Assembly: GCA_963664705.1 (NCBI GenBank)
Contig: OY761556.1
Span: 32,001-96,000 of the forward strand
Length of the DNA stretch: 64,000 bases
Source: Acidobacteriota bacterium
GTDB taxonomy: Bacteria > Acidobacteriota > UBA6911
Direction of reading: 5' to 3'
This document shows, one piece after another, positions 1 to 64,000 of this stretch; the first letter of the stretch is position 1; the number at the start of each line of letters is the position of its first letter. The notes under the pieces were generated by a model. The model did no database searches. It saw only the letters and a program-made list of their open reading frames with translations, and was not told the origin of the DNA. The translations under genes and the position numbers were made by a program.

Positions 1-1368
1 CCGGAAGACTGGTGGCGCGCCTGCGGTGTCGCGGTACGGAAAGCCCTTAGAGCTGCACTGTTGGATGCATCGCAAATCGCCTGTGCAGGATTCTCGGGGC
101 AGATGCATGGAGCCGTTATGCTCGATGAGCGCGATGCCGTTGTACGCCCGGCTCTCATCTGGTGCGATGTGCGGACCGAACAGCAATGCCGGAAACTGAC
201 GATGGAAATCGGGGCGGAACGATTGATCCAGCTCACCTGCAATCCGGCTCTGCCCAATTTTACCTTAACCAAGTTTTTGTGGGTCCGTGAAAACGAACCC
301 GGGAACTGGCAGCGCGTCCGTTCTGTTATGCTTCCGAAAGACTATGTCCGCTTCAGGCTGACTGGTGAGCGGGCCATTGACGTGGCGGATGCTTCCGGCA
401 CGCTGCTTCTGGACGTGGCAAAACGATGCTGGTCTGAGGAGATCATCCGCAAAGCTGAAATTGACGCTTCGATGCTCCCGCAGTTATACGAATCGCAGGA
501 AATATGCGGGAGAGTGACCGCCAATGGAGCCGAAGCCACCGGGCTGAAGCCGGGCACTCCCGTTGTCGCGGGAGCCGGAGATCAGGCCGCCGGCGCAACC
601 GGAATGGGAATCGTTGCCCCGGGCAATGTGAGCGCTACGATCGGGACGTCGGGTGTAGTCTTTGCCGCGACTGACCGACCGGCCCTGGATTCAAAGGGAA
701 GGCTGCACACCTTCTGCCACGCCGTGCCGGGACGATGGCACGTCATGGGCGTGACTCAGGCCGCCGGGCTGTCATTACGTTGGTTCAGAGATCAGTTCGG
801 TTCCGGTTTGGACGATGGCCGGGATCCCTATGAGAGGCTTGCCGAGGAGGCATCCCGAGTGCCCGCGGGATCGGACGGATTGCTCTGGGCTCCGTACCTG
901 ATGGGAGAACGCACTCCGCATCTGGACCCGAATGCCCGAGGCGCCCTGGTCGGCTTGACCGCCTCCCATACACGAGGACATGTGATCCGGTCGATTCTTG
1001 AAGGCGTGGCTTTTAGTCTGAAGGATACTTTTACCCTGTTTGCCGGGATGGGCGTTCCTGTCAACAGGATACGGCTCGGCGGGGGAGGGGCGCGATCCCC
1101 TTTGTGGCGGCAGATTCAGGCAGACGTCTATGGAAAAGCCGTAGAGATTGTCGAGGCGGAGGAAGGTGCCGCCTATGGAGCCGCAATTCTTGCGGGCGTT
1201 GGGGCGGGATGCTGGCCTTCAGTGGACCAGGCATGCGAGCGGCTTATCCGTGTGGCCAGTGTCGTTGAGCCCCGGTCCGACAACATGGATCGAATGGCCC
1301 GGCAGTATGAGGCCTATCAAAAGATGTATGGCGCTATTCGTTCAGTGATGCCGTCGTCCGCATACTAA
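1..1368 (+). CDS. xylB: Xylulokinase (FGGY kinase), 5' end truncated by the window
   Basis: Frame open from base 1 (PEDWWRA...); motifs SGQMHG, GAGDQAAGA, IGTSGVV, PYLMGERTPH, GGGARSPLW. Confidence 0.9.
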   Translation, partial: PEDWWRACGVAVRKALRAALLDASQIACAGFSGQMHGAVMLDERDAVVRPALIWCDVRTEQQCRKLTMEIGAERLIQLTCNPALPNFTLTKFLWVRENEPGNWQRVRSVMLPKDYVRFRLTGERAIDVADASGTLLLDVAKRCWSEEIIRKAEIDASMLPQLYESQEICGRVTANGAEATGLKPGTPVVAGAGDQAAGATGMGIVAPGNVSATIGTSGVVFAATDRPALDSKGRLHTFCHAVPGRWHVMGVTQAAGLSLRWFRDQFGSGLDDGRDPYERLAEEASRVPAGSDGLLWAPYLMGERTPHLDPNARGALVGLTASHTRGHVIRSILEGVAFSLKDTFTLFAGMGVPVNRIRLGGGGARSPLWRQIQADVYGKAVEIVEAEEGAAYGAAILAGVGAGCWPSVDQACERLIRVASVVEPRSDNMDRMARQYEAYQKMYGAIRSVMPSSAY

Positions 1369-1454
1369 TTGTGGGTTGTGGCAGCGAAATAATTCAGCCA
1401 CCGGGAGCGCCGCTGTCTCGCCTAATGACGCTTACTTTTTTTCGGGCGGTTTTC

Positions 1455-1522
1455 TTTCGCCCCCTTCAGGGCTCCTATTTTTTTAATATTCTACCAGGGG
1501 TTCGCTCCGCTCACCCCTGGCT
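1455..1522. repeat. REP-like palindromic element, left part, interrupted by the IS
   Basis: CCAGGGG-TTCGCTCCGCTCA-CCCCTGG hairpin ending at the CT where the IS begins; a related uninterrupted inverted copy lies at about 3153-3212. Confidence 0.75.
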
Positions 1523-1613
1523 GATATGGAGTGATCGGTCAAGTACAATCAATCCGTTCCTTGTTCGTTCATTTTGGTTTTCTTCGGTTCATAAATAAAT
1601 CAGCCAGTAAAAA

Positions 1614-1796
1614 GAACAGGGGATCGAGTTGGCAACAGCGACGATAATCAATCTGATATTCGCGGGTCGATAAGCACGCATGACAACTGATTCATCGGGA
1701 GCGGCCTCACTCTACTTCCGTGGATTCTGGTTTCCCATACCAACATAGCCAGGTCGAGGTTTCTCCTTTCGAAGCCTGGAACTCGATCTCCTGTTC
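1614..1796 (-). ncRNA. Putative bridge RNA / seekRNA of the IS1111-type element (ends approximate)
   Basis: 17-bp closing stem with one mismatch (1614-1630 with 1780-1796) enclosing matches to the target (1746-1753, 1712-1716) and to the donor junction (1652-1659). Confidence 0.75.
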
Positions 1797-1868
1797 CGTT
1801 CACTAACCGAATGTTTCCGTTATTAATCCATTGAAGAACAAAATAGCTGCAAGAGCTGGTGCCTTATG

Positions 1869-2963
1869 TCATGCAACGCGACCGATAGCCCAGATAAATC
1901 CTGCCAATTCTCGACTTACCGCAACCGCGATCTTTTGTCTTTCTTTCCCTCGGTTGAGCATGCGTCGGAATTTTTGATTCAATCGCTTATCGCAACGTTG
2001 TGCAATCTCGATAACTTCTGCCGGCAAACACTCTCGTCGTTTCTTGAGAGTTTTGCCAGCTACTGAAGAATGACGGTAGTGCCAGGCGCTTTCGATCAGC
2101 ACCCTACGTAGGTGGCTGTTTCCCGTTTTGGTTATCCTTCCCCGTCTTTCAAGTTCACCTGAGCTGCTTTCCGAAGGCACCACCCCAATAGCGGCCATAA
2201 ACGAAGGCGCATCGACGAACCGTCTTAAATCGAGCGCTTCTGCGATAATCGTCATCGCCGTCAGAACCTGAACACCTTTTAGCGCCATCAAATAGCTGAC
2301 TCGCTTTTGATAGTTCGGCTGTTTTGCAACTTCCTCGATTTTTCCCTGGAATGTTTTCAACCGCTCCGTCTGTTGCTCAAGCGCCTGTCGATATTCCTCC
2401 AGTACTGTTTGATCCCCATCATCCTCAAACACAAGGCTCTTAATCCACTTTAGGTGCCCAAGCGACCAGTTCTTGCCCTGCGGATATTTCAATCCACGTC
2501 GCATCAGAAACCGTGCTAATCGATGCCGTGCTCGCTGCTGGTCTTCCAATGCGTCTTCTCGCGCACGCACCAGATCTCGCAGACTTTCCTGTTCTTTTTG
2601 CGGGATCACAATACATGTTAGTTCTCCCGCTCGGTACAATTTGCCCAAGGCTTTCGCATCCAGCTTATCCGTTTTTACTTTTTTCCCCGCTCGTCTCGGA
2701 GTCAACGAAGGGGCCGCAACATCACAAGAAATCCCATGTTTGGCCAAATAGCGCTGCAAATAGTATCCATTAACGCCCGCTTCGTAGACGCACCGTACAT
2801 CATCTTCAAATGCCCTTAGCTTTTTCGCTAACCGACCCAGCCCCGTACTGTCGTTTGATACAACAAGTTCTTCTCGAGGGTTACTTTCCTGCCCGCGAAA
2901 AATTGCGACGTTTATCTTTTTTGCTGAATCATCCATCCCTACCCAAGTGATACAATCTGCCAT
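1869..2963 (-). CDS. IS110-family DEDD transposase/recombinase
   Basis: WVGMDDS, VYEAG and KTDKLD RuvC-like motifs; C-terminal ESSSG...ITKTGN; RBS GAGGAG precedes the ATG at 2963 (ORF track starts at 2978). Confidence 0.95.
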   Translation of the reverse strand: MADCITWVGMDDSAKKINVAIFRGQESNPREELVVSNDSTGLGRLAKKLRAFEDDVRCVYEAGVNGYYLQRYLAKHGISCDVAAPSLTPRRAGKKVKTDKLDAKALGKLYRAGELTCIVIPQKEQESLRDLVRAREDALEDQQRARHRLARFLMRRGLKYPQGKNWSLGHLKWIKSLVFEDDGDQTVLEEYRQALEQQTERLKTFQGKIEEVAKQPNYQKRVSYLMALKGVQVLTAMTIIAEALDLRRFVDAPSFMAAIGVVPSESSSGELERRGRITKTGNSHLRRVLIESAWHYRHSSVAGKTLKKRRECLPAEVIEIAQRCDKRLNQKFRRMLNRGKERQKIAVAVSRELAGFIWAIGRVA

Positions 2964-3062
2964 GATCGGTCTCCTCATGTTTTATGGCTCTGCAGCTTCG
3001 TCACCACGACTTCAGCTGTAACCCACGATATTACATGCTAGAGACCGATCACTCCATTATGT

Positions 3063-3212
3063 CTACTCTCTTCCGCGCCTCCGGCGCTGGATCTTTGTTC
3101 CATCTATACTAAGCGCCGGGGTTTAAGCGGAAGAGAGTAAATGGAACAAAAATCCAGCCCCGGGAGGGGCGGTCAGAAAATAGCCGGGGGTGAAGCGCAG
3201 CGAACCCCCGGA
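3063..3212. repeat. REP/BIME-like palindrome cluster: right part of the interrupted copy plus an inverted intact copy
   Basis: TACTCTCTTCCGC (3064-3076) pairs with GCGGAAGAGAGTA (3127-3139); GCTGGATCTTTGTTCCAT pairs with ATGGAACAAAAATCCAGC; TAGCCGGGGGTGAAGCGCAGCGAACCCCCGG at 3181-3211. Confidence 0.75.
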
Positions 3213-3242
3213 TTGGACCGCAAGAGCGTTGGCCTTCGTTGC

Positions 3243-3935
3243 TTAACCTATTTCGGCGAATTTATACCCAAGTCCATGCACCGTGATAATCCACTTCGGC
3301 TGCTTGGGATCCTCTTCCAGTTTTTGCCTGAGCCATGCGATGTGAACATCGACGGTGCGAGTGTACGGTACTGAACTATACCCCCATACTTCCTGAAGCA
3401 ATATCTCCCGGCTGATCGTCTCTCCTTCATGGTCGATCAGATAGCGCAGGAGTTGGAACTCCTTGGCGGAAAATTCGACAGGCTTCCCATCCCGCAGGAT
3501 TTCCGTTTTCTTGAAATCGATTGTCACGGGGCCAAACTGGTGGATACGCGGCGCGGAGGCAAAGGTACGCGTGGCTCTCCTCAAAAGTGCCTCAATTCGG
3601 GCCAGGAGTTCAGGCATCTCGAAAGGCTTGGTCAGATAATCGTCTGCGCCGATTTTGAGTCCCTGGACCTTATCCATTGTCTGGGACCGAGCTGTAAGCA
3701 TCAGAATCGGGGTTGCCATTCCCGAGTTGCGAAGGTCCTGGCATATTTCGTATCCGTTTTTATTCGGCAACATGAGATCGAGGAGAATCAAATCGTAGGC
3801 TTGGTTAAGAGCCTGTTCGTATCCGGACTGTCCATCCGAGGATACCTCGACGATGTAGCCTTCCTTGCGCAGTCTGTCTCCAAGCGTCAAACACAAGCCG
3901 GGCTCGTCTTCAATGAGAAGGATTCTGAACTGCAT
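3243..3935 (-). CDS. OmpR/PhoB-family response regulator
   Basis: ILLIEDE, LILLDLMLP, GADDYLTKPF; winged helix RTVDVHIAWLRQKLE. Confidence 0.95.
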   Translation of the reverse strand: MQFRILLIEDEPGLCLTLGDRLRKEGYIVEVSSDGQSGYEQALNQAYDLILLDLMLPNKNGYEICQDLRNSGMATPILMLTARSQTMDKVQGLKIGADDYLTKPFEMPELLARIEALLRRATRTFASAPRIHQFGPVTIDFKKTEILRDGKPVEFSAKEFQLLRYLIDHEGETISREILLQEVWGYSSVPYTRTVDVHIAWLRQKLEEDPKQPKWIITVHGLGYKFAEIG

Positions 3936-5856
3936 GATTTTGATTTCCTTTGTCGGCAGTCGACCTGCCTGGTAGGTGGATTATAAAAACGCTTCCTTTT
4001 CCTCGTGTGCTCTTGACCGATAGGGTGCCTCCCATGGAAACCACGGCTTCACGCACCATGAACAACCCTAGTCCGGTCCCGTGTATCTGGGCGGCGGAAG
4101 CGGCGCTGCCGCGGTAGAATGGTTCGAAAATATGGTCCAGATCTTCGTGATCGATTCCCATTCCTTTATCCTCGACGGAAAGACGAACCTCGGTGCCATG
4201 TTTTGCCCGTGCTTTTTCCGTTCGAATCATCATCCAGCGACTTTCGCCCGAGTACTTCAAAGCGTTTTGTATGAGGTTTTGAATCACATGTGACAGAGCG
4301 GTTGGGTCCACCTGGACGGCAGGCAATTCCAGGTCAAACCTGGTGTCGACAGTGAATCCCGCGGCCTCAATGGCCGGTTTTGCCTGATTAAGAGTTTTTC
4401 TTACGATGCTATTCAGATCTGTATCGCTGAGATTATATTGCCGACGCCCGGAGCGCACGCTGGCGAACTGCAGAATCTGCTCGATCATTGCCGTAAGCTT
4501 CCTGGCTTCGCCGCGAATGAGCTCTCCGTATTTTCGAGCGGAACCGCCCGAATCGTTGACGATTCCATCCGCAAGGTTGTCTCCGGCGGCGCAGATCACC
4601 GTCAGGGGGGTTCGGAGTTCATGGGATACTCCGGCGACGAAATCAATCTGCAGTTTTGCCAACCGTTGTGCGCGCCTTGCGAATACGAGTACCAAAGCCA
4701 TACTGACGGCCAGCAGCAGGAGAATTCCAAAGCTGATGGCAAGGTTGCGGTATCTGGATCTGGCAACAGCTGCGACCAGAGATCCTTCGCGGTGAATCGC
4801 CAGTACTTCCGCGATAGAACCGTCCTGTTCCAAAACCTGGAGAATTCCTGGCCGTTCCGCTTGCGGCGTTGGTTCCGGCCGGAAGCCGAATCCTGGCGGC
4901 GGAGGTTCCTCTCGCCCCGGTCTTTGCCTCTCCGGTCTGCCGGGATCCCTAGGATCAGGGCCCCCGGGCCCCATAGGATTGCCCGGCCTATTGGGATCAT
5001 TGGGCCCAATGGGTCCGGTACGTTCCCGGCCGGCTTCCAGTAGTCTGATACGCGCATCCGGTTTTGAAAAAGATTCCAGCGTCAGTCCAGGATCTGAAGT
5101 ATACAGAAACTCAGACGGAGTCTTCCCGTTTACCACCGCGATGTGGTAAACAAACCCATGAGAGCCTCCAAAGCACCTTCTGGCAAGTTCCGGGAAGATC
5201 TCCTGGCTTAAGACCTTTGGATTCAGCTGCAGCATGACAAACCCGATGAATCGGCGGTCCGGCCTTGTGCCGGATGGCTGAAACTTCACAAGCGGATGGA
5301 GCATCAGCATACTGTCGAGGTTTACAAATCGGTCAAATGGGCGCAGCCCGCGAATCGGAGGAAATGGTTCCAGAAAAAACCGCATCTGTCGGGTGCGGAC
5401 CGATTCAAACTCGGAAGGCCAGCTTTCAACCTCGAACCTTTTGGTCGCGCGGTTCAGATGATAAAGCTCCGATGCTCCGTTTTCTTTTGCAATCCACAGC
5501 CAGACACCGTGAAGCAAGTGAATGTCGGAGTTGCTCAGAATGTTATCGCAACTCACGGCGTAGCTTTGCCAGTCTTCCTGATTCAGGATTGCCATATCCG
5601 GCTGGAAGAGAAAATCAAGCCTCTGGAATTCACCCTGAAACTGCGCCCGGAACTGATTGAGTGCTGTCAGCAGGCTTGCATGCATGCGCTCCTGCTCCGC
5701 TTCTCCGAGTTGGCCACTCCAGCGGTACTGCAGGATTGCAAGCGAGATCAGGATTGTACAGAGCAGGCCTACCAGGATGATGGAGGAGGCTGTGCTCTTG
5801 AAGAAGCCGCTTCTCGAGCTTCTTGGTATTAAACGATTCCATTGGGAGGTTTGCAC
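3910..5856 (-). CDS. Membrane sensor histidine kinase
   Basis: Two TM segments; H-box VSHELRTPL, N-box NLIQNALKY, G-boxes DKGMGI and GTGLGL; overlaps the response regulator. Confidence 0.93.
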   Translation of the reverse strand: MQTSQWNRLIPRSSRSGFFKSTASSIILVGLLCTILISLAILQYRWSGQLGEAEQERMHASLLTALNQFRAQFQGEFQRLDFLFQPDMAILNQEDWQSYAVSCDNILSNSDIHLLHGVWLWIAKENGASELYHLNRATKRFEVESWPSEFESVRTRQMRFFLEPFPPIRGLRPFDRFVNLDSMLMLHPLVKFQPSGTRPDRRFIGFVMLQLNPKVLSQEIFPELARRCFGGSHGFVYHIAVVNGKTPSEFLYTSDPGLTLESFSKPDARIRLLEAGRERTGPIGPNDPNRPGNPMGPGGPDPRDPGRPERQRPGREEPPPPGFGFRPEPTPQAERPGILQVLEQDGSIAEVLAIHREGSLVAAVARSRYRNLAISFGILLLLAVSMALVLVFARRAQRLAKLQIDFVAGVSHELRTPLTVICAAGDNLADGIVNDSGGSARKYGELIRGEARKLTAMIEQILQFASVRSGRRQYNLSDTDLNSIVRKTLNQAKPAIEAAGFTVDTRFDLELPAVQVDPTALSHVIQNLIQNALKYSGESRWMMIRTEKARAKHGTEVRLSVEDKGMGIDHEDLDHIFEPFYRGSAASAAQIHGTGLGLFMVREAVVSMGGTLSVKSTRGKGSVFIIHLPGRSTADKGNQNHAVQNPSH

Positions 5857-6086
5857 GAGCTAATCCTAACCTCGAAGACTTAAAGACTCCAAGTTCAATT
5901 CACAGGTCCTGGCTATTAGATACGGATAAACTGTCTGTGGGTGTCCGGTTTACAAAAACTTTACATTGCTGTCTTTGCGGAAAATTTGGTTGGCAGGTTA
6001 AAACTGAGTTAATTGATGCACCCGCGTGATCCCCGCGCCCTTGAGTGCCGTCTATAGGGATAACAATGCACTCGGGAGTATTAGAC

Positions 6087-6617
6087 ATGAGAGATCATAT
6101 TTATGCAAATCTGCAGTCCGGGAATCACCCGAACTTTTTTCCAGATAATGTCAGAGTGGCCTTGCTCAGCGCGCAGACGGTTGAACGCACGGCTCCCTGG
6201 TTTCTTACCGCATCCCCGGGAGTCGCCAGTTTTTATGTTGTCCTGGGAGGCGGATGCCGGATCTGTGTCGACGGGGATGACGAAGGTGTTTCCCTGCGGA
6301 AGGGAGATCTCGCCGTGTTGTTGCATGGTAAAAGGCACTGGGTGCGAAATGACCGAATCCAGTCGGACCGGAGCATTCTGTATCGCGGACGCTTCGTTTG
6401 GAATGCGCCGGATTCGACGGCTCTGATATCCGGTTTCCCCCCTGTGATCCAGTTCAAGGGTGAGAATGGCATCCTGGTGCCCTGGATGTCGCTGTTCAGC
6501 TGGGTGATGGCCGAGGAACCCCTGCCAGGGGAACCCTATGCGCTGGCGACAATCAATCAGATGGCTTACGCCATCTTCGTGCAGAGCGTGTTGCACACGA
6601 TAGAGCTCAATACATAG
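6087..6617 (+). CDS. AraC-type N-terminal cupin domain protein lacking the HTH (stand-alone or truncated)
   Basis: APW...FYVVLGGGCRI...LRKGDLAVLLHGKRH...IFVQSV resembles a Cupin_6 domain; stops before any HTH. Confidence 0.6.
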   Translation: MRDHIYANLQSGNHPNFFPDNVRVALLSAQTVERTAPWFLTASPGVASFYVVLGGGCRICVDGDDEGVSLRKGDLAVLLHGKRHWVRNDRIQSDRSILYRGRFVWNAPDSTALISGFPPVIQFKGENGILVPWMSLFSWVMAEEPLPGEPYALATINQMAYAIFVQSVLHTIELNT

Positions 6618-6664
6618 AATTCGAGAAACTGGTAGCGGCCTTCTTGCCGCCAATCTCCCGAATT

Positions 6665-8581
6665 CTAGGTTTCGGCTGCAAAATCGGATTCCAGAATTTC
6701 AAGTTTCTGATCCTGCATGCCGTACAGCTTGGCATAAAAGCCGCCGGGTTTCAGAATCAGCTCATCATGCGTGCCTGATTCTACGATCCTTCGGTTGTGC
6801 ACTACCAGGACCTGATCCGCATTGCGAATCGTTGACAGGCGATGTGCAATAATGAAACTGGTTCGTCCCTTCATCAGCCGGATCAATCCCTCCTGGATGT
6901 GCGATTCGGTCAAGCTGTCCACGCTGGAAGTTGCCTCGTCCAGTATCAGAATGCGTGGATCGGCAAGGATGGCGCGCGCGATTCCCAGCAATTGACGTTC
7001 GCCCTGCGACAGATTGTTCCCCCGTTCGGACAGAACCGTGTCGTACCCGTGCGGCAGGCGAGAAATGAAATAGTGTGCATTTGCGGTTTTCGCAGCCGCA
7101 ATCATCTGTTCTTCGGAGGCATCGGGCCGGGCATAGAGCAGGTTCTCACGAATGGTCGTAGCAAAGAAGAAAGGTTCCTGAAGAACCACTCCCATTTTTG
7201 TTCGCAGGTCATCAATCCTCAGTTCGCGGATATCTGTGCCATCGACGGAGATGTGCCCCGTGCGGACATCATAGAATCGGCTCAGCAGGTTGATCAGCGT
7301 TGTTTTCCCCGCGCCGGTCGGACCAACGATTGCAACGACCTGTCCGGGTTTCGTCTGGAAACGGATACCTTCCAGGACCTGCTTCCCCTCTTCATAGGCA
7401 AACCCGACATCATGGAATTCAACATTGCCCCGGATATCGGCCAGCGGGAGCGCTCCCGGTTTTTCAACGACCTCCGGTTTCATGTCCATCATTTCAAACA
7501 GGCGCTCCGCCCCAGCAAGCGCTGATTGAATCATGCTGTACACCTGCGTAATCTGTCGCAGGGGTTCAAAGAATCGCTGAGAGTAAAGAATGAATGCGGT
7601 CAGAAGGCCGACGGAAACGCCGGTAGCCAAAGCTGCGGTGCCGGCGCCGGCGGCCTGGGCTGCGGTGGCCTTGAGCGCGAGATAGCCGCCTATCCCGACA
7701 ATCAGTGCGAGAGTCAGAGACGTCATGAAGTTCATCAGGGGCATGAAAGCATAGGAAATCAACTCCGCTTCGACGCCGATTCGCTGACTGGTATCGTTGA
7801 TTTTGTCGAATTTGGAGAACTCGGCTTCCTCGCGGCGGAACGTCTTGGTGACCTTGACTCCTGAGATCGATTCTTCAATGTTTGCCGTCAGCTTGCCTAC
7901 CCATTCCTGGTTTTTCCGAAAAGCGCTTCGTATTTTTTTGCCGATGATTCCGGTCAGGATAGCCATCACCGGCACCACGGCAAGCACGACGAAAGTCATC
8001 GGAACAGAAAGTATAAACATGGCAACCAGGACAGTGATCATGGACAGCAGACCGCCGATCAAGCTGGAGAATCCGTTGTTCATCGCATTAAAAATCATCT
8101 CGATGTCGTTGGTCATGCGGCTGATAAAATCGCCGATCCCCCGTTTATCAAAGGAGCCCATCGAGAGTGTCTGGATGTGGGCGAATGAATCCTCGCGCAG
8201 GCGATATACGATGTTGTTTGAAAGGCGAGTCATCAGGATGCCCGACCCGGCGTCTGCAATCCAGGATCCCAGGATGGTAGCCAGGATGATTTTCATCCGG
8301 TAAACGAAATCGGGCAGATTCTTCGACAGTTCCAGGTCGTATTTGATTGCCTCGCCGATCAGGGCAGGGCCCAGGGTCCGGAGCAGCGTTCCGGCCGCGA
8401 TGAACACAGTGGAGGCTACCATCAGGAACCGGTATGGTCCGAAATAGCCGATAAGGCGCCGCATGGTTTTACGATAATCCCTGGGAGCCTCGATATGCGG
8501 TTGCCAGGGATTGCGCGGAGGGCCTCCCGGCCGGGATCCGCCGCCTTGCTGGGGCTTGCCTGGTGCTTTAGATGCGCTCAT
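6665..8581 (-). CDS. ABC exporter, fused TMD-NBD (heterodimer subunit)
   Basis: GPTGAGKT, LSQGERQ, ILDEAT, IAHRL. Confidence 0.93.
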   Translation of the reverse strand: MSASKAPGKPQQGGGSRPGGPPRNPWQPHIEAPRDYRKTMRRLIGYFGPYRFLMVASTVFIAAGTLLRTLGPALIGEAIKYDLELSKNLPDFVYRMKIILATILGSWIADAGSGILMTRLSNNIVYRLREDSFAHIQTLSMGSFDKRGIGDFISRMTNDIEMIFNAMNNGFSSLIGGLLSMITVLVAMFILSVPMTFVVLAVVPVMAILTGIIGKKIRSAFRKNQEWVGKLTANIEESISGVKVTKTFRREEAEFSKFDKINDTSQRIGVEAELISYAFMPLMNFMTSLTLALIVGIGGYLALKATAAQAAGAGTAALATGVSVGLLTAFILYSQRFFEPLRQITQVYSMIQSALAGAERLFEMMDMKPEVVEKPGALPLADIRGNVEFHDVGFAYEEGKQVLEGIRFQTKPGQVVAIVGPTGAGKTTLINLLSRFYDVRTGHISVDGTDIRELRIDDLRTKMGVVLQEPFFFATTIRENLLYARPDASEEQMIAAAKTANAHYFISRLPHGYDTVLSERGNNLSQGERQLLGIARAILADPRILILDEATSSVDSLTESHIQEGLIRLMKGRTSFIIAHRLSTIRNADQVLVVHNRRIVESGTHDELILKPGGFYAKLYGMQDQKLEILESDFAAET

Positions 8582-10347
8582 GCCGAAACCCTCCCGTTGG
8601 CACTCGCAGATCCGGATTGGGTCTCGAAAATCGTGCGATACGTCGTGTCGGATTTCAGCAGTTCGTCATGTGTGCCCATTGCAATGATGCGGCCGTCTTC
8701 CATAACCACGATTCTGTCTGCATGCCGGATTGTGTTGATCTTCTGACTGATAATGATTGCCGTACGATCTTTGAATTCTCTGTATAACGCTTCCACAATA
8801 CGTTTTTCCGTTGTCGCATCCAGAGAGGATGTGACGTCATCGAGAATGATAATATCCGGATTCGTGGCGATGGCCCGTGCAATCGCCACGCGTTGCCGCT
8901 GCCCTCCGGATAGCCCGGCGCCTCGCTCTCCGACGGACGATTCCCAGCCTTCCTCTTTTTCCGCAATAAACTCGGAAGCGCATGCAATATCGGCCGCCCG
9001 CTGCAGATCTTCCTGGCTGGCGTCAGGCGCTCCGAAGGCAACATTGTCGCGGAGCGTTCCGCTGAAGAGAACCGTTTCCTGCAATACCATGGAGACGCGG
9101 GTGCGAAGGGTATCGAAAGTCAGATCCTTTACGTCAATGCCATCGAGAAGCACGCTGCCTTCTTCGGGATCGTAAAACCTGGGGATGAGGTTGACCATGC
9201 TGGATTTGCCTGAGCCGGTTGTGCCGATGATTCCGAGATGCTCTCCCGGCCGGATCACCAGGTCGATATTGCTGAGCGCGCGCTCCCCCTCTCCGTATCG
9301 GAACGAAACATTGCGAAACTCGATCTTGCCCTGTACGGAGGGAAGACTGCGGGCCTGAGGCTTTTCCTCGATGCCGGGCTTTTCGTTGAAGAGGGCGTCG
9401 AGCCTAACCGCCGAAGCCATGGCCATGCTGACGAAATTGAGCACGAAGCCAAGCATAATGAGAGGGAACATCGCCATCATTGCATAGTTGTTGAAAGCGA
9501 TGAGTTTGCCTATCGTAAGGTTGCCGGTTGCTCCCGAAGCTATATATCCGATCAACGTTTTGCCGCCGGCCCAGATCACGATCACGGTGGCAAGCTGTGC
9601 GATCAGGAAAAACAACGGGAAAAAGAGCGACAGCTTGTACCCTACGTTCTGACTGACGTCATACAGTTTTTTGTTTCGGATGCCGAATTTCTGCCGCTCT
9701 TCCGGCTGTCTGGCAAACGCTCTGACGACTTTGGCGCCGGCCAGATTTTCCTGAAGGGTGTTGTTGATTTGGTCCAGCGCGGCTCTTGACTTCATGAAGA
9801 GAGGGCGGATGAATATGGCAACGCCGAAAAACAGAGCCAGACTCAAGGGCATGAAGATGGCCATAATGCCTGCAAGGCTGGGGTCCGTGATGTACATGGC
9901 GATGACGGTCCCGATAATCATGATGATGGACTGGACAATCATGAACACGCCCATCCTCACGAACATGCGGACCGTGTTGACATCCGAATTCAAGCGCACC
10001 ATCAGTTCGCCGGTGCGCCACCGGTCCAGGTTTTCAAAGGAGAAACTCATCACCTTCCGGTACAGAGCGTTGCGCATCTCATAGCCCATTTCCTGGGAAG
10101 ATTTGATGAGCGTATACCCGGATGCCAGGTTAAGGATCGAGGCAATCAGCGCGGTGAGAATAATGCCGGCCGCTCCCCAGATGATCGGGGAGGCGCTTAT
10201 GGTCTTAATGCCACTGTCGATGGCGTATTCAATCAGCCGCGGTTGAACTAGCCCCAGGCCGGTGGATGCGAGCAGGAGGAGAAATGAAATCGCAAGTGCA
10301 CCCACGGATTTGTTGAGAAAACGAAAGAGTCGCAGAAGAGCCAGCAT
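8578..10347 (-). CDS. ABC exporter, fused TMD-NBD (degenerate-site partner, TM287-like)
   Basis: GTTGSGKS, LSGGQRQ; non-canonical Walker B ILDD and switch ISQK. Confidence 0.93.
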   Translation of the reverse strand: MLALLRLFRFLNKSVGALAISFLLLLASTGLGLVQPRLIEYAIDSGIKTISASPIIWGAAGIILTALIASILNLASGYTLIKSSQEMGYEMRNALYRKVMSFSFENLDRWRTGELMVRLNSDVNTVRMFVRMGVFMIVQSIIMIIGTVIAMYITDPSLAGIMAIFMPLSLALFFGVAIFIRPLFMKSRAALDQINNTLQENLAGAKVVRAFARQPEERQKFGIRNKKLYDVSQNVGYKLSLFFPLFFLIAQLATVIVIWAGGKTLIGYIASGATGNLTIGKLIAFNNYAMMAMFPLIMLGFVLNFVSMAMASAVRLDALFNEKPGIEEKPQARSLPSVQGKIEFRNVSFRYGEGERALSNIDLVIRPGEHLGIIGTTGSGKSSMVNLIPRFYDPEEGSVLLDGIDVKDLTFDTLRTRVSMVLQETVLFSGTLRDNVAFGAPDASQEDLQRAADIACASEFIAEKEEGWESSVGERGAGLSGGQRQRVAIARAIATNPDIIILDDVTSSLDATTEKRIVEALYREFKDRTAIIISQKINTIRHADRIVVMEDGRIIAMGTHDELLKSDTTYRTIFETQSGSASANGRVSA

Positions 10348-10434
10348 GGACGATTCCTTCTGTCTTTGTTGGTGAAATCCGCATGATTCGCGGCGGGCTT
10401 TGAGCCTATTTGCCGGGAATCACACGACTGAGGC

Positions 10435-10818
10435 CTATATCGAGCCATCGGCTCTTTCGCCCAAAGCCAGCCGGACTATATCCCGGAGCTGCTCCGGAGT
10501 AAATGGCTTGCAGAGGCAATCAAAAGCGCCTTGTTTTTTGAGATCCCTTGTCGACTCTTCCGTGGTAAATCCCGTCATGATAACGACCGGTAAAGCGGGG
10601 TTCAGGGTACGGATTTGCGCCAGGGTATCCATTCCGCTCAGCCCCGGCATCAGCTGGTCGAGCAGAACCAAATCGATCGTCGATTTTGCGGCCGCCAGTT
10701 CCCGGAGCCCTTCGTCTCCGGTTTCCGCTCCGAGTGTGGACCATCCAGCTTTTGAAAGCGCACGCATGCATGCGAGACGCATGTGACGGTCATCGTCGAT
10801 CACAAGAACTTGGATCAT
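10435..10818 (-). CDS. Single-domain response regulator (receiver only)
   Basis: VLVIDDD, VLLDQLMPG, MTG, KPF. Confidence 0.9.
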   Translation of the reverse strand: MIQVLVIDDDRHMRLACMRALSKAGWSTLGAETGDEGLRELAAAKSTIDLVLLDQLMPGLSGMDTLAQIRTLNPALPVVIMTGFTTEESTRDLKKQGAFDCLCKPFTPEQLRDIVRLALGERADGSI

Positions 10819-10912
10819 ATAAAAAAATAACCACGAGAAGTACCGAATACGCCAGAAAAATCGTATCGCGTATCTGCCTTCTCGTGGTTTTGATTACAGG
10901 TCTACGGATCGT

Positions 10913-11836
10913 CTATGCCTGGGGCCTGGGGGACAATCCGGCAGCCTTTGCGATTTCGGCTACCTTCTGTTCCCATTCGATCGCCATGATATGCACGCCC
11001 CGGACTCCCTTGATTTCCTTGACCTGCTGGATGGTTTCCACGCAGATTTTGATTCCTTCTTCCGCCTGCTTTTCCTTTGGAACCGCTTTCAGCCGGTCAA
11101 TCAGCGCATCCGGCACATCCATGCCGGGGACGTTTTTCTTCATATGACTGGCCATGCCGGCAGATTTTAAAGGAATGACACCGGCCAGGATGGCGCACTT
11201 TTCGTGCAATCCTCGATCTCTGACCATTTCCATCCACTTGGCAAACTTCTCAACGTTGTAGATGCCCTGGGTCTGGATGAATTCGCATCCGGCCTTTACC
11301 TTTTTGCCGAGACGCATGGCGCGGATTTCAAACGGATCGCCGAAGGGATTTTCGGCTGCGCCGATGAAAAGCTCCGGTTTGCCTTTGACTTCGTCGCCGC
11401 CGAGAAACTTGCCGTCATCTCTGAGCGTTTTGACCGTGTTGATCAACTGAATCGAGTCGATATCGTACACGTTCTTTGCTCTTGGATTGTCGCCGAAGCT
11501 CTGATGATCCCCGGACAGGCAGAGGATGTTGCTGATTCCGAGTGCGGCTGCTCCCAGGATGTCGCTCTGGATGGCAATCCTGTTCCGATCGCGGCACACC
11601 ATCTGCCAGATAGGATCCAGCCCCATTTCCTTTAGAATTAAGCAGGCTGAAAGTGAACTCATTCTGACGATGGAGGTCTGGTTGTCGGTGACATTGACTG
11701 CATCCACCGCGCCTTTGAGCAGACTCCCCTTCTTCCGGATCACTTCCGGGTCCGCGCCGCGCGGCGGACCGCATTCCGATGTAACTACAAAAACACCCTT
11801 TTCCAAGAGACGCTCAATGTTCGATTTCGTCTTCAC
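10913..11836 (-). CDS. metF: 5,10-methylenetetrahydrofolate reductase large subunit
   Basis: SECGPP, VTDNQ, CRDRNRIAIQSD, LSGDH, IQTQ, GVHIM; follows metV. Confidence 0.92.
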   Translation of the reverse strand: MKTKSNIERLLEKGVFVVTSECGPPRGADPEVIRKKGSLLKGAVDAVNVTDNQTSIVRMSSLSACLILKEMGLDPIWQMVCRDRNRIAIQSDILGAAALGISNILCLSGDHQSFGDNPRAKNVYDIDSIQLINTVKTLRDDGKFLGGDEVKGKPELFIGAAENPFGDPFEIRAMRLGKKVKAGCEFIQTQGIYNVEKFAKWMEMVRDRGLHEKCAILAGVIPLKSAGMASHMKKNVPGMDVPDALIDRLKAVPKEKQAEEGIKICVETIQQVKEIKGVRGVHIMAIEWEQKVAEIAKAAGLSPRPQA

Positions 11837-11861
11837 CGTCTCAAATCCTCCATTTGCGAAT

Positions 11862-11886
11862 TGACGATTTACGATTTACGATTTTG
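11862..11886. repeat. Heptamer tandem repeat (ACGATTT)x3
   Basis: ttgacgatttacgatttacgatttt, followed by a partly complementary arm (gtaaatcg). Confidence 0.7.
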
Positions 11887-11929
11887 AACCTTCAATTGTA
11901 AATCGCGAATCCCTAATCGAAATAAATAT

Positions 11930-12601
11930 CTATCCTAATCTCAAATCTTCTCTGACTCTCTTCCGGGGTCCGCCGTCCCGCGATACTGACCAGTCTTTTA
12001 CCGTAATGATCTCTTCATATTTTTCCAGCTGGCCGAGCCCTTTCAATCTGTCCACGATAAGCTGCCAGGCGCAATCTGTTTCCTTGTTCACTTCGCATTT
12101 CCCCGTGGCGGATCCGCCGCAAGGACCGTTGAACAAACTTTTCGCGCAGCGCGCCACCGGGCAAACGCCGCCGGTCAGATGCAGGATGCACTCGCCGCAA
12201 CCCTGGCATCTTTCCGCCCACACGCCATATTCAAGGGCAACGCCGAGGAAAGTCGTGTTGATTGCGGGAAGCACGAGCTTCTTGGGAAATCTTTCGGACG
12301 TGTACTGGATTCCCGCTCCACATGCCATCGAAATGACCGCCTCGTACTCGTCAATGAAGGGCTTGATCTGGTCGATGTATTCAAAATCGCACTGGCGTTC
12401 CAGCGTAAATTCCTTAATCTCGATTTCCTGGCCGTCCTTGGCCCGGGACATCTTCAGTTCCGAGGCCAGAACTCCGACTTCCCGTTCTCCGCCGGCAGCG
12501 CAGACAGTAATGCACTCCCTACAACCCAAAAGTAGAATCTTCTTATAGGGCTTTACCATTTGCAGGATTTCTTCCAGCGACTTCCTGTTCCCTACTATCA
12601 T
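11930..12601 (-). CDS. metV: MTHFR small Fe-S/Zn subunit
   Basis: GCRECITVC, ERQC, CQGCGEC, CPVARCAKSLFNGPCGG, CAW. Confidence 0.92.
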   Translation of the reverse strand: MIVGNRKSLEEILQMVKPYKKILLLGCRECITVCAAGGEREVGVLASELKMSRAKDGQEIEIKEFTLERQCDFEYIDQIKPFIDEYEAVISMACGAGIQYTSERFPKKLVLPAINTTFLGVALEYGVWAERCQGCGECILHLTGGVCPVARCAKSLFNGPCGGSATGKCEVNKETDCAWQLIVDRLKGLGQLEKYEEIITVKDWSVSRDGGPRKRVREDLRLG

Positions 12602-12687
12602 GCTTCCTCCTAAACACGTTCACGGCTCCCCGGTTCCAGTTCCCGTTGCAACCTGAAAACGGGAAGCATGGGACGGAGAACGCGATA

Positions 12688-13158
12688 TTATGCCTTGAAT
12701 GCGTTGCGCCCTTTTTTTATGGGACTTGGCCCCAAAGCGCGAATCTTGTCCGCCATTTCATTGGCAATCGCTGCAAACCGCTGCCCCTGAGCGGAACTCA
12801 AGTTGTACATTTCCAGCCGTTCCGGTTCCAATCCAACTTCCTGTAAGAGCGTCCTGGCGTAAGCGACTCTCTTTCTTGCCCTGAGGTTGCCTTTTAGAAA
12901 ATGGCATTCTCCCTCAAGACATCCGGCAAGATACACCCCATCCATGCCGGCTTCAAACGCCTTCAGGATTGTCAGGATGTCTACTCTTCCGGTACACGGC
13001 ACTTTAATGACTTTTATGAATGTCGGGTAGTTGAGCCTCATCGAACCTGCCAGGTCCGCAGCGCTGTACGCTCAAAACTCGCAACAAAAAGCCACAATTT
13101 CCGGCTCAAATCCCGCCGGTTGCACTTTTTCCTGTACCGCCTGCTGTGTTGCTTCCAT
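12688..13158 (-). CDS. mvhD: MvhD/FlpD [2Fe-2S] subunit, probable selenoprotein (UGA at 13072-13074)
   Basis: RBS AAGGAG then ATG 13158; reads FEPEIVAFCCEF-UGA-AYSAADLAGSMR in frame with ORF 12688..13041; VPCTGR, GCLEGECHF. Confidence 0.9.
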
Positions 13159-13181
13159 CCTTTGCTCCTTAACTAAATCGT

Positions 13182-16100
13182 TTAGGCTGCTCCCGTGGGC
13201 GTGCTGGTCAGGGCATCAGCCTTAGCCCAGATCTGCGCTTCTCTGAAGTGCATCAGTTCAATGGCCAATGCCGGGCATTCAGCCATGCAGCTGCCGCAGC
13301 CTTTGCACTTTGCCACATCAATTTCGGCTTCGCCGTTGAGATTAATGACAGGGACGTCGTAGGGGCAAACCCTGACGCATGTCAGACATGCCGCGCAACG
13401 CTCGCCATCAACCACGGCCACAACTCCCCCGACCATCATCTTTTCTTTCGTAAGAATGGTGCAGGCACGCGAAGCCGCAGCGCTAGCCTGGGACAGCGTT
13501 TCGGTAATCAGTTTCGGACCGTGAGCGCCGCCCGCCAGGTACATCCCATCCGAAGGGAAGTCCACCGGGCGCAGCTTCATGTGCGCTTCCAGGAAGAATC
13601 CTTCCAGCGTACGCGGAAGCTTCAAAACGCCGGCGATATCCTCGTTGTCTCTTGCGTGCGTCGAAGCCGAGAGGACCACGAGATCCGGTTTGATTTCCAC
13701 GCGCTCGCGGATGATTTTGTCCTGGAACGACACGGTAAGCCCGTTCCCGTTCTTCTTTACTTCAGGTTTTTCTTCCTGTTCGTAGCGGACAAAGAGTACG
13801 CCCTTCTCGCGCGCTTTTGCATAGTACGGTTCGGCCAAACCATAGGTCCGAACGTCGCGATAGAGAACAGTGATTTCCGTGGCGGGATTCAGTTCTTTGA
13901 GCTTCAATGCGTTTTTGACGGCCGTGGCGCAGCAGGTTCTGCTGCAGTTCGGCCGATCCTGGTTTCTGGATCCCACGCACTGGATCATCACAACCTTTTT
14001 CGCGTTTGCGACGTCGGCGGACTTTGTGACGATCTTGTTTTCCAGTTCAAGTTGGGTTACGACCTTTGGATCTTCTCCGTAGAGAAATTCCGTTGGTTTA
14101 TGCTCATAGGCGCCGGTGGCAAGAACGATGACCCCGTGTTGAATCTTCTGGTATTCGCCATTGACCTTGACGCCGGTAGTGAAGTTGCCCTTGTTGCCGG
14201 TGGAATCCACGACCGTTGCATTCTTCATTGTGTGGATCATCGGGTGATTCATGACACGTTCGATTGTACTCTTCAGAAGGTTCTGGACATCCTGTCCGTC
14301 GAGAGTGTAGTGGAGGTTCCAGAGATTGCCTCCCAGCCGGTCCTCTTTTTCGAGCAGGTAGACTTCATATCCCTGGTCGGCGATCTTCAGAGCCGATGTC
14401 ATTCCGGCGATACCTCCGCCGACGACAATGGCCTTGTGGATCACAGGCAGCGCGGACTCGCCCAGAGGCTGAATCAAGCGCGCATTGGCTACGGCCATGC
14501 GGACAAGATCCTCCGCTTTATCCGTCGCCTCTTCCTTCTGTTTCATGTGGACCCAGGAGCACTGGTCGCGAATGTTCGCCATCTCGAACAGGTATTTGTT
14601 CAATCCGGCTTGACGCACCGTTTCCCGGAACATCGGTTCGTGAGTTCTCGGAGAGCAGGAGGCCACGATGACACGGTTCAGATTGTGTTCCTTGATGGCA
14701 TCCCGAATCTTGGCCTGCGTATCCTGCGAGCAGGTGAAGAGGTTGTCCTCGACGTGGACGACATTATCGAGAGTTCTTGCGTAATCCCGCACCTTGGGCA
14801 CGTTCACAACGCCGCCGATATTAATGCCGCAATTGCAGACAAATACCCCGATCCGTGGATCCTGGCCTTTGACTTCCAGTTCCGGCGGATATTCCTTTTT
14901 CTTTGTCATCGTCCCGCGTGCCAGGGCAAGTGGCGCACCGGCATCGGCCGCCGCTCCGCTGGCCTGGGCAACGGTCTCAGGAATGTCCTTCGGTCCCTGG
15001 TACGCGCCGCAAACATAGATGCCGTCTTTGGACGTTGAGTGTGGAGCGAAGGAGTTCGTGACGGCGAAGCCGTACTTGTCAACCTCGACGCCCAGCCGCT
15101 TGACCATGTTGATCGTGTGCTTGGCCGGCTCGAGACCGACAGAGAGAATCACCATTTCGAATTCTTCTTCAACAACCTTGCCGGCTTCGTCAATATAGCT
15201 GATCAGAAGGTTCTTGGTTTTGAAGTCTTCGCGAACCCTGGATACTGCGCACTTGACATACCGGACACCGGATTCCGTCTTCGCCCTTTCATAATAGGTT
15301 TCGAAGTTCTTTCCGTAGGCCCGGATATCCATGTAGAAGATAGTGGGCTCGATGTTGTTGTCATGTTCCTTCGCGATAATCGCTTCCTTGGTGGCATACA
15401 TGCAGCACACGGAGGAGCAATAGTCGTTGCCGCAGGAAGTGTCGCGGCTTCCCACGCATTGGATGAACGCAATCTTTTTCGGGTGCTTTCCGTCAGACAT
15501 GCGCTGAACGGTCCCGGCAAAGGGTCCGCTGGCGCTCAGGATACGTTCGAACTCGAGGCTGGTGACAACGTTAGGGTATTGTCCATAACCCAACTCGGGC
15601 CGGATGTTGCCCTCTACCGTTTTGAATCCGGGGGTAAGAACGATGGCGCCAACTTTTATATCTTCGATTTTGTCGCGATCGTCATGATTGACGGCGCCGA
15701 CGCGGCAGGCATATACGCACTGGTTGCATTCTGAGCATACGCCGCATTCGAGGCAGCGCTTTGCCGCTTCAACAACGTCATCTTCGCTGAGCGCGGCTTC
15801 CACTTCATTGAAGTCGTGTTTGCGTTCGCCAGGATTTCGTTTGCTGGGTTCGAATCGGTCAGCCGGAGATGTGATCTCAATCAGCTGCTCTTTCTGTTCC
15901 ACATCGAGAGTGGCTTCCGGCAGCCGTTCGAGAACCGGGACCGCAGGAGGCCATGCATTCGCCGCTTCACCCGCTAAATAGGCTTCGATGGCTTTTGCGG
16001 CCTTATGGCCGGCGTCAATCGCTTCGACCACCCATGTTGTGCCTGTGACCACATCGCCGCCGGCGAAAATGCCGGGAACGTTCGTGGCCAGCGTGTTTTT

Positions 16101-17666
16101 GTCGACCGCTACTCTGCCGCGCGCAGTTTCAACCTTGTTTTGGAGGAAGCTTACATCCGGTCTCTGGCTGATGGCATAGATAACCATGTCGCAGGGAACC
16201 ACGGTTTCCGTCCCCTGTTTGACGTCCATATCGAGCTTCCCGTCAACAAAGCCTCGGAAATCGACATTGACGGTCCTTACTCCGGTCACCTTGCCGTCTT
16301 TGTTTGTGATTTCCAGGAAGTTCCGGCCGGGCATCACATCGATGCCTTCATCACGGCAATCGCGGACTTCCCAGTCGTGGGCGAGCATTTTGCCTTCGCC
16401 TTCAAGACAGGTCATTCCAACCCAGCTGGCGCCGAGTCTCACGGAAGACATGGCCGCATCGACCGCTACGTTTCCGCCGCCGAGGACCAGTACCCGTTTG
16501 CCCTTTACATCAGGCGGCTTGATATCTCCGCCCCGCAGGCTGACAGCACGCAGGTAATCGGTTGCGACATGGACATCCGCCAATTCGTTCCCGGGGATTC
16601 CGGTTTTAAGTCCGACATGGGCGCCGGTCGCTACGAATACTGCGTTGTATTCGCCCAAAAGAGCTGCGGCGTCATCCACTCGGCTATTCAGCTTCAGTTC
16701 CACGCCTCTGGCAACGATCTCGTCGATTTCCTTCTGGACCAGGTCGTAGGGCAGTCGATATTCCGGTATCCCTACCCGCATCATACCGCCCGGTGCCGGC
16801 AATGCCTCAAATACCGTTACGGAGAAATTCTTGGCGATCAGGTCGTTGGCTGCCGCCATGCCGGCCGGGCCGGAGCCGATGATGGCCACTTTCTTTCCCA
16901 AACCCGTGGTGTCGGGCGATTTCTGGATTCCGGCTGCATAGGCCTTCTGAACCTCTTCCGGATGAGCAAACGCCCAATCAGTCACAAAGCGCTTCAGGTG
17001 CATGATGTTGACGGCTTCATGCCCGTTTTCTCCCCGGGAGCAGGCTGTTTCGCATTTGTGATTGCAAACGCGGCCGCAAACGGAGGGGAAGGGATTGTCT
17101 TCCTTAATGGTCCGGTATGCGTCGGCAAATCTCTTTTCACGGATCAGTGCCACATAACCCATAGCCCGTTGTTCAATCGGGCAGGCGTTCCGGCAGGGAG
17201 CTTCTCCGCGTTTTTCAATGGCATAGGCATTGGGAATTGCCTGCGGATATCTCTTATAAATGGCTTTGCGATTATTTAACTGAGCATTGAATTCGTTGGG
17301 GCGGGAGATCGGACAGGCCGTTGCGCAGTCTCCACACGCCGTACATTTATCAACATCCACGAAACGGGCGCGTTTCCGGACGCGAACGGTGAAGTTCCCG
17401 GGTTCGCCCGAAATGCTCTCGATGTCGGTGGCGGTCGATACATTAATGTTCAGGTTGCAGCCTGCCTCCACCAGCTTTGGCGAGATAACGCACATGGAGC
17501 AATCATTGGTGGGGAATGTCTTGTCAAGCTGAGCCATTACGCCGCCGATCGCGGGTGACGTCTCTACCATGTGGACGTAATAGCCTGATTCCGCCAAATC
17601 AAGGGATGCCTGAATCCCGGCAATCCCGCCGCCTACTACCATCACGGCGCCAACTTTTTCAGCCAT
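13182..17666 (-). CDS. hdrA: Large HdrA (HdrL-type): two HdrA modules with an inserted GltD/NfnB-like FAD/NAD(P) oxidoreductase domain
   Basis: GGGIAG, LDKTFPTNDCSMC, CGRVCNHKCETAC, IGSGPAG, GGGNVAVD, two IQCVGSR...CC motifs, NIRDQCSWVH, terminal ferredoxin motifs. Confidence 0.93.
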   Translation of the reverse strand: MAEKVGAVMVVGGGIAGIQASLDLAESGYYVHMVETSPAIGGVMAQLDKTFPTNDCSMCVISPKLVEAGCNLNINVSTATDIESISGEPGNFTVRVRKRARFVDVDKCTACGDCATACPISRPNEFNAQLNNRKAIYKRYPQAIPNAYAIEKRGEAPCRNACPIEQRAMGYVALIREKRFADAYRTIKEDNPFPSVCGRVCNHKCETACSRGENGHEAVNIMHLKRFVTDWAFAHPEEVQKAYAAGIQKSPDTTGLGKKVAIIGSGPAGMAAANDLIAKNFSVTVFEALPAPGGMMRVGIPEYRLPYDLVQKEIDEIVARGVELKLNSRVDDAAALLGEYNAVFVATGAHVGLKTGIPGNELADVHVATDYLRAVSLRGGDIKPPDVKGKRVLVLGGGNVAVDAAMSSVRLGASWVGMTCLEGEGKMLAHDWEVRDCRDEGIDVMPGRNFLEITNKDGKVTGVRTVNVDFRGFVDGKLDMDVKQGTETVVPCDMVIYAISQRPDVSFLQNKVETARGRVAVDKNTLATNVPGIFAGGDVVTGTTWVVEAIDAGHKAAKAIEAYLAGEAANAWPPAVPVLERLPEATLDVEQKEQLIEITSPADRFEPSKRNPGERKHDFNEVEAALSEDDVVEAAKRCLECGVCSECNQCVYACRVGAVNHDDRDKIEDIKVGAIVLTPGFKTVEGNIRPELGYGQYPNVVTSLEFERILSASGPFAGTVQRMSDGKHPKKIAFIQCVGSRDTSCGNDYCSSVCCMYATKEAIIAKEHDNNIEPTIFYMDIRAYGKNFETYYERAKTESGVRYVKCAVSRVREDFKTKNLLISYIDEAGKVVEEEFEMVILSVGLEPAKHTINMVKRLGVEVDKYGFAVTNSFAPHSTSKDGIYVCGAYQGPKDIPETVAQASGAAADAGAPLALARGTMTKKKEYPPELEVKGQDPRIGVFVCNCGINIGGVVNVPKVRDYARTLDNVVHVEDNLFTCSQDTQAKIRDAIKEHNLNRVIVASCSPRTHEPMFRETVRQAGLNKYLFEMANIRDQCSWVHMKQKEEATDKAEDLVRMAVANARLIQPLGESALPVIHKAIVVGGGIAGMTSALKIADQGYEVYLLEKEDRLGGNLWNLHYTLDGQDVQNLLKSTIERVMNHPMIHTMKNATVVDSTGNKGNFTTGVKVNGEYQKIQHGVIVLATGAYEHKPTEFLYGEDPKVVTQLELENKIVTKSADVANAKKVVMIQCVGSRNQDRPNCSRTCCATAVKNALKLKELNPATEITVLYRDVRTYGLAEPYYAKAREKGVLFVRYEQEEKPEVKKNGNGLTVSFQDKIIRERVEIKPDLVVLSASTHARDNEDIAGVLKLPRTLEGFFLEAHMKLRPVDFPSDGMYLAGGAHGPKLITETLSQASAAASRACTILTKEKMMVGGVVAVVDGERCAACLTCVRVCPYDVPVINLNGEAEIDVAKCKGCGSCMAECPALAIELMHFREAQIWAKADALTSTPTGAA

Positions 17667-17680
17667 TGTTCCTCCAGAAC

Positions 17681-17763
17681 AGTAGCCAGTACTCAGTAGT
17701 CAGTAGTCAGAAAAACCGCTTTTGTGTTTTGTTCTGGCTACTGGCTACTGGCTATTAGCTACT
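17681..17763. repeat. Inverted arrays of heptamer repeats (CAGTAGT/CAGTAGC versus CTGGCTA)
   Basis: agtagccagtactcagtagtcagtagtcagaa ... ttctggctactggctactggcta between hdrB and hdrA. Confidence 0.75.
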
Positions 17764-17771
17764 TCTCACAA

Positions 17772-18623
17772 TCACATCAAACCTTTAGCAGTCAACATCG
17801 GGGTCGGATCAACGAAATGGCGCTTAAACCATTTCCCGGCATCCTTGTGCCCCATCGCCAGTCCCATGAGTTCCGTGTAGTACAGGATAGGAAGATCAAG
17901 TTTCTTCCCGAGATCCTTCTCTACGTCTTGTTGGCGCGTGTCCAGATTCATCTGGCACATGGAGCAGCCGGCAACAACGCAGTCCGCCCCGGTCTCTTTG
18001 GCTTTGACCAGGATCTTGCCGATCAACTGCTTGAAGATATCCATGCGGGTAAACATCAGGCTAGCGCCGCAGCAATCGGTCTTGTACGACCACTGAATTG
18101 ACTCTACGCCCATTGTTTTCAACAACTTGTCCATGTGCATCGGATTTTCGTAATCCTTGATTCCGGTCAGCTTTGGGGGCCGTACGGGGAGGCAGCCGTA
18201 ATAGCAGACCGCCTTTAGTCCGGAAAGCTTCTTTACCATTCGCTTCTTGAGTTCCTCAACGGAGGGCTTGTCGCACAGGTAATCCATGGCAAAACGAATG
18301 GGGACGTTTCCCTTGTAGGGGAAGCTGACCTTCTTGCCATGTTCCTTGACTTCCATTTCCGCGCCCTTGAATCGGCTGTAGCAGCTTGCGCAAGGGACCA
18401 GAAGGTCCCGGCTGCTCTTTTCGGCGATGGCCAGATTCCTGGCGGGCATTTCGACAGCCAGTGTTTCGTCCATGCAGTGTGCCGAGGTGGCGCCGCAGCA
18501 GGTCCAGTCATCCAGCTCGTGGAGCTTGATGTCCAGCTGGCCCAGAACGCCGCGGATCGATTCGTCAAATTCTTTGGATGTGCCGTGAAGGGAGCATCCG
18601 GGGAAGTAGGAAAATTCTTTCAT
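17772..18623 (-). CDS. hdrB: Heterodisulfide reductase subunit B (two CCG domains)
   Basis: YFPGCSL, WTCCGA, PCASC, YYGC, DCCGAS, GCSMCQMNLD. Confidence 0.93.
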   Translation of the reverse strand: MKEFSYFPGCSLHGTSKEFDESIRGVLGQLDIKLHELDDWTCCGATSAHCMDETLAVEMPARNLAIAEKSSRDLLVPCASCYSRFKGAEMEVKEHGKKVSFPYKGNVPIRFAMDYLCDKPSVEELKKRMVKKLSGLKAVCYYGCLPVRPPKLTGIKDYENPMHMDKLLKTMGVESIQWSYKTDCCGASLMFTRMDIFKQLIGKILVKAKETGADCVVAGCSMCQMNLDTRQQDVEKDLGKKLDLPILYYTELMGLAMGHKDAGKWFKRHFVDPTPMLTAKGLM

Positions 18624-19177
18624 CGGGCTCCTCCTTTACCTGCCACATCAAACAGCTTCCTGAACTCGCTGCCGCCCTTAAATGAGGGGAATATACCCAT
18701 CCTTCCCCGCAAAAATGCCTTCAGCCCCCATCCCATAAACCCGCCTAAGCCTCCGCTTTTCAATTCATAAAGCGAAAAGCCGGGCTCCCATGTGCGGCCG
18801 GTGTATTTGGTAAGAGCCAGGAAGAACCTGTGGAACATAGGGATGTTCTTCTCTCCCTCCGCAGCGCCGGATTTGGCCGCTATGCTCCGCAATGTGTCCA
18901 TAACCTTAGCGATGTCAATGCTATTCGGGCATCTAGTGCTGCAGGTATGGCAGGAAGCGCAGAGCCAGATAGTCTTCGAGGATAGTACCTTATCCCGATG
19001 GCCATACTGGATATGCCGGAAAACCTGGTTGGGCAGAATGTCCATTGCAAAGTTCAGCGGGCATCCGGCCGAGCACTTCTGGCATTGATAACAATGCTGA
19101 ATTATCTCTCCGCTTTTTTGAACCACTTCCGATAGCAGGGATACATCCTTATTTACTGCCTGCTCTCTCACATCCAT
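18620..19177 (-). CDS. hdrC: Heterodisulfide reductase subunit C
   Basis: CYQCQKCSAGCP and WLCASCHTCSTRCP. Confidence 0.93.
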   Translation of the reverse strand: MDVREQAVNKDVSLLSEVVQKSGEIIQHCYQCQKCSAGCPLNFAMDILPNQVFRHIQYGHRDKVLSSKTIWLCASCHTCSTRCPNSIDIAKVMDTLRSIAAKSGAAEGEKNIPMFHRFFLALTKYTGRTWEPGFSLYELKSGGLGGFMGWGLKAFLRGRMGIFPSFKGGSEFRKLFDVAGKGGAR

Positions 19178-19500
19178 CGTTTACTCCAGTTCTGATCTGA
19201 GAGGATCTTCGAGGATACTCCGAGGATTTCTTGGGGACGTGAAGCCTTACACCCTTTTGCCTACGCGCGATCACTTAAGAAGCTCGGTATTCCTAAAGCT
19301 CCGTTACATGCATTCCCAAAATGCTGGAACGTACTAACAATAGCAAATTATTTTCTATATCGAAAGGGGTGAGATTGGCAAGCAATTTCAACAGGAGGCT
19401 CCCGGCCGTCCACCCGAGGGTGGGCAACCGGACGGCTCAATCCCTGAAGAAGCCTTCAATGGATTGGAGATAGCTGGACAATGCACCAGGCCACCTATTC

Positions 19501-19532
19501 CCTGAATTGCCTTGCCGGCAATCAGGTTTTTT
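19501..19532 (+). terminator. Intrinsic-terminator-like hairpin with no upstream + strand CDS
   Basis: CCTGAATTGCC-TTGCC-GGCAATCAGG followed by T6. Confidence 0.5.
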
Positions 19533-19687
19533 GCGGGATTTACAGCCGTACAAGCTTGCCTCACCAGTCCTGGCGCGACCGAAAGCGATCCGGAAATCGG
19601 ATTCAATCGCGCCGACTTTATCCCTATGGGAACGATGTAAATCCAATGAAAATAAATATATTACAGGACATTCATCGCGAACTGTGA

Positions 19688-20188
19688 CTAAAAGGGCCAG
19701 AAGTTGTTGTCATTCCATATCTGTTCCTTCAGATCTTCGTCAAGCTTATGCAGAAGGTGAAAATGGGTTCTCTCCCAGTCCGCGAGCATCTGGTACATTT
19801 CTTTTTCGTTTGGATCGGTGGCCTCATCGGCTCGTCCCTGGTAGATTTCAACCGCGCGGTTTTCGAAATCGATGGCTGCCGAGATGGCGGCCGCTTCATA
19901 GCTGGCGGCTGTAATCTCTCCCTTCACCTTTTCGCTCAGAATCATCGTCGCTTCCGCATCATCCGGATGCGCCTGGGTAATATTCCGCGCAAACTTGCCC
20001 GTTTTTTCGTATTCGGCAAACTGTCTGGATAGAAACGCCACATGTTCATCTTCTTCTTCGGCCATCATGGCGAAGATTTTGCGGACCGCTTCACTCCCGG
20101 TTTCGCGAACTGCGGTGGTGTAAAACGCTTTTCCTCGAAGTTCGAGCAGGATTGCAGTTTTCAGAATGTCTTCCGGAGATTTCTTCAT
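19688..20188 (-). CDS. Rubrerythrin/ferritin-like di-iron protein
   Basis: AILLE...FY...EEDEH and AIDFE...Y...WERTH repeats. Confidence 0.88.
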   Translation of the reverse strand: MKKSPEDILKTAILLELRGKAFYTTAVRETGSEAVRKIFAMMAEEEDEHVAFLSRQFAEYEKTGKFARNITQAHPDDAEATMILSEKVKGEITAASYEAAAISAAIDFENRAVEIYQGRADEATDPNEKEMYQMLADWERTHFHLLHKLDEDLKEQIWNDNNFWPF

Positions 20189-20599
20189 AGTCTTCCCTTG
20201 AGGTTAGCAAATAGCCCGGACGCGCTCTCTTGTCACACAAATGGTTCAACCGATTTTCATCCTACCTCAAAATGCAAAATTGTTGAATACCTTGACAGTC
20301 CTGCACACGTTTAGCTTCCGTGCCGACCGCCCCTTTTATCGCTCGATCGCAAATAGTGCCTATGACGCAGGTATAAGCGGGAGCTAAAGCCGTTTGTTGA
20401 TGGCTTGGGCAGACCGTGCGGGCTGGGGGCAATCGCCATCCACAGTTCTCAGGACATTTATAAAAAGTGACAAAACATAAGGTTAGGGCAGGATTGGACG
20501 ATACTAATAAAGTTCCAAGATTTTTCCTGCCTTGCTTGCGCGCTAGAAAATTGCATGCAGGATCCATGCATTGCTGTTCACTGATCCGGGCTAAAGGCA

Positions 20600-21814
20600 A
20601 TGGACTACTTTTTCGCTCGACAACCGATACTAGATGGGTCGAATTCCGTTTTTGGATATGAGCTGCTTTTCCGAAACGGATTCCAGAATGTGTACGACAC
20701 GGCCGACGGCGACAGGGCAACCCTCGAGATACTCTCTGATGCCGTATTCAATACATCCTTTCGGCAGATGGTTGCCGGCAAGGTCGGATTTGTAAACTTT
20801 ACGCGCGAACTTCTGCTCAGCGATTTCGTCTACCTTTTTCCGCCTGATCAACTTGTCATAGAGGTGCTGGAGAACATCGTCCCCGATGACGAGACCATGA
20901 GCGCATGCCGCCGCCTCAAGGAGGCAGGCTACAGGCTTGCGCTGGACGACTTTGTTGCGGGCGATTTACAGCACCCGTTTGTTCCGCTGGCCAATATTGT
21001 AAAGGTGGATTTCCGCCAAACCACGCCGGATGAGCGCAAACTGATTGCGAATCAGCTCAAGCCTCACAAAATCGACCTGCTTGCGGAGAAGGTCGAAACC
21101 GACGAGGACCATCGTCAGGGGCTTGCGTCAGGATATAGTCTCTTCCAGGGGTATTATTTCAGCAAGCCTGTTATCCACACCGGGCGGAGGCTGGCTCCCA
21201 GTCAGATCGCCTGCATGCGCATGCTCCAGGAGGTTTGCAGCGAGCAGTGCAACTATGCGAAACTGAACAGCATCATTACGGCGGACCTCCCGCTGGCCTA
21301 CCGCATGCTGAAGCTGGCCAATTCTCCTTATTTTGGCTTTCGGGCGAATATTACTTCCATCCTTCACGCCATTACGCTCTTTGGGCGCGAAGGGATGAAG
21401 CGGTTTGTGTCGCTCATTGCCATCAGCACCACGCTGGGAAACAAGCCGATGGAGCTGGGGATTAGCTGCCTGTCTCGCGGACGGATGGCGGAAGCGGTGG
21501 GCCCGATGGTTGGACGTGCTGCGGATGCCTCATCGTTTTTCCTGGCCGGGCTGCTTTCACTGCTTGATGCGGTGCTGGACTGTCCAATGAGCGAAGCGGT
21601 GGCGGATCTGCCGATCTCTCAGGAAATCAAGGATGCCCTGCTCGGGAAACCAAACCAGTTACGGGAGGTGCTGGATACGGTTGTGGCCTATGAACAGGGC
21701 GATTGGGAGGTATTCTCTTCAGCCGCCGCAAAGATACAACTGGCGGAAGAATATTTCCCCGGCATCTATACCTCCTCCATAGCATGGGCCACGAACATCA
21801 TTGAATCGATGTGA
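20600..21814 (+). CDS. EAL-HDOD (YuxH/PdeH-like) c-di-GMP signalling protein
   Basis: ARQPI...YELLFR, ALDDF, LAEKVET, FQGYYF, LKLANS. Confidence 0.9.
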   Translation: MDYFFARQPILDGSNSVFGYELLFRNGFQNVYDTADGDRATLEILSDAVFNTSFRQMVAGKVGFVNFTRELLLSDFVYLFPPDQLVIEVLENIVPDDETMSACRRLKEAGYRLALDDFVAGDLQHPFVPLANIVKVDFRQTTPDERKLIANQLKPHKIDLLAEKVETDEDHRQGLASGYSLFQGYYFSKPVIHTGRRLAPSQIACMRMLQEVCSEQCNYAKLNSIITADLPLAYRMLKLANSPYFGFRANITSILHAITLFGREGMKRFVSLIAISTTLGNKPMELGISCLSRGRMAEAVGPMVGRAADASSFFLAGLLSLLDAVLDCPMSEAVADLPISQEIKDALLGKPNQLREVLDTVVAYEQGDWEVFSSAAAKIQLAEEYFPGIYTSSIAWATNIIESM

Positions 21815-21825
21815 CCTGGTTACTG

Positions 21826-22977
21826 CTAATCGTCGGTCGTTTTGTAGACTCTTGGAACGCGCGTATTGATGTTGGTCAGTATCTCGTAGGGGATCGTTCC
21901 TGACCATGCGGCGAGATCCTCCGCCGTGATTTGCGCCCCCTCCGATTCTCCAAGCAGAATAACCTCATCCCCGTTGTAGGCGGAATCCCCTTCGATGTTC
22001 ACCATCATCTGATCCATGCAGATGGTTCCCACCTGCGGGTATTTCCTTCCGCGTATGATCACTTTTGATTTGTTTGACATGCTGCGGAAATAGCCGTCTC
22101 CATAGCCGACTGGAACCGTTACTATCCGCACGTTGTGATCGGATTGCCATGTGGACCCGTAGCTGACTGCGTGGCCCGGCTGGACTACCTTGAAGTAGAC
22201 CACCCTGGATTTCCAAGCCAGCGTTGGCTTGACTTGAATGGTGTGGGGTACCTCCGGCGAGGGGTATACCCCATAAAGCATGATTCCGGGGCGTACCATA
22301 TCCAGATAGCTCTCGGGAAGCTGAAGGATGGCCGCCGAATTTGCCATGTGTCGGACAGGCATTGGGAGGCTATGGCGTTCATAAAACCGCAGCACTTCAT
22401 GGAATCGTTCCAATTGCAGACGGGCGTGGTCAAGATTGCGCGAATCGGCGTTGGCAAAATGGGAGAAAATGCCCTCGACCTCTACGTGCCTGCACTTCAG
22501 AGAAGCCTCCTGCAACAAACCGGCACTATAATAATGAATGCCGATCCGCTCCATTCCGGTATCAATTTTCAGGTGAACCCTGGCTTTTACGCCCATCTGC
22601 CCGGCGATTGTGTCGATTTGCTCCAGGCGCTCGACCGATGAAGCCGTCAGCGTAAGATCATTCTGCAGATAGCGGGGGATCTGATCTCGCCATATTCCGC
22701 CCAGAACAATAATCGGTGATGTGATCCCGGCATTGCGCAGCAGTACACCCTCTTCAAGGACCGCAACTCCTATGTAGTCCGTTTTTGTGGCCAGCGATTT
22801 CGCAATCTCGAGAAGTCCATGGCCATAGGCATTTGCTTTTGCAACCAGCATGATCTTTGCCGGAGCTACTCTTTGCCGGATGGCGGCCAGGTTGTGCTCC
22901 AGGCGTGCCAGGTTGACCTCCGCCCAGGTTGCGCGTACTCCGCCCTCGGTTGCAATCACCGATTCGTTTATCAGCAT
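21826..22977 (-). CDS. alr: Alanine racemase (start may be as far upstream as 23049)
   Basis: AKANAYGHG, HLKIDTGMERIG, VRPGIMLYG, VSYG, CMDQ, TIPYE. Confidence 0.95.
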   Translation of the reverse strand: MLINESVIATEGGVRATWAEVNLARLEHNLAAIRQRVAPAKIMLVAKANAYGHGLLEIAKSLATKTDYIGVAVLEEGVLLRNAGITSPIIVLGGIWRDQIPRYLQNDLTLTASSVERLEQIDTIAGQMGVKARVHLKIDTGMERIGIHYYSAGLLQEASLKCRHVEVEGIFSHFANADSRNLDHARLQLERFHEVLRFYERHSLPMPVRHMANSAAILQLPESYLDMVRPGIMLYGVYPSPEVPHTIQVKPTLAWKSRVVYFKVVQPGHAVSYGSTWQSDHNVRIVTVPVGYGDGYFRSMSNKSKVIIRGRKYPQVGTICMDQMMVNIEGDSAYNGDEVILLGESEGAQITAEDLAAWSGTIPYEILTNINTRVPRVYKTTDD

Positions 22978-23166
22978 GGCTGCTATTGTAATGGAATTGT
23001 GTCGGCTTTGTAATAAGGCTTTGATTCGCGTTTCTGTGCCAACCTTCATTCTGGAAGTCGTTGAGCTCTCCCTTTTTGCAGAGTTTTAACAGCCTCCGTT
23101 GGCGAAATGGTGAATGATGTCTGTGGCTGTTCCATCCCGGGGCCGCCGGTCTGAAAAGGAGAATGT

Positions 23167-23598
23167 ATGCGGAAAATATTATTACTGGCGGCAGTCCTTG
23201 TGGTTGCCGCACCGCTGACAGCCGCCGATGTTGCGGGAAACTGGTTGCTGAAAATGCAAGGTCCCATGGGGGAGGAAGAAATCCAACTGGTAATCAAGAT
23301 AACCGGCGAGAAACTGAAAATCACAGGCCGGCATTCGATGCTTCAGGAGATGTCGGGGACTGGCTCCCTCAAAGGCGATTCCATCAAATTCAAGCTGGAG
23401 GCATCGGGAGAAATGCCCATGGAATTCGAGTTCACCGGAAAGGTAACCGGCAACAGGATGTCAGGAACCAGGGAAATGAGGAATGAAGGCGGACCCGGAG
23501 ATATGGATTTTGGCGGACCGGGGGGTGAGGGCGGCCCTGGAGGCGGGCCGATGGATATGAGCGGGATTTCCAATAAATGGACCGCGGAAAGGCAGTGA
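23167..23598 (+). CDS. Small secreted beta-rich hypothetical protein
   Basis: RBS AGGAG, signal peptide, DVAGNW...KWTAER with a Gly/Pro-rich loop. Confidence 0.75.
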   Translation: MRKILLLAAVLVVAAPLTAADVAGNWLLKMQGPMGEEEIQLVIKITGEKLKITGRHSMLQEMSGTGSLKGDSIKFKLEASGEMPMEFEFTGKVTGNRMSGTREMRNEGGPGDMDFGGPGGEGGPGGGPMDMSGISNKWTAERQ

Positions 23599-23698
23599 TT
23601 GCAGAATCCTGGGCCACGAATTGCCCGAATGTCTGCGCAATTCGTGGCCGTAAGAAGAGGATCCGGTTGTCCTGCTTTCCTGCCATTTGAATTCGTCT

Positions 23699-24658
23699 TT
23701 ATTTTGGCAAAAGCTTCATGGTGCCGGTCATCGTGAGGTTTCGGCCGACCTTGTCGCTGCAAAGCATGTTGCCCGTTGCCGCGCCGTTCTGTACCTTCAG
23801 ATTTATGGCGGTGCAGCCGAATTCCTGTTCCTGCGCCTGAAGGTTCTGGAGGTATTTGGGATCGGTCATTTTCTTAAGGTCGGCCGTCATCCTGGTCGAA
23901 ATCTGCTCCATTTGCTTGGTGAGCTTTTCCCGCTCAGCGTCGGAGGTATTGGGGTTCATCATCTTTTCCATGATGGCCTGCATTTCTAATTGCGGACTCA
24001 TCTGCGTTTCGTCCTGGTTGCTGATGGAAAAGTAGTAGCTGGGCACGTCTCCCTGCGAAGGATGAAGCGAGGCGCGCCGTTTGGTAAAAGGAGTCGTTGC
24101 TGCTCCCTTAAAAAACTCCAGCATATATTGCATTTCGCGGCTCGAGGCCCCGGGCGCAGCCGCAATGGATTGCGCTTTGACCGCCCAGCCATTGGATGCT
24201 TTCAGATCCCATTGATAATTGGAATTGATGACCACTGCTTCTGACGCATAGGCGATTTTGCAGCAAAGCGGAGTAATTGCCTGCACCGACAGCGTCTCCG
24301 GGCCGCCGCCCGGCGCGATCCTGATTGTGGCGCGATACGAGTTTGCGTTTGACGTTTCCTTCAGGACCTCGATATTGTCGGATCCAAAAACAAAGCTGGT
24401 GCCCGCGGGAAACTTCCCATTGATCACCACTTCCACGGTCTCTCCGGGCTTGGCGACGATCGGGGTTCTCAAACTTATTTCCGGTGTGTCGCATTTCAGC
24501 GCCGGCTGTGTCGAGGCATAGTTTTTGCGCGCCGCTTTACAAGCGTCCATAATTGCCTGCTGCTTCAGCTGATATTTGCTAAGAGCCGCATGGGTGATGC
24601 CCCAGCAAAGCATGATGGCGGTTATGGCCAGAATGGCAACTCTACCAAGTTTGTGCAT
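23699..24658 (-). CDS. Secreted hypothetical protein
   Basis: RBS GGGGAG, signal peptide, 319-aa ORF with no recognised motif. Confidence 0.75.
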   Translation of the reverse strand: MHKLGRVAILAITAIMLCWGITHAALSKYQLKQQAIMDACKAARKNYASTQPALKCDTPEISLRTPIVAKPGETVEVVINGKFPAGTSFVFGSDNIEVLKETSNANSYRATIRIAPGGGPETLSVQAITPLCCKIAYASEAVVINSNYQWDLKASNGWAVKAQSIAAAPGASSREMQYMLEFFKGAATTPFTKRRASLHPSQGDVPSYYFSISNQDETQMSPQLEMQAIMEKMMNPNTSDAEREKLTKQMEQISTRMTADLKKMTDPKYLQNLQAQEQEFGCTAINLKVQNGAATGNMLCSDKVGRNLTMTGTMKLLPK

Positions 24659-24692
24659 TGTTTCGTCTCCCCCTTAAAAGAAATAGGAACAA

Positions 24693-25913
24693 TTACAATG
24701 ATGATGCCTGATTTTCCTGAAATGGCGCGTCTCTGTCAACTGTCCACAAAAGTGCTAATAGAATCCAGAATAGATACCATTCTGTGGGGCGATGCAGCGG
24801 GAAGTCCACCAATGCAATTCCCAGCAATGCGGCGGTCGAAGCCGAGACGGCTCGCTGCAATGGATTTGAGGATCCGAGGGAATGGGAGGCAGCCAGCCAG
24901 ACAACCGCCAGAAATGCGACGAGGCCGATCATCCCATAGTCCACCAGGTATTCCAGGTAGTCATTGTGGGCATGGTCCTGCAGCCCGGCGAATGAATTGT
25001 CGGAACTCTCTGGATCATTTTTTAGCTGAGAGGTTTCCCATTCGGCAAAACGCAGACGGAAGGCCCCCGGTCCAAACCCGGTTATTGGGATTTGCCAAAT
25101 ATGCGTGATTGTGGTCTGCCAGATGTATATCCTGCCCTCAATGGTCTTCTTCAGTGGACGGGCGGGCGAAAAGAAGATGAGCAGGATGCCAAAGGCCAGC
25201 CCAGTGAGTGCAACCGGCATCCTGAATTCGGATTTGCGAAAGAGAAGCCATATGCCGCCGAGAAGCAGGCCAAGAACCGGCGCCCGGGATCCGGTCGCCG
25301 CGATGGCGCCCGCTTGAAGTGCCAGGGAGATAATCCGGAATACGCGCCAGGTCCGGTGGTTCTTTCCTGCGGGAATTTCGAAGCCCCAAAACGTGAGTAG
25401 TAAGGCGGCTGTCAGAAAGGCGGCCACGAAATTCGGATTCCCCAGCGTGGAAAAAACCCGCACCCTCGAACCTTGCAGCGATCCGGTCAGATTCAACATT
25501 CTGTACGGATCCAGCGAGACATATTGGAGAAGCGCAATGGCTGCAACCAGCGTCGCGCTCAAGATCAGTGCCTGGATCTGGAGGCGGGGGCGCGGCCGCG
25601 TGCAGACTAACAGGATGAAGCCGATGCATGGCAGGAGGTTTCGAATCAGCTCGCCGATGGACGCTTCTTCGCTCCTTCCGGCCGAAAGCGAAATGGCAAT
25701 GATCCAAATAGCTCCCGCCAGCAAAGCCCTGGATGGGAGCCTTTCGCGCAGAAGTCTGCCAGAACAAGCCAAGGATAGCGTGAGAAGAATCCAGATTAAT
25801 CCCAGCCATTCCTTTGCCGTGGAGAAGGGTTGCAGAGCCGGCGGCCAGAATGCCAGCGGGATCAAAAACAATGCTCCCGCCGTGATCCACTCGTAGAAGC
25901 GCAAGATTGACAC
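24693..25913 (-). CDS. O-antigen ligase (Wzy_C)-family membrane protein; start approximate
   Basis: STLGNPNF, ATGSR, GFGPGAF, HAHNDYLE, DFPLH; many TM helices. The upstream part of the 888-aa ORF is a typA shadow. Confidence 0.82.
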   Translation of the reverse strand: MSILRFYEWITAGALFLIPLAFWPPALQPFSTAKEWLGLIWILLTLSLACSGRLLRERLPSRALLAGAIWIIAISLSAGRSEEASIGELIRNLLPCIGFILLVCTRPRPRLQIQALILSATLVAAIALLQYVSLDPYRMLNLTGSLQGSRVRVFSTLGNPNFVAAFLTAALLLTFWGFEIPAGKNHRTWRVFRIISLALQAGAIAATGSRAPVLGLLLGGIWLLFRKSEFRMPVALTGLAFGILLIFFSPARPLKKTIEGRIYIWQTTITHIWQIPITGFGPGAFRLRFAEWETSQLKNDPESSDNSFAGLQDHAHNDYLEYLVDYGMIGLVAFLAVVWLAASHSLGSSNPLQRAVSASTAALLGIALVDFPLHRPTEWYLFWILLALLWTVDRDAPFQENQASSL

Positions 25914-26060
25914 AAGGGCATTTTCGTGGATTCTCCCGTCCAAAAGCAACTGAGATGAAGGGTCCCGCAAATATTCCCTTTGTTTCGAAGTGGGGACTTG
26001 GGTCTTGGAGTCTGGAAGGCTTAGAGGTACAGTTATGGTCCGTTTTACGAGTGAGGATAA

Positions 26061-27857
26061 ATGAAAAGAGAAGATATACGCAACATTGCCATCATTGCTC
26101 ATGTCGACCACGGGAAAACAACTCTTGTGGACGCCATGTTGAAACAAAGCGGTACATTCCGCGAAAATGAACGAATTACGGAACGGGTGATGGATAACCT
26201 CGATCTCGAAAGAGAGCGGGGTATCACGATCATGGCCAAAAACACGGCCATTCACTACGGATCCGTAAAGATAAATATCGTGGATACGCCGGGCCATTCC
26301 GATTTTGGCGGAGAGGTTGAGCGCGTTCTCAAAATGGTGGATGGCGTTATGCTTCTGGTGGATGCATCGGAAGGGCCGCTGCCGCAAACACGTTTCGTAC
26401 TGCGAAAGGCTCTGGAACAACACCTGCCCGCGATCGTTGTCGTCAACAAAATTGACCGCTCCGATGCCAGGCCTCAGGAAGTGGTCAACGAAATCTACGA
26501 TCTTTTCATTGATCTCGATGCCGGGGAGGAGCAGATCAATTTTCCCATCCTCTACGCCATAAGCAAATTCGGAGTCGCAAAGCGAAATCTCGAAGATGAT
26601 TCCCAGGATCTGCGACCTCTTTTCGAACAGATACTGGAAACCATTCCGGCGCCGGAGCCTCTGCTGGAGGACACGCTGCAGGTCCTGGTCACAACGCTTG
26701 ATTACAACGACTATGTAGGGCGCATTGCTATCGGGCGCATTTTTTCCGGCAAAATTGCCGTTGGAGATACTGTCTCGGTCTGCAAGCTGAACGGATCCAT
26801 CGAAAAGCCGCGCATTACCAAGCTGTTTACATTTGAAGGATTGAAACAGCAGCCGGTAACAGATGCCTATGCTGGAGAGATCATTGCGATAGCGGGCATC
26901 GAAGGGATCTACATCGGCGAAACGGTAGCCGATGCGGAAGATCCCAAACCTCTGCCGACCATCCAGGTTGATGAACCGACAATCTCCATGATTTTCCATG
27001 CGAATACTTCTCCGCTGTCCGGCAGGGACGGGAAGTATGTGACCTCGCGACACATCAGGGCTCGACTCGAGAAGGAGGCTTTGGCAAATGTGGCCATTCG
27101 AATCGATGAAACCGACGAGGTGGATAGCTTCAAGGTTTCGGGTCGAGGCGAATTGCAGCTTGCTATCCTGATTGAAATGATGCGCCGGGAAGATTACGAA
27201 ATTCAGGTCTCCAAGCCGGAAGTGATCACCCGGGAGATCGATGGCACGCTGATGGAACCGATCGAGCAGGTCATCATCGACTGTCCCGAAAACTTTATCG
27301 GTGTTGTAACGGAAGGGCTGGGGCGGCGCAAAGGGAAGATGACTAAAATTGTGGATCACGGGGCCGGACGCGTTCGAATGGATTTTGAGGTTCCCTCCAG
27401 GGGCCTGATTGGTTTTCGCTCGGACTTCCTGACCGACACCAAAGGGACCGGACTCTTCAATTCGATGTTCCTGCGATGGGGGCCCTGGACAGGGGAGATA
27501 GCCAACCGCCTGACCGGTGCACTGGTGGCCGATAGAGCGGGAGTGGCTACCAGCTATGCCCTCTATAACTTACAGGAACGCGGTGAACTTTTTGTGAAGC
27601 CGGGAACAGAGGTATACGAAGGGATGGTCATCGGCGAGAATGCCCGGAACGCTGATCTCGATGTGAACGTTACAAAAGAGAAAAAGCAGACCAATATGCG
27701 CGCTTCAACCGCCGACGAGGCAATCCGCCTGGTTCCTTTCCGGGACCTATCTCTGGAGCAAGCCCTGGAATTTATTAATGAGGATGAATTGGTTGAAGTA
27801 ACGCCTAAGTTCATCCGCCTGCGAAAAAGATCACTTGCCGGCCGCCATCGGTTCTAA
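26061..27857 (+). CDS. typA: Translational GTPase TypA/BipA
   Basis: [49 protein letters not shown]. Confidence 0.97.
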
Positions 27858-28002
27858 GGATTTTATGGATCGGCAATTCGGGGAATTTGCGATAAAGGCA
27901 GCTGCCTAGCCGCGAAAATTCCTCGGATTGCCCAAAGGCGAATCGATTGAACTCCAGCAGCCCCAATTCCGTATTAATCATCGAACACACGAAGGGGGGG
28001 CT

Positions 28003-28263
28003 ATGGAGATCGGAATTCTGTTCGGATTTTTTCTGATTATCGGAATCGTCCTGCTGCTGCTGAAGGTGGTGGTCGGGCTGGTCATTCTTCCTTTCAAAAT
28101 CGGGTTTGGGCTCATCAAGCTGCTGGCGGGGATTCTGATTGGGATTCCCTTGCTGGTCCTGCTCGTCGTCTTTGGGGCGGCTGTTGTTCCCATTCTTGTC
28201 ATGGCGGCGGTGGCTGCCATTTTCATCGTGCCGGTTGTCCTCGTCGCAAAAGCCATCTTTTAG
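28003..28263 (+). CDS. Small hydrophobic membrane protein
   Basis: G-rich RBS before ATG 28003; 86 aa, almost entirely hydrophobic. Confidence 0.7.
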   Translation: MEIGILFGFFLIIGIVLLLLKVVVGLVILPFKIGFGLIKLLAGILIGIPLLVLLVVFGAAVVPILVMAAVAAIFIVPVVLVAKAIF

Positions 28264-28366
28264 CAGGGCCGCATTGCGCCAAAGATCCGATGGGAGGCCC
28301 TTTGAGCCTTTACGTCTTTGGCGCCAGGATGCTATAACTCGGAGCTTAACAACTCCGGGGATGATC

Positions 28367-30874
28367 ATGAAAAGATACGCGTGCCTGATCTGCTTGTTGT
28401 GCATGGCCTTAACCGTTGTCCTTCATGCCGAAACGGGCCAGGAAGCCTGGTTGCGATATGCTCCCCTGAAAAACTCCGTTCGGGCGAAATATGCGTCGCT
28501 TCCCGCCGCTGTCGGGAGTATTGGCAATTCCAGAATCCTGGAGAGCGCGAGAGAGGAGTTGATTCGCGGTGTCCGCGGAATGCTGGGACGGACTCTCCGT
28601 TCTGAAAAAGAGTTCCCAAGAGAACCTGCTATTATTCTGACAACAGTAGATTCCCTGAAAAGTATTGCTCCCAATCTGGTCATCCCACCGGTCGGCAAAG
28701 AAGGCTATTGGCTGGGGGGAGTTAATATCCGTGGCAACCTGTGTCTTGTGGTTGCATCCCCGGATGAGCGAGGGATCCTCTATGGCGTCTTTGCGCTCCT
28801 CAGCAAGATAGCGCGTGAAGAGGACGTCAAGCTGCTCCATGATGCGCAATCTCCTTCCGCCCCAATCCGCTGGGTTGATCAGTGGGACAATCTCAACAGC
28901 ACCATTGAGCGCGGATATTCCGGACCATCCATTTTTTTTGAAAACGACAACGTTCGAGCGGATCTATCCCGCGTGGGCGAATATGGGCGTTTGCTCGCCT
29001 CGATCGGAATTAATGGCTGCACGATCAACAATGTGAATGCAAATCCGCGCGTCATTCAGGATGAATTTTTGCCCCAATTGGCCAGGATTGCCGATGCGTT
29101 CCGGCCATGGGGCGTTCGCCTGGGCGTATCGATAGATTTGAGCAGCCCTCAAAAAATCGGTGGCCTCAACACCTTTGATCCGGCAGACCCGAGAGTTCTG
29201 GAGTGGTGGGAGAAGCGAATCGATGCAATCTATCGGTATATACCCGATTTTGGCGGTTTTACCGTAAAGGCGGATTCCGAAGGACGACTGGGGCCCTCCC
29301 AATACGGGCGTACGCCGGCCGACGCCGCCAACATGCTTGCCCGCGCGCTTAAGCCGAATGGAGGCGTCCTCTTCTATCGCGCATTTGTTTATGATCACAA
29401 TCTCGATTGGCGCAACCCGAAGAATGACAGGGCTCGTGCTGCGTATGATATCTTCCATCCCCTCGACGGCAAGTTCGATGACAACGTCATTATTCAGATC
29501 AAGCATGGCCCCATAGACTTTCAGGCGCGCGAACCGGTCTCCCCGGTTTTCGGAGGACTTCAGAAGACACGGACTGCCGTGGAACTGCCTGTGATGCAGG
29601 AATACACGGGGCAGCAGCGCCACCTCTGCTTCCTGATGCCCTATTGGAAAAATATTCTCGATTTCGATCTCCAGGCGAACGGCTCGAGCACACTTGTGAA
29701 GAATATTCTCGCAGGCAGGAGTTTTGGAACAGCGGGGGGAGGCTATGTTGCGGTCGTGAACGTGGGGATGGAACCGAACTGGCTGGGACACCCGATGGGG
29801 ATGGCAAATTTATTCGGATTTGGACGGCTTGCCTGGAACCCCGATCTGTCTGCGAGCGATATCGCCGATGAATGGACGCGCCTTACCTTCGGTACGGAGC
29901 AGAAGACCGTTCTGACGATCTCCAATATGTTGATGAGTTCCTGGGAGACCTATGAAAGCTACACCGGACCGTTAGGAGCTCAGACCTTTACCGATATCCT
30001 CGGCAGCCATTTTGGCCCGAACGTGGAAGCCTCGGAGCGAAATGGCTGGGGGCAATGGCACCGTGCCGATCAGAACGGTATCGGGATGGACCGCACTGTT
30101 GTCAGCGGGACGGGATTTACCGGCCAATATGCGCTTCCGGTGGGTGCCGTGTACGAATCGCTTCAGACCATTCCCGACAACCTGCTCCTCTTCTTTCATC
30201 ATGTCCCGTATACCTACCGGCTTCAATCGGGCAAGACTCTGATCCAGCATATCTATGATGTCCATTACCAGGGCGCCGAACAGGCGGAAGCCTATGTGGA
30301 CCAGTGGAGAACTTTGGAGGGATCCATGGATGAAGCGCGATTCCGCCAGGTATTGGATCGGCTGGAATTCCAGGCAGGGCATGCGCGCGTATGGCGGGAT
30401 GCCATATGCAACTACTTCCAAAAGCTATCTGGTATCCGCGATGCATCCAATCGCGTCGGGAACTATCCGGACCGCGTCGAAGCCGAGAGTATGCAATTGA
30501 ACGGCTATGCGATTATCGATGTCACTCCCTGGGAGAATGCTTCCGGCGCCAGGGGAATTGAATGCAATAACCCACAGGGCTGCAGCGCCATTTTCCGCTT
30601 CGACCGTTCAGCGGGCTGGTACGACATGGAAGTAGAGTACTACGACCTGCCTGACCGCGAATCAAAGTTTCGCGTGCTGATCAATGGCCAGTTTGTCGAT
30701 GCATGGGTCGCAAACAACCATCTCACGGCGAAGAAGCCCGGAGGGGATTCCTCGAGTCGCAGGCGAATTAAAGGCCTGGCGCTTCGAACTGGCGATGAAA
30801 TCAGAATTGAAGGGATTCCTGACCGCGATGAACATGCCGGTCTGGATTTCGTGAGTGTTTATGGAAGCAGATAG
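28367..30874 (+). CDS. aguA: Alpha-glucuronidase GH67 with signal peptide and C-terminal CBM-like extension
   Basis: AWLRY, WDNLNSTIERGY, INNVNA, VKADSEG, IKHGPIDFQAREP, QEYTGQQ, LLFFHH. Confidence 0.92.
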   Translation: MKRYACLICLLCMALTVVLHAETGQEAWLRYAPLKNSVRAKYASLPAAVGSIGNSRILESAREELIRGVRGMLGRTLRSEKEFPREPAIILTTVDSLKSIAPNLVIPPVGKEGYWLGGVNIRGNLCLVVASPDERGILYGVFALLSKIAREEDVKLLHDAQSPSAPIRWVDQWDNLNSTIERGYSGPSIFFENDNVRADLSRVGEYGRLLASIGINGCTINNVNANPRVIQDEFLPQLARIADAFRPWGVRLGVSIDLSSPQKIGGLNTFDPADPRVLEWWEKRIDAIYRYIPDFGGFTVKADSEGRLGPSQYGRTPADAANMLARALKPNGGVLFYRAFVYDHNLDWRNPKNDRARAAYDIFHPLDGKFDDNVIIQIKHGPIDFQAREPVSPVFGGLQKTRTAVELPVMQEYTGQQRHLCFLMPYWKNILDFDLQANGSSTLVKNILAGRSFGTAGGGYVAVVNVGMEPNWLGHPMGMANLFGFGRLAWNPDLSASDIADEWTRLTFGTEQKTVLTISNMLMSSWETYESYTGPLGAQTFTDILGSHFGPNVEASERNGWGQWHRADQNGIGMDRTVVSGTGFTGQYALPVGAVYESLQTIPDNLLLFFHHVPYTYRLQSGKTLIQHIYDVHYQGAEQAEAYVDQWRTLEGSMDEARFRQVLDRLEFQAGHARVWRDAICNYFQKLSGIRDASNRVGNYPDRVEAESMQLNGYAIIDVTPWENASGARGIECNNPQGCSAIFRFDRSAGWYDMEVEYYDLPDRESKFRVLINGQFVDAWVANNHLTAKKPGGDSSSRRRIKGLALRTGDEIRIEGIPDRDEHAGLDFVSVYGSR

Positions 30875-30904
30875 ATCAAGAGATACTAGAGCGAGTCGAG
30901 AAAC

Positions 30905-31444
30905 CTATTCCGGGGGCTGAAGGGTTTTTTTGAGCGGACCAAGATCGTAATTCTGTGCTTTCAGACGCTGCAGAATGGCTTCATAGGTGCCGGTATCCAT
31001 GTGAGGCTTGCGGCTGAGAATCCATAGGTAGGTTCTTTTGGGATGCCCGATGACGGCATATTCGTATCCGGGGGCAAGGTCAATAATCCAGTAATCGCCG
31101 GAGAAAGGCCAAAAAAAGCTCACTTTCAATTTTGAATTTGTTTGTTTGTCGACAACCCAGGCTTTTCCCTTTGCCTGCCGCATTTTGCCGTCGAGGGTCT
31201 TATCCCGGCATTCATTCAGGACGTTCACCTTGCCATCGTTGCGTAGCGAATAGGTCGCGGTGCTTGCAGTGCAGCCCTTTTGAAACCATTGCGGGAAGCT
31301 GGCGATTTCATACCACTTGCCCATATAGCGTTCGAGTTCCACCTTGGGAACCGTTCGCAGGGGTGGCAGATTGTCCGCCGCGCGGATGATCTGAGGGAAG
31401 AGGGCGGCCGTGGCAATTATGCAAAATCCTAATATGCTTCGCAT
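30905..31444 (-). CDS. blc: Bacterial lipocalin (Blc-like)
   Basis: RYMGKWYEIA, LKVSFFWPF, YLWILSR. Confidence 0.88.
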   Translation of the reverse strand: MRSILGFCIIATAALFPQIIRAADNLPPLRTVPKVELERYMGKWYEIASFPQWFQKGCTASTATYSLRNDGKVNVLNECRDKTLDGKMRQAKGKAWVVDKQTNSKLKVSFFWPFSGDYWIIDLAPGYEYAVIGHPKRTYLWILSRKPHMDTGTYEAILQRLKAQNYDLGPLKKTLQPPE

Positions 31445-31557
31445 GTTTGCTATATGTAGGATGCCGCTTCTCAGTTGTCAAATACGTCTGCAGGCGCTTT
31501 TTGCTTTCCGCCTGCCTCAGGGTTTGGGTCCCTGAGGCAGGCGATGCGGATATGGGC

Positions 31558-33780
31558 CTAGTTGCCTCCGACAATCCGGTACAGTTGGCCCCGAAGCGAT
31601 ACCACCAGTTCTTCGCCGGGACGTTGAGTGGCAAGAACCTGGTTTTCGGTAACGCTGTTTTGAGCAGCCAGCCTGAAATATTCCTCGCTGAACTGGGTAA
31701 CTGTTTTTGCCTGGGCATTGAGCTTTGATATGTCCTTATCTGAAACGGAGCTGTCGATCCACTGTCGGCCTCTTTTATAGAGCGCACGATTTCCAACATT
31801 CTGAACGCTGTTCAGATGCTCGGTTTCATTGGACTCATAACTGGAGAGTTTGCTTTTGCCCATTTGGGCGGAACCTTTACCGGGCAGAGACGGAGCGGGA
31901 GCAACGGTTGCATTATTCATGGCAGATCGATTCATGGCATTCATCTGTCCCACACCGCCGCTTACGTCTGAGATTAGTGTGCTCGAGGCGCTGACGCCCT
32001 CACGCATGAGAGTCATCTGATCAGATAAAACGGTTCGTTCATCGGCAAGGAAGCTGGTATAGGGAGTGATGATGCCATACTGCTTGCTCAACCTGACCAG
32101 TTCATCCATGACTTCCGTCGAACGGCCGTTCAGCTGAATCTGGTCCAAAAGAAAACCGATTCGCCGGACTGCCCAAAGCTGCTCGAGAAAGGCATAGCTG
32201 AATCTGTCTGAGGTACGGGCAAATTCTGCAGAATAGCGAAAGGTCTGGGCTTTTCCCGCATAGTTGCCGGAAATCGAGAAACTCGCGGTTCCAGCTCCGC
32301 TGTATTTCCCAACCAGGATGATCTGATCCCCTTCGAAAAGGTCCGGAATTGTCTGTGGATAGGTCAGGGTGGTTTTAACGCCCGCGAATGAAATAGACAG
32401 ATCCGTCATGATGGGATTCTTCAGTTTGTTATAGAGCGAAGAAATCTTGGATTCGAGTGATTCCCGTTCCTTTACATAGCCGCTGACTCCGCGGTTTTCT
32501 CCCACCAATCTGTCCAATAGTCTAACGTTTACATCATAGCCGATTCCCATGGCGAAAATATGGGCGCGCACATTTTCATTTGCAGCCAGAGTGTCTTTGA
32601 GAATGGCGGATTCGTTGGTTTGCCCGACTGTCGGAAGCCCGTCCGTCAGAAACAGGATATACCGGGACCGCTTTTCCAGTGTGCCGGAACCGGCGGCTTT
32701 AACTGCCCATGCAAGCGCATCATGAATATTTGTGCCGCCGGATGCGTGAATCCGGTCAATCATGCTCAATGCCTTATCGATATTGGTTCGATCATTCGAT
32801 ACGAGCGATTCAAACAGCGGCTCGATGGCATCGTTATACGCAACCACATTGAAACGATCCGCGGGATTGAGATTTCTTAAGACAAAGGTCAGCGATGCTT
32901 TTGCCTGCTCGATCTTTTCTCCGGACATGCTTCCTGATCGATCCAATGCAATTACCATGTCTTTGGGGATGATGGGCGGTTTTTCCTGCCTGGGAGTAGG
33001 ACTTGCCATCAGCAGGAAGTATCCATCTTCATTTTCGTGTGGGCGAAAGGAGAGGACTGTTGCGCCGACGGAATCCCTGCTGGGCTGGTATAGCAGGCGG
33101 AAGTCCGTGGATGGAATGTCCTGAGAGACTTTATAGGTTGCGACAACCCGTTCAGGTGAAGGCCTTTCTATAACTACGTCGTGTGTCGGCGAATAGGCGG
33201 AGGAAATGGGAGCCTTTTCCAGGAGATCCGCTTTGATCTCCACTTCGTCAATAGCCTTGGATGAGAATTTCTCCGTATTGAGCGGGTAGAATACTTCCAC
33301 GATGTCCCCATCCTTTTTGCACAGATCGGTATAATGCACCCCGACTCGCACCTGTTTCCCGGGCAAAAGAGGAAATGCCGACGTTCGATACATCCCGTAA
33401 TTCACATACTCAAGAAGTGCGGGATCTCTCTTGGTGCGGACGATATCTTCGTAGGTTCTCCTGGCTTCTTCAGCGCTTAATATCCTTCCCCTGAACTCCT
33501 TCCCGTCGACCAGGAGCGTCAGGCTGTCAATGGCAGCGGATGGGGGAATGGGAAACACATATTGCACCTCAATCATGCCGGAGCCGGTGTTGACAAAGGC
33601 CTGGTCGATGGAAACATCGGCCACCCGGTCGCGAACGCGGATATTGACATGGTGATATTTCACAGCCCAAGAACTTCGGACATGCATGTCCGGACGTATC
33701 GGTACTATCAGCCCATCTGCTTCGCAGAGGGAATTCGTGAACGAAAATAGGAATGCTGCAATGAGGATTCGAAGTTTCAT
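31558..33780 (-). CDS. Secreted VIT + vWA domain protein
   Basis: Signal peptide, VIT-like N-terminus, MIDAS DRSGSM, GGTNI, FLTDG. Confidence 0.88.
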   Translation of the reverse strand: MKLRILIAAFLFSFTNSLCEADGLIVPIRPDMHVRSSWAVKYHHVNIRVRDRVADVSIDQAFVNTGSGMIEVQYVFPIPPSAAIDSLTLLVDGKEFRGRILSAEEARRTYEDIVRTKRDPALLEYVNYGMYRTSAFPLLPGKQVRVGVHYTDLCKKDGDIVEVFYPLNTEKFSSKAIDEVEIKADLLEKAPISSAYSPTHDVVIERPSPERVVATYKVSQDIPSTDFRLLYQPSRDSVGATVLSFRPHENEDGYFLLMASPTPRQEKPPIIPKDMVIALDRSGSMSGEKIEQAKASLTFVLRNLNPADRFNVVAYNDAIEPLFESLVSNDRTNIDKALSMIDRIHASGGTNIHDALAWAVKAAGSGTLEKRSRYILFLTDGLPTVGQTNESAILKDTLAANENVRAHIFAMGIGYDVNVRLLDRLVGENRGVSGYVKERESLESKISSLYNKLKNPIMTDLSISFAGVKTTLTYPQTIPDLFEGDQIILVGKYSGAGTASFSISGNYAGKAQTFRYSAEFARTSDRFSYAFLEQLWAVRRIGFLLDQIQLNGRSTEVMDELVRLSKQYGIITPYTSFLADERTVLSDQMTLMREGVSASSTLISDVSGGVGQMNAMNRSAMNNATVAPAPSLPGKGSAQMGKSKLSSYESNETEHLNSVQNVGNRALYKRGRQWIDSSVSDKDISKLNAQAKTVTQFSEEYFRLAAQNSVTENQVLATQRPGEELVVSLRGQLYRIVGGN

Positions 33781-33945
33781 AGCCTGTCCTTCCGTGAGAT
33801 TGCCTCTTGCTATAGAGACGCGGGCTGGTGGGAAGCTTGCAGATTAATTTATTGCAGCGGGCAAGATTTTGGATTCCAGATTCCGGATTTCACGCAGGAA
33901 TTGGAAATCGAGGATCCGGGAAACCGGAATCTCCTCAGCGGGTGA

Positions 33946-34950
33946 CTATGGTTTGAAGGCTTCCACTACGGCATCCATGTGATCGCCCTGGCGGATCAGC
34001 TTTACCTGGATGAATCCCGCCTGCAGCAGGCCGGATTCGATTTCCTCGTAGGTATAACAACCCCCGCCCGAGGTTCCGACAAGCATATTGATCGCAAAAA
34101 TCGCGCCGTCGCGAGGGCGGGTTTTTCCCGGGGCCATGACGTGGTCTCGTACCAGGATTCTGCCTCCGGGCTTCAGTGCGCGGAAAGCCTTTTTATATAA
34201 ATCCAGATTTTCCTCGAGGCTCAGCGAATGGATAATTGCCGAGATCAGGGCTAAATCATGGCCTCCCGGCAACTCGTTTTCGTAGTAACTGCCCGGCACC
34301 AGCGTGACACGGTTGAGCAGCCCTTCCTTGGCGAAGCGCTCCCGGGCCATTTCCACCACTTCGGGCAGGTCAAATAATGTTGCCTTCATTTCGGGAACTG
34401 CCCGGAGAAATGCAATGGTATAGGTGCCGGAGCCGCCGGCAATGTCTATCAGGGCTCGCGCATTTTCGGCGTGGACCGAAGCTACGATCTGTTTGGCAAG
34501 CGGGGATCCAATGGAATGCATGGCACCGATAAAGGCACGCAGATCCTCGTCATGGCGGGTGAAATCAAACTCCTCCTTGGAGGCACCTTTTGCGATGTCT
34601 GGGAGCCGCGACCACCTCTCCCAGAGATAGGACATGTGCAGTACCATCGGCAGAACGGATTCCGGTGAATCTGCGGAAAGCAATCGGGCGATAGAATCCT
34701 CACAGGAATACGTCTGATCGAGTTTGGCCAGAAGCCCTATTGCGACCACTGCATCAAGCAGCGTGGCAATGGCGCGGGCATCCCCCTTGATCTTGTCGGC
34801 AATTTGAGCGGCAGTGAGCGGCTCCTGATGCAACAGCGTAAAAACATTGAGCTCTGCGGCGGCGTGTAGAATTCTGCACTCCATAAAACTCTGTGCCAAC
34901 TGCAAAATTTCTCTCGGGTCCGCAGTGTTTGTCATGGGAATAGCTTTCAA
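33946..34950 (-). CDS. SAM-dependent O-methyltransferase with dimerisation domain
   Basis: AAELNVF, IDIAGGSG, FDLPEV, LKPGGRI. Confidence 0.88.
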   Translation of the reverse strand: MKAIPMTNTADPREILQLAQSFMECRILHAAAELNVFTLLHQEPLTAAQIADKIKGDARAIATLLDAVVAIGLLAKLDQTYSCEDSIARLLSADSPESVLPMVLHMSYLWERWSRLPDIAKGASKEEFDFTRHDEDLRAFIGAMHSIGSPLAKQIVASVHAENARALIDIAGGSGTYTIAFLRAVPEMKATLFDLPEVVEMARERFAKEGLLNRVTLVPGSYYENELPGGHDLALISAIIHSLSLEENLDLYKKAFRALKPGGRILVRDHVMAPGKTRPRDGAIFAINMLVGTSGGGCYTYEEIESGLLQAGFIQVKLIRQGDHMDAVVEAFKP

Positions 34951-34959
34951 TTTCTGAGG

Positions 34960-35001
34960 ACATCACGAATCCCACAATGCTGTGGGATTCGTGATGTTTT
35001 G
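34960..35001. terminator. Intrinsic terminator hairpin downstream of the FAD subunit gene
   Basis: ACATCACGAATCCCACA-ATGC-TGTGGGATTCGTGATGT perfect 17-bp stem. Confidence 0.8.
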
Positions 35002-35007
35002 TTTCGG

Positions 35008-35958
35008 TTAGACGGCAGCCAGGAGAGCTCGTTTTACGAGCGTTTTGGCGATCTGGACTTTGTACTTGGTGGCACTCAACGGCTTGGCGTCTTCAACCGC
35101 AGCCGCGCCGGCCGCTTCGGCATTGGCTTCATTGATGGCCTTGCCCGCGATCGCCGCTTCGGCCTTGACCGCGCGATACGGTTTCGGGGCAACGGCATTC
35201 AGAGCAATCCTCGGAGCTCCTCCCCCCACCATCACGGCACAGTTGACGATCGGGAAATCGATCGACTTGCGGATGGCGAATTTGAGAAAAGCGCTCTTGG
35301 CACCGGCCGGAGGGGTCGGGACCTGGATTTCGGTGATGAATTCGCCGGCAGCGAGAACGGTGTTGCCGGGGAATTTGACATCAAAGAAATTCTCGGCATT
35401 GATCTTGCGCGTGTTGGTCACCACGGAGGCATTCAAAGCAATGAGAGCCGGGGCGACGTCGCTGGGATGAACGGCGATGCACTTGTTGACGTTGCCGAAG
35501 ATGGAGTGATAGCGGTTGTCGCCCATCATGGCAAAGCAGGTTGTGCCACCCTTGCGGACGCAAGGGAACCGGTTTTCCGGCTTCCGGAAGTACCAGCAGC
35601 GGTGGAGCTGAGCGATGTTGCCGCCGATGGTGCCCATGTCGCGGACATGGGGCGTGGCGACGCGCAGAGCTGCCTGAGCCAGAGCGGTGTATTTCGCATT
35701 GATGTCCTTGTTGGCGGCGATATCCGCAAGGCGTGTGGTGGCACCGATTTTCAGGATACCGGCTTCTTCCTTGATGTAATCGAGACCCGGGGTAACGGTC
35801 TTGATGTTAATCACGGCTTCGGGGTACGTGGGAAGGATGTTGTCCTTGAGCCGGCCGATGAGATCGGTGCCCCCGGCAATGATTTCTGTTTTTCCGCCGG
35901 CAAGGGCAGTTTTGACCTCGGCCAGGGTTTTTGCATTCGTATGATTGAAACCTTTCAT
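35008..35958 (-). CDS. Xanthine dehydrogenase-family FAD subunit (PaoB/YagS-like, with Cys insert)
   Basis: AGGTDL, TIGGNI, RCWYFR...C...C...C, HPSD, ALNAVAPKP. Confidence 0.9.
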   Translation of the reverse strand: MKGFNHTNAKTLAEVKTALAGGKTEIIAGGTDLIGRLKDNILPTYPEAVINIKTVTPGLDYIKEEAGILKIGATTRLADIAANKDINAKYTALAQAALRVATPHVRDMGTIGGNIAQLHRCWYFRKPENRFPCVRKGGTTCFAMMGDNRYHSIFGNVNKCIAVHPSDVAPALIALNASVVTNTRKINAENFFDVKFPGNTVLAAGEFITEIQVPTPPAGAKSAFLKFAIRKSIDFPIVNCAVMVGGGAPRIALNAVAPKPYRAVKAEAAIAGKAINEANAEAAGAAAVEDAKPLSATKYKVQIAKTLVKRALLAAV

Positions 35959-35970
35959 GAGTGTCTCCTC

Positions 35971-36678
35971 CTATGCCTTGCCCATAGCCTGAGCGGCTTC
36001 CATAATTGCGGTAGGATGCCGCGGGTAGGTTCCGCAGCAGCAGATATTGCCGGCGAGAGCCTGTTTGCAGTCATTCTCGGTCGGATTGGGATTCTTCTGC
36101 AGCAGAGCCTTGGCCGAAACGACGAAGCCCGGAGTGCAGTAGCCGCACTGCATCGCGTCCCACTTGCAATAAGACTGGATGAGGGAGCGCCATTTGGGAT
36201 CGGCAGCAATGCCTTCGACGGTCTCGATGGATTTGCCCTCGCATTCGACCGCCAGGGTCGAGCAGGAGAGGACGGTTCTGCCGTCAATGTTCACGGAGCA
36301 GGAACCGCATACGCCGCGGTCGCACATCTGCTTGGCTCCGGTAAGACCGAGTTTGAACTGCAGGGTGCGCTGAAGAGTCCAATGGGGCTCGATGAGAACT
36401 TCGTAGTCCTTGCCATTGACTTTGAGCTTGGTGGTAACGGGAAGGACCTGTCCGGGATGCGCCTGGGCGAAATGGGCCTTGAGGCTGCCGTAGGTGTTGA
36501 AATCCTTGGCGCAGATCGGGCACCTGAAATTGGTGATGGTCGAAGGGGCCTCTGCAGCAGCAGCGGCAGCCGCTTCGGTAGACAGGGTCAGACCTGCTCC
36601 CAGAGAACTGCCGGCAACCACAGCACCGGCGCTTTTAAGGAAGTTTCTGCGATTCAACCCGGTTTCTTTTTCCGCCAT
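35971..36678 (-). CDS. Xanthine dehydrogenase-family 2x[2Fe-2S] subunit (PaoA/YagT-like) with Tat signal and C2H2 finger
   Basis: NRRNFLK; CDRGVCGSC; QCGYCTPG; GNICCCGTY. Confidence 0.9.
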   Translation of the reverse strand: MAEKETGLNRRNFLKSAGAVVAGSSLGAGLTLSTEAAAAAAAEAPSTITNFRCPICAKDFNTYGSLKAHFAQAHPGQVLPVTTKLKVNGKDYEVLIEPHWTLQRTLQFKLGLTGAKQMCDRGVCGSCSVNIDGRTVLSCSTLAVECEGKSIETVEGIAADPKWRSLIQSYCKWDAMQCGYCTPGFVVSAKALLQKNPNPTENDCKQALAGNICCCGTYPRHPTAIMEAAQAMGKA

Positions 36679-36917
36679 ATGGCTCTCCTTAGAAATAATC
36701 GACGAGAAACGATTGCGTGGGGCCCATCATAAAAGAGATGGCGGACAGAAGCAAGGATCACAAGACAGGATCACAAGATAGGAGACAGGAGGCAGGATTT
36801 TGAATAGGGATCAGGTGTATGCTGGGAACGGAATCGATTCTTCTCCGATTTCGACCGAAACCTATTGGGATCCAGGATCGTACACATAGGTACAATAAAG
36901 CCAATGGAGGAGGGATT

Positions 36918-37727
36918 GTGGAAACAGAAAGCAACACAGGATCCGTGCAGCCCGCGGAAGAGATAAAGCCTCGCAATTTTTTGGGCCGTTTGGGCGGAGT
37001 CTTCGCTTCTCCCCGAGAAGCTTTTGAGGAGATCGGCAGGTCTCCCAGTGTGCTTCTTCCCATGATACTTTTGATGCTGATGGGGATGGTTTCTTCCTAT
37101 TGCCTTTCACTGAAGGTCAATGTGAGTGCTCTGACCATGCAGCCTATTCTTGAGAGTCAGGTGGCGCAGGGTAACATGACCCAGGAGAAGGCGGATCAAG
37201 CGCTTCAGCCCATACTAAATCCTTCGACAGGATCAAAAATCTTCGGAGCCGTCAGCAGCGGAATTACGATCATCCTCATGGTCCTGATCATTGCTGGCGT
37301 TGCCAAGTTGATTTCAGCGGCATTTCTGGGGGCTGAAAACCGGTTTAAGGCCATTTTTGCCGTTTCTCTTTATGTCTGGCTGGTACCGGGGATTGTACAT
37401 ACGGTTTTGTTTCTCATCATTCTGTATTTCAAGAATCCCGCGGATATTACACTGCTGAGCGTCAATTCGCTGGTTGCCTCCAATCTTGAAGCGGTTTCAA
37501 TAAGCATTCTGGGTGAAGGGACTTTGCCGAAGTTCCTGGAGTCTCTCCTGGGCTGGGTCGACCTGTTTCCCATCTGGAAGATCGTCTTGATGGCTATCGG
37601 CTACGCGGCTGTTTCGCGCAAACTCAAGGCGGCAAAAGTGGCGACCTGGATTGTTGTCATCTATATCCTCATTGCTTTGATCGGTTCGGCCGGTTCATCG
37701 TTCCTTCGGACCAGGTTCGGGATGTAG
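36918..37727 (+). CDS. Yip1-family membrane protein
   Basis: RBS GGAGG then GTG 36918; GVFASPREAFEEI, DLFPIW; multiple TM helices. Confidence 0.78.
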   Translation: METESNTGSVQPAEEIKPRNFLGRLGGVFASPREAFEEIGRSPSVLLPMILLMLMGMVSSYCLSLKVNVSALTMQPILESQVAQGNMTQEKADQALQPILNPSTGSKIFGAVSSGITIILMVLIIAGVAKLISAAFLGAENRFKAIFAVSLYVWLVPGIVHTVLFLIILYFKNPADITLLSVNSLVASNLEAVSISILGEGTLPKFLESLLGWVDLFPIWKIVLMAIGYAAVSRKLKAAKVATWIVVIYILIALIGSAGSSFLRTRFGM

Positions 37728-37761
37728 TCGAATGACGGGCGCCGGCGACCGTCGGTGCCCG

Positions 37762-38562
37762 TCAAAAAACCTTGTCTGAGCCCACGCTCAATTCGCAGTA
37801 GCGGCAGTATTGCCTGAAGCCAATCTGTTCATAAACGCGAATGGCTGCCGCATTATCTTCCCTGACATTCAAGACAATCGTTGAGATCCCGGCGGCAAGG
37901 AGTGCCTGGGATACGGCACCTGTTGTGAGCCGTGCATAGCCACGTCCGCGCCGATCGGCGCGCGTGTATACATTGCCTATCGCAGCCGTCCCATAGTGGG
38001 GAGATACAATGTGCGTTCCTGCGATCGCGACCAGGTCATTGCCCTCGAAAAAGCCAAAAAAGGTTCCCTGAGTCAGCATGCGGGCATAAAAAAATTCCGG
38101 GGTTTCGCTTCCATATAAATTCAGGACTTTTTCTATGTGATCGGGTCCGATTGGGATCGTCCCCTCGATTGCCGATGGAGAAAAGCTCGTCAAATCCAGG
38201 AACATGCGAATCATCCGGCGCTCGTTCGTGATTCGAAATAAAGATCGGATGAGGGGCGCGGTATCGGCTCCGACGACTATTTCGCGATCCCCGGGCAACC
38301 CGGAGGCAATGGAATGAGGCTCCATGAGTGAGTTGTCTATTTCGCTGAGGATGGAGGCGAGGGATTCCGATGATTCAATGCAAAACACTATCGGCGTTAC
38401 GAACTCCCGGTAGAGCAATACGAGACCGGAACCGTCCTCGGCACAGAACCAGGAGGCGTGTTCGCGATGGCCAGGCTCCAGGTCTGCCAGCGCGTACGCC
38501 GTCCAGGAGCGATCCCTTTCCAGGCGGCCCAGGACAGCATCCAGGTCAAGTATTTTGGGCAA
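37762..38562 (-). CDS. GNAT acetyltransferase
   Basis: GNVYTRADRRGRGYA, NAAAIRVYEQIGF. Confidence 0.85.
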   Translation of the reverse strand: MPKILDLDAVLGRLERDRSWTAYALADLEPGHREHASWFCAEDGSGLVLLYREFVTPIVFCIESSESLASILSEIDNSLMEPHSIASGLPGDREIVVGADTAPLIRSLFRITNERRMIRMFLDLTSFSPSAIEGTIPIGPDHIEKVLNLYGSETPEFFYARMLTQGTFFGFFEGNDLVAIAGTHIVSPHYGTAAIGNVYTRADRRGRGYARLTTGAVSQALLAAGISTIVLNVREDNAAAIRVYEQIGFRQYCRYCELSVGSDKVF

Positions 38563-38575
38563 ACCGGCACTCCTT

Positions 38576-39460
38576 CTATTTGCCTTTGTTCTGCTCCAAG
38601 CTGCGATACACCAGCTCCAGCCATTGCGGTGTTGGCAGAAATCCCTTCGTCCATGGGGCGAACCGGTCCGGGAGTCCGGCAGCTTTGATTTGATCGAGCG
38701 TCTTTCCTTCCTTCATCTGCCTGCGAACCACATCCGCGGAATCGAAGAGCATCTGTCGGAATGATTTCAGCTCGGCAATGCCGGCCAGGGGGCCGTGACC
38801 CGGGATGATCTTCGTGTCGGCTGGAAGGATAGCCAGGAGGGCGTCCAATTGGCGTACCCAGTTGTCGATGTTTCCACCGTTTGCGACATCCATGAAGGGA
38901 AACATGCCGTTGAAAAACATATCTCCGGTATGAATGACTTTGTACTTGTCAAAGAAGACGATCGTGTCTCCGTTGGTATGTGCATTCGCATAGTGAACCA
39001 GGCGGACCGGATCATTTCCCGTATACAGCGCAGCTTTGTCGGAGAAGGTAATTGAGGGCAGAGCCTCCGTGGGTAGAGGTTCGGTTTTCTGGCCCATGAG
39101 TGTCTGGGGCTTGGCCAGCAGGGTCCGAACGTTTTCCTGAGCAACAATCGTGGTTTCGGGGCCGAAGACTTTGTCGCCGTCCGTATGGTCGCTGTGCCAA
39201 TGGGTATTGATCAAAAAACGTATCTTGCCGTTGCCCGGCAAATTCTTCAAAGCCGCCCGAATCTGCCCGGCGGACACTGGATCCATGGCATCGATCATCA
39301 GGATTCCGGCGGGATCTGCAAGGACGCCAATATTGCCGCCTCCCCCCTGAAGCATGTAAATGGGGCCGGCTACCGGTACAACGGTGATTGCTGCCTGATT
39401 TTGAGCCAATGCGGGCATGCAGGTGAGTGCTGCAAAAAGGGCCAGGACTGCGGCTTTCAT
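38576..39460 (-). CDS. Secreted metallo-beta-lactamase-fold hydrolase
   Basis: NTHWHSDH, AHTNGD, HTGD, IPGHG. Confidence 0.88.
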   Translation of the reverse strand: MKAAVLALFAALTCMPALAQNQAAITVVPVAGPIYMLQGGGGNIGVLADPAGILMIDAMDPVSAGQIRAALKNLPGNGKIRFLINTHWHSDHTDGDKVFGPETTIVAQENVRTLLAKPQTLMGQKTEPLPTEALPSITFSDKAALYTGNDPVRLVHYANAHTNGDTIVFFDKYKVIHTGDMFFNGMFPFMDVANGGNIDNWVRQLDALLAILPADTKIIPGHGPLAGIAELKSFRQMLFDSADVVRRQMKEGKTLDQIKAAGLPDRFAPWTKGFLPTPQWLELVYRSLEQNKGK

Positions 39461-39635
39461 GGATATCCACCTTTCTATCTACGATTGCTCTGAAGTGTAG
39501 ACCGCTTCCCCTTAACGGACAGGCGGTCCGCGTTGATTACGGCTGGTTTGCCGGCTCCAAAGGGATCCGACTAAATACTAGCAGCAGAAGCCTAAATCCG
39601 GTATGGTTTCCAATTACAAACAGCGAGGGGTGGAA

Positions 39636-40916
39636 ATGACGGCAAATGTATTTGACGAACTGAAATGGCGAGGACTGGTATATGACGCTACCGAGAATGT
39701 TCCCGAAATGCTCGGGAAGGCTCCGGTAGCCGTTTATAACGGTTTTGATGCTACCGCGGACAGCCTGCACGTCGGGCATATGGTGCCTCTGATTGCGTTG
39801 GCTCGACTGCAGCGGTTCGGGCATATCCCGATTCCCGTTGCCGGGGGCGGGACGAGCATGATTGGCGACCCGAGCGGCCGTGCAACGGAACGCCTGCTTC
39901 TCTCGAAAGAAATCATCGAGGCCAATCTCGAGTGCATCAAACAGCAGCTTGCCCACTTCCTTGATTTCGATGTCCAATCGAATCCGGCCCGCCTGGTGAA
40001 CAATGCCGACTGGCTGCTGTCGCTCAACCTCGTCGATTTTCTCCGCGATATCGGCAAGCATTTCACCGTGAACTACATGATCAACAAGGATTCGGTCAAA
40101 ATGCGTTTGGAACGCGAGGATGGGATCTCGTTTACCGAATTCAGCTATATGCTGCTGCAGTCGTATGATTACCTGCATCTTCACGACCATCATCACTGCA
40201 CGCTTCAGACCGGAGGGAGCGACCAGTGGGGAAATATCACAGCCGGAGTCGAGTTGATTCGGCGGATGCGCGGCAAGCCGGCAGGAGCGCTGGTATATCC
40301 GTTGATCACAAAAGCTGACGGTACCAAGTTTGGTAAGACCGCATCCGGCTCAGTCTGGCTGTCCGCGGAACGAACCTCCCCGTATCGCTTTTACCAGTTC
40401 TGGCTGAATACCGATGATCGAGACGTCATTAACTACCTGAAGTACTTTACCTGGCTCAGCCAGCAGGAGGTTCAGGAACTCGAGGCGTCCCTGGCGGAGA
40501 AGCCGGAGCAACGCGAAGCGCAGCGAAGGCTGGCGCGCGAAATAACTCGGATGGTTCACGACGAGACGGCGCTGCAAAAGGCGGAGCAGGCAACCCAGGT
40601 ACTGTTTGGCGGCGAGCTTACCGGATTATCCGCGACTGAAGTCGCGGATATTTTCGCGGATGTCCCGTCCGGTCAGATCTCTGTTCAGCAGCTTCAGGGA
40701 GACGGTGTGGCGATTGCCGATCTGCTGACGGAATGCCAGGTTTCGAAATCAAAAGGGGAAGCGCGCCGCTCCATCGAAGCCGGCGGGATTTATGTGAACA
40801 ATCAGCGCGTTGCCGGTGTGGGCGCCAAGGTCACCTTTGCCAATGCGATTGACGGGCAATTTCTCGTGTTGCGCAGCGGACGGAAGAATTACTGCCTCGT
40901 GCGGGTAATTCAATAG
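39636..40916 (+). CDS. tyrS: Tyrosyl-tRNA synthetase
   Basis: [27 protein letters not shown]-terminal S4 domain. Confidence 0.97.
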
Positions 40917-41067
40917 CTACAAAAATGTATCATACTCTGATCAGTATACGATAATGTAAGTCCGGCGCGTCTACACCCGGCGTGCCGGATGCGGTTTTTC
41001 CTGCCGAGTTTCCAAATAGCCAATCCAAAAATGTAGGAGATCGGACCATTTGCCTACAATTATGTAG
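40917..41067. promoter_or_regulatory. Four CTACA-N4-TGTAG-like palindromes, candidate enhancer sites
   Basis: 40917-40930, 40946-40959, 41023-41036 and 41054-41067 (the last is perfect), upstream of a sigma54 promoter. Confidence 0.65.
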
Positions 41068-41183
41068 TCTCTGCCCCTTGGCTGGACCCACGGGTCTGCC
41101 CGCTGCTAAATTTCTATTAACTATTTGAAAATAGATAGGATCCGCCCATCATTCCGGCCCGATTTCAGGGTGCATCCGCCTAT

Positions 41184-41198
41184 TGGCATGCATCTTGC
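41184..41198 (+). promoter_or_regulatory. sigma54 (-24/-12) promoter of glnK-amtB
   Basis: TGGCAT-GCATC-TTGC. Confidence 0.8.
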
Positions 41199-41265
41199 AA
41201 TGCCTGGTGTGTACGGAGTTTGCGCATCTTGGTGAAGGAAATTGCATAGTGAGGGTGGTGTGCTT

Positions 41266-41604
41266 ATGAAATTTGTCATTGCGATTATTCGTCCCCATCG
41301 TTTGCAGAATGTCAAGGAAGCTCTGTCGGATGCCGGTGTGGTGGGTCTGACGGTCACGGATGTTCGAGGCGCGGGGCGGCAGAAGGGTCAGATCGAGCGG
41401 TATCGGGGATCGGAATACAAAATTGATTTGATCTCCAAGTTGAAGCTGGAACTGGCAATCGAAGACGACCAGGTTGAGACGGTGGTTCAAGCCATCCGGG
41501 ACTCTGCCTACACGGGGGAAATCGGGGATGGAAAGATCTTCATCCTTCCTCTGGAAGATTCCATGCGGATCCGGACTGGGGATCGGGGAGAGAGTTCTTT
41601 ATAA
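41266..41604 (+). CDS. glnK: P-II nitrogen regulatory protein
   Basis: AIIRP, GAGRQKG, YRGSEY, TGEIGDGKIF, RIRTG; directly upstream of amtB. Confidence 0.95.
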   Translation: MKFVIAIIRPHRLQNVKEALSDAGVVGLTVTDVRGAGRQKGQIERYRGSEYKIDLISKLKLELAIEDDQVETVVQAIRDSAYTGEIGDGKIFILPLEDSMRIRTGDRGESSL

Positions 41605-41635
41605 GCAGGTGGTGTTTCATACTCGAGGATATGCC

Positions 41636-43045
41636 ATGAATCGAAAGTATTTATTGCTGATTGTTGCGGTACTTCTTCTTTTGGAGATTGCGCCGGCTTT
41701 TGCGCAGTCCGATGTTGCCGCAAAGGCCATTGAACCCGCGGACGCCAGGATTGCCCGGCTGGAGGCTCAGGTGCAGGAAGCCAAGAGCGCCGGAGACAAC
41801 GGCTGGATGCTGGTCAGTTCCGCTCTTGTTCTCATGATGACCGGGCCTGGCCTTGCGCTTTTCTACGGTGGGCTTGTGCGGAAGAAAAATGTCCTGTCGG
41901 TCATGATGCAAAGTTTTATCCTCATGGCTGTTGTGACGGCGCTGTGGGTCATCGTCGGATACAGTCTGGCTTTTTCGCACGGCAATTCCTTCATCGGCGG
42001 ATTTGAGCATCTATTCCTGCACGGAGTAGGCGCGGCGCCGGATGCCGACTATGCTCCGACAATTCCCGCCCAGACCTTTATGGTCTATCAGCTCATGTTT
42101 GCCATCATCACGCCGGCCCTCATTACCGGCGCATTTGCCGAGCGGATGAAATTCAGCGCGATGCTGGCTTTCACGGTCATCTGGTTCTTCATTATCTACA
42201 CTCCGCTGGCGCACATGGTGTGGGGGAAAGGCGGCTTCCTGAATGCCGCGCTCGGCGGACGTATCCCCTGTCTCGATTTTGCCGGGGGCACGGTGGTTCA
42301 CATCTCCTCCGGTGTTTCCGCGTTGGTATGTGCCATTTTCCTGGGAAAGCGGATTGGATATCCGCGTGAGCCGATGCCTCCCCACAGCGTCGTTCTGAGC
42401 GTCATCGGTGCCTGCCTTTTGTGGGTGGGGTGGTTTGGCTTCAATGCCGGCAGCGCATTGTCTGCGGGTTCATTGGCCACGAGCGCCTTTGTCGCGACGC
42501 ATCTGAGCGCAGCGGCGGCAACACTTGGATGGACCGTCTCGGAATGGATGCGAACCGGCAAGCCCAGTGTATTGGGAGCCATTTCCGGATCGGTAGCCGG
42601 GCTGGTGGGGATAACGCCGGCGGCAGGTTTTGTCGGGCCTATGGCTGCTTTGGCCATTGGTCTGGTCGTTGGCGTTGTCTGTTACTTCATGGTCGCCAAG
42701 ATCAAGGGGCTTTTTGGCTATGATGACTCCCTGGATGCCTTTGGAGTTCATGGCGCCGGCGGGACGCTGGGGGCATTGTTGACGGGCGTGTTTGCCATCA
42801 GCGGCGTAAATGCAATTTTCAAGGATCCTCAAGGCAAAGCACTTCCGGTCGGACTGCTGGAAGGGAATGGACACCAGTTGCTGAATCAGTTTGCAGGTGC
42901 GCTGATCGCCTGGGTCATTGCCGCCATTGGAACCTATGTGATTCTGAAGATCGTGGACGCGACTATCGGACTCCGCGTTTCGCCGGATGACGAAATCACC
43001 GGGCTCGACCTCAGCCAGCACGGCGAAGAGGGATACAATATGTAG
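41636..43045 (+). CDS. amtB: Ammonium transporter
   Basis: GLALFYGG, QLMFAIITPAL, DFAGGTVVH, WFGFNAGS, DDSLDAFGVHG, HGEEGY. Confidence 0.96.
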   Translation: MNRKYLLLIVAVLLLLEIAPAFAQSDVAAKAIEPADARIARLEAQVQEAKSAGDNGWMLVSSALVLMMTGPGLALFYGGLVRKKNVLSVMMQSFILMAVVTALWVIVGYSLAFSHGNSFIGGFEHLFLHGVGAAPDADYAPTIPAQTFMVYQLMFAIITPALITGAFAERMKFSAMLAFTVIWFFIIYTPLAHMVWGKGGFLNAALGGRIPCLDFAGGTVVHISSGVSALVCAIFLGKRIGYPREPMPPHSVVLSVIGACLLWVGWFGFNAGSALSAGSLATSAFVATHLSAAAATLGWTVSEWMRTGKPSVLGAISGSVAGLVGITPAAGFVGPMAALAIGLVVGVVCYFMVAKIKGLFGYDDSLDAFGVHGAGGTLGALLTGVFAISGVNAIFKDPQGKALPVGLLEGNGHQLLNQFAGALIAWVIAAIGTYVILKIVDATIGLRVSPDDEITGLDLSQHGEEGYNM

Positions 43046-43050
43046 CAAAA

Positions 43051-43078
43051 AGGAGGCAGGATTCGTTCCTGCCTCCTG
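43051..43078. terminator. Hairpin terminator between convergent genes
   Basis: AGGAGGCAGGA-TTCGT-TCCTGCCTCCT. Confidence 0.7.
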
Positions 43079-43082
43079 CCTT

Positions 43083-45302
43083 CTACATTCTCAACAAATA
43101 GCTGAGCTTCACAAAAAACTGACGTCCCGCCGATGTGTCCGGCAGTCCATTCCGTTGCATATAGGGCGACACCCGCGGGTCCATATGCATATTTTCGTAA
43201 TTATCCGTGTAGCCTACATAAACGGCGGTCCCAGGGTGCAGCAGATAGGTGAAGAGAAAGTCCAGGCCCAGCCGCTTGGTGTGCTCCAGGTATACCAGGG
43301 AACTGTTCGGCAGGACAGCGTTGTAATCGATGATCGCCCGGAGCGAGAATTCGCGTGAGAACTGATAATTCACTTTTGAGCGGAAGATGTGGTTGTTGAA
43401 AATGCTTGCATCGGAATGCTGAGGTGAGGCGAGGCGGGAGTACAGATAGGTTTCGTTCACGTTCAGGCGTGCCGATGGCTTGAGCGTAAAACCGAATGTA
43501 TTATCGAAGGATCTGGCCAGGAATGGCCTGAGTCCGCCGGCGGGATAGTAATTAATGCGGTCTCCTCTTCCGATGGAGGCGTTGAAAGCGAGCCACCGGA
43601 GCCACTCCGTGCTGAAATCGACGCTGCTATAGCTCTTGCGAAAATCGATCCCATCAAAACGTTCAAAGCTCTCGGTGTGTCCGATGAAGATATTGGTCAT
43701 TCTGGTGAGTTCGAACATAAAGGATGGATTGGCTTTCCAGTCGGTCATGGTGCCGCTGTAATCCCAGGTGACCGATCCCGCAATATGCGGGCCGAAACTC
43801 ACGACTTTGCTTTTTTCGGGCCGCCATGAATAACCCATGTCGTAACCGGTTTCCCTCATATTGACCCGCTGGATAAATCCCAGGTCGGTTTCAAAATCGG
43901 GGCTGTGGTCCTGGTAGTAGGTATTCATGTGGAACTTGCGGCCGGATCTGCTCAGTCGCGCATATCCGGCTGCGCCATCGTAGCGGCGGCCTGAGAGCGT
44001 ACGGGTTCTGCTGGCGATCAGTTGACCCGTAGCGGTCCAGTTCGTGCCGAACTTCAGCCGTGTATCGATAGCGAGGATACGGTTGGAACTGGACCCGAAA
44101 TCCCTGCTGGTGGCCAGCATCCCGATGCGGGACTCCTTGCCAAGTTCGCGATAGATCCTAAGAACGCCGATCCCGGCCCTGTCTTCATAGTAAGGATCAT
44201 CCGGAGCGCGCATTTTTCCCTCGGCCCGGTCGTCTGTTGCCAGGGCGCCGACCCCCCAGCGGCCCAGCTTTCCGGTCATACGGAGTCCAACCTGCGGATC
44301 CATAATGCGACGCGAAAAGAACAGGTTTTCCGGGGTTTGAAAAAAGTCCGCGTTTTCGATGAAGAAGGGGCGTTTTTCCGGGAAGAACACCTCGTAGCGC
44401 TGATTGACCGTGACCTGCGGAGAATCCGACTCCACCTGGCTGAAATCCGGATTGACCGTCATGTCGAATGTCAATGCATCCCGCAGGATCATCTTGGCGT
44501 CCACGCCGGCGCGGGCATCCTTGTCATTGCTGTAGTTCAGCCCGGGAATCGTCGAATCCAGATTTCGGGCGGCAGAGAACATGCCGTAGGGAATGAACTG
44601 GAAATTGCGTCCAGGCGAAATGTTGGCGAGCCCATTCAGGTGGCCGAACTGGCCGGTCCAACTCGGCAGGAGACGTCGCGTGACATGAGGCCATGTGCCG
44701 GATTCATTATTCCTCAAAATAAACCTTGATAGCAGGATGCCCCAGGTCTGAGTCGAGGTGTGCGGGAAGCGCAGACTTTTAAACGGGATAGTCATAAACA
44801 CGATATAGCCGTCCGACGTCAGTTTGCCTTCCGAGTACCAGAGAGTATCGAAACTGTCGTCATCCCCGCTGTCGGAATGAATGTAGTCCATCTGAATCCC
44901 ATAGGGATTTGCCGAGAAACCAAAGTTGCGCCGGTGATCGTGAAAAGTATCGATGGATACATCCACCCAGTCGTCGCTGAAAATCGAGGCATCCCGCTTG
45001 GTGATGTGCGCTCTGATTTTCGCGGGATCGTCCTTGCAGTCGAACGCGACATAGATGTTCTTCTGGTCATAAGAGAGATAGGTTGTCGTTGGTCGGCTTA
45101 TCGGGTCGCCGTCGCCGGGATCGAATTGGCGGAAATCCGTAATTGTCAGTTCCGCCTCTCTGGGCGTCTTATTGAGAAAATCCTCGAATTTTGGAGGCCG
45201 CGAAACCATCGGAATACGTCCGGCCGGCGTATCCTGTGCGACTGCCGGGTAGAGTCCAAATGCAGCAAAAACGACAGAAAGCCACCTTCGATTCAAAATC
45301 AT
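43083..45302 (-). CDS. CBM9-like/DUF5916-type outer-membrane protein
   Basis: Signal peptide; IPFKSLRF, TVNPDFSQVE, FFPEKRPFF, FFSRRI; C-terminal FFVKLSYL. Confidence 0.8.
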   Translation of the reverse strand: MILNRRWLSVVFAAFGLYPAVAQDTPAGRIPMVSRPPKFEDFLNKTPREAELTITDFRQFDPGDGDPISRPTTTYLSYDQKNIYVAFDCKDDPAKIRAHITKRDASIFSDDWVDVSIDTFHDHRRNFGFSANPYGIQMDYIHSDSGDDDSFDTLWYSEGKLTSDGYIVFMTIPFKSLRFPHTSTQTWGILLSRFILRNNESGTWPHVTRRLLPSWTGQFGHLNGLANISPGRNFQFIPYGMFSAARNLDSTIPGLNYSNDKDARAGVDAKMILRDALTFDMTVNPDFSQVESDSPQVTVNQRYEVFFPEKRPFFIENADFFQTPENLFFSRRIMDPQVGLRMTGKLGRWGVGALATDDRAEGKMRAPDDPYYEDRAGIGVLRIYRELGKESRIGMLATSRDFGSSSNRILAIDTRLKFGTNWTATGQLIASRTRTLSGRRYDGAAGYARLSRSGRKFHMNTYYQDHSPDFETDLGFIQRVNMRETGYDMGYSWRPEKSKVVSFGPHIAGSVTWDYSGTMTDWKANPSFMFELTRMTNIFIGHTESFERFDGIDFRKSYSSVDFSTEWLRWLAFNASIGRGDRINYYPAGGLRPFLARSFDNTFGFTLKPSARLNVNETYLYSRLASPQHSDASIFNNHIFRSKVNYQFSREFSLRAIIDYNAVLPNSSLVYLEHTKRLGLDFLFTYLLHPGTAVYVGYTDNYENMHMDPRVSPYMQRNGLPDTSAGRQFFVKLSYLLRM

Positions 45303-45468
45303 GCCTTGCTCCAGGAATAAGCTGAGATCAGGGTTGCGAGACTATACGAAATGGAGCGGTTTGCGCAACAAATCCTTCCAGGATCAGACATATTCAGGAT
45401 CCGGAATTGCGTCCACGCTTCAAGCATGAACTTGACGAGCCAAGGCAGTGGCTCTAACATGATCTGCC

Positions 45469-47277
45469 ATGACAGAGAAAATCCGGCCCACCACTGGAAT
45501 CGCTCAGGTCGATAAGGCAATCGGCGGCGTCATTGACGGCGATAACCTCGTCTGGGAAATCGACTCGGGGGTTGCCGGAGATCATTTCATCTCGCAGTTT
45601 GTCCGCGCCTGCGAACAAAGCGGCATTCCCATCGTGTATGTCAGTTTCAACCGTTCGCCTCAGACGATCGCGGCCAAATATGCCCGTCTCATGTCTCCCG
45701 GCCGTTTTTCGCTGATCGACTGCTTTTCATCGGGGAAGGGCAATTCCGACGAGATGTTCCTTAAGTTTTTCGATGATCCGGCGCGCAACTCTGTCCACGC
45801 CCCGGTGCACATCGCCGATCCCGCGGATCCCTCGCGACTCGAACAGGCACTCATTGAAGTGGGGACGCGAGGCGGCCGATCTGCGAATTATGTTTTCGAT
45901 TCCCTCACTGGAATGCTGGATTTGTGGGGGGACGAGAATCGTGTGGTGCGGTTGTTCGGCCATCTCTGTCCGCGCCTGTATGACCTTAATACCCTTGCCT
46001 ACTGGTTGATTGAAACGGAAGCGCATACGGAAGCCTTCCTGGCCAAAGTGCGGCATATCACCCAGGTGGTCATGGAGGTATCCCTCTCAAATGGTCAGAA
46101 ATCACTGACCGTCCACAAAGCATCCGGCCGAATTGCCGAAATCGGTGTGCCTCAACCTCTGGATCTCGGAGAGGGGATTGCCTTCCATGAGGGAGAACAG
46201 CGGCATTCGCCCGAAGTCGACCCGATGACCAAACGCGGCGAGGAATTGAGAAGAACCTATCGCGTTGACAGCATTGTCGGAGGCAGCGCCGCGATTCGCA
46301 GGCTCCTGGGTGTGGCCGCAACCGCTGCGCGGTCGCGCTCTTCCGTGCTTATCACGGGTGAGACCGGCACGGGGAAAGAACTCATCGCCAACGTTGTCCA
46401 CTACAACAGCGACCGGGCCTCGGGGCCGCTGGTCAAAGTCAATTGCGGCGCTCTTCCGGAAACACTCCTCGAGACGGAGCTGTTTGGCCATGTCAAAGGA
46501 GCTTTTACCGGCGCGGTTCGGGATTATGAAGGCCGATTCCAAGCGGCTGACGGCGGGACGCTTTTCCTGGATGAAGTCAGCGAAATGAGTCCGCGCCTTC
46601 AGGTGAAACTTCTGCGGGTCTTGCAGGAGCGGCAGTTTGAACCCGTTGGATCTACTCGAACCGTGACAGTGGATGTCCGAATCGTTGCCGCCACCGGCAG
46701 AGACCTCCGCGCGGAAATCCGCGCAGGCAGATTCAGACATGACCTCTTTTACCGGCTCAACGTGATCCCCGTTCATCTTCCTCCCCTGTCTGAACGGCGC
46801 GAAGACATCCCGCTCCTCGTGGATCACTTTCTCGAAAAGTACAATCGTGAGGCGGACCGCCAGGTTACGCGCGTCCCACGGGAAGTCCTCGACAAGTTCA
46901 TGGCCTATTCATGGCCTGGCAATATCCGTGAACTGGAGAATTGTATTGAACGCGCCGTCGTCATGAGTCCGGACAACGAGGTTTCACTCGACATACTCCC
47001 GGAGGAAATCCAGGAGTGCCGAACCGATCTCGCGGCCGCGCCCGAACCTGGGAAAGAACAAGACCCCAAAGATGAATTGCGCCAGTCGGTCATCCGGTTG
47101 CTGCTATCAAACGACGATCCTTCCGGCATGCGTACCCTTATCCTCGAGACCGTTGAGGAGACGCTTCTGCGCCAGTTGCTCGAGTCCGGCCGCTATAGCC
47201 AGCGAGAACTGGCAACCCTGCTATCGCTAAGCCGAGTCACGCTGCGGAAAAAGCTCGAACACTACAAAATATCCTGA
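45469..47277 (+). CDS. sigma54-dependent activator with an N-terminal RecA/KaiC-like domain
   Basis: GETGTGKE, ETELFGHVKGAFTGA, LFLDEV, WPGNIRELEN, C-terminal HTH; N-terminal TTGIAQVDKAIGG...YVFDSL. Confidence 0.9.
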   Translation: MTEKIRPTTGIAQVDKAIGGVIDGDNLVWEIDSGVAGDHFISQFVRACEQSGIPIVYVSFNRSPQTIAAKYARLMSPGRFSLIDCFSSGKGNSDEMFLKFFDDPARNSVHAPVHIADPADPSRLEQALIEVGTRGGRSANYVFDSLTGMLDLWGDENRVVRLFGHLCPRLYDLNTLAYWLIETEAHTEAFLAKVRHITQVVMEVSLSNGQKSLTVHKASGRIAEIGVPQPLDLGEGIAFHEGEQRHSPEVDPMTKRGEELRRTYRVDSIVGGSAAIRRLLGVAATAARSRSSVLITGETGTGKELIANVVHYNSDRASGPLVKVNCGALPETLLETELFGHVKGAFTGAVRDYEGRFQAADGGTLFLDEVSEMSPRLQVKLLRVLQERQFEPVGSTRTVTVDVRIVAATGRDLRAEIRAGRFRHDLFYRLNVIPVHLPPLSERREDIPLLVDHFLEKYNREADRQVTRVPREVLDKFMAYSWPGNIRELENCIERAVVMSPDNEVSLDILPEEIQECRTDLAAAPEPGKEQDPKDELRQSVIRLLLSNDDPSGMRTLILETVEETLLRQLLESGRYSQRELATLLSLSRVTLRKKLEHYKIS

Positions 47278-47531
47278 AAGCCGTTCAAGCCTGCCTATCC
47301 ATGCTTCAAATTAGGCCCGGCAAATCAAAAAACCGGTTTCTTTTTTAACCGAAACCTGCACCCTTGGGTCCCGTAATTTCCCGCGCCTGGTAAAAAAACT
47401 GTTCCATGTGAAAACAAAATGATCCATTTCTCGAAATTATTGGTTCTTTTGTATATGAAATATAATTTCATAAAACTTGCATGGTTTTGAAAAGATTAGG
47501 TGAAAAAATTTATTCTCAAGTCGAGCTTATT

Positions 47532-47546
47532 TGGCACGGGCATTGC
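47532..47546 (+). promoter_or_regulatory. sigma54 (-24/-12) promoter of the second Hdr/Met/Glt cluster
   Basis: TGGCAC-GGGCA-TTGC consensus match preceded by an AT-rich tract. Confidence 0.85.
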
Positions 47547-47593
47547 TAATAGAAACGCCGAACGGCAATAAAAGTTGGGAAAGGAAACGATCA

Positions 47594-47926
47594 ATGCCCA
47601 AGAACCCAAAATATTACGGTCTTTGTGAGACTTGCGAGCATGACGAAACCTGTACTTTAAGGCGCAGCTCGGTACTCAAGATCATTCAATGCGAGGAATT
47701 CTCGATTCAACCCACGGCTGCCGCGGAGCACTTTGTCAAGGACGAGGTTCTTCATGATGATTTGCAGGAACAGTCCCGCATGGGGTTGTGTGCGAACTGT
47801 CTGAATCTTCCAAGCTGTGGATTTCCAAATGCACGCCATGATGTCGTGCAGTGCGAAGAATACATCCTGGATGAAGCTGGAGTAATCCCGCCGATTCAAA
47901 AAGTACGGTCGGAATCCGCCGCATAA
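47594..47926 (+). CDS. Small Cys-rich protein with a duplicated CxxC-x5-C...CEE motif
   Basis: GLCETCEHDETC...IQCEEF and GLCANCLNLPSC...VQCEEY; RBS AAGGA. Confidence 0.78.
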   Translation: MPKNPKYYGLCETCEHDETCTLRRSSVLKIIQCEEFSIQPTAAAEHFVKDEVLHDDLQEQSRMGLCANCLNLPSCGFPNARHDVVQCEEYILDEAGVIPPIQKVRSESAA

Positions 47927-47948
47927 ATAGATTTAGGAAAGAGACAGA

Positions 47949-48479
47949 ATGGATACCCTCCCCGAGCAAGCTGCCATCACAGTTTTTTTGTGCGCCAATT
48001 GTGCCCGTCCCGGCCAGGTGCCGACATCTTCCGGGCGGACACGGCCTGTTGTCCCGAATTTCGAATGGACTTGTCCCGTCGAGCAGATAGTTGTTCCCTG
48101 TGCTGGACGTCTTCAGCCGGAGAATGTGCTGAAAGCCTTTGAGAAGGGTTCCAGTGTTGTATCCGTAATTGCGTGCCAGGAAGACAACTGCCATTACATT
48201 GAAGGCAGCCGTCGATGCACGCTTCGCGTGGATTATCTTCGCTCGCTTCTTGACGAAATCGGGCTTGGCGGAGATCGCCTGTTATCGTTCTCCCTGCCGG
48301 GCTCCGCATCCCAGGACTTGGCTTTGACTTCGGGTTTGCCCGCAATAAAGACAGCCCAGGATTCGCTCGCGACTCAAATCATTCTTATTCGCGATCAGGT
48401 TATGGCGACGCTCCAGTCGTGCCCGCCCAATCCGATGGCACAAATGCCGGCGGAAGCTTCCGTGGGAGGGGTGGAATAA
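47949..48479 (+). CDS. Divergent MvhD/FlpD-like [2Fe-2S] protein
   Basis: FLCANC, VPCAGRL, LKAFEKG, ACQEDNCHYIEGS, LDEIGL. Confidence 0.82.
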   Translation: MDTLPEQAAITVFLCANCARPGQVPTSSGRTRPVVPNFEWTCPVEQIVVPCAGRLQPENVLKAFEKGSSVVSVIACQEDNCHYIEGSRRCTLRVDYLRSLLDEIGLGGDRLLSFSLPGSASQDLALTSGLPAIKTAQDSLATQIILIRDQVMATLQSCPPNPMAQMPAEASVGGVE

Positions 48480-49369
48480 TGAACCGGTTTGCCAGTGCAT
48501 TGATGTCCCGCCAGTTGATTGTTTCGGCGGAGTGCCTGCCGCCCCGGGGTTCGGACCCGGAGGCGATCAAGGCTTTTTCCGCATCTCTTCCGGAACGGGT
48601 GAATGCCGTTGTTGTTGCGGATAACCCTGATGTAATCCGCGGATCCGCTCTTTCGACGGCTCGGCTTTTGTCGTGGGAAGGCAAGAAGAGCATTGTCCTT
48701 TCGATGGCTACACGTGATCGCAACCGGTTGGCTCTCCTGAGCGATGCTTTGGGCGCGGCGGCCCTGGATGTGGATGCAGTGCTTTGCATGAGCGGCAATC
48801 ACCAGTCCATCGGCGTGTGTCCCCAGGCTGCGGCCGCAAACGATTTTGACTCCATCCAGTTTACCCAGGCGCTGAAGAAACTGGTTCTTCATGGTGTGGG
48901 GCCCAATGGAAACGGCCTTGAACCCCGGCTCGAATTGCAGATTGGTGCGACAGCGCATCCCTACCTGCGTCCGTTGGACCTGAGTCTCTTCCGCCTCAGG
49001 AAGAAGATTCTTGCGGGAGCCGATTTTCTCTTCACGCAGGCGATCTTTGATCTTGGCGGGTTTTTTGAATGGATAAAGGGTGTGCAGGCTGCCGGGTTTG
49101 ACAAGAGGACGGCCATCATTGCCAGCGTTCTGCCGCTTGCAAGCGTCGACAAAGCGAGGGAATTGCAGAAGGCGCATACCTATGGGCCGGTTCCGGACAG
49201 CGTTGTGGAACGCATCAGCGGAGCTGCTCAGCCTGCTCGCGAAGGCGTGGCGATCGCAGCGGAGATAGCAAAGCAGTTGAAAAGTGTTCCGGAAATCCGT
49301 GGCATTCACATTCTCAACGGCGGTGATGATTCCCTGATCGCCGATGTCATAAAGCAGGCCGGAGTTTAG
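48479..49369 (+). CDS. metF: Divergent MetF-like methylene-THF reductase
   Basis: AECLPPRGSD, VADN, TRDRNRLALLSD, MSGNH, FTQ, GIHI; ATG overlaps the upstream stop. Confidence 0.8.
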   Translation: MNRFASALMSRQLIVSAECLPPRGSDPEAIKAFSASLPERVNAVVVADNPDVIRGSALSTARLLSWEGKKSIVLSMATRDRNRLALLSDALGAAALDVDAVLCMSGNHQSIGVCPQAAAANDFDSIQFTQALKKLVLHGVGPNGNGLEPRLELQIGATAHPYLRPLDLSLFRLRKKILAGADFLFTQAIFDLGGFFEWIKGVQAAGFDKRTAIIASVLPLASVDKARELQKAHTYGPVPDSVVERISGAAQPAREGVAIAAEIAKQLKSVPEIRGIHILNGGDDSLIADVIKQAGV

Positions 49370-49449
49370 TTCTGAATTTTCGGGCGTGAAGCGGAAGTCG
49401 CGGAATTCCCGTTCGTTATTTTTTGGCAATTTTTTCTGTAGAGACACAT

Positions 49450-50871
49450 ATGCCTGATCGTTACCACATTCATACGGTGCCCACGCCGGGGCGCTTCTAC
49501 CGGGTCGGAAAGTTCGGCGGTGTTGACTGGCGCGAGGACTGCTCCCGTTGTTCCAATTGCGTAAAGCGGCGCTGCTGCTATGACGTGTATGACCACGAGT
49601 CGGACCATAATCGGGATCCGTTCAGCTCCAGTCAGACGTTGAATGAATGCAAGGCCTGTTTCTCCTGTGTTCAGGGCTGCACGAAAGGCCTGCTAAGCCT
49701 TTCCGTCAATCCTGAATTCCTCGAAATGGGAGATGATTTCTGGAAGCCCGACGTAATCATGACCACATGGAATCAGGCCGAGACCGGCAAAATTCCTGTG
49801 TCCGGCGCCGGATATCGCGGCCGCTTTCATGGCCCTGGATTCGATTCCATCTGGACGGATATGTCTGAGATTGTTCGCCCCACGCGGGATGGAATTCATG
49901 GACGCGAATACATCTCTACCTCCGTGGATATCGGTCCCAAGCCGATGCGCCTGAGTTTTGCACCGGACGGGACTATGCTCTCGGCTCCTGCGAAACTCCT
50001 GGAATTGCAGATGCCCGCGGTTCTGGACATCCCGGCCTGGCCGGTGCAGCAACCGGCTCTTGCCCAAGCGCGCGCCGTGGCGGCCGAAGAACTGAAAACC
50101 GTGGCTGTGATGTATGCAAAGGATGCCGTGCTCCTGTCAATGGAATTGCGGCCTTTTGTTGCACCCATCATTGATGCGGAAGTGCCGGCGGGGATTCTCG
50201 ACGGGCGCTGGGCAATGATGCAACTGATTGATCGGGCGGACATTCTGAAGAATGCCGAGGCAATTCGGGCGACAAATCCCGAGATGATTCTATCTGTCCG
50301 GTTGCCGCTTGGCCCGGATACCACCGAGCGCCTCCTCGACCTTTTCCGCCGCGGGTTTAGAGTTTTTCATCTGTGCGCGGATTTGCACGGAAAGGAACTG
50401 ACGGAGGATTCCGTGTCCGCGCGTCATATCAAGGATGTTCTTCGGGAACTTCATTCCCGCCTTGTCAAAGAGGGGATCCGGGATGAAGCAACCCTGATCG
50501 TTGCCGGCGGAATCGCGCTGGCGGAGCATATGGCCAAATCCATTATTTGCGGCGCGGATCTCGTGGCTGCCGACACGGCTTTGATGGTGGCTCTTGGCTG
50601 TCGCGTGTGCCGTGACGCTCATGTGCCGGGACAGAAGAGCTGTGCCTGCCCGGCCGAACTGGACTCTGTAGACATCAATTATGCGGCCCAGCGCATCGTC
50701 AATCTGATGGGGGCATGGCACAGTCAGCTGATTGAAGTCCTCGGCGCGATGGGCATCCGCGAAGCGCGACGGTTGCGCGGCGAAATGGGCCGGGCCATTT
50801 TCATGGAAGAGATTGAAAAAGAAGCTTTTGGAGACCTTTACCGGGTCCGTCAGGAGCAGGTGAGTGCATAA
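49450..50871 (+). CDS. Glutamate-synthase-related FMN-barrel/Fe-S protein, degenerate paralog
   Basis: N-terminal CSRCSNC...C / CKACFSCVQGC; C-terminal IVAGGI...GAD...LGCRVC...LGAMG...LRG; central GltB motifs absent. Confidence 0.75.
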   Translation: MPDRYHIHTVPTPGRFYRVGKFGGVDWREDCSRCSNCVKRRCCYDVYDHESDHNRDPFSSSQTLNECKACFSCVQGCTKGLLSLSVNPEFLEMGDDFWKPDVIMTTWNQAETGKIPVSGAGYRGRFHGPGFDSIWTDMSEIVRPTRDGIHGREYISTSVDIGPKPMRLSFAPDGTMLSAPAKLLELQMPAVLDIPAWPVQQPALAQARAVAAEELKTVAVMYAKDAVLLSMELRPFVAPIIDAEVPAGILDGRWAMMQLIDRADILKNAEAIRATNPEMILSVRLPLGPDTTERLLDLFRRGFRVFHLCADLHGKELTEDSVSARHIKDVLRELHSRLVKEGIRDEATLIVAGGIALAEHMAKSIICGADLVAADTALMVALGCRVCRDAHVPGQKSCACPAELDSVDINYAAQRIVNLMGAWHSQLIEVLGAMGIREARRLRGEMGRAIFMEEIEKEAFGDLYRVRQEQVSA

Positions 50872-51122
50872 CAGCGGAGCGCGGAATCAGAAAACCGCAG
50901 ATCAGAATAAGACCTGTGCCTTTACAGGGCTTTCGGGGTTGTGTTCAGGCTCGGAGACATGTGCAGGCTCAACGCTATTTTCCCGCCACATCAGGGTCGC
51001 TCCTTCCGATATGGCAGTGACAAATAGCAGGGCGAGGGCCTGCAATTATGTTTCCCGAGCTGAAAGCCCGAGGCCCTGCAAGGGCACCAGGTTTACTGCT
51101 CCTTTTTAGCACAGGTGGGTGC

Positions 51123-52700
51123 ATGACGACAACTATTGCAAAAATCCAAATCCAAGATGATATCCAGCCTGAGACGGGTCATAGCGATTGGCCGCAGGAA
51201 TCGGTCCCTCGCGAGGTACGTCCGGTTCCCGACCGCTATCGCAATCCGATCGGCAAATACAAGGTGGATCGGCTTGCATCCTGCATATCCTGCGGGCGTT
51301 GCGCCGAGGTTTGCCAATACGGTGTGCACGTAAAACCGGAAGGCTACAAATACATGCTTCGGCCGCTGGATTACCGATGCGTGGGCCCGGCTTGCTCGGA
51401 ACGCGGCGGGGAATGCATCCATGAATGCCCCAAGAAGGCCCTGGTGTTGAGACTGAATCCGAACGTCGACTGCATGGGCGACCCGCGCTGGTCCAGTGAT
51501 CTGATTCTGTCAACGTGGTATCAGTCGGAAACAGGGCAAACACCACCGGCTCACCTGGAATACCGGCACGGAGACTCCGGCGGGGGTTTCGACCGGATGC
51601 GTTTCAAGTTTGAAATTCCGGGTCTTGAAACCCCGAAACCCGGCACCGTCTTCGACGCCAAAAAGGAAAATCCTGCGGATGTCGATACGGGTCTGGATCT
51701 GAATCGCCGGGACGATGGACGTCCTCAGGTCCACATTGATATCCCTATCTATGGCGGTGGAATGAGTTTCGGGTCCGTCAGCATTTACACGATTCTGGCA
51801 AAGGCCCGCTCTGCGGCTGCCTGGAATACATTCAGTTGTACCGGAGAAGGCGGCTATCCCGATCGCCTCAAACCATATGATGACCATATGATTACCCAGG
51901 TGGCTACCGGTCTCTTCGGAGTTCGGGAAGAGACAATTCAGCGGGTACGCATTGTCGAATTCAAGTATGCGCAGGGCGCTAAGCCCGGATTGGGTGGACA
52001 TCTCCTGGGGGACAAAAACACTCCGGCCGTGGCTCGTATGCGAGGCGCCGTCCCCGGGAACGCGCTGTTCAGCCCATTCCCGTTTCATAGCGTTTATAGC
52101 GTCGAAGACCACAAAAAGCACCTGGACTGGATAAAGGAAGTCAACCCGGACTGCCTTGTCAGTGTAAAGGTTTCGACTCCGACGGATGTAGACATGGTTG
52201 CGGTCGGAAGCTATTACGCGGGTGCGCACATCATTCACCTCGATGGAAGCTACGGCGGGACGGGTGCGGCTCCCGACATTGCAAAAAAGAACATTGCGAT
52301 GCCGATCGAGTATGGGATCCCCAAGGTTCACAAATTTCTCACCGCCGAGGGCATTCGTGAAAAGGTCACCCTGATTGCCTCCGGTGGTTGTCGTACTGCT
52401 TACGACGTGCTGAAAGCGATTGCGCTGGGTGCTGACGGGGTGGTGATCGGGACGGCCGAAATGGTTGCTCTTGGCTGCGTGCGGTGTGCCTGCTGTGAAA
52501 GCGGCCGCGGGTGCCCCAGGGGCATTGCGTCCACCGATACAGAACTGATCGAGCTGATGGATTTGGAATGGGCGACACAGAGACTGATCAACCTCCAGAA
52601 CGCCTGGCACGAACAGATGATTTCCGTCCTGAGGCAGCTTGGAATGGCTTCCATCCGGGAGTTGCGCGGTCGCAGTGATGTGCTTTGCTACTTGGATTAG
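51123..52700 (+). CDS. Archaeal-type glutamate synthase FMN subunit (GltB2/MgsC-like) with ferredoxin domain
   Basis: GGMSFGSVS, TGEGG, QVATGLFGV, QGAKPGLGGHL, DGSYGGTGAA, IASGG, CVRCACCESGRGCPRGIA. Confidence 0.88.
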   Translation: MTTTIAKIQIQDDIQPETGHSDWPQESVPREVRPVPDRYRNPIGKYKVDRLASCISCGRCAEVCQYGVHVKPEGYKYMLRPLDYRCVGPACSERGGECIHECPKKALVLRLNPNVDCMGDPRWSSDLILSTWYQSETGQTPPAHLEYRHGDSGGGFDRMRFKFEIPGLETPKPGTVFDAKKENPADVDTGLDLNRRDDGRPQVHIDIPIYGGGMSFGSVSIYTILAKARSAAAWNTFSCTGEGGYPDRLKPYDDHMITQVATGLFGVREETIQRVRIVEFKYAQGAKPGLGGHLLGDKNTPAVARMRGAVPGNALFSPFPFHSVYSVEDHKKHLDWIKEVNPDCLVSVKVSTPTDVDMVAVGSYYAGAHIIHLDGSYGGTGAAPDIAKKNIAMPIEYGIPKVHKFLTAEGIREKVTLIASGGCRTAYDVLKAIALGADGVVIGTAEMVALGCVRCACCESGRGCPRGIASTDTELIELMDLEWATQRLINLQNAWHEQMISVLRQLGMASIRELRGRSDVLCYLD

Positions 52701-52784
52701 TTTCAAATTCAGGGGTTTGCACCGCCGGTTTCTGAGCGGCAAACCGAGATTTGAAATGTGACATCTGGAATTTAGGGGAATTAC

Positions 52785-55385
52785 GTGAACGACATAGCAG
52801 AACGACTGTTGGCAACCCGCTCGCATGTATATCGCGGGCCTCAGATGCCCTTGATCAAATCAGCCGAAGAAGGGGGATGCGGTGTTACGGGGTTTGCCTG
52901 CACAATCCCATTGGCCGGCAGGTACATTTACGAACCTTCCATTCAGATGCAGAACCGAGGGAATGGAAAAGGCGGCGGCATTGCTGCCGTCGGTCTCGTG
53001 CCGGAGCAAATGGGGGTATCTCGCGATGTGCTGGACAGCCATTACCTGTTGCAGATTGCGCTGCTCGATCCCACCTGCCATGCGGATCTCGAACGACGGT
53101 ATGTCCTGCCGAATTTCGATGTGGCTCTTTCCTCAAGACAGCCGCACATCGACGATTACCGGGACATTCCCGGGCTGGACGTCCGGCCCCCGGATGTGCA
53201 CCGGTATGTCGTTCGCCCCAAGCCAGCGATACTGAAATCCTTTGCCGCGGAAAACGGACTCGAAAGTCTGCCGGCCCGAGATATTGAAGACGAATTCGTC
53301 TGGCGGAATTCCTATCGGCTCAATGATGAATACTACGCCTCTCTTGGAGAAAAACGGGCGTTTGTCCTCTCCCATAGCCGGGATCTTCTTGTTTTCAAGC
53401 TGGTGGGCTACGCCGAACAGAATGTCGAATACTATCAGTTGCAGGATTTCAAGGCACATGCATGGATCGCGCACCAGCGCTATCCAACCAAGGGCCGTGT
53501 CTGGCATCCCGGCGGGGCTCACCCGTTTGTCGGCCTGAACGAAGCCCTGGTGCATAACGGTGATTTTGCCAATTACTATTCCGTATGCGAATATCTCCGG
53601 CAAAGGAATATCCGCCAGCAGTTTTTGACGGACACGGAAGTGTCGGCGCAGCTCTTTGATCTTTGGGATCGCGTATACAAATATCCGCTTGAATACATCA
53701 TTGAAGCGCTCGCTCCGACAACGGAACTCGATTTTGATCAGCTCCCGCCGGAGAAGCAGGCTATCTATCGACAGATCCAGGCCACGCACATTCACGCTTC
53801 CCCGGACGGCCCGTGGTTTTTCATCATTGCCCGAAGCCAGCCCGACCAGAGACGAGTTCAACTGTTGGGCATCACCGATACCGCTATGCTGCGGCCCCAG
53901 GTTTTTGCCTTGTCCAATAATGACGATATTCAAATCGGTCTGATCTGTTCCGAGAAGCAGGCGATCGATGCAACGCTGCGCAGCCTGGCAAAGGAAGATA
54001 TGCGGTTCTGCCCGGTTGCCGACAAATACTGGAATGCCCGTGGCGGGTCCAGCACGGATGGTGGTGCCTTTATTTTCAGCGTCGATTCCGATCAGGAAGG
54101 ACGGAAGACGCTTGCGTGCACGGACAAGTTCGGACGGCCCGTCGTGATTAACTCCGGCTCCGTCCGTTGCGATCTGCCTTCGACCAACACGATAGAGAAA
54201 GAAGCGCCCGATGCATTGCGCGAACTGGTCAACCAGTGGCTGCAAAAAGGGAAGGTTGAGGATCTTTTCACATATGCCCTCGATCTTCCATCCTGGTCGT
54301 CCGGCGATCTGCAGCGTTTCTGCAAACTCGTCGTCGATGGGGCCGATAACGCCACATCGCGAAAAACGGCGATTGAACTGCTGACGATGCTTCGGGACCG
54401 GCGTTTTTATACCGGTGACAAGCGAAGAGCCACGGTGATTTGGGTTGTAGACAAGATGATAGAGGCTCTGTTTGACAGTGCGCCGCTGTTTGGCGAGCCG
54501 GTCAGCCGTTTCTGGCGCCGGGTCAACTGGAATACGCGGGATCAGGTAGTTGCGCCGCGTGCCGGAGAAGAATTGCTCCTGATTGATGCCCAGGAGTTTC
54601 CGCCGGAAGGCGACTATTGCGATGCTGTTCTTCTGAGACAGGCCTATCGGCTGGGTTGGAAGCAATTCATCGTATACCGGTTGCGTGGTCAGCGCTTTCA
54701 CGGGGCAGGTCTGGGCCCGGAAACCGGTTCGGTGCGCATCGATCTGTATGGATCCAACGGAGACTATACGGCGAGCGGCATGGATGGCCTGCAGTTGTAT
54801 ATTCACGGTAATGCACAAGATCAGGTTGCTCAGATTGCCAAGAGCGGAAAACTTGTCATTTACGGAGATGTTGGCCAGACCTTCATGTATGGAGCAAAAG
54901 GAGGCGAGGTTTACGTCCTGGGAAACGCTGCAGGCAGGCCGCTGATCAATGCGGTTGGACGTCCGCGCGTAGTCATCAATGGAACATGCCTGGATTTCCT
55001 GGCGGAATCTTTCATGGCCGGGGATCCGCTGCTCGGCGGGGGCTTCGTAATCGTGAATGGAATTGAGTTTGACGGCCGCGGCAATATCGTGCCTCAACCG
55101 GCTCCCTATCCCGGCAGCAACCTCTTTTCTCTTGCCAGCGGGGGTGCCATCTATATTCGAGATCCTCATCAGCAGGTAGTCGAACGGCAGCTGAATGGCG
55201 GCGTTTTCTCCTCTTTGACCGACAAAGACTGGAGGCTCATCCGCCCCTATCTCGTAGAAAACGAGAGCCTGTTTGGAGTCCGGATCCAAGACCTCCTGAC
55301 CGTTGATGGCGTTGTAAAACCGCCACACGAAGTCTATCGAAAGGTAAGTGCAGTGAAACTTGCCGTGCTTGCCAAGTCGAAGTAG
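52785..55385 (+). CDS. Class II glutamine amidotransferase fused to a GXGXG beta-helix (GltB1+GltB3 / MgsA+MgsB-like)
   Basis: EEGG-CGVTG (Ntn Cys), RGNGKGG, AHQRYPT, AHPF, HNG, TDTE; C-terminal GDVGQTFMYGAKGG and ASGGAIYIR. Confidence 0.85.
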   Translation: MNDIAERLLATRSHVYRGPQMPLIKSAEEGGCGVTGFACTIPLAGRYIYEPSIQMQNRGNGKGGGIAAVGLVPEQMGVSRDVLDSHYLLQIALLDPTCHADLERRYVLPNFDVALSSRQPHIDDYRDIPGLDVRPPDVHRYVVRPKPAILKSFAAENGLESLPARDIEDEFVWRNSYRLNDEYYASLGEKRAFVLSHSRDLLVFKLVGYAEQNVEYYQLQDFKAHAWIAHQRYPTKGRVWHPGGAHPFVGLNEALVHNGDFANYYSVCEYLRQRNIRQQFLTDTEVSAQLFDLWDRVYKYPLEYIIEALAPTTELDFDQLPPEKQAIYRQIQATHIHASPDGPWFFIIARSQPDQRRVQLLGITDTAMLRPQVFALSNNDDIQIGLICSEKQAIDATLRSLAKEDMRFCPVADKYWNARGGSSTDGGAFIFSVDSDQEGRKTLACTDKFGRPVVINSGSVRCDLPSTNTIEKEAPDALRELVNQWLQKGKVEDLFTYALDLPSWSSGDLQRFCKLVVDGADNATSRKTAIELLTMLRDRRFYTGDKRRATVIWVVDKMIEALFDSAPLFGEPVSRFWRRVNWNTRDQVVAPRAGEELLLIDAQEFPPEGDYCDAVLLRQAYRLGWKQFIVYRLRGQRFHGAGLGPETGSVRIDLYGSNGDYTASGMDGLQLYIHGNAQDQVAQIAKSGKLVIYGDVGQTFMYGAKGGEVYVLGNAAGRPLINAVGRPRVVINGTCLDFLAESFMAGDPLLGGGFVIVNGIEFDGRGNIVPQPAPYPGSNLFSLASGGAIYIRDPHQQVVERQLNGGVFSSLTDKDWRLIRPYLVENESLFGVRIQDLLTVDGVVKPPHEVYRKVSAVKLAVLAKSK

Positions 55386-55406
55386 CGCGGATTTTTGGAC
55401 CTGAAC

Positions 55407-58400
55407 ATGGAACAGCAAATGGACATTGAGAAGGTCGGGGCGGTGCTGGTGTGCGGCGCAGGGATTGCGGGCATCCAGGCATCGCTGGATCTGGCGGACA
55501 GCGGATTCAAAGTATATCTGCTGGAGCATACCGCCGCCATTGGCGGCCGCATGGCTCAACTGGACAAAGCCTATCCAACAGGCGACTGTTCGATGTGCAT
55601 TCTTTCGCCACGCCTGGTGGAATGTGCCAGAAACAGGAATATCGAAATCATCACCCTCGCCGATCTGGAAAGTGTTTCCGGAGAGCCCGGCAACTTCAAA
55701 GTCAAGATACGGCAGAATCCCCGTTACATTGATGCAAGGAAGTGTGATGCCTGCGGCGATTGCTCGGCGGTTTGCCCGGTCAGTCTTTCGAGCGAATTCG
55801 ATTGCGGCATGGGCGAAAAAAAGGCGGTTTCGCTGCCCTATCCCCAGGCAATTCCCGGTATCTTCAGTATTTCGAAAGCCCAGGGGCAGGTGCCTTGCAG
55901 ATCTCTTTGCCCGGCCGGAGTTAATGTCCCAGGCTTTGTCGCGCTGGTTGCCGCCGGCAAATTCAAAGAAGCTTTCGAGCTTATCCGTTTGCGTTGTTCG
56001 CTCCCCGCTGTCTCCGGGCGTATATGCCGTCATTCCTGCCAGGATAAATGCAATCGGGGTGAAGTAGATGAATCCGTCTCCATTCGCCACCTGGAAAGAT
56101 ATGTAGCCGACTACGTGCAACAGAACCCGGATCAATACCCGGAGCGCTCCGGATCCGTGATTGCATCGGGCAAAAGGGTTGCCATTATCGGATCAGGGCC
56201 TGCCGGATTGACGGCTGCTTCGGATCTGTCTCTGATGGGGTATGGCGTTACCTTGTTTGAGGCCAAACCGCAGCTTGGCGGTATGTTGCGATACGGGATC
56301 CCTGAATACCGGCTACCCAAGGAAATTCTCGATAGGGATGTTCGGCATATCCTGGAGTTGGGAGTAGAGGTCAGAACCAATACTCCGATTGAAAAACCGG
56401 GTGATCTTCTCAAATCCCGGCAAGCTGACGGTGCTTCAGCCAATGCCGCTGACTTTGACGCGGTGTTTGTATCGACCGGGGCCTGGCAAAGCCTCAAACC
56501 GGGTATTCCCGGGGAGGATGCCGGCGGAGTCTGGGAGGGATTGAAATTCCTTTACGCGGTAAATTCCGGTAGCAGTTTCGAGATCGGACCCGAAGTGCTG
56601 GTCATCGGGGGGTCCGCTTTAGCCATCGATACGGCCCGATGCGCGCTGAGAGTGCCCGGAGTGAAATCGGTGCAGCTAGCCTGCCTCGAAAATGCGGGCG
56701 AATTACGCGCGGGTACGGACCATGTCGCGGAAGCGATTGCCGAGGGCATTGAGATTCACTATAGCCTTGGGCCAACCACTGTCAATGCAAAGGACAGCCG
56801 GGTCTCCTCGGTAAGATTTCGCGCCTGCACCAGCCTGTATGACGAATATAAGAGATTTGATCCGCTGTTTGACGATTCATCCATCCGAACTATTTCCGCC
56901 GACACTGTCATTATCGCAAGTGGCCGGGCAGTCGATGCAAAGGGCTTTGGGCTCGAAATGCGGCCCGGCGGGCGCATCCTAGCCGATAAAGATACGCTGG
57001 CAACCGGTGTCCGGGGAGTGTTTGCGGGAGGGGACGCCGTTCTGGGCCCGGCATCGATGGTGGATGCAATGGCTCACGGGCATAAGGCGGCTGCATCCAT
57101 TGATGCCTTCATTCGAGGCAGCGCATCCATTCGCAGTATGTCAAAAGCATCTGCCGGGGATACTGCGAGTACCGCTTCCGTGCACTTTGCCCATAACCCG
57201 AAGCCATGGGTATCCAAGCAGTCTCACAGCCCTATCGCGCGCGCAAAAGAATCTTCCAGACCGCAGGATCATTCGGAAATATTTCTTGGCTATTCGCATG
57301 ATGCCGCCATTGCCGAGGCAAAACTGTGCCTGGCCTGTGGCTTATGCAGTGAATGCCTGTTGTGTGTGAAGGCGTGCTCGGCCGATGCCCTGGTTCATGA
57401 TCAGCAGGCGACATCCCTTGAGGTCGAGGTCGGGAGCATCATCCTCGCGCCGGGCGTCGAAGAACTCGAGTCTGCCGCAGCCCGAAAATTCGGGCTGGGT
57501 AAATATGCGAATGTTGTCTCCGGTCTGCAGTTTGAACGGATGCTTGCGGCGGCCGGGCCGTCCGGACGCCTTCATCGTCATTCGGATGCCGGCGAAGTCA
57601 GAAGCATTGCCTTTATTCAATGTGTCGGCGGTCGTGAAGGGGATGCGGACTATTGCTCTTCGATTTGCTGTATGAATACGGCAAAGGCGGCTTTGGGTGC
57701 GTTGGAGCGATCGGCTGCGGGAGCTATGGAAGTTACGATATTCTGCCGCGAAGTCCGTTCCTTTGGGAAAGAATCGGACGCCTATATTCGCAGGGCAAAG
57801 CAGGAAAATGGCTTGCATTACCTGCGGGCTGTTCCATCCAATCTTTGGGAGACGGGTGAGACCGGCAGGCTGAAGATTGCCTGGCCGGGAAAGGATGGCG
57901 TATCCGAGCAGGAGTTCGACCTGGTTGTTCTCAGTACCGGGGCACAGGTATCCGCCGGCGCCAGGGATATGGCCTCCCGGATTGGTTTGCAGCTGAATAG
58001 CTTTGGTTTTGTCCAGACGGACAGGATGTCTCCATTTGCGACATCCCGACCAGGGATTTTCGTCGCCGGCTCCTTTCAGGAACCCAAGGACATATCCGAA
58101 TCGGTCGCGCAGGCTTCCGGCGCAGCCGCCTGCTCCATGAGCCTGTTGACGGCTGTCCGGGGCACAATGACTCGGCGCCATGAGTATCCCTGGGAAAGAG
58201 ATGTTGCCGATGAGTCGCCCCGGATTGGCGTTTTTGTCTGCCGTTGCGGACACAACATTGCGGATGTTGTGGACGTTGAACTGGTTGCCAGCAAAGCGGC
58301 GAAGATGCCCGGCGTGTGCCATGCAGAGGTGAGCACCTATACATGCTCGGATACCAATCAGCAGCATATCCGCTCCCTCATTCGTAAACACCGTCTCAAC

Positions 58401-59906
58401 CGTCTGGTGGTTGCATCCTGTTCATCGCGAACCCATGAAATGCTATTCCGGGAGACCCTGCGTGAGAGCGGGCTGAACCAGTACCTGTTTGCTATGACGA
58501 ACATTCGAGACCAATGCTCCTGGGTTCATAAGGACAACCCGTTGGAGGCCACCGCCAAGGCCGTGGATCTTGTCTCCATGGCCATTGCCCGAGCCCGTTT
58601 GCTGCGGGCATTTCCCCTCCATGAGCTCGAGGTCACAGCCTCCGCTCTGATTATCGGGGGCGGGCTTGCGGGGATGACCTCGGCACTGAATCTGGCCGAC
58701 CAGGGGTTCAAGGTGCACCTGGTGGAGAGGGAACCTGCGCTGGGAGGACAACTCCGAAACCTGCAGTCCGATCTGGAGCGGGATAATATCCAGGATGAAT
58801 TGAAAGTCCTGGTGTCGCGGGTTTCGTATCATCCCAACGTGACCGTTCACAGGAACTCGATTCTTGTGCGAACCTCCGGTCAGGTAGGAAATTTCGTCAG
58901 CGTTCTGTCTGCTGCAGGCAAGGAACAAACGGTCAAGCATGGTGTTGTGATTGTTGCCACCGGTGGTCGCGAACGTTCCACGACTCGATTCCTATGCGGG
59001 GATGACTCGCGCGTGGTCACTCAGAGGGCGCTTGAATCGGCATTGTCAGGAGGGAATCTCCCATCAGAGCTGACCGGTAAAAAGGCTCCTTCCGTTGTGA
59101 TGATTCAATGCGTCGACAGCCGGAATGCGGATAATCCTTACTGCAGCCGGGTCTGTTGTTCGGAAGCGATCAAAAATGCTCTTGAACTCAAGCGCCGCAG
59201 ACCGGATGCAGATATTGCCATCCTCAACCGGGATATCCATACATACGGTTCCAGAGACGATTACTTCAGGCAGGCGCGCAACAAAGGGATCCAGTTCGTC
59301 CGGTACTCGGAGAGCCGGGAGCCCCTGGTTGCAAACGAGAGTGGAGTGCTTCAGGTGAGAGTAACGGAAAATGACACCGGGCGCGAACTGGCTTATCACC
59401 CGGATCTGCTGGTCCTGTCGACCGGCATTGCCCCGGATGCCGGGAATGCTGATATCGCCGGGATCCTCCGTTGTGCGCTAACGGCGGAAGGATTCTTCCT
59501 CGAAGCCCACCCGAAACTCAGGCCTGTGGATCTTGCCAATGAAGGGGAGTTTGTCTGTGGCCTGGCGCATTCGCCCCGCTTCATGGACGAAACAATTGCG
59601 CAAGCCCATGCCGTCGCCGGACGCGCAGCAAGGATCCTGTCGAAGACTCAGATGGAGATTGTCGGACAGGTTTCCTATGTCGAGCCGGCCAACTGTGTCG
59701 CATGCGCGACCTGCGTAAAGATCTGTCCCTATGGCGCACCCATGATCAATGCCTTGGGGAAGTCGGAGATCCAGGCGGCAAAATGCATGGGGTGCGGCAG
59801 TTGTGTTGCAGCATGTCCTGCAAGGGCGATGGCACTCCAGCATCAGGAAGGCAGCACTATGATCGCCATGCTCGATGAAATGCGGGCAAGCGGAGGATTG
59901 GAATGA
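55407..59906 (+). CDS. hdrA: Second large HdrA (HdrL-type)
   Basis: Collinear paralog of 13182..17666: GAGIAG, LDKAYPTGDCSMC, IGSGPAG, IQCV...CC twice, NIRDQCSWVH, EAHPKLRPVD. Confidence 0.92.
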   Translation: MEQQMDIEKVGAVLVCGAGIAGIQASLDLADSGFKVYLLEHTAAIGGRMAQLDKAYPTGDCSMCILSPRLVECARNRNIEIITLADLESVSGEPGNFKVKIRQNPRYIDARKCDACGDCSAVCPVSLSSEFDCGMGEKKAVSLPYPQAIPGIFSISKAQGQVPCRSLCPAGVNVPGFVALVAAGKFKEAFELIRLRCSLPAVSGRICRHSCQDKCNRGEVDESVSIRHLERYVADYVQQNPDQYPERSGSVIASGKRVAIIGSGPAGLTAASDLSLMGYGVTLFEAKPQLGGMLRYGIPEYRLPKEILDRDVRHILELGVEVRTNTPIEKPGDLLKSRQADGASANAADFDAVFVSTGAWQSLKPGIPGEDAGGVWEGLKFLYAVNSGSSFEIGPEVLVIGGSALAIDTARCALRVPGVKSVQLACLENAGELRAGTDHVAEAIAEGIEIHYSLGPTTVNAKDSRVSSVRFRACTSLYDEYKRFDPLFDDSSIRTISADTVIIASGRAVDAKGFGLEMRPGGRILADKDTLATGVRGVFAGGDAVLGPASMVDAMAHGHKAAASIDAFIRGSASIRSMSKASAGDTASTASVHFAHNPKPWVSKQSHSPIARAKESSRPQDHSEIFLGYSHDAAIAEAKLCLACGLCSECLLCVKACSADALVHDQQATSLEVEVGSIILAPGVEELESAAARKFGLGKYANVVSGLQFERMLAAAGPSGRLHRHSDAGEVRSIAFIQCVGGREGDADYCSSICCMNTAKAALGALERSAAGAMEVTIFCREVRSFGKESDAYIRRAKQENGLHYLRAVPSNLWETGETGRLKIAWPGKDGVSEQEFDLVVLSTGAQVSAGARDMASRIGLQLNSFGFVQTDRMSPFATSRPGIFVAGSFQEPKDISESVAQASGAAACSMSLLTAVRGTMTRRHEYPWERDVADESPRIGVFVCRCGHNIADVVDVELVASKAAKMPGVCHAEVSTYTCSDTNQQHIRSLIRKHRLNRLVVASCSSRTHEMLFRETLRESGLNQYLFAMTNIRDQCSWVHKDNPLEATAKAVDLVSMAIARARLLRAFPLHELEVTASALIIGGGLAGMTSALNLADQGFKVHLVEREPALGGQLRNLQSDLERDNIQDELKVLVSRVSYHPNVTVHRNSILVRTSGQVGNFVSVLSAAGKEQTVKHGVVIVATGGRERSTTRFLCGDDSRVVTQRALESALSGGNLPSELTGKKAPSVVMIQCVDSRNADNPYCSRVCCSEAIKNALELKRRRPDADIAILNRDIHTYGSRDDYFRQARNKGIQFVRYSESREPLVANESGVLQVRVTENDTGRELAYHPDLLVLSTGIAPDAGNADIAGILRCALTAEGFFLEAHPKLRPVDLANEGEFVCGLAHSPRFMDETIAQAHAVAGRAARILSKTQMEIVGQVSYVEPANCVACATCVKICPYGAPMINALGKSEIQAAKCMGCGSCVAACPARAMALQHQEGSTMIAMLDEMRASGGLE

Positions 59907-60400
59907 AGGAGCTGAACCGGGATGTGAAAAGCGGCAGCGTTTCGGTCTCCGATACCTGTGCCAATACTCAGTGGGCACCGGAGATTCTGGCATTCTGCTG
60001 CGAATATTGCGCCCATTCGGCTGCAGCTTTAGCCGGATCCAAGCGGATCCAATACCCCACCGGTGTGCGGATTATTCCCGCACCATGTACCGGAAAAATC
60101 GAAATGGAGCATATTCTCGAAGCCTTCGAGAAGGGAGTGGATGGAATCCTTGTTGTTGGCTGTCTCGAAGGTGGCTGCCATTTCCTGGAAGGTAACCTGC
60201 GGGCGCGCAAGCGCACCGAGCGCGTCTGCGAGATACTTGATGAAATCGGTCTTGGAGGGGGGCGCCTCAAGATGGTGAACCTCTCTGATTCCATGGCTTC
60301 GGAATTTGTGCAGGAAATGCACGAGATGCTGAAAACTGCCAGAGCCCTGGGCCCGAATCCGCTGAAATCAAAACATAATGAAAGTGCAGGGGATCTATGA
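59903..60400 (+). CDS. mvhD: MvhD/FlpD [2Fe-2S] subunit (Cys form)
   Basis: AFCCEYCAHSAA, PCTGK, GCLEGGCHFLEGN. Confidence 0.92.
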   Translation: MKELNRDVKSGSVSVSDTCANTQWAPEILAFCCEYCAHSAAALAGSKRIQYPTGVRIIPAPCTGKIEMEHILEAFEKGVDGILVVGCLEGGCHFLEGNLRARKRTERVCEILDEIGLGGGRLKMVNLSDSMASEFVQEMHEMLKTARALGPNPLKSKHNESAGDL

Positions 60401-61065
60401 TCGTTGCTTCACCAAAGTCAATTACTGAACTCAAAAGCATCATTTCCGGACACAAAAAGGTCCTGTTTGCAGGATGCGGGACTTGTGTCACCGTCTGCCT
60501 GGCTGGTGGTGAACGAGAGGTCAGCATAGCCGCCTATTCCGTTCGAATGGCTCGCAAACTCGAGCGAAATCCGGTGGAAATTTCTCAGATCACCATTGAA
60601 CGCCAATGCGAAAATGAATTCATCAAAGAGCTGGCGGAACCTGCAAGCAAGGTTGAAGCGATTGTCTCATTTGGCTGCGGTGCCGGCGTACAGGCAATTG
60701 CGGAACGATTTCCTGATAAACCGGTCTATGCCGGACTCAATACTCAGTTTCTGGGTGTACTTGAGGAACAGGCTATCTGGACCGAAAAATGCATGGGGTG
60801 CGGTGATTGTATGCTGGCGCACTTCGGAGGTATCTGCCCGGTAACCCGATGCGCCAAACGTCTGTTGAACGGTCCCTGCGGAGGTTCCCTGGAGGAACGC
60901 TGTGAAATCGATCCGGACCGGCCGTGCGCATGGCAGCTTATCTATACCCGTCTCAAAAATATCGGTCAGCTTGAAAAACTGGAAGATATCGTGCCGCCCA
61001 AAGACTGGAGCACGGCATGGTACAACGGCGCGCGGAAAGTAATTCGCAAGGAACACAAAGTCTAG
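60397..61065 (+). CDS. metV: MTHFR small Fe-S/Zn subunit
   Basis: GCGTCVTVC, ERQC, CPVTRCAKRLLNGPCGG, CAW. Confidence 0.92.
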   Translation: MIVASPKSITELKSIISGHKKVLFAGCGTCVTVCLAGGEREVSIAAYSVRMARKLERNPVEISQITIERQCENEFIKELAEPASKVEAIVSFGCGAGVQAIAERFPDKPVYAGLNTQFLGVLEEQAIWTEKCMGCGDCMLAHFGGICPVTRCAKRLLNGPCGGSLEERCEIDPDRPCAWQLIYTRLKNIGQLEKLEDIVPPKDWSTAWYNGARKVIRKEHKV

Positions 61066-61077
61066 TCATATCCCGCA

Positions 61078-61132
61078 ATTTGTAGAATCCGTGGCAAAAG
61101 AGGATCCTAACCTGCCGCGGATTCTACAAATT
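61078..61132. terminator. Long hairpin between convergent metV and cyclophilin
   Basis: ATTTGTAGAATCCGTGGCA ... TGCCGCGGATTCTACAAAT. Confidence 0.65.
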
Positions 61133-61158
61133 CAGAATACATCGACACTCATCCTTTA

Positions 61159-61704
61159 TCAGGCGAGAACGATCGTTGCAGCCTTAACGTAATCCATATT
61201 GGGGAACTGCTCCGACAGGTATTCATTTCCCCTCATCTGAATCTGTCCCTGGTTGGGGCGCTCGCCGTATTCACTGGTAATAGCCTCCACAACTTCCATC
61301 CCCTTGCTTACTTTGCCGAAGGGCGTGAATCCCTGCGGATCGAGGAAGCTGTTGTCCCCAAAATTGATGAACAGCTGCGTCGTTCGCGTGTTGGGTCCGG
61401 CAGTGGCGAAGGTCAAAGTTCCGCGCTGATTGGATTGGCCGCGTTTGTCGTCCTGTATGTTTGCAGATCGCCAGATCTTGCTGATGCCGGGGTCGCCGTT
61501 GATTCCAAACTGTACAATGAAGCCCTCGACAACCCGGAAAAACCGGCAGCCATCGTAGAGCCCGTTCTTTACCAGATTAAAAAACCGGTCGGCTCCATTG
61601 GGAGCCCATGCCCGGGTTACATCCACAACGAACTCGCCTTTTGTCGTTTCAAATTTGGCCTGAAAAGTTTCAGGTGCTGTCTCGTTCAATTCAGCAGGGT
61701 TCAT
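61159..61704 (-). CDS. Cyclophilin-type peptidyl-prolyl isomerase (no signal peptide)
   Basis: FFRVVEGFIVQFG, TFATAGPNTRTTQLFIN, FTPFGKV. Confidence 0.92.
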   Translation of the reverse strand: MNPAELNETAPETFQAKFETTKGEFVVDVTRAWAPNGADRFFNLVKNGLYDGCRFFRVVEGFIVQFGINGDPGISKIWRSANIQDDKRGQSNQRGTLTFATAGPNTRTTQLFINFGDNSFLDPQGFTPFGKVSKGMEVVEAITSEYGERPNQGQIQMRGNEYLSEQFPNMDYVKAATIVLA

Positions 61705-61842
61705 TCTTTCTCCTTATTGAGATTTATGCACCCTACTGACCGGCGGCCAATCCGGGCGCGGTTGCGTGATAAAGTCGGAAAGACCCAGCGAGCCATCGGA
61801 ACTCGTGGTTGTGCCAATGTCCAATGGCTCGCAAAAAGGTTT

Positions 61843-62478
61843 TTACTTTGCAGGCGCGACGATTGTTGCCGCCTTGATAAAGTCGAGATTCGGGAAAGCC
61901 TTCTGCAGATAGGCATTTCCCTGCATCTGAATCTGACCCTGATCCGGCTTTTCACTGTATTCATTATTGATGGCGTCGACAATATCCATTCCCTTGCTTA
62001 CCTTGCCAAAAGGCGTGAATCCCTGGGAATCCAGAAATGTATTGTCTTTGAAATTAATGAATACCTGGGTTGTGCGCGTGTTGGGTCCGGCCGTTGCAAA
62101 CGTGATATATCCGCGCAAGTTGGACTGCTTTGGCTTGTCATCCGGGATGTTCGCGGCGCGCCAGGCTGCGCTGACTTTCGGATTGCCATTGATTCCGAAC
62201 TGAACCATAAAGTTCTTCACGACGCGGAAGAACCGGCAATTGTCATAGCCGCCATTCTTGACGAAATTATAGAAACGGTCGGAGCCGTTCGGAGACCATG
62301 ATCTGGTGACGTCAACGATGAATTCACCCTTGGAGGTGTCAAATTTCACCTGGTATTTTTCGGGCGACTGTTCGGTCAGCTGAGCCGGTGCCATCAGTTT
62401 TGCAGCATCCTGGCCAACCGCCAGTACCGCTACAAGCGCCAGAGCCAGAATAGAGAGGGGCAGTACCTTAGAACGCAT
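61843..62478 (-). CDS. Cyclophilin-type peptidyl-prolyl isomerase (signal peptide)
   Basis: MRSKVLPLSILALAL...; FFRVVKNFMVQFG, RTTQVFIN; RBS AAGGAG. Confidence 0.92.
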   Translation of the reverse strand: MRSKVLPLSILALALVAVLAVGQDAAKLMAPAQLTEQSPEKYQVKFDTSKGEFIVDVTRSWSPNGSDRFYNFVKNGGYDNCRFFRVVKNFMVQFGINGNPKVSAAWRAANIPDDKPKQSNLRGYITFATAGPNTRTTQVFINFKDNTFLDSQGFTPFGKVSKGMDIVDAINNEYSEKPDQGQIQMQGNAYLQKAFPNLDFIKAATIVAPAK

Positions 62479-62761
62479 TGAATTCTCCTTTTCTCGAGGA
62501 TAGTTAAATAACTCCAAAGGATAAAGTTTCCGTCGGAGTGCGCCAAAACTCAAGGAAAAAGGTCCGAAGCAATTTCGAAGTCGGATGTCGGCGCCAAATG
62601 CGCTGACCGGGCTTTTCCCCGGCCCAGTTTCCTCGTTTTCTTCTTGCCGGGCAGCGCCTTCCAACGCCCGTTTTAAGGGAATCGGCAGAGCAGACCTTGA
62701 CAATGGTCCCTGAATGTGGAGAATGCAGACTCAATTCAGATAGAGCGGTGCTGGAGGCGAG

Positions 62762-63526
62762 TTGCAGGACATTGTGGGTGTAGGGTTCAGGGTATTGCTG
62801 GCTTTCTCGCTGGCCTGGCTAGGCGGGCTGATCAGTTCGCTATTTGCCATATCGCATCAGCGACTGTGCCGTCTTATCAGCTTTGCTGCGGGCAGTTTAC
62901 TGGGCGTAACCCTTTTTTCCATCCTGCCGGAAACGTTCGAAGCCATGTCCCTTTTGCAGTTGCTGGTGGCCTTCGGTTCCGGCTACGTGGTTTTTTTTCT
63001 TGTCAGCCATTATGTCTTCCACGTTTGCCCCGCCTGTGCCGCAAGTCATTTTGATGAAGCCACAACGCATCGGTTCAGCGAGATAGCCAGTGCCATGGTC
63101 ATTGCATTGGGATTGCACAGTACAATGGACGGCCTGGCGCTGGCGTTGGGAAAAGAAGCCGAAATGGCCGGCGGCCTGGATGCCTCTCTGTTGCTCGCTG
63201 TCTGCGTGCACAAAGTTCCGGAGGGCCTGGCGCTGTGCGCGCTGCTTCTTGCTTCCGGTTTCAAACGACGGGTTGCCCTGACATGGGTGGCAGCCGTAGA
63301 GGCCACTACGTTGATGGGTGGTGCTATCGGTTTATGGGTTGTCCCCCACATTTCCGGCGTCTGGCTGGATCTCATCCTCGCACACGTTGGCGGCGGCTTC
63401 ATCTTCCTCGCGTTTCACGCTGTTTTCGGTGAACTCATGAAGCACAGCCGATCCGCGGTGATTGTCAGTTTTGCTTCAGGCATTGCGGCCATCGGCATCC
63501 TCAACCTGGTCCTCAGATATCTATAG
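62762..63526 (+). CDS. ZIP-family metal transporter
   Basis: SFAAG, SILPE, LHSTMDG, HKVPEG; HVCPACAASH loop. Confidence 0.88.
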   Translation: MQDIVGVGFRVLLAFSLAWLGGLISSLFAISHQRLCRLISFAAGSLLGVTLFSILPETFEAMSLLQLLVAFGSGYVVFFLVSHYVFHVCPACAASHFDEATTHRFSEIASAMVIALGLHSTMDGLALALGKEAEMAGGLDASLLLAVCVHKVPEGLALCALLLASGFKRRVALTWVAAVEATTLMGGAIGLWVVPHISGVWLDLILAHVGGGFIFLAFHAVFGELMKHSRSAVIVSFASGIAAIGILNLVLRYL

Positions 63527-63729
63527 CCCTTTCACTCCACCGCTGCGGACAACGAATCGTCCATCGTAAATCGTCAATTGATTGCCTTCCCTGCCCTGAG
63601 TATGATGGTCCCGCATCAATCCAATAGCTCAGACTGGGATGAACCAGGAATGATAAATGTTTTTGTTGCCGGATAAATGGAGAGGACATTTGATGAATGC
63701 CGAATGTCGATTTATCCAGTGATCTCAAT

Positions 63730-63768
63730 TCGTCATTCGTCATTCGTCATTCGTAATTCGTAATTCGA
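63730..63768. repeat. Heptamer tandem repeat (TCGTMAT)x5
   Basis: tcgtcattcgtcattcgtcattcgtaattcgtaattcg. Confidence 0.8.
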
Positions 63769-63783
63769 TATAAGGGGGGTGTA

Positions 63784-64000
63784 ATGCGGATAAAGCTAAT
63801 TGCTCTGACAGTAATCTCAATATCGTTGTTGTTCGTTGCGGCATGTCAAAGTCCCAGCCCGGAGAGTACTGCCCCTAAAAGTGAGGCGCCAAAGACCAGC
63901 AGCGCTCCGGCAAAATGCGATCGGGCATGCCTGGAGAAATATATCGATCAATACATGGATGCCATGCTGGCGCACACCGTGAGTGATGCTCTTTTTGCAA
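63784..64000 (+). CDS. Lipoprotein of unknown function, 3' end truncated by the window
   Basis: RBS AAGGGGG; MRIKLIAL...FVAA-C lipobox; CDRACLEKYIDQYMDAM. Confidence 0.72.
   Translation, partial: MRIKLIALTVISISLLFVAACQSPSPESTAPKSEAPKTSSAPAKCDRACLEKYIDQYMDAMLAHTVSDALFA

Follow-up and report, generated by a model that had tools for sequence, protein, structure and literature searches.

Does the long non-coding region behind the recombinase gene of this locus encode an RNA that guides the enzyme, and if so, to which DNA? The window analysed, 64,000 nucleotides of an Acidobacteriota genome, carries at positions 1521-3064 an intact IS110-family element with IS1111-type ends, which is present in the genome as 11 near-identical copies. 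RNA-guided IS110/IS1111 recombinases were described as a class in 2024 (PMC11208160, PMC11187229), and the element is very likely a new member of that class. We consider it highly probable that its downstream non-coding region encodes a two-loop bridge (seek) RNA directing the recombinase to CCTGG-CT-ACT at the foot of a host hairpin repeat (REP). The observed basis of this reading consists of the ends and cores, the 11 copies with their sites, a conserved loop structure and covariation between guides and DNA. The element sits between convergent flanking genes, by eye a xylulokinase-like sugar kinase (1-1368) and a response regulator/histidine kinase pair (3243-5856).

We analysed the ends and the genomic copies. 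All 11 full copies measured 1540 bp between two CT cores, and the core was present on both sides in 11/11 copies, with intact paralogous REPs carrying a single CT and no duplication of the target. The cores of the window copy lie at 1521-1522 (right-end side, plus strand; AG on the transposase strand) and 3063-3064 (left-end side, plus strand). The subterminal inverted repeat, at 1526-1540 in the right end and 3043-3057 in the left end (both minus strand), is perfect over 15 bp, the IS1111-group criterion being 7-17 bp. It overlaps a -35 box, TTGACC (1542-1537), on the right and a -10 box, CATAAT (3061-3056), on the left, so that by sequence the joined ends give TTGACC-17 nt-CATAAT, a predicted circle-junction promoter; TTGAC occurs near the right end in most homologs. 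No end-to-end circle joint was found in the assembled contigs of X1, X5 and X6, the raw-read run X19 gave 0 reads over this stretch, and a scan with the sigma-70 consensus, which is blind to a junction promoter and to extended -10 promoters, returned nothing above chance (2 matches versus 1.8 expected).

Compared with the window copy, the 11 copies differed at 3-17 positions each. The downstream non-coding region showed only one difference among them, located outside the loops, and the recombinase frame was open in ten and interrupted by an in-frame stop in one. The copies at G000 6557036, 6870992 and 1471956 form a second allele with 15-17 differences, and patterns such as a shared change at 2214 look mosaic. 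In run X1, which may be the source sample, the read depth was 62.4 over the element and 5.7 over its flank, which fits 11 copies. A twelfth site (G000:C1:4125900-4126500) retained only the left end, which just inside the RBS passes into the remaining part of a REP, and looks like a deletion remnant. No orthologous empty site was found among 40 relatives, and a search of the genome for an orphan bridge RNA or a miniature element gave 11 matches, all within full copies.

The recombinase gene (1869-2963, minus strand) encodes an IS110-family DEDD recombinase with PF01548 and PF02371 domains and an NF033542 score of 205.8 bits versus a cut-off of 140. As the original prediction held, the enzyme is intact, with the catalytic residues Asp11, Glu61, Asp99 and Asp102 and Ser268 all present in a frame that most copies keep open; its start codon, however, had been placed at 2978 and is more likely at 2963, preceded by an RBS at 2976-2971, giving a protein of 364 amino acids, whereas 330-350 is typical of IS1111 recombinases (PMC11187229). 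Full-length homologs were ISSso6 (38% identity) and ISEc45 (36%), and no mechanistic paper on these plasmid homologs was found among the matches listed. The experimentally tested IS1111 elements ISPa11 and ISKpn4 have by eye different RuvC-domain motifs, so the element appears to lie in another clade. ISCARN28 (ISfinder) belongs to the same recombinase clade, sharing FE/YEAG...KTD..DA..L..L.R..EL motifs and, by eye, 41 of 74 residues in the Tnp domain. It belongs to a set of six for which Durrant et al. 2024 gave bridge RNA predictions (PMC11208160; Extended Data Fig. 10c as well as Fig. 6d), and we place it in the IS1111 group because of the order in the figure legend. However, it is a different element with a different target, its bridge RNA is a prediction only, and the comparison covered the recombinase sequence.

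The non-coding sequence measures 346 nt downstream of the gene versus about 99 nt upstream. Four guide segments had been read from the downstream part, and all were recovered on the minus strand: CCTGGCTA at 1753-1746, AGTAG at 1716-1712, TGTC at 1685-1682 and ATATCAGA at 1659-1652. The empty target CCCCTGG-CT-ACTCTC and the donor junction TTATGT-CT-GATATG were likewise reconstructed. In the predicted RNA, the target-binding loop (1698-1766, minus strand) contains the left guide CCUGG (1753-1749) followed by the core CU (1748-1747), and the right guide AGU (1716-1714) followed by the core AG (1713-1712) and the handshake positions 1711-1710. The donor-binding loop (1639-1697, minus strand) contains the left guide UGUC (1685-1682) and the right guide AUAUC (1659-1655) with the core AG (1654-1653) and the handshake positions 1652-1651. 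The top-strand match thus comes first, which is the IS1111 order of Siddiquee et al. and agrees with the order proposed at the outset. Both loops would be held by a closing stem with its 5' arm at 1780-1796 and its 3' arm at 1614-1630 (minus strand). The 17-bp stem first described retains its two 17-nt arms (1796-1780/1630-1614) but contains one A.C mismatch and therefore forms 16 of 17 pairs, and within the region 1541-1868 originally assigned to the RNA, the structured core covers 1614-1796 only.

The RNA region had a fold z-score of -2.83. Internal pairing in the single-sequence MFE fold involves a large part of both target guides and some of the left donor guide; the open-loop structure therefore rests on the comparative alignment and not on the MFE. 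Over 33 sequences the loop scaffold was 89.4% paired, compared with 26-45% for slid controls, and two-sided changes were seen in 13 of 26 pairs; this 26-pair structure was drawn by hand on the window's row of the alignment before counting, a procedure that gives it an advantage over the slid controls. RNAalifold gave only three helices (15 pairs). Both loops are simple internal loops, whereas many IS1111 elements have a multi-loop donor region, and within the RNA conservation is highest in the donor loop. Rfam contained no family for the bridge RNA or for the left-end hairpin described below.

Guide matches as short as these, 4-8 nt each and only 4 nt for the left donor guide of this copy, could be chance or relics, with targeting being purely protein-based. 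When the region 1541-1868 was dinucleotide-shuffled 3000 times, a core-spanning match of at least 8 nt arose to the target in 51 shuffles, to the donor in 158 and to both in three. Covariation in homologs, which the original prediction had named as its check, bears on this directly. From 80 GTDB loci, 56 with a right end were obtained, making 43 distinct non-coding regions together with the window; guides were taken from alignment columns, with one unit for each distinct guide, and matches were counted over five non-core positions. The left target guide gave 4.10 matches versus 1.28 permuted (27 units; 0/5000), the right target guide 3.29 versus 1.67 (25 units; 0/5000) and the left donor guide 2.88 versus 2.18 (18 units; 3/5000), with null cross-controls, and the right donor guide was uninformative (4.67 versus 4.39; 6 units; 846/5000). 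A held-out set contained 85 loci, 80 of them metagenomic and five from relatives, and 78 matched the profile; here all four guides covaried (0/10,000 permutations each), with the cross-controls again null (5867/10,000 and 4161/10,000). Right ends were found by a first pattern in 37 of the 85 loci and by a looser search in 34 more, and after addition of these 34 the left target guide still gave 3.78 versus 1.46 matches (40 units). As a control for kinship, 119 loci with both guide and flank were reduced to 73 and then to 32 disjoint nearest-relative pairs with different guides, in which 66 differing sites agreed with the locus's own target, five with the partner's and 15 were tied. The guide signal extended about 5 nt to the left and 3-4 nt to the right of the core. 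In homologs, the target guides thus covaried, as did both donor guides to a weaker extent, and the segment UGUC, which had been called weak, occupies the true position of the left donor guide. Covariation at specific positions, found in both data sets and again in phylogenetically independent pairs while the cross-controls stayed null, contradicts chance or relic matches, and we hold purely protein-based targeting to be very improbable.

A different question is whether both loops guide. The predominant RNAs of ISEc11, ISPa11 and ISKpn4 are 82-96 nt long and carry target matches (Siddiquee et al., PMC11187229), so the shorter seekRNA, that is the target loop, might be the sole functional guide, with the ends read mainly by the protein through the subterminal repeats and the donor loop secondary; the weak left donor guide of this copy and a donor handshake departing from the IS621 rule would suit such an arrangement. 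However, in the held-out set both donor guides covaried with the ends of the elements, no part of the RNA is better conserved than the donor loop, and independent changes of the right end were mirrored in the donor guide (L005/L043, L083/L117, L112/L127 and L087). We therefore regard a sole target-loop guide as improbable and retain the two-loop RNA.

The fit between guide and flank was not uniform. Five homologs mismatched their own flank (L062, L060, L032, L089 and L171), and in others from several lineages (the L028 group, L164, L167, L178, L183 and L126) the left target guide fitted only with a register shift of one base. For the guide of L062, the flank type of the relative L169 was a better match than the flank of L062 itself, and it is possible that this insertion was guided in trans by the RNA of another copy. 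In some homologs, the target-side core was GT or TT in place of CT and the guide carried the corresponding change; IS621 tolerates cores of this type. Unequal cores, GT or TT on the target side and CT on the other, were seen in L045, L047, L054 and L143, and the left target guide matched the target-side core where the guide could be read (L045, L047 and L054).

We then turn to what the target guides read. Ten of the 11 copies lie at CCC(T/C)GG-CT-AC, where a RAYT-associated hairpin repeat has its GTAG foot; the remaining copy is not within a repeat, yet its site reads ACCTGG-CT-A and matches the left guide. In the window, the hairpin of the interrupted REP occupies 1494-1520 (plus strand), its last bases CCTGG being the left target, and the remainder, with the right target ACT followed by a second small hairpin, lies at 3065-3090 (plus strand). 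A partner REP in inverted orientation, of the CCCCCGG variant and unoccupied, is found at 3181-3211 (minus strand). A pattern census of the rebuilt pre-insertion genome gave 157 REP-like sites. The guide-matched CCTGG variant was occupied in 9 of 42 cases and the commoner CCCGG variant, one U.G wobble away from the guide, in 1 of 68 (Fisher p 0.0007). The location of ten copies in REPs and the preference for the guide-matched variant agree with the earlier proposal that the target is the REP family of this genome.

The REP bias raises the question of whether the RNA guides suffice, or whether the REP hairpin, or a host protein bound to the REP, must be recognised as well. Only 82 of 212 CCTGGCTA sites passed a loose hairpin test, against ten of 11 copies being in REPs, and a hairpin of at least 6 bp began at the flank in 12 of 17 distinct flanks of close relatives versus 9 of 46 in distant homologs, both of which would suggest structural help. 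On the other hand, the genome has 37 occurrences of the full 10-mer that the two target guides specify, 35 of them in hairpins by a loose test, so that guide sequence alone can explain the bias. The copy outside any REP and the many homologs in non-hairpin sites that match their guides also argue against a structural requirement, and survival bias adds to the excess, since intergenic REPs are harmless sites. A need for hairpin or host-protein recognition thus seems unlikely to us, and targeting by the guides is preferred. Among relatives at 60-83% identity, five left-guide variants were found (CCTGG, CTGGG, CGGGG, CCCGG and CCAGG), nearly always adjoining a flank with a matching stem, and the right guide tracked changes of the foot (CAAAG, AATAG and CTTAG). 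These sequences indicate that in close relatives the guide has been adapted to different variants of this type of hairpin.

The genome's single Y1 transposase gene is flanked by inverted REP copies with GTAG outermost, the arrangement of a RAYT locus (PMC2817692), and is likely the RAYT of this repeat. As it scores at the IS200 TnpA cut-off (55.8 versus 55 bits), the RAYT label rests on the flanks. The gene, at G000:C1:1439500-1440700, encodes 148 amino acids and lies between GTAG REPs of the CCCCCGG variant, the IS110 element preferring the other variant. Rfam Acido-Lenti-1 (RF01687), catalogued as an RNA whose function is unknown (Weinberg et al. 2010, PMC2864571), had 36 matches in the genome, 12 of them above the gathering score (37 bits), and all 36 contained the GG-CT foot of the REP; in this genome it behaves as a DNA REP. 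The interrupted REP of the window is a weak match (3063-3088, score only 19.6). A search of largely open-access literature returned no paper equating Acido-Lenti-1 with REPs.

The handshake bases were compared with those of IS621. The first handshake base of the target loop equalled the first base of the left end in 36/36 GTDB units and in 54/56 held-out loci; the target-loop handshake thus follows the donor end, as in IS621. In contrast, the donor-loop handshake did not track the target; in 26 of 36 units, among them the window copy, its first base is able to pair with the donor base of the element itself. The donor handshake is therefore usually in the configuration that inhibits IS621, where the equivalent change G166A strongly lowered recombination (PMC11208160, PMC11208158, PMC13626964). 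Such self-pairing may act as a brake or may reflect a different geometry.

By analogy with IS621 and ISEc11, and with the known bridge/seekRNA mechanism (PMC11208160, PMC11208158, PMC11187229), rare excision would join the ends into a circle and create the TTGACC-17-CATAAT promoter. One transcript would carry both recombinase and RNA and be processed to the RNA, whose target loop would pair with both strands of the REP foot and whose donor loop would pair with the circle junction. The top strands would then be cut 3' of CT and exchanged, with the exchange aided by pairing of the target-loop handshake base with the incoming donor.

The element resembles IS621 in its CT core, in the order LTG-RTG-LDG-RDG and in the handshake positions (PMC11208160, PMC11208158, PMC13626964), and the natural IS621 target in E. 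coli, ATCAGGCCTAC, is the same position at the foot of a GTAG REP (PMC11208160). The proteins, however, are distant, with only a C-terminal stretch aligning (E 3.7e-6), and the present element differs from IS621 in having its RNA in the right end, a DNA frame that runs inverted to the gene, and long subterminal repeats. With the IS1111-group seekRNA elements ISEc11, ISPa11, ISKpn4 and ISPst6 (Siddiquee et al. 2024, PMC11187229), it shares subterminal inverted repeats, a long downstream non-coding region, a junction promoter and a top-strand match 5' of the bottom-strand match, and a REP is the target of ISPa11 as well. The literature thus already contains the class, REP targeting and the predicted bridge RNA of the clade-mate ISCARN28, and a 2026 preprint modelling 32,190 bridge RNAs (10.64898/2026.10.21.760802) may include this one. 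Beyond predictions, we found no literature on the clade, which the supplements of that preprint or the text and ortholog tables of 10.1101/2025.05.14.653916 may contain. To the known class, the element would add a recently spread and fully mapped bridge-recombinase ortholog. As read here, the clade has been reprogrammed naturally dozens of times, with cores and donor arms among the parts changed, and these cases could serve as a rule book for engineering it; the element is a case of mobile DNA following the variants of a host repeat by editing a few letters of RNA.

The left end of the element has a structure of its own. Its 99-nt leader folds into a conserved hairpin (2964-3050), which on the mRNA strand hides the RBS and the start codon and on the plus strand would be an antisense RNA. 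At least 8 nt of perfect complement were present in 35 of 57 distinct left ends, 19 of 23 pairs showed two-sided changes, and 92 G.U cells versus 23 A.C cells carry the sign of the antisense strand. The pattern TGnTAnnnT in the antisense strand, which we take to be an extended -10 promoter, appears in the window as TG-A-TACAAT at 2948-2956 (plus strand), within the first codons of the recombinase gene. It was found within the first 38 coding bases in 41 of 57 left ends and at most once in each of 19 further windows, and in 26 of these 41 it was located 6-7 nt before the hairpin. Synonymous resampling gave 6.5 expected cases versus 39 of 53 observed, though always in one codon register. The motif UG-Y-R-R...A-N-Y-Y-R-CG, which closes both guide loops, occurred in 40/57 antisense but only 5/57 sense leaders (shuffle mean 5.0), and the antisense apical helix copies that of the guide loops. 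These features lead us to predict that the left end encodes an antisense RNA with its own promoter, resembling a guide loop whose guides are closed. The hairpin would likely hold translation low, a state probably modulated by the antisense RNA.

Each half-loop in IS621 has a conserved A and G that touch the Tnp domain, and because of this we propose that the recombinase may bind the antisense RNA. As a tentative and rather doubtful whole, the clade could be a two-RNA system, in which the left end yields an antisense RNA of ~90 nt that resembles a third binding loop with its guide positions closed by pairing and that binds or titrates the recombinase, and in which Acido-Lenti-1 is a RAYT-associated DNA REP. 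If so, the antisense RNA would couple the enzyme level to translation of the mRNA as a guide-less decoy or a feedback loop, and variants of the abundant Acido-Lenti-1 repeat would be tracked by repeated natural reprogramming of guides; with the predicted guide-less loop, one could test directly in what way IS1111-type elements keep their recombinase in check. ISPpu9 and ISPpu10 are similar in that they are REP-targeting IS110-family elements with a folded 5' leader hiding the RBS and with antisense RNAs, Asr9 and Asr10, over that leader (PMC8450116, PMC12288879). They differ in belonging to the IS110 group and in being without subterminal repeats, and here the leader is about 90 nt and separate from the bridge RNA. 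The text covered of these two papers does not state a likeness of the antisense RNA to a guide loop, and our search of largely open-access literature gave no description of such an RNA in IS110/IS1111 elements.

Long-range pairing between leader and guide loops was considered as the source of the likeness and was unsupported, the helix 5-mer equalling that of the target loop in 12/27 and of the donor loop in 9/27 elements. A search in the reverse direction, with the donor-loop model against the left end, was not significant (partial matches at E 1.6-7.2 in 4/26 loci). In the window copy, the apical helix contains one A.C mismatch. Of 30 other loci, 29 had their left end recovered by the hairpin model itself, loci on Cupriavidus, Bacillus and Alicyclobacillus plasmids among them, and the model's five best matches outside left ends (E 0.001-0.13) were all donor loops.

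Follow-up and report, generated by a model that had tools for sequence, protein, structure and literature searches.

The window, the 64,000-nucleotide stretch of DNA analysed here, contains nine co-oriented open reading frames at 47594..61065, and the expected Pfam families are found in all but the Cys-rich ORF. The intergenic gaps along the operon are 22, -1, 80, 251, 84, 21, -4, and -4 nt, the -1 reflecting a metF-like ATG, at 48479, that shares 1 nt with the mvhD stop. Nine genes behind a sigma-54 promoter had been described in an earlier note on this DNA; the ORFs are in place, and the promoter box lies at 47532-47547. The operon and its upstream neighbours comprise the following features.

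41184..41199, + strand: sigma-54 -24/-12 box before glnK-amtB, from sequence
41266..43045, + strand: glnK (P-II) and amtB, neighbouring genes
45469..47277, + strand: sigma-54 activator with a GAFTGA motif, adjoining the operon in 10 of 15 same-genus loci
47388..47427, + strand: conserved TGGNA...TNCCA-like inverted-repeat pair, candidate activator site (alignment of 13 upstream regions, by sight)
47532..47547, + strand: sigma-54 promoter TGGCAC-N5-TTGCT, from sequence match and genus alignment
47594..47926, + strand: 110-aa Cys-rich protein with two CxxC-type repeats, no family
47949..48479, + strand: MvhD1, [2Fe-2S] adaptor (PF02662; four Cys ligands present)
48479..49369, + strand: MetF-like flavoprotein, from sequence comparison
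49450..50871, + strand: DEG ('degenerate GltB2'), N-terminal 2x[4Fe-4S] ferredoxin and non-catalytic barrel, from sequence and predicted structure
51123..52700, + strand: B2, ferredoxin and FMN synthase domain, with intact GOGAT motifs
52785..55385, + strand: B1/3, Ntn glutamine amidotransferase fused to a GXGXG beta-helix, from motifs and predicted structure
55407..59906, + strand: HdrL, HdrA with a GltD-like insert and a second HdrA half, from sequence
59903..60400, + strand: MvhD2, partner of HdrL (PF02662)
60397..61065, + strand: MetV, Fe-S/Zn protein, from sequence

Neither hdrB nor hdrC was found inside the operon (47594..61065), in agreement with the difference previously noted from the canonical hdrC-hdrB-hdrL-mvhD-metV-metF operon at 10913-19177. 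The mvhD of this canonical operon contains an in-frame TGA. Among the loci examined, the Cys-rich protein is restricted to this genus and its close relative L073; no family was found for it, its matches being unnamed clusters only.

The TGGCAC-N5-TTGCT box has 17 genome-wide matches, compared with 6 for the reversed control. It is kept in 12 of the 14 same-genus loci with an upstream region, and in none of 67 loci outside the genus and L073. The protein encoded at 45469..47277 is likely the operon's activator. By eye, its N-terminal region bears a weak resemblance to KaiC/RecA. The end of amtB lies 4.5 kb upstream of the operon, as previously noted; glnK-amtB directly abut the activator gene in four other loci (L026, L027, L032, and L049), while a DUF5916 gene intervenes here. 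An upstream GGTT-N8-AACC palindrome is conserved in just 2 of 13 aligned upstream regions. Expression in this genome is probably sigma-54-dependent and tied to nitrogen supply. In the wider set, amtB/glnK are found near 10 of 80 loci, and nitrogen genes near only a minority, 9 of the 56 loci having at least 6 kb upstream. Of 109 loci, 4 have NrpR upstream and 2 a glutamine-synthetase-like gene; of 85 upstream regions, one contains an NrpR box.

Together, the three Glt genes likely encode one complete glutamate synthase, as indicated by their motifs and predicted structures. In B2, the GEGG, AQGAKPG, YSVED, and CxxCxxC...C motifs are intact; AQGAKPG, GEGG, and the Glu of YS[VI]ED are present in 95/95 B2 sequences, and HNGD in 81/81 B1/3 sequences (a few loci being duplicated). 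The nucleophile of B1/3, Cys32, lies behind a propeptide and is invariant (44/44). The B1/3 model (pTM 0.87) superposes on GltS from residue 1 to ~1500 (Z 27.9, rmsd 3.2 Å, 573 aligned), placing Cys32 on GltS Cys1. Examined as an FMN barrel, B2 has the 2-OG/FMN residues, the E978 loop, and the Fe-S cysteines, and equivalents of Cys1, K937, R957, E978, and K999 are kept in the trio (numbering checked on the A. brasilense sequence). We built a FastTree phylogeny of 37 sequences with a midpoint root (16 of 95 B2, 12 of 105 DEG, the 2 window proteins, and 7 references), in which the B2 sequences make up a separate clade, with MgsC placed elsewhere (support 1.0); the same tree does not separate an independent origin of DEG from an origin shared with the central domain.

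The label 'degenerate GltB2', under which DEG was first recorded, needs revision, since the predicted structure puts this protein in the place of the GltB central domain. DEG-B2 fusions occur, among them six full-length proteins, and are also seen at loci L043, L044, L046, L047, and L115. The AF2 model of one natural fusion, P0122 (pTM 0.90), superposes in a single alignment on A. brasilense GltB 451-1171 (Z 33.6, rmsd 3.3 Å, 624 aligned), a stretch that takes in both the central and the synthase domain under the boundaries given by PMC8097209. The invariant DEG loop reads SEIVRPTRD, and S-x-I-V-R-P is invariant across 40 DEG sequences, a count independent of the locus search; its occurrence in 105/105 DEG sequences is partly circular, as the motif was used to find loci. 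The central-loop motif occurs in 0/87 B2 sequences. Neither DEG nor B2 matched the central domain of GltB significantly by profile, and the DEG-loop profile matches archaeal-type GltB2 (E 2.8e-7), not GltB itself. Because profile comparisons are weak, the link between DEG and the central domain rests on predicted structure and the shared motif, from which DEG is predicted to be a counterpart of that domain and not a relic.

Among the remaining subunits, the MetF-like protein keeps the Glu28 and Gln183 equivalents, while the folate-binding Asp120 equivalent is replaced by Asn; PMC9900621 describes this Asp as an invariant residue that folate binding and activation require. It is retained in 11 of 81 Glt-linked MetFs versus 24/24 unlinked MetFs, and varied residues replace it in the other 70. 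Because this Asp is usually lost, the linked MetF is probably a relay, and a route through folate or methylamine becomes less likely. In MvhD1, the ligands C51, C76, and C81 are invariant and C15 is at least 90% conserved (49 sequences). Thirteen Cys of MetV are present in 22/22 sequences, and MetV is the operon's most conserved gene within the genus (median 85% identity). HdrL has equivalents of E356/K409 in both halves (E710/K760 and E1210/K1256), and 40 of 46 related HdrL N-halves carry them; PMC9430772 gives these residues as marks of bifurcating HdrA. The NAD(P)H-binding GGGN of HdrL has become GGSA in this genome and is kept in 0/12 HdrL of the genus versus 22/32 outside it. Across the 15 genus loci, four encode a shortened HdrL and four have none. 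An examination of 41 linked HdrB proteins found their CCG motifs intact.

The synteny search proposed earlier bears out the linkage: the arrangement is conserved in 15/15 same-genus loci fetched and in many phyla, and is therefore not due to chance. However, the proposal that Glt genes stand in for HdrBC fails as a rule, since, among 55 scorable related loci of ~13 phyla, 44 have hdrC/hdrB after the Glt genes, against 0/15 loci of this genus. The absence of hdrBC is thus true here and atypical of the system, this genus having lost both genes. Upstream of the Glt genes, mvhD and metF are found in 64 of 71 scorable loci. The electron module varies, being a GltD-type HdrL, a NuoF-type HdrA, MetFV alone, or a GlcD-like flavoprotein. 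In two of four extended hdrCB-type loci, mvhD-metV follows hdrL; in the other two, hdrL is seemingly broken or truncated, and mvhD and metV were not detected. The Hdr/Met part is not obligatory, since the Glt trio occurs without a nearby Hdr/Met gene in 12/12 distant Acidobacteriota loci (several short) and in L074/L075. Four Desulfobacterota-type loci (L095, L098, L101, and L129) have MetFV without Hdr, and all retain the folate-binding Asp. The named matches include no cultured carrier, every match being a MAG or unnamed. In the literature within reach of our search, we found no description of the operon, consistent with the previous remark that no characterised complex of this composition was known.

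We favour, with moderate confidence, a glutamine-dependent three-protein glutamate synthase with a GltB-like predicted assembly, which would probably receive electrons through a MetV/MvhD iron-sulfur relay that derives from the acetogen complex MetFV-HdrABC-MvhD. Sequence and predicted structure assign the glutaminase and beta-helix to B1/3 and the FMN synthase site to B2, and they put DEG in the place of the central domain, bearing the loop that B2 lost. Glutamine may be hydrolysed by B1/3, the ammonia tunnelling past the walls of DEG and B2 to the B2 FMN, which would reduce 2-iminoglutarate. The genes of alternative electron modules sit immediately before that of DEG, or such modules extend DEG at its N-terminus, and electron entry may therefore occur through its ferredoxin domain. 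The MetF-like protein would have turned from a folate enzyme into a flavin or scaffold partner of MetV. In the ten-gene form, NAD(P)H would probably be the donor, acting through HdrL-MvhD2, and HdrBC would serve as it does in Moorella. The form in this genus is trimmed: it has lost HdrBC, and the NAD(P)H-binding motif of its HdrL shows erosion, so that reduced ferredoxin is probably the donor, or else electrons come in trans from a source such as the canonical HdrL (13182-17666). Counting against this explanation are the many carriers that also have gltBD, the small share of loci with nitrogen genes close by, the missing sigma-54 box beyond this genus and L073, and the Glt trios without Hdr/Met genes; in addition, Sporomusa MetVF fails to copurify with HdrBCA-MvhD, according to PMC9430772.

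A GOGAT fed through the Hdr/Mvh/Met module, one of the two alternatives raised in the earlier note, fits best; how it is fed divides several readings. HdrL could split electrons from NAD(P)H between 2-iminoglutarate as the high-potential branch and ferredoxin or HdrB as the low-potential branch, saving energy. The E/K residues of HdrL, the intact CCG motifs of HdrB, and an estimate of -14 to -24 kJ/mol for 2 NADH + Fd + Gln + 2-OG (from textbook potentials) are all compatible with such a bifurcating GOGAT. We nonetheless regard it as unlikely, since signature residues are no proof of bifurcation, and this genus lacks HdrBC and GGGN and has lost or shortened HdrL in eight of its 15 loci. Methyl-THF could instead be oxidised by MetFV, with electrons passing through MvhD1 to the synthase, and about -26 kJ/mol would make this feasible (with -200 mV from PMC9430772). 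With the folate-binding Asp replaced here and in most linked MetFs, methyl-THF is an improbable donor, contrary to the suggestion made for this genome, although it may yet serve in the Asp-retaining subtype, such as the four Desulfobacterota-type loci.

Rather doubtful, too, is the idea of two independent machines that are merely co-transcribed, a Fd-dependent three-piece GOGAT and a divergent MetFV-Hdr oxidoreductase acting on another substrate. In its favour, many genomes have the trio by itself or next to different partners, hdrC-hdrB-hdrL-mvhD-metV is the usual order of the Met complex, and B2 and DEG each have their own ferredoxin domains. Against it, the extra mvhD and the relocated metF lie directly before DEG in 64 of 71 loci, MetV is conserved like the catalytic subunits and persists where hdrL is lost, and the loss of the MetF Asp is specific to Glt-linked copies. 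The other alternative raised earlier, an anaerobic methylamine/N-methylglutamate pathway with an MgsABC-like enzyme tied to the folate pool, draws on the likewise split GltB homologue MgsABC and on the adjoining folate-related genes. It is very improbable: B2 and B1/3 carry GOGAT motifs that differ from those of MgsC and MgsA, the phylogeny also proposed in the earlier note separates B2 from MgsC, and the genome gives no GmaS match (E 1e-6) or DmmA match and a single weak match to an Mgd subunit (27%).

GS-GOGAT is the main route of assimilation at low ammonia. The three-piece form occurs in MAGs of ~13 phyla and is the sole glutamate synthase found in some genomes; in one single-chromosome record (G344), B2 and DEG are the sole strong PF01645 matches, glutamine synthetase is present, and no GDH match was found. 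Canonical gltBD accompanies the operon in this genome, and a search of 66 carriers found it in 37, so that the operon is often redundant as a GOGAT. The system would give uncultured anaerobes a means of powering nitrogen assimilation that we have not seen described. A review (PMC8097209, section 6.1) does not decide if a duplicated FMN barrel gave rise to the central domain of GltB, and DEG, a recognisable FMN-barrel paralogue in the predicted central-domain position, makes this question testable. Should HdrL bifurcate here, flavin-based bifurcation would extend to nitrogen assimilation, and the synthase would provide a candidate acceptor for Hdr-type Met complexes. In the boldest reading, which we think unlikely as a whole, glutamate synthases would have a fourth class, itself widespread, in the form of this heterotrimer; its second barrel would be a surviving intermediate on the way from a duplicated FMN domain to the central domain and would work as a plug-in electron port. 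The HdrL of the ten-gene form would then belong to the first electron-bifurcating nitrogen-assimilation enzyme, regenerating reduced ferredoxin during glutamate formation. For annotation, a Glt-linked metF should not count as a sign of the Wood-Ljungdahl methyl branch.

Compared with known systems, the trio shares with MgsABC (defined by context; L137 and L138) a three-gene split GltB homologue, but MgsC differs from B2 in reading HPDWTGPDD instead of HSVYSVED and in lacking an Fe-S Cys motif such as the CxxCxxC of B2, MgsA has HTRMATES where B1/3 has HQRYPTKG, and the gmaS/mgd context of MgsABC was not found at this locus. Archaeal/clostridial GltB1/B2/B3 (L134, Monoglobus record) resemble it in having a separate amidotransferase with a similar H-x-R-Y-P-T motif, a ferredoxin-fused FMN subunit, and a GXGXG domain. 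In the archaeal type, however, one GltB2 has both the catalytic motifs and an SQVTNP loop, roles divided here between B2 and DEG; B1 and B3 are fused here, and B2 identity is only ~33%. The Hdr-type MTHFR of Moorella thermoacetica and Sporomusa ovata matches most relatives in the hdrC-hdrB-hdrA(L)-mvhD-metV set and order, and the Moorella complex also has a large HdrA with the E/K signature in both halves (PMC9430772). The insertions that set the present system apart are three Glt genes and a second MvhD; metF stands at the front and mostly lacks the folate-binding Asp, and hdrBC are missing from this genome's operon, while the Fe-S ligands of MetV and MvhD are kept. Finally, all four GltB domains of GltBD (A. 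brasilense, 1ea0/2vdc/6s6s) and Fd-GltS (Synechocystis, 1llw/1ofd) are represented in the same predicted geometry. Unlike these enzymes, the trio consists of three chains with the amidotransferase and beta-helix fused; there is no free GltD, a GltD-like module sitting inside HdrL and Hdr/Mvh/Met genes being linked instead; and the central-domain equivalent is a separate Fe-S protein; and both barrels have 2x[4Fe-4S] domains.

Eight of the nine co-oriented ORFs that the earlier note had described at 47594..61065, all of which are there, match their expected Pfam families (FlpD/MvhD twice, MTHFR, Glu_synthase twice, GATase_6 with GXGXG, HdrA and MetV), the Glu_synthase match being weak in the first copy and strong in the second; the Cys-rich ORF has no Pfam family match. 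The HdrA contains a GltD-like insert, and the proposed sigma-54 promoter is likewise found, as a box downstream of a sigma-54 activator gene.

40910-41080, TACA-N4/5-TGTA-like repeated sites, 5' of the glnK sigma-54 box
43083-45302, minus strand, DUF5916/CBM9 gene between amtB and the activator gene
47532-47547, sigma-54 box of the operon
49450-50871, DEG, ferredoxin plus non-catalytic barrel protein (the former "degenerate GltB2")
50872-51122, DEG-B2 gap of 251 nt, with a G+C-rich hairpin at 51027-51043
51123-52700, B2, ferredoxin plus FMN synthase protein
52785-55385, B1/3, amidotransferase-GXGXG fusion (with DEG and B2, the trio)
61159-62703, minus strand, two tandem cyclophilin-type peptidyl-prolyl isomerase genes, converging on the operon end

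Hairpins like that in the DEG-B2 gap are no commoner than in shuffles, and the two genes overlap in several relatives. The repeats near glnK-amtB, which has another sigma-54 box in front of it, differ from those upstream of the operon, suggesting a separate activator for glnK-amtB. The DUF5916/CBM9 gene is probably a later insertion; four relatives have amtB and the activator gene side by side with nothing between them.

The operon is real and conserved. B1/3 is matched in 20 of 24 same-genus genomes, and the 15 genus loci retrieved together with flanking sequence all contain the metF-like gene, DEG, B2, B1/3 and metV; none contains hdrB or hdrC, and HdrL is full-length in seven, shortened in four and absent from four. 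Median within-genus identity to the window proteins is 85% for MetV, ~80% for B2 and B1/3, and 54-59% for HdrL, MetF-like and MvhD1 (the adaptor before the metF-like gene). DEG occurs in 15 of 301 genomes of a phylum-wide draw. A GTDB scan gave at least 595 confirmed matches, the best 80 of which span ~13 phyla (Chloroflexota, Desulfobacterota, Planctomycetota, Bacteroidota, Actinomycetota, Myxococcota and others). Among these 80, the trio is preceded by mvhD and metF in 64 of the 71 loci with room upstream (mvhD only in five, neither in two) and followed by hdrC/hdrB in 44 of the 55 with room downstream (hdrA directly in four, metV in four, none in three), so that the usual operon reads mvhD-metF-DEG-B2-B1/3-hdrC-hdrB-hdrL, then mvhD-metV where seen (two of four loci extended downstream). 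The window operon is a trimmed copy of this arrangement, and the earlier description of Glt genes standing in place of HdrBC does not hold in general, since hdrC/hdrB continue the operon in those 44 relatives.

Predicted models and motifs indicate that the trio is, in three proteins, one GltB. Synthase motifs are retained in 95/95 B2 sequences and glutaminase motifs in 81/81 B1/3 sequences, with Cys32 of B1/3 invariant (44/44). DEG has lost the catalytic motifs; in the Met-linked group it keeps the ferredoxin cysteines and three C-terminal cysteines. DEG and B2 also occur naturally as one fused protein, and the predicted fold of one such fusion, P0122 (pTM 0.90), superposes in a single alignment on residues 451-1171 of A. 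brasilense GltB (Z 33.6, rmsd 3.3 A, 624 residues), a range that takes in the two domains lining the ammonia tunnel, central and synthase (PMC8097209, section 6.1). The B1/3 model covers the GltB amidotransferase and C-terminal beta-helix together (Z 27.9, rmsd 3.2 A, 573 residues), placing Cys32 on GltB Cys1. An invariant DEG loop, SEIVRPTRD..RE, aligns to SQVTNPSIDPLRE of an archaeal-type GltB2 (E 2.8e-7), and the GltB central domain plainly carries the same motif, SQVTNPPIDSLRE, although by profile DEG has no significant match to that domain. The motif occurs in 0/87 B2 sequences. We infer duplication of a GltB2 that had both roles, one of which then fell to DEG and the other to B2. The alternative of an MgsABC-like methylamine/N-methylglutamate route is not borne out: diagnostic motifs differ from those of context-defined mgsABC loci, which lack the Fe-S cysteines, the context-defined MgsC groups apart from B2 in the FMN subunit tree that had been called for, and GmaS has no match in the genome. 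Glutamate synthase (GOGAT) identity of the trio is well supported.

The electron supply varies between loci. The HdrA insert is GltD-like in most and NuoF-like in eight. By direct search, a GlcD-like FAD/Fe-S protein lies immediately 5' of DEG in 7 of 12 loci of more distant Acidobacteriota, with no Hdr/Met genes in the stretch, and it is fused to the DEG N-terminus in two proteins; this placement suggests that electrons would enter by way of DEG. An Lrp/AsnC regulator often accompanies such loci, whose gene content suggests a 2-hydroxy-acid-driven glutamate synthase.

Wiring variants among the loci (L) and proteins (P) compared
NuoF-like insert in HdrA, replacing the GltD-like insert: L090, L091, L100, L102, L110, L119, L122, L125
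GlcD/Dld-like FAD-Fe-S protein upstream of or fused to DEG: L037, L038, L040, L042, L043, L044, L047, L048; P0155, P0161
Desulfobacterota-type, mvhD, Glt trio and metV/metF without hdr genes: L095, L098, L101, L104, L129

Of 81 Glt-linked MetFs, 11 retain an Asp described as invariant in MTHFR and essential for folate binding (PMC9900621); the operon's MetF-like protein has Asn in its place. The Asp is retained in 24/24 unlinked MetFs of the same genomes, these being the best matches to the canonical copy, ten of them from one genus. All four Hdr-free Desulfobacterota-type loci where MetF is seen keep the Asp, and a methyl-THF-fed subtype may therefore occur in other genomes. The cysteines of MetV and MvhD1 are retained. 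The operon's HdrL keeps the equivalents of E356/K409, given as a mark of bifurcating HdrA (PMC9430772, PMC13514486), and the GGGN nucleotide-binding motif is lost in 12/12 genus HdrLs and retained in 22/32 others. In vitro, MetVF-type enzymes work with reduced ferredoxin (PMC9430772). From these features, our best reading for this genome is that MetV and MvhD would relay electrons to DEG and B2 while HdrL input decays. Physical coupling of the trio to this Met/Mvh relay is likely. Bifurcation, thermodynamically allowed in a calculation with textbook potentials, may occur but is rather unlikely, and is more plausible in the relatives' ten-gene form with hdrC/hdrB (for example L051, L103 or L106) than in the form of the window genus.

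The nitrogen context is recurrent but limited to a minority of loci: amtB/glnK lie near 10/80, NrpR is found in 4/109 and a GS-like gene in 2/109. The operon's sigma-54 box, present in 12/14 genus loci vs 0/67 outside, is a genus trait. L084, L099, L106, L117 and L127 share a class-I glutamine amidotransferase gene; in L106, where its position was checked, it lies immediately 5' of the operon. A search of 66 carriers detected a canonical GltB central domain in 37 and none in the other 29, which are mostly incomplete MAGs and include genome G342 with a broken-looking copy. GDH is present in four of five carriers checked; genome G344 encodes glutamine synthetase but no GDH and no other GltB, which fits the trio serving as its glutamate synthase. 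The genome of the window itself encodes a canonical gltB (1517 aa) and gltD elsewhere, as well as two additional metVF pairs and a glutamine synthetase of GSIII size. By eye, nif-type genes (NifB-like and nitrogenase-cofactor-like ORFs) adjoin its third P-II gene (genome C1, ~4,623,000-4,628,000), and the organism may fix nitrogen. In the canonical operon (hdrC-hdrB-hdrL-mvhD-metV-metF, 10913-19177), mvhD (~12690-13160, minus strand) is interrupted where a Cys is conserved by an in-frame TGA (CCEF-stop-A) that probably encodes selenocysteine; ARAGORN gives three tRNA-SeC candidates in the genome.

A literature search found no description of the operon, which is apparently uncharacterised so far. 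Architecturally, it represents a new form of glutamate synthase, and its electron supply is modular and unusual.
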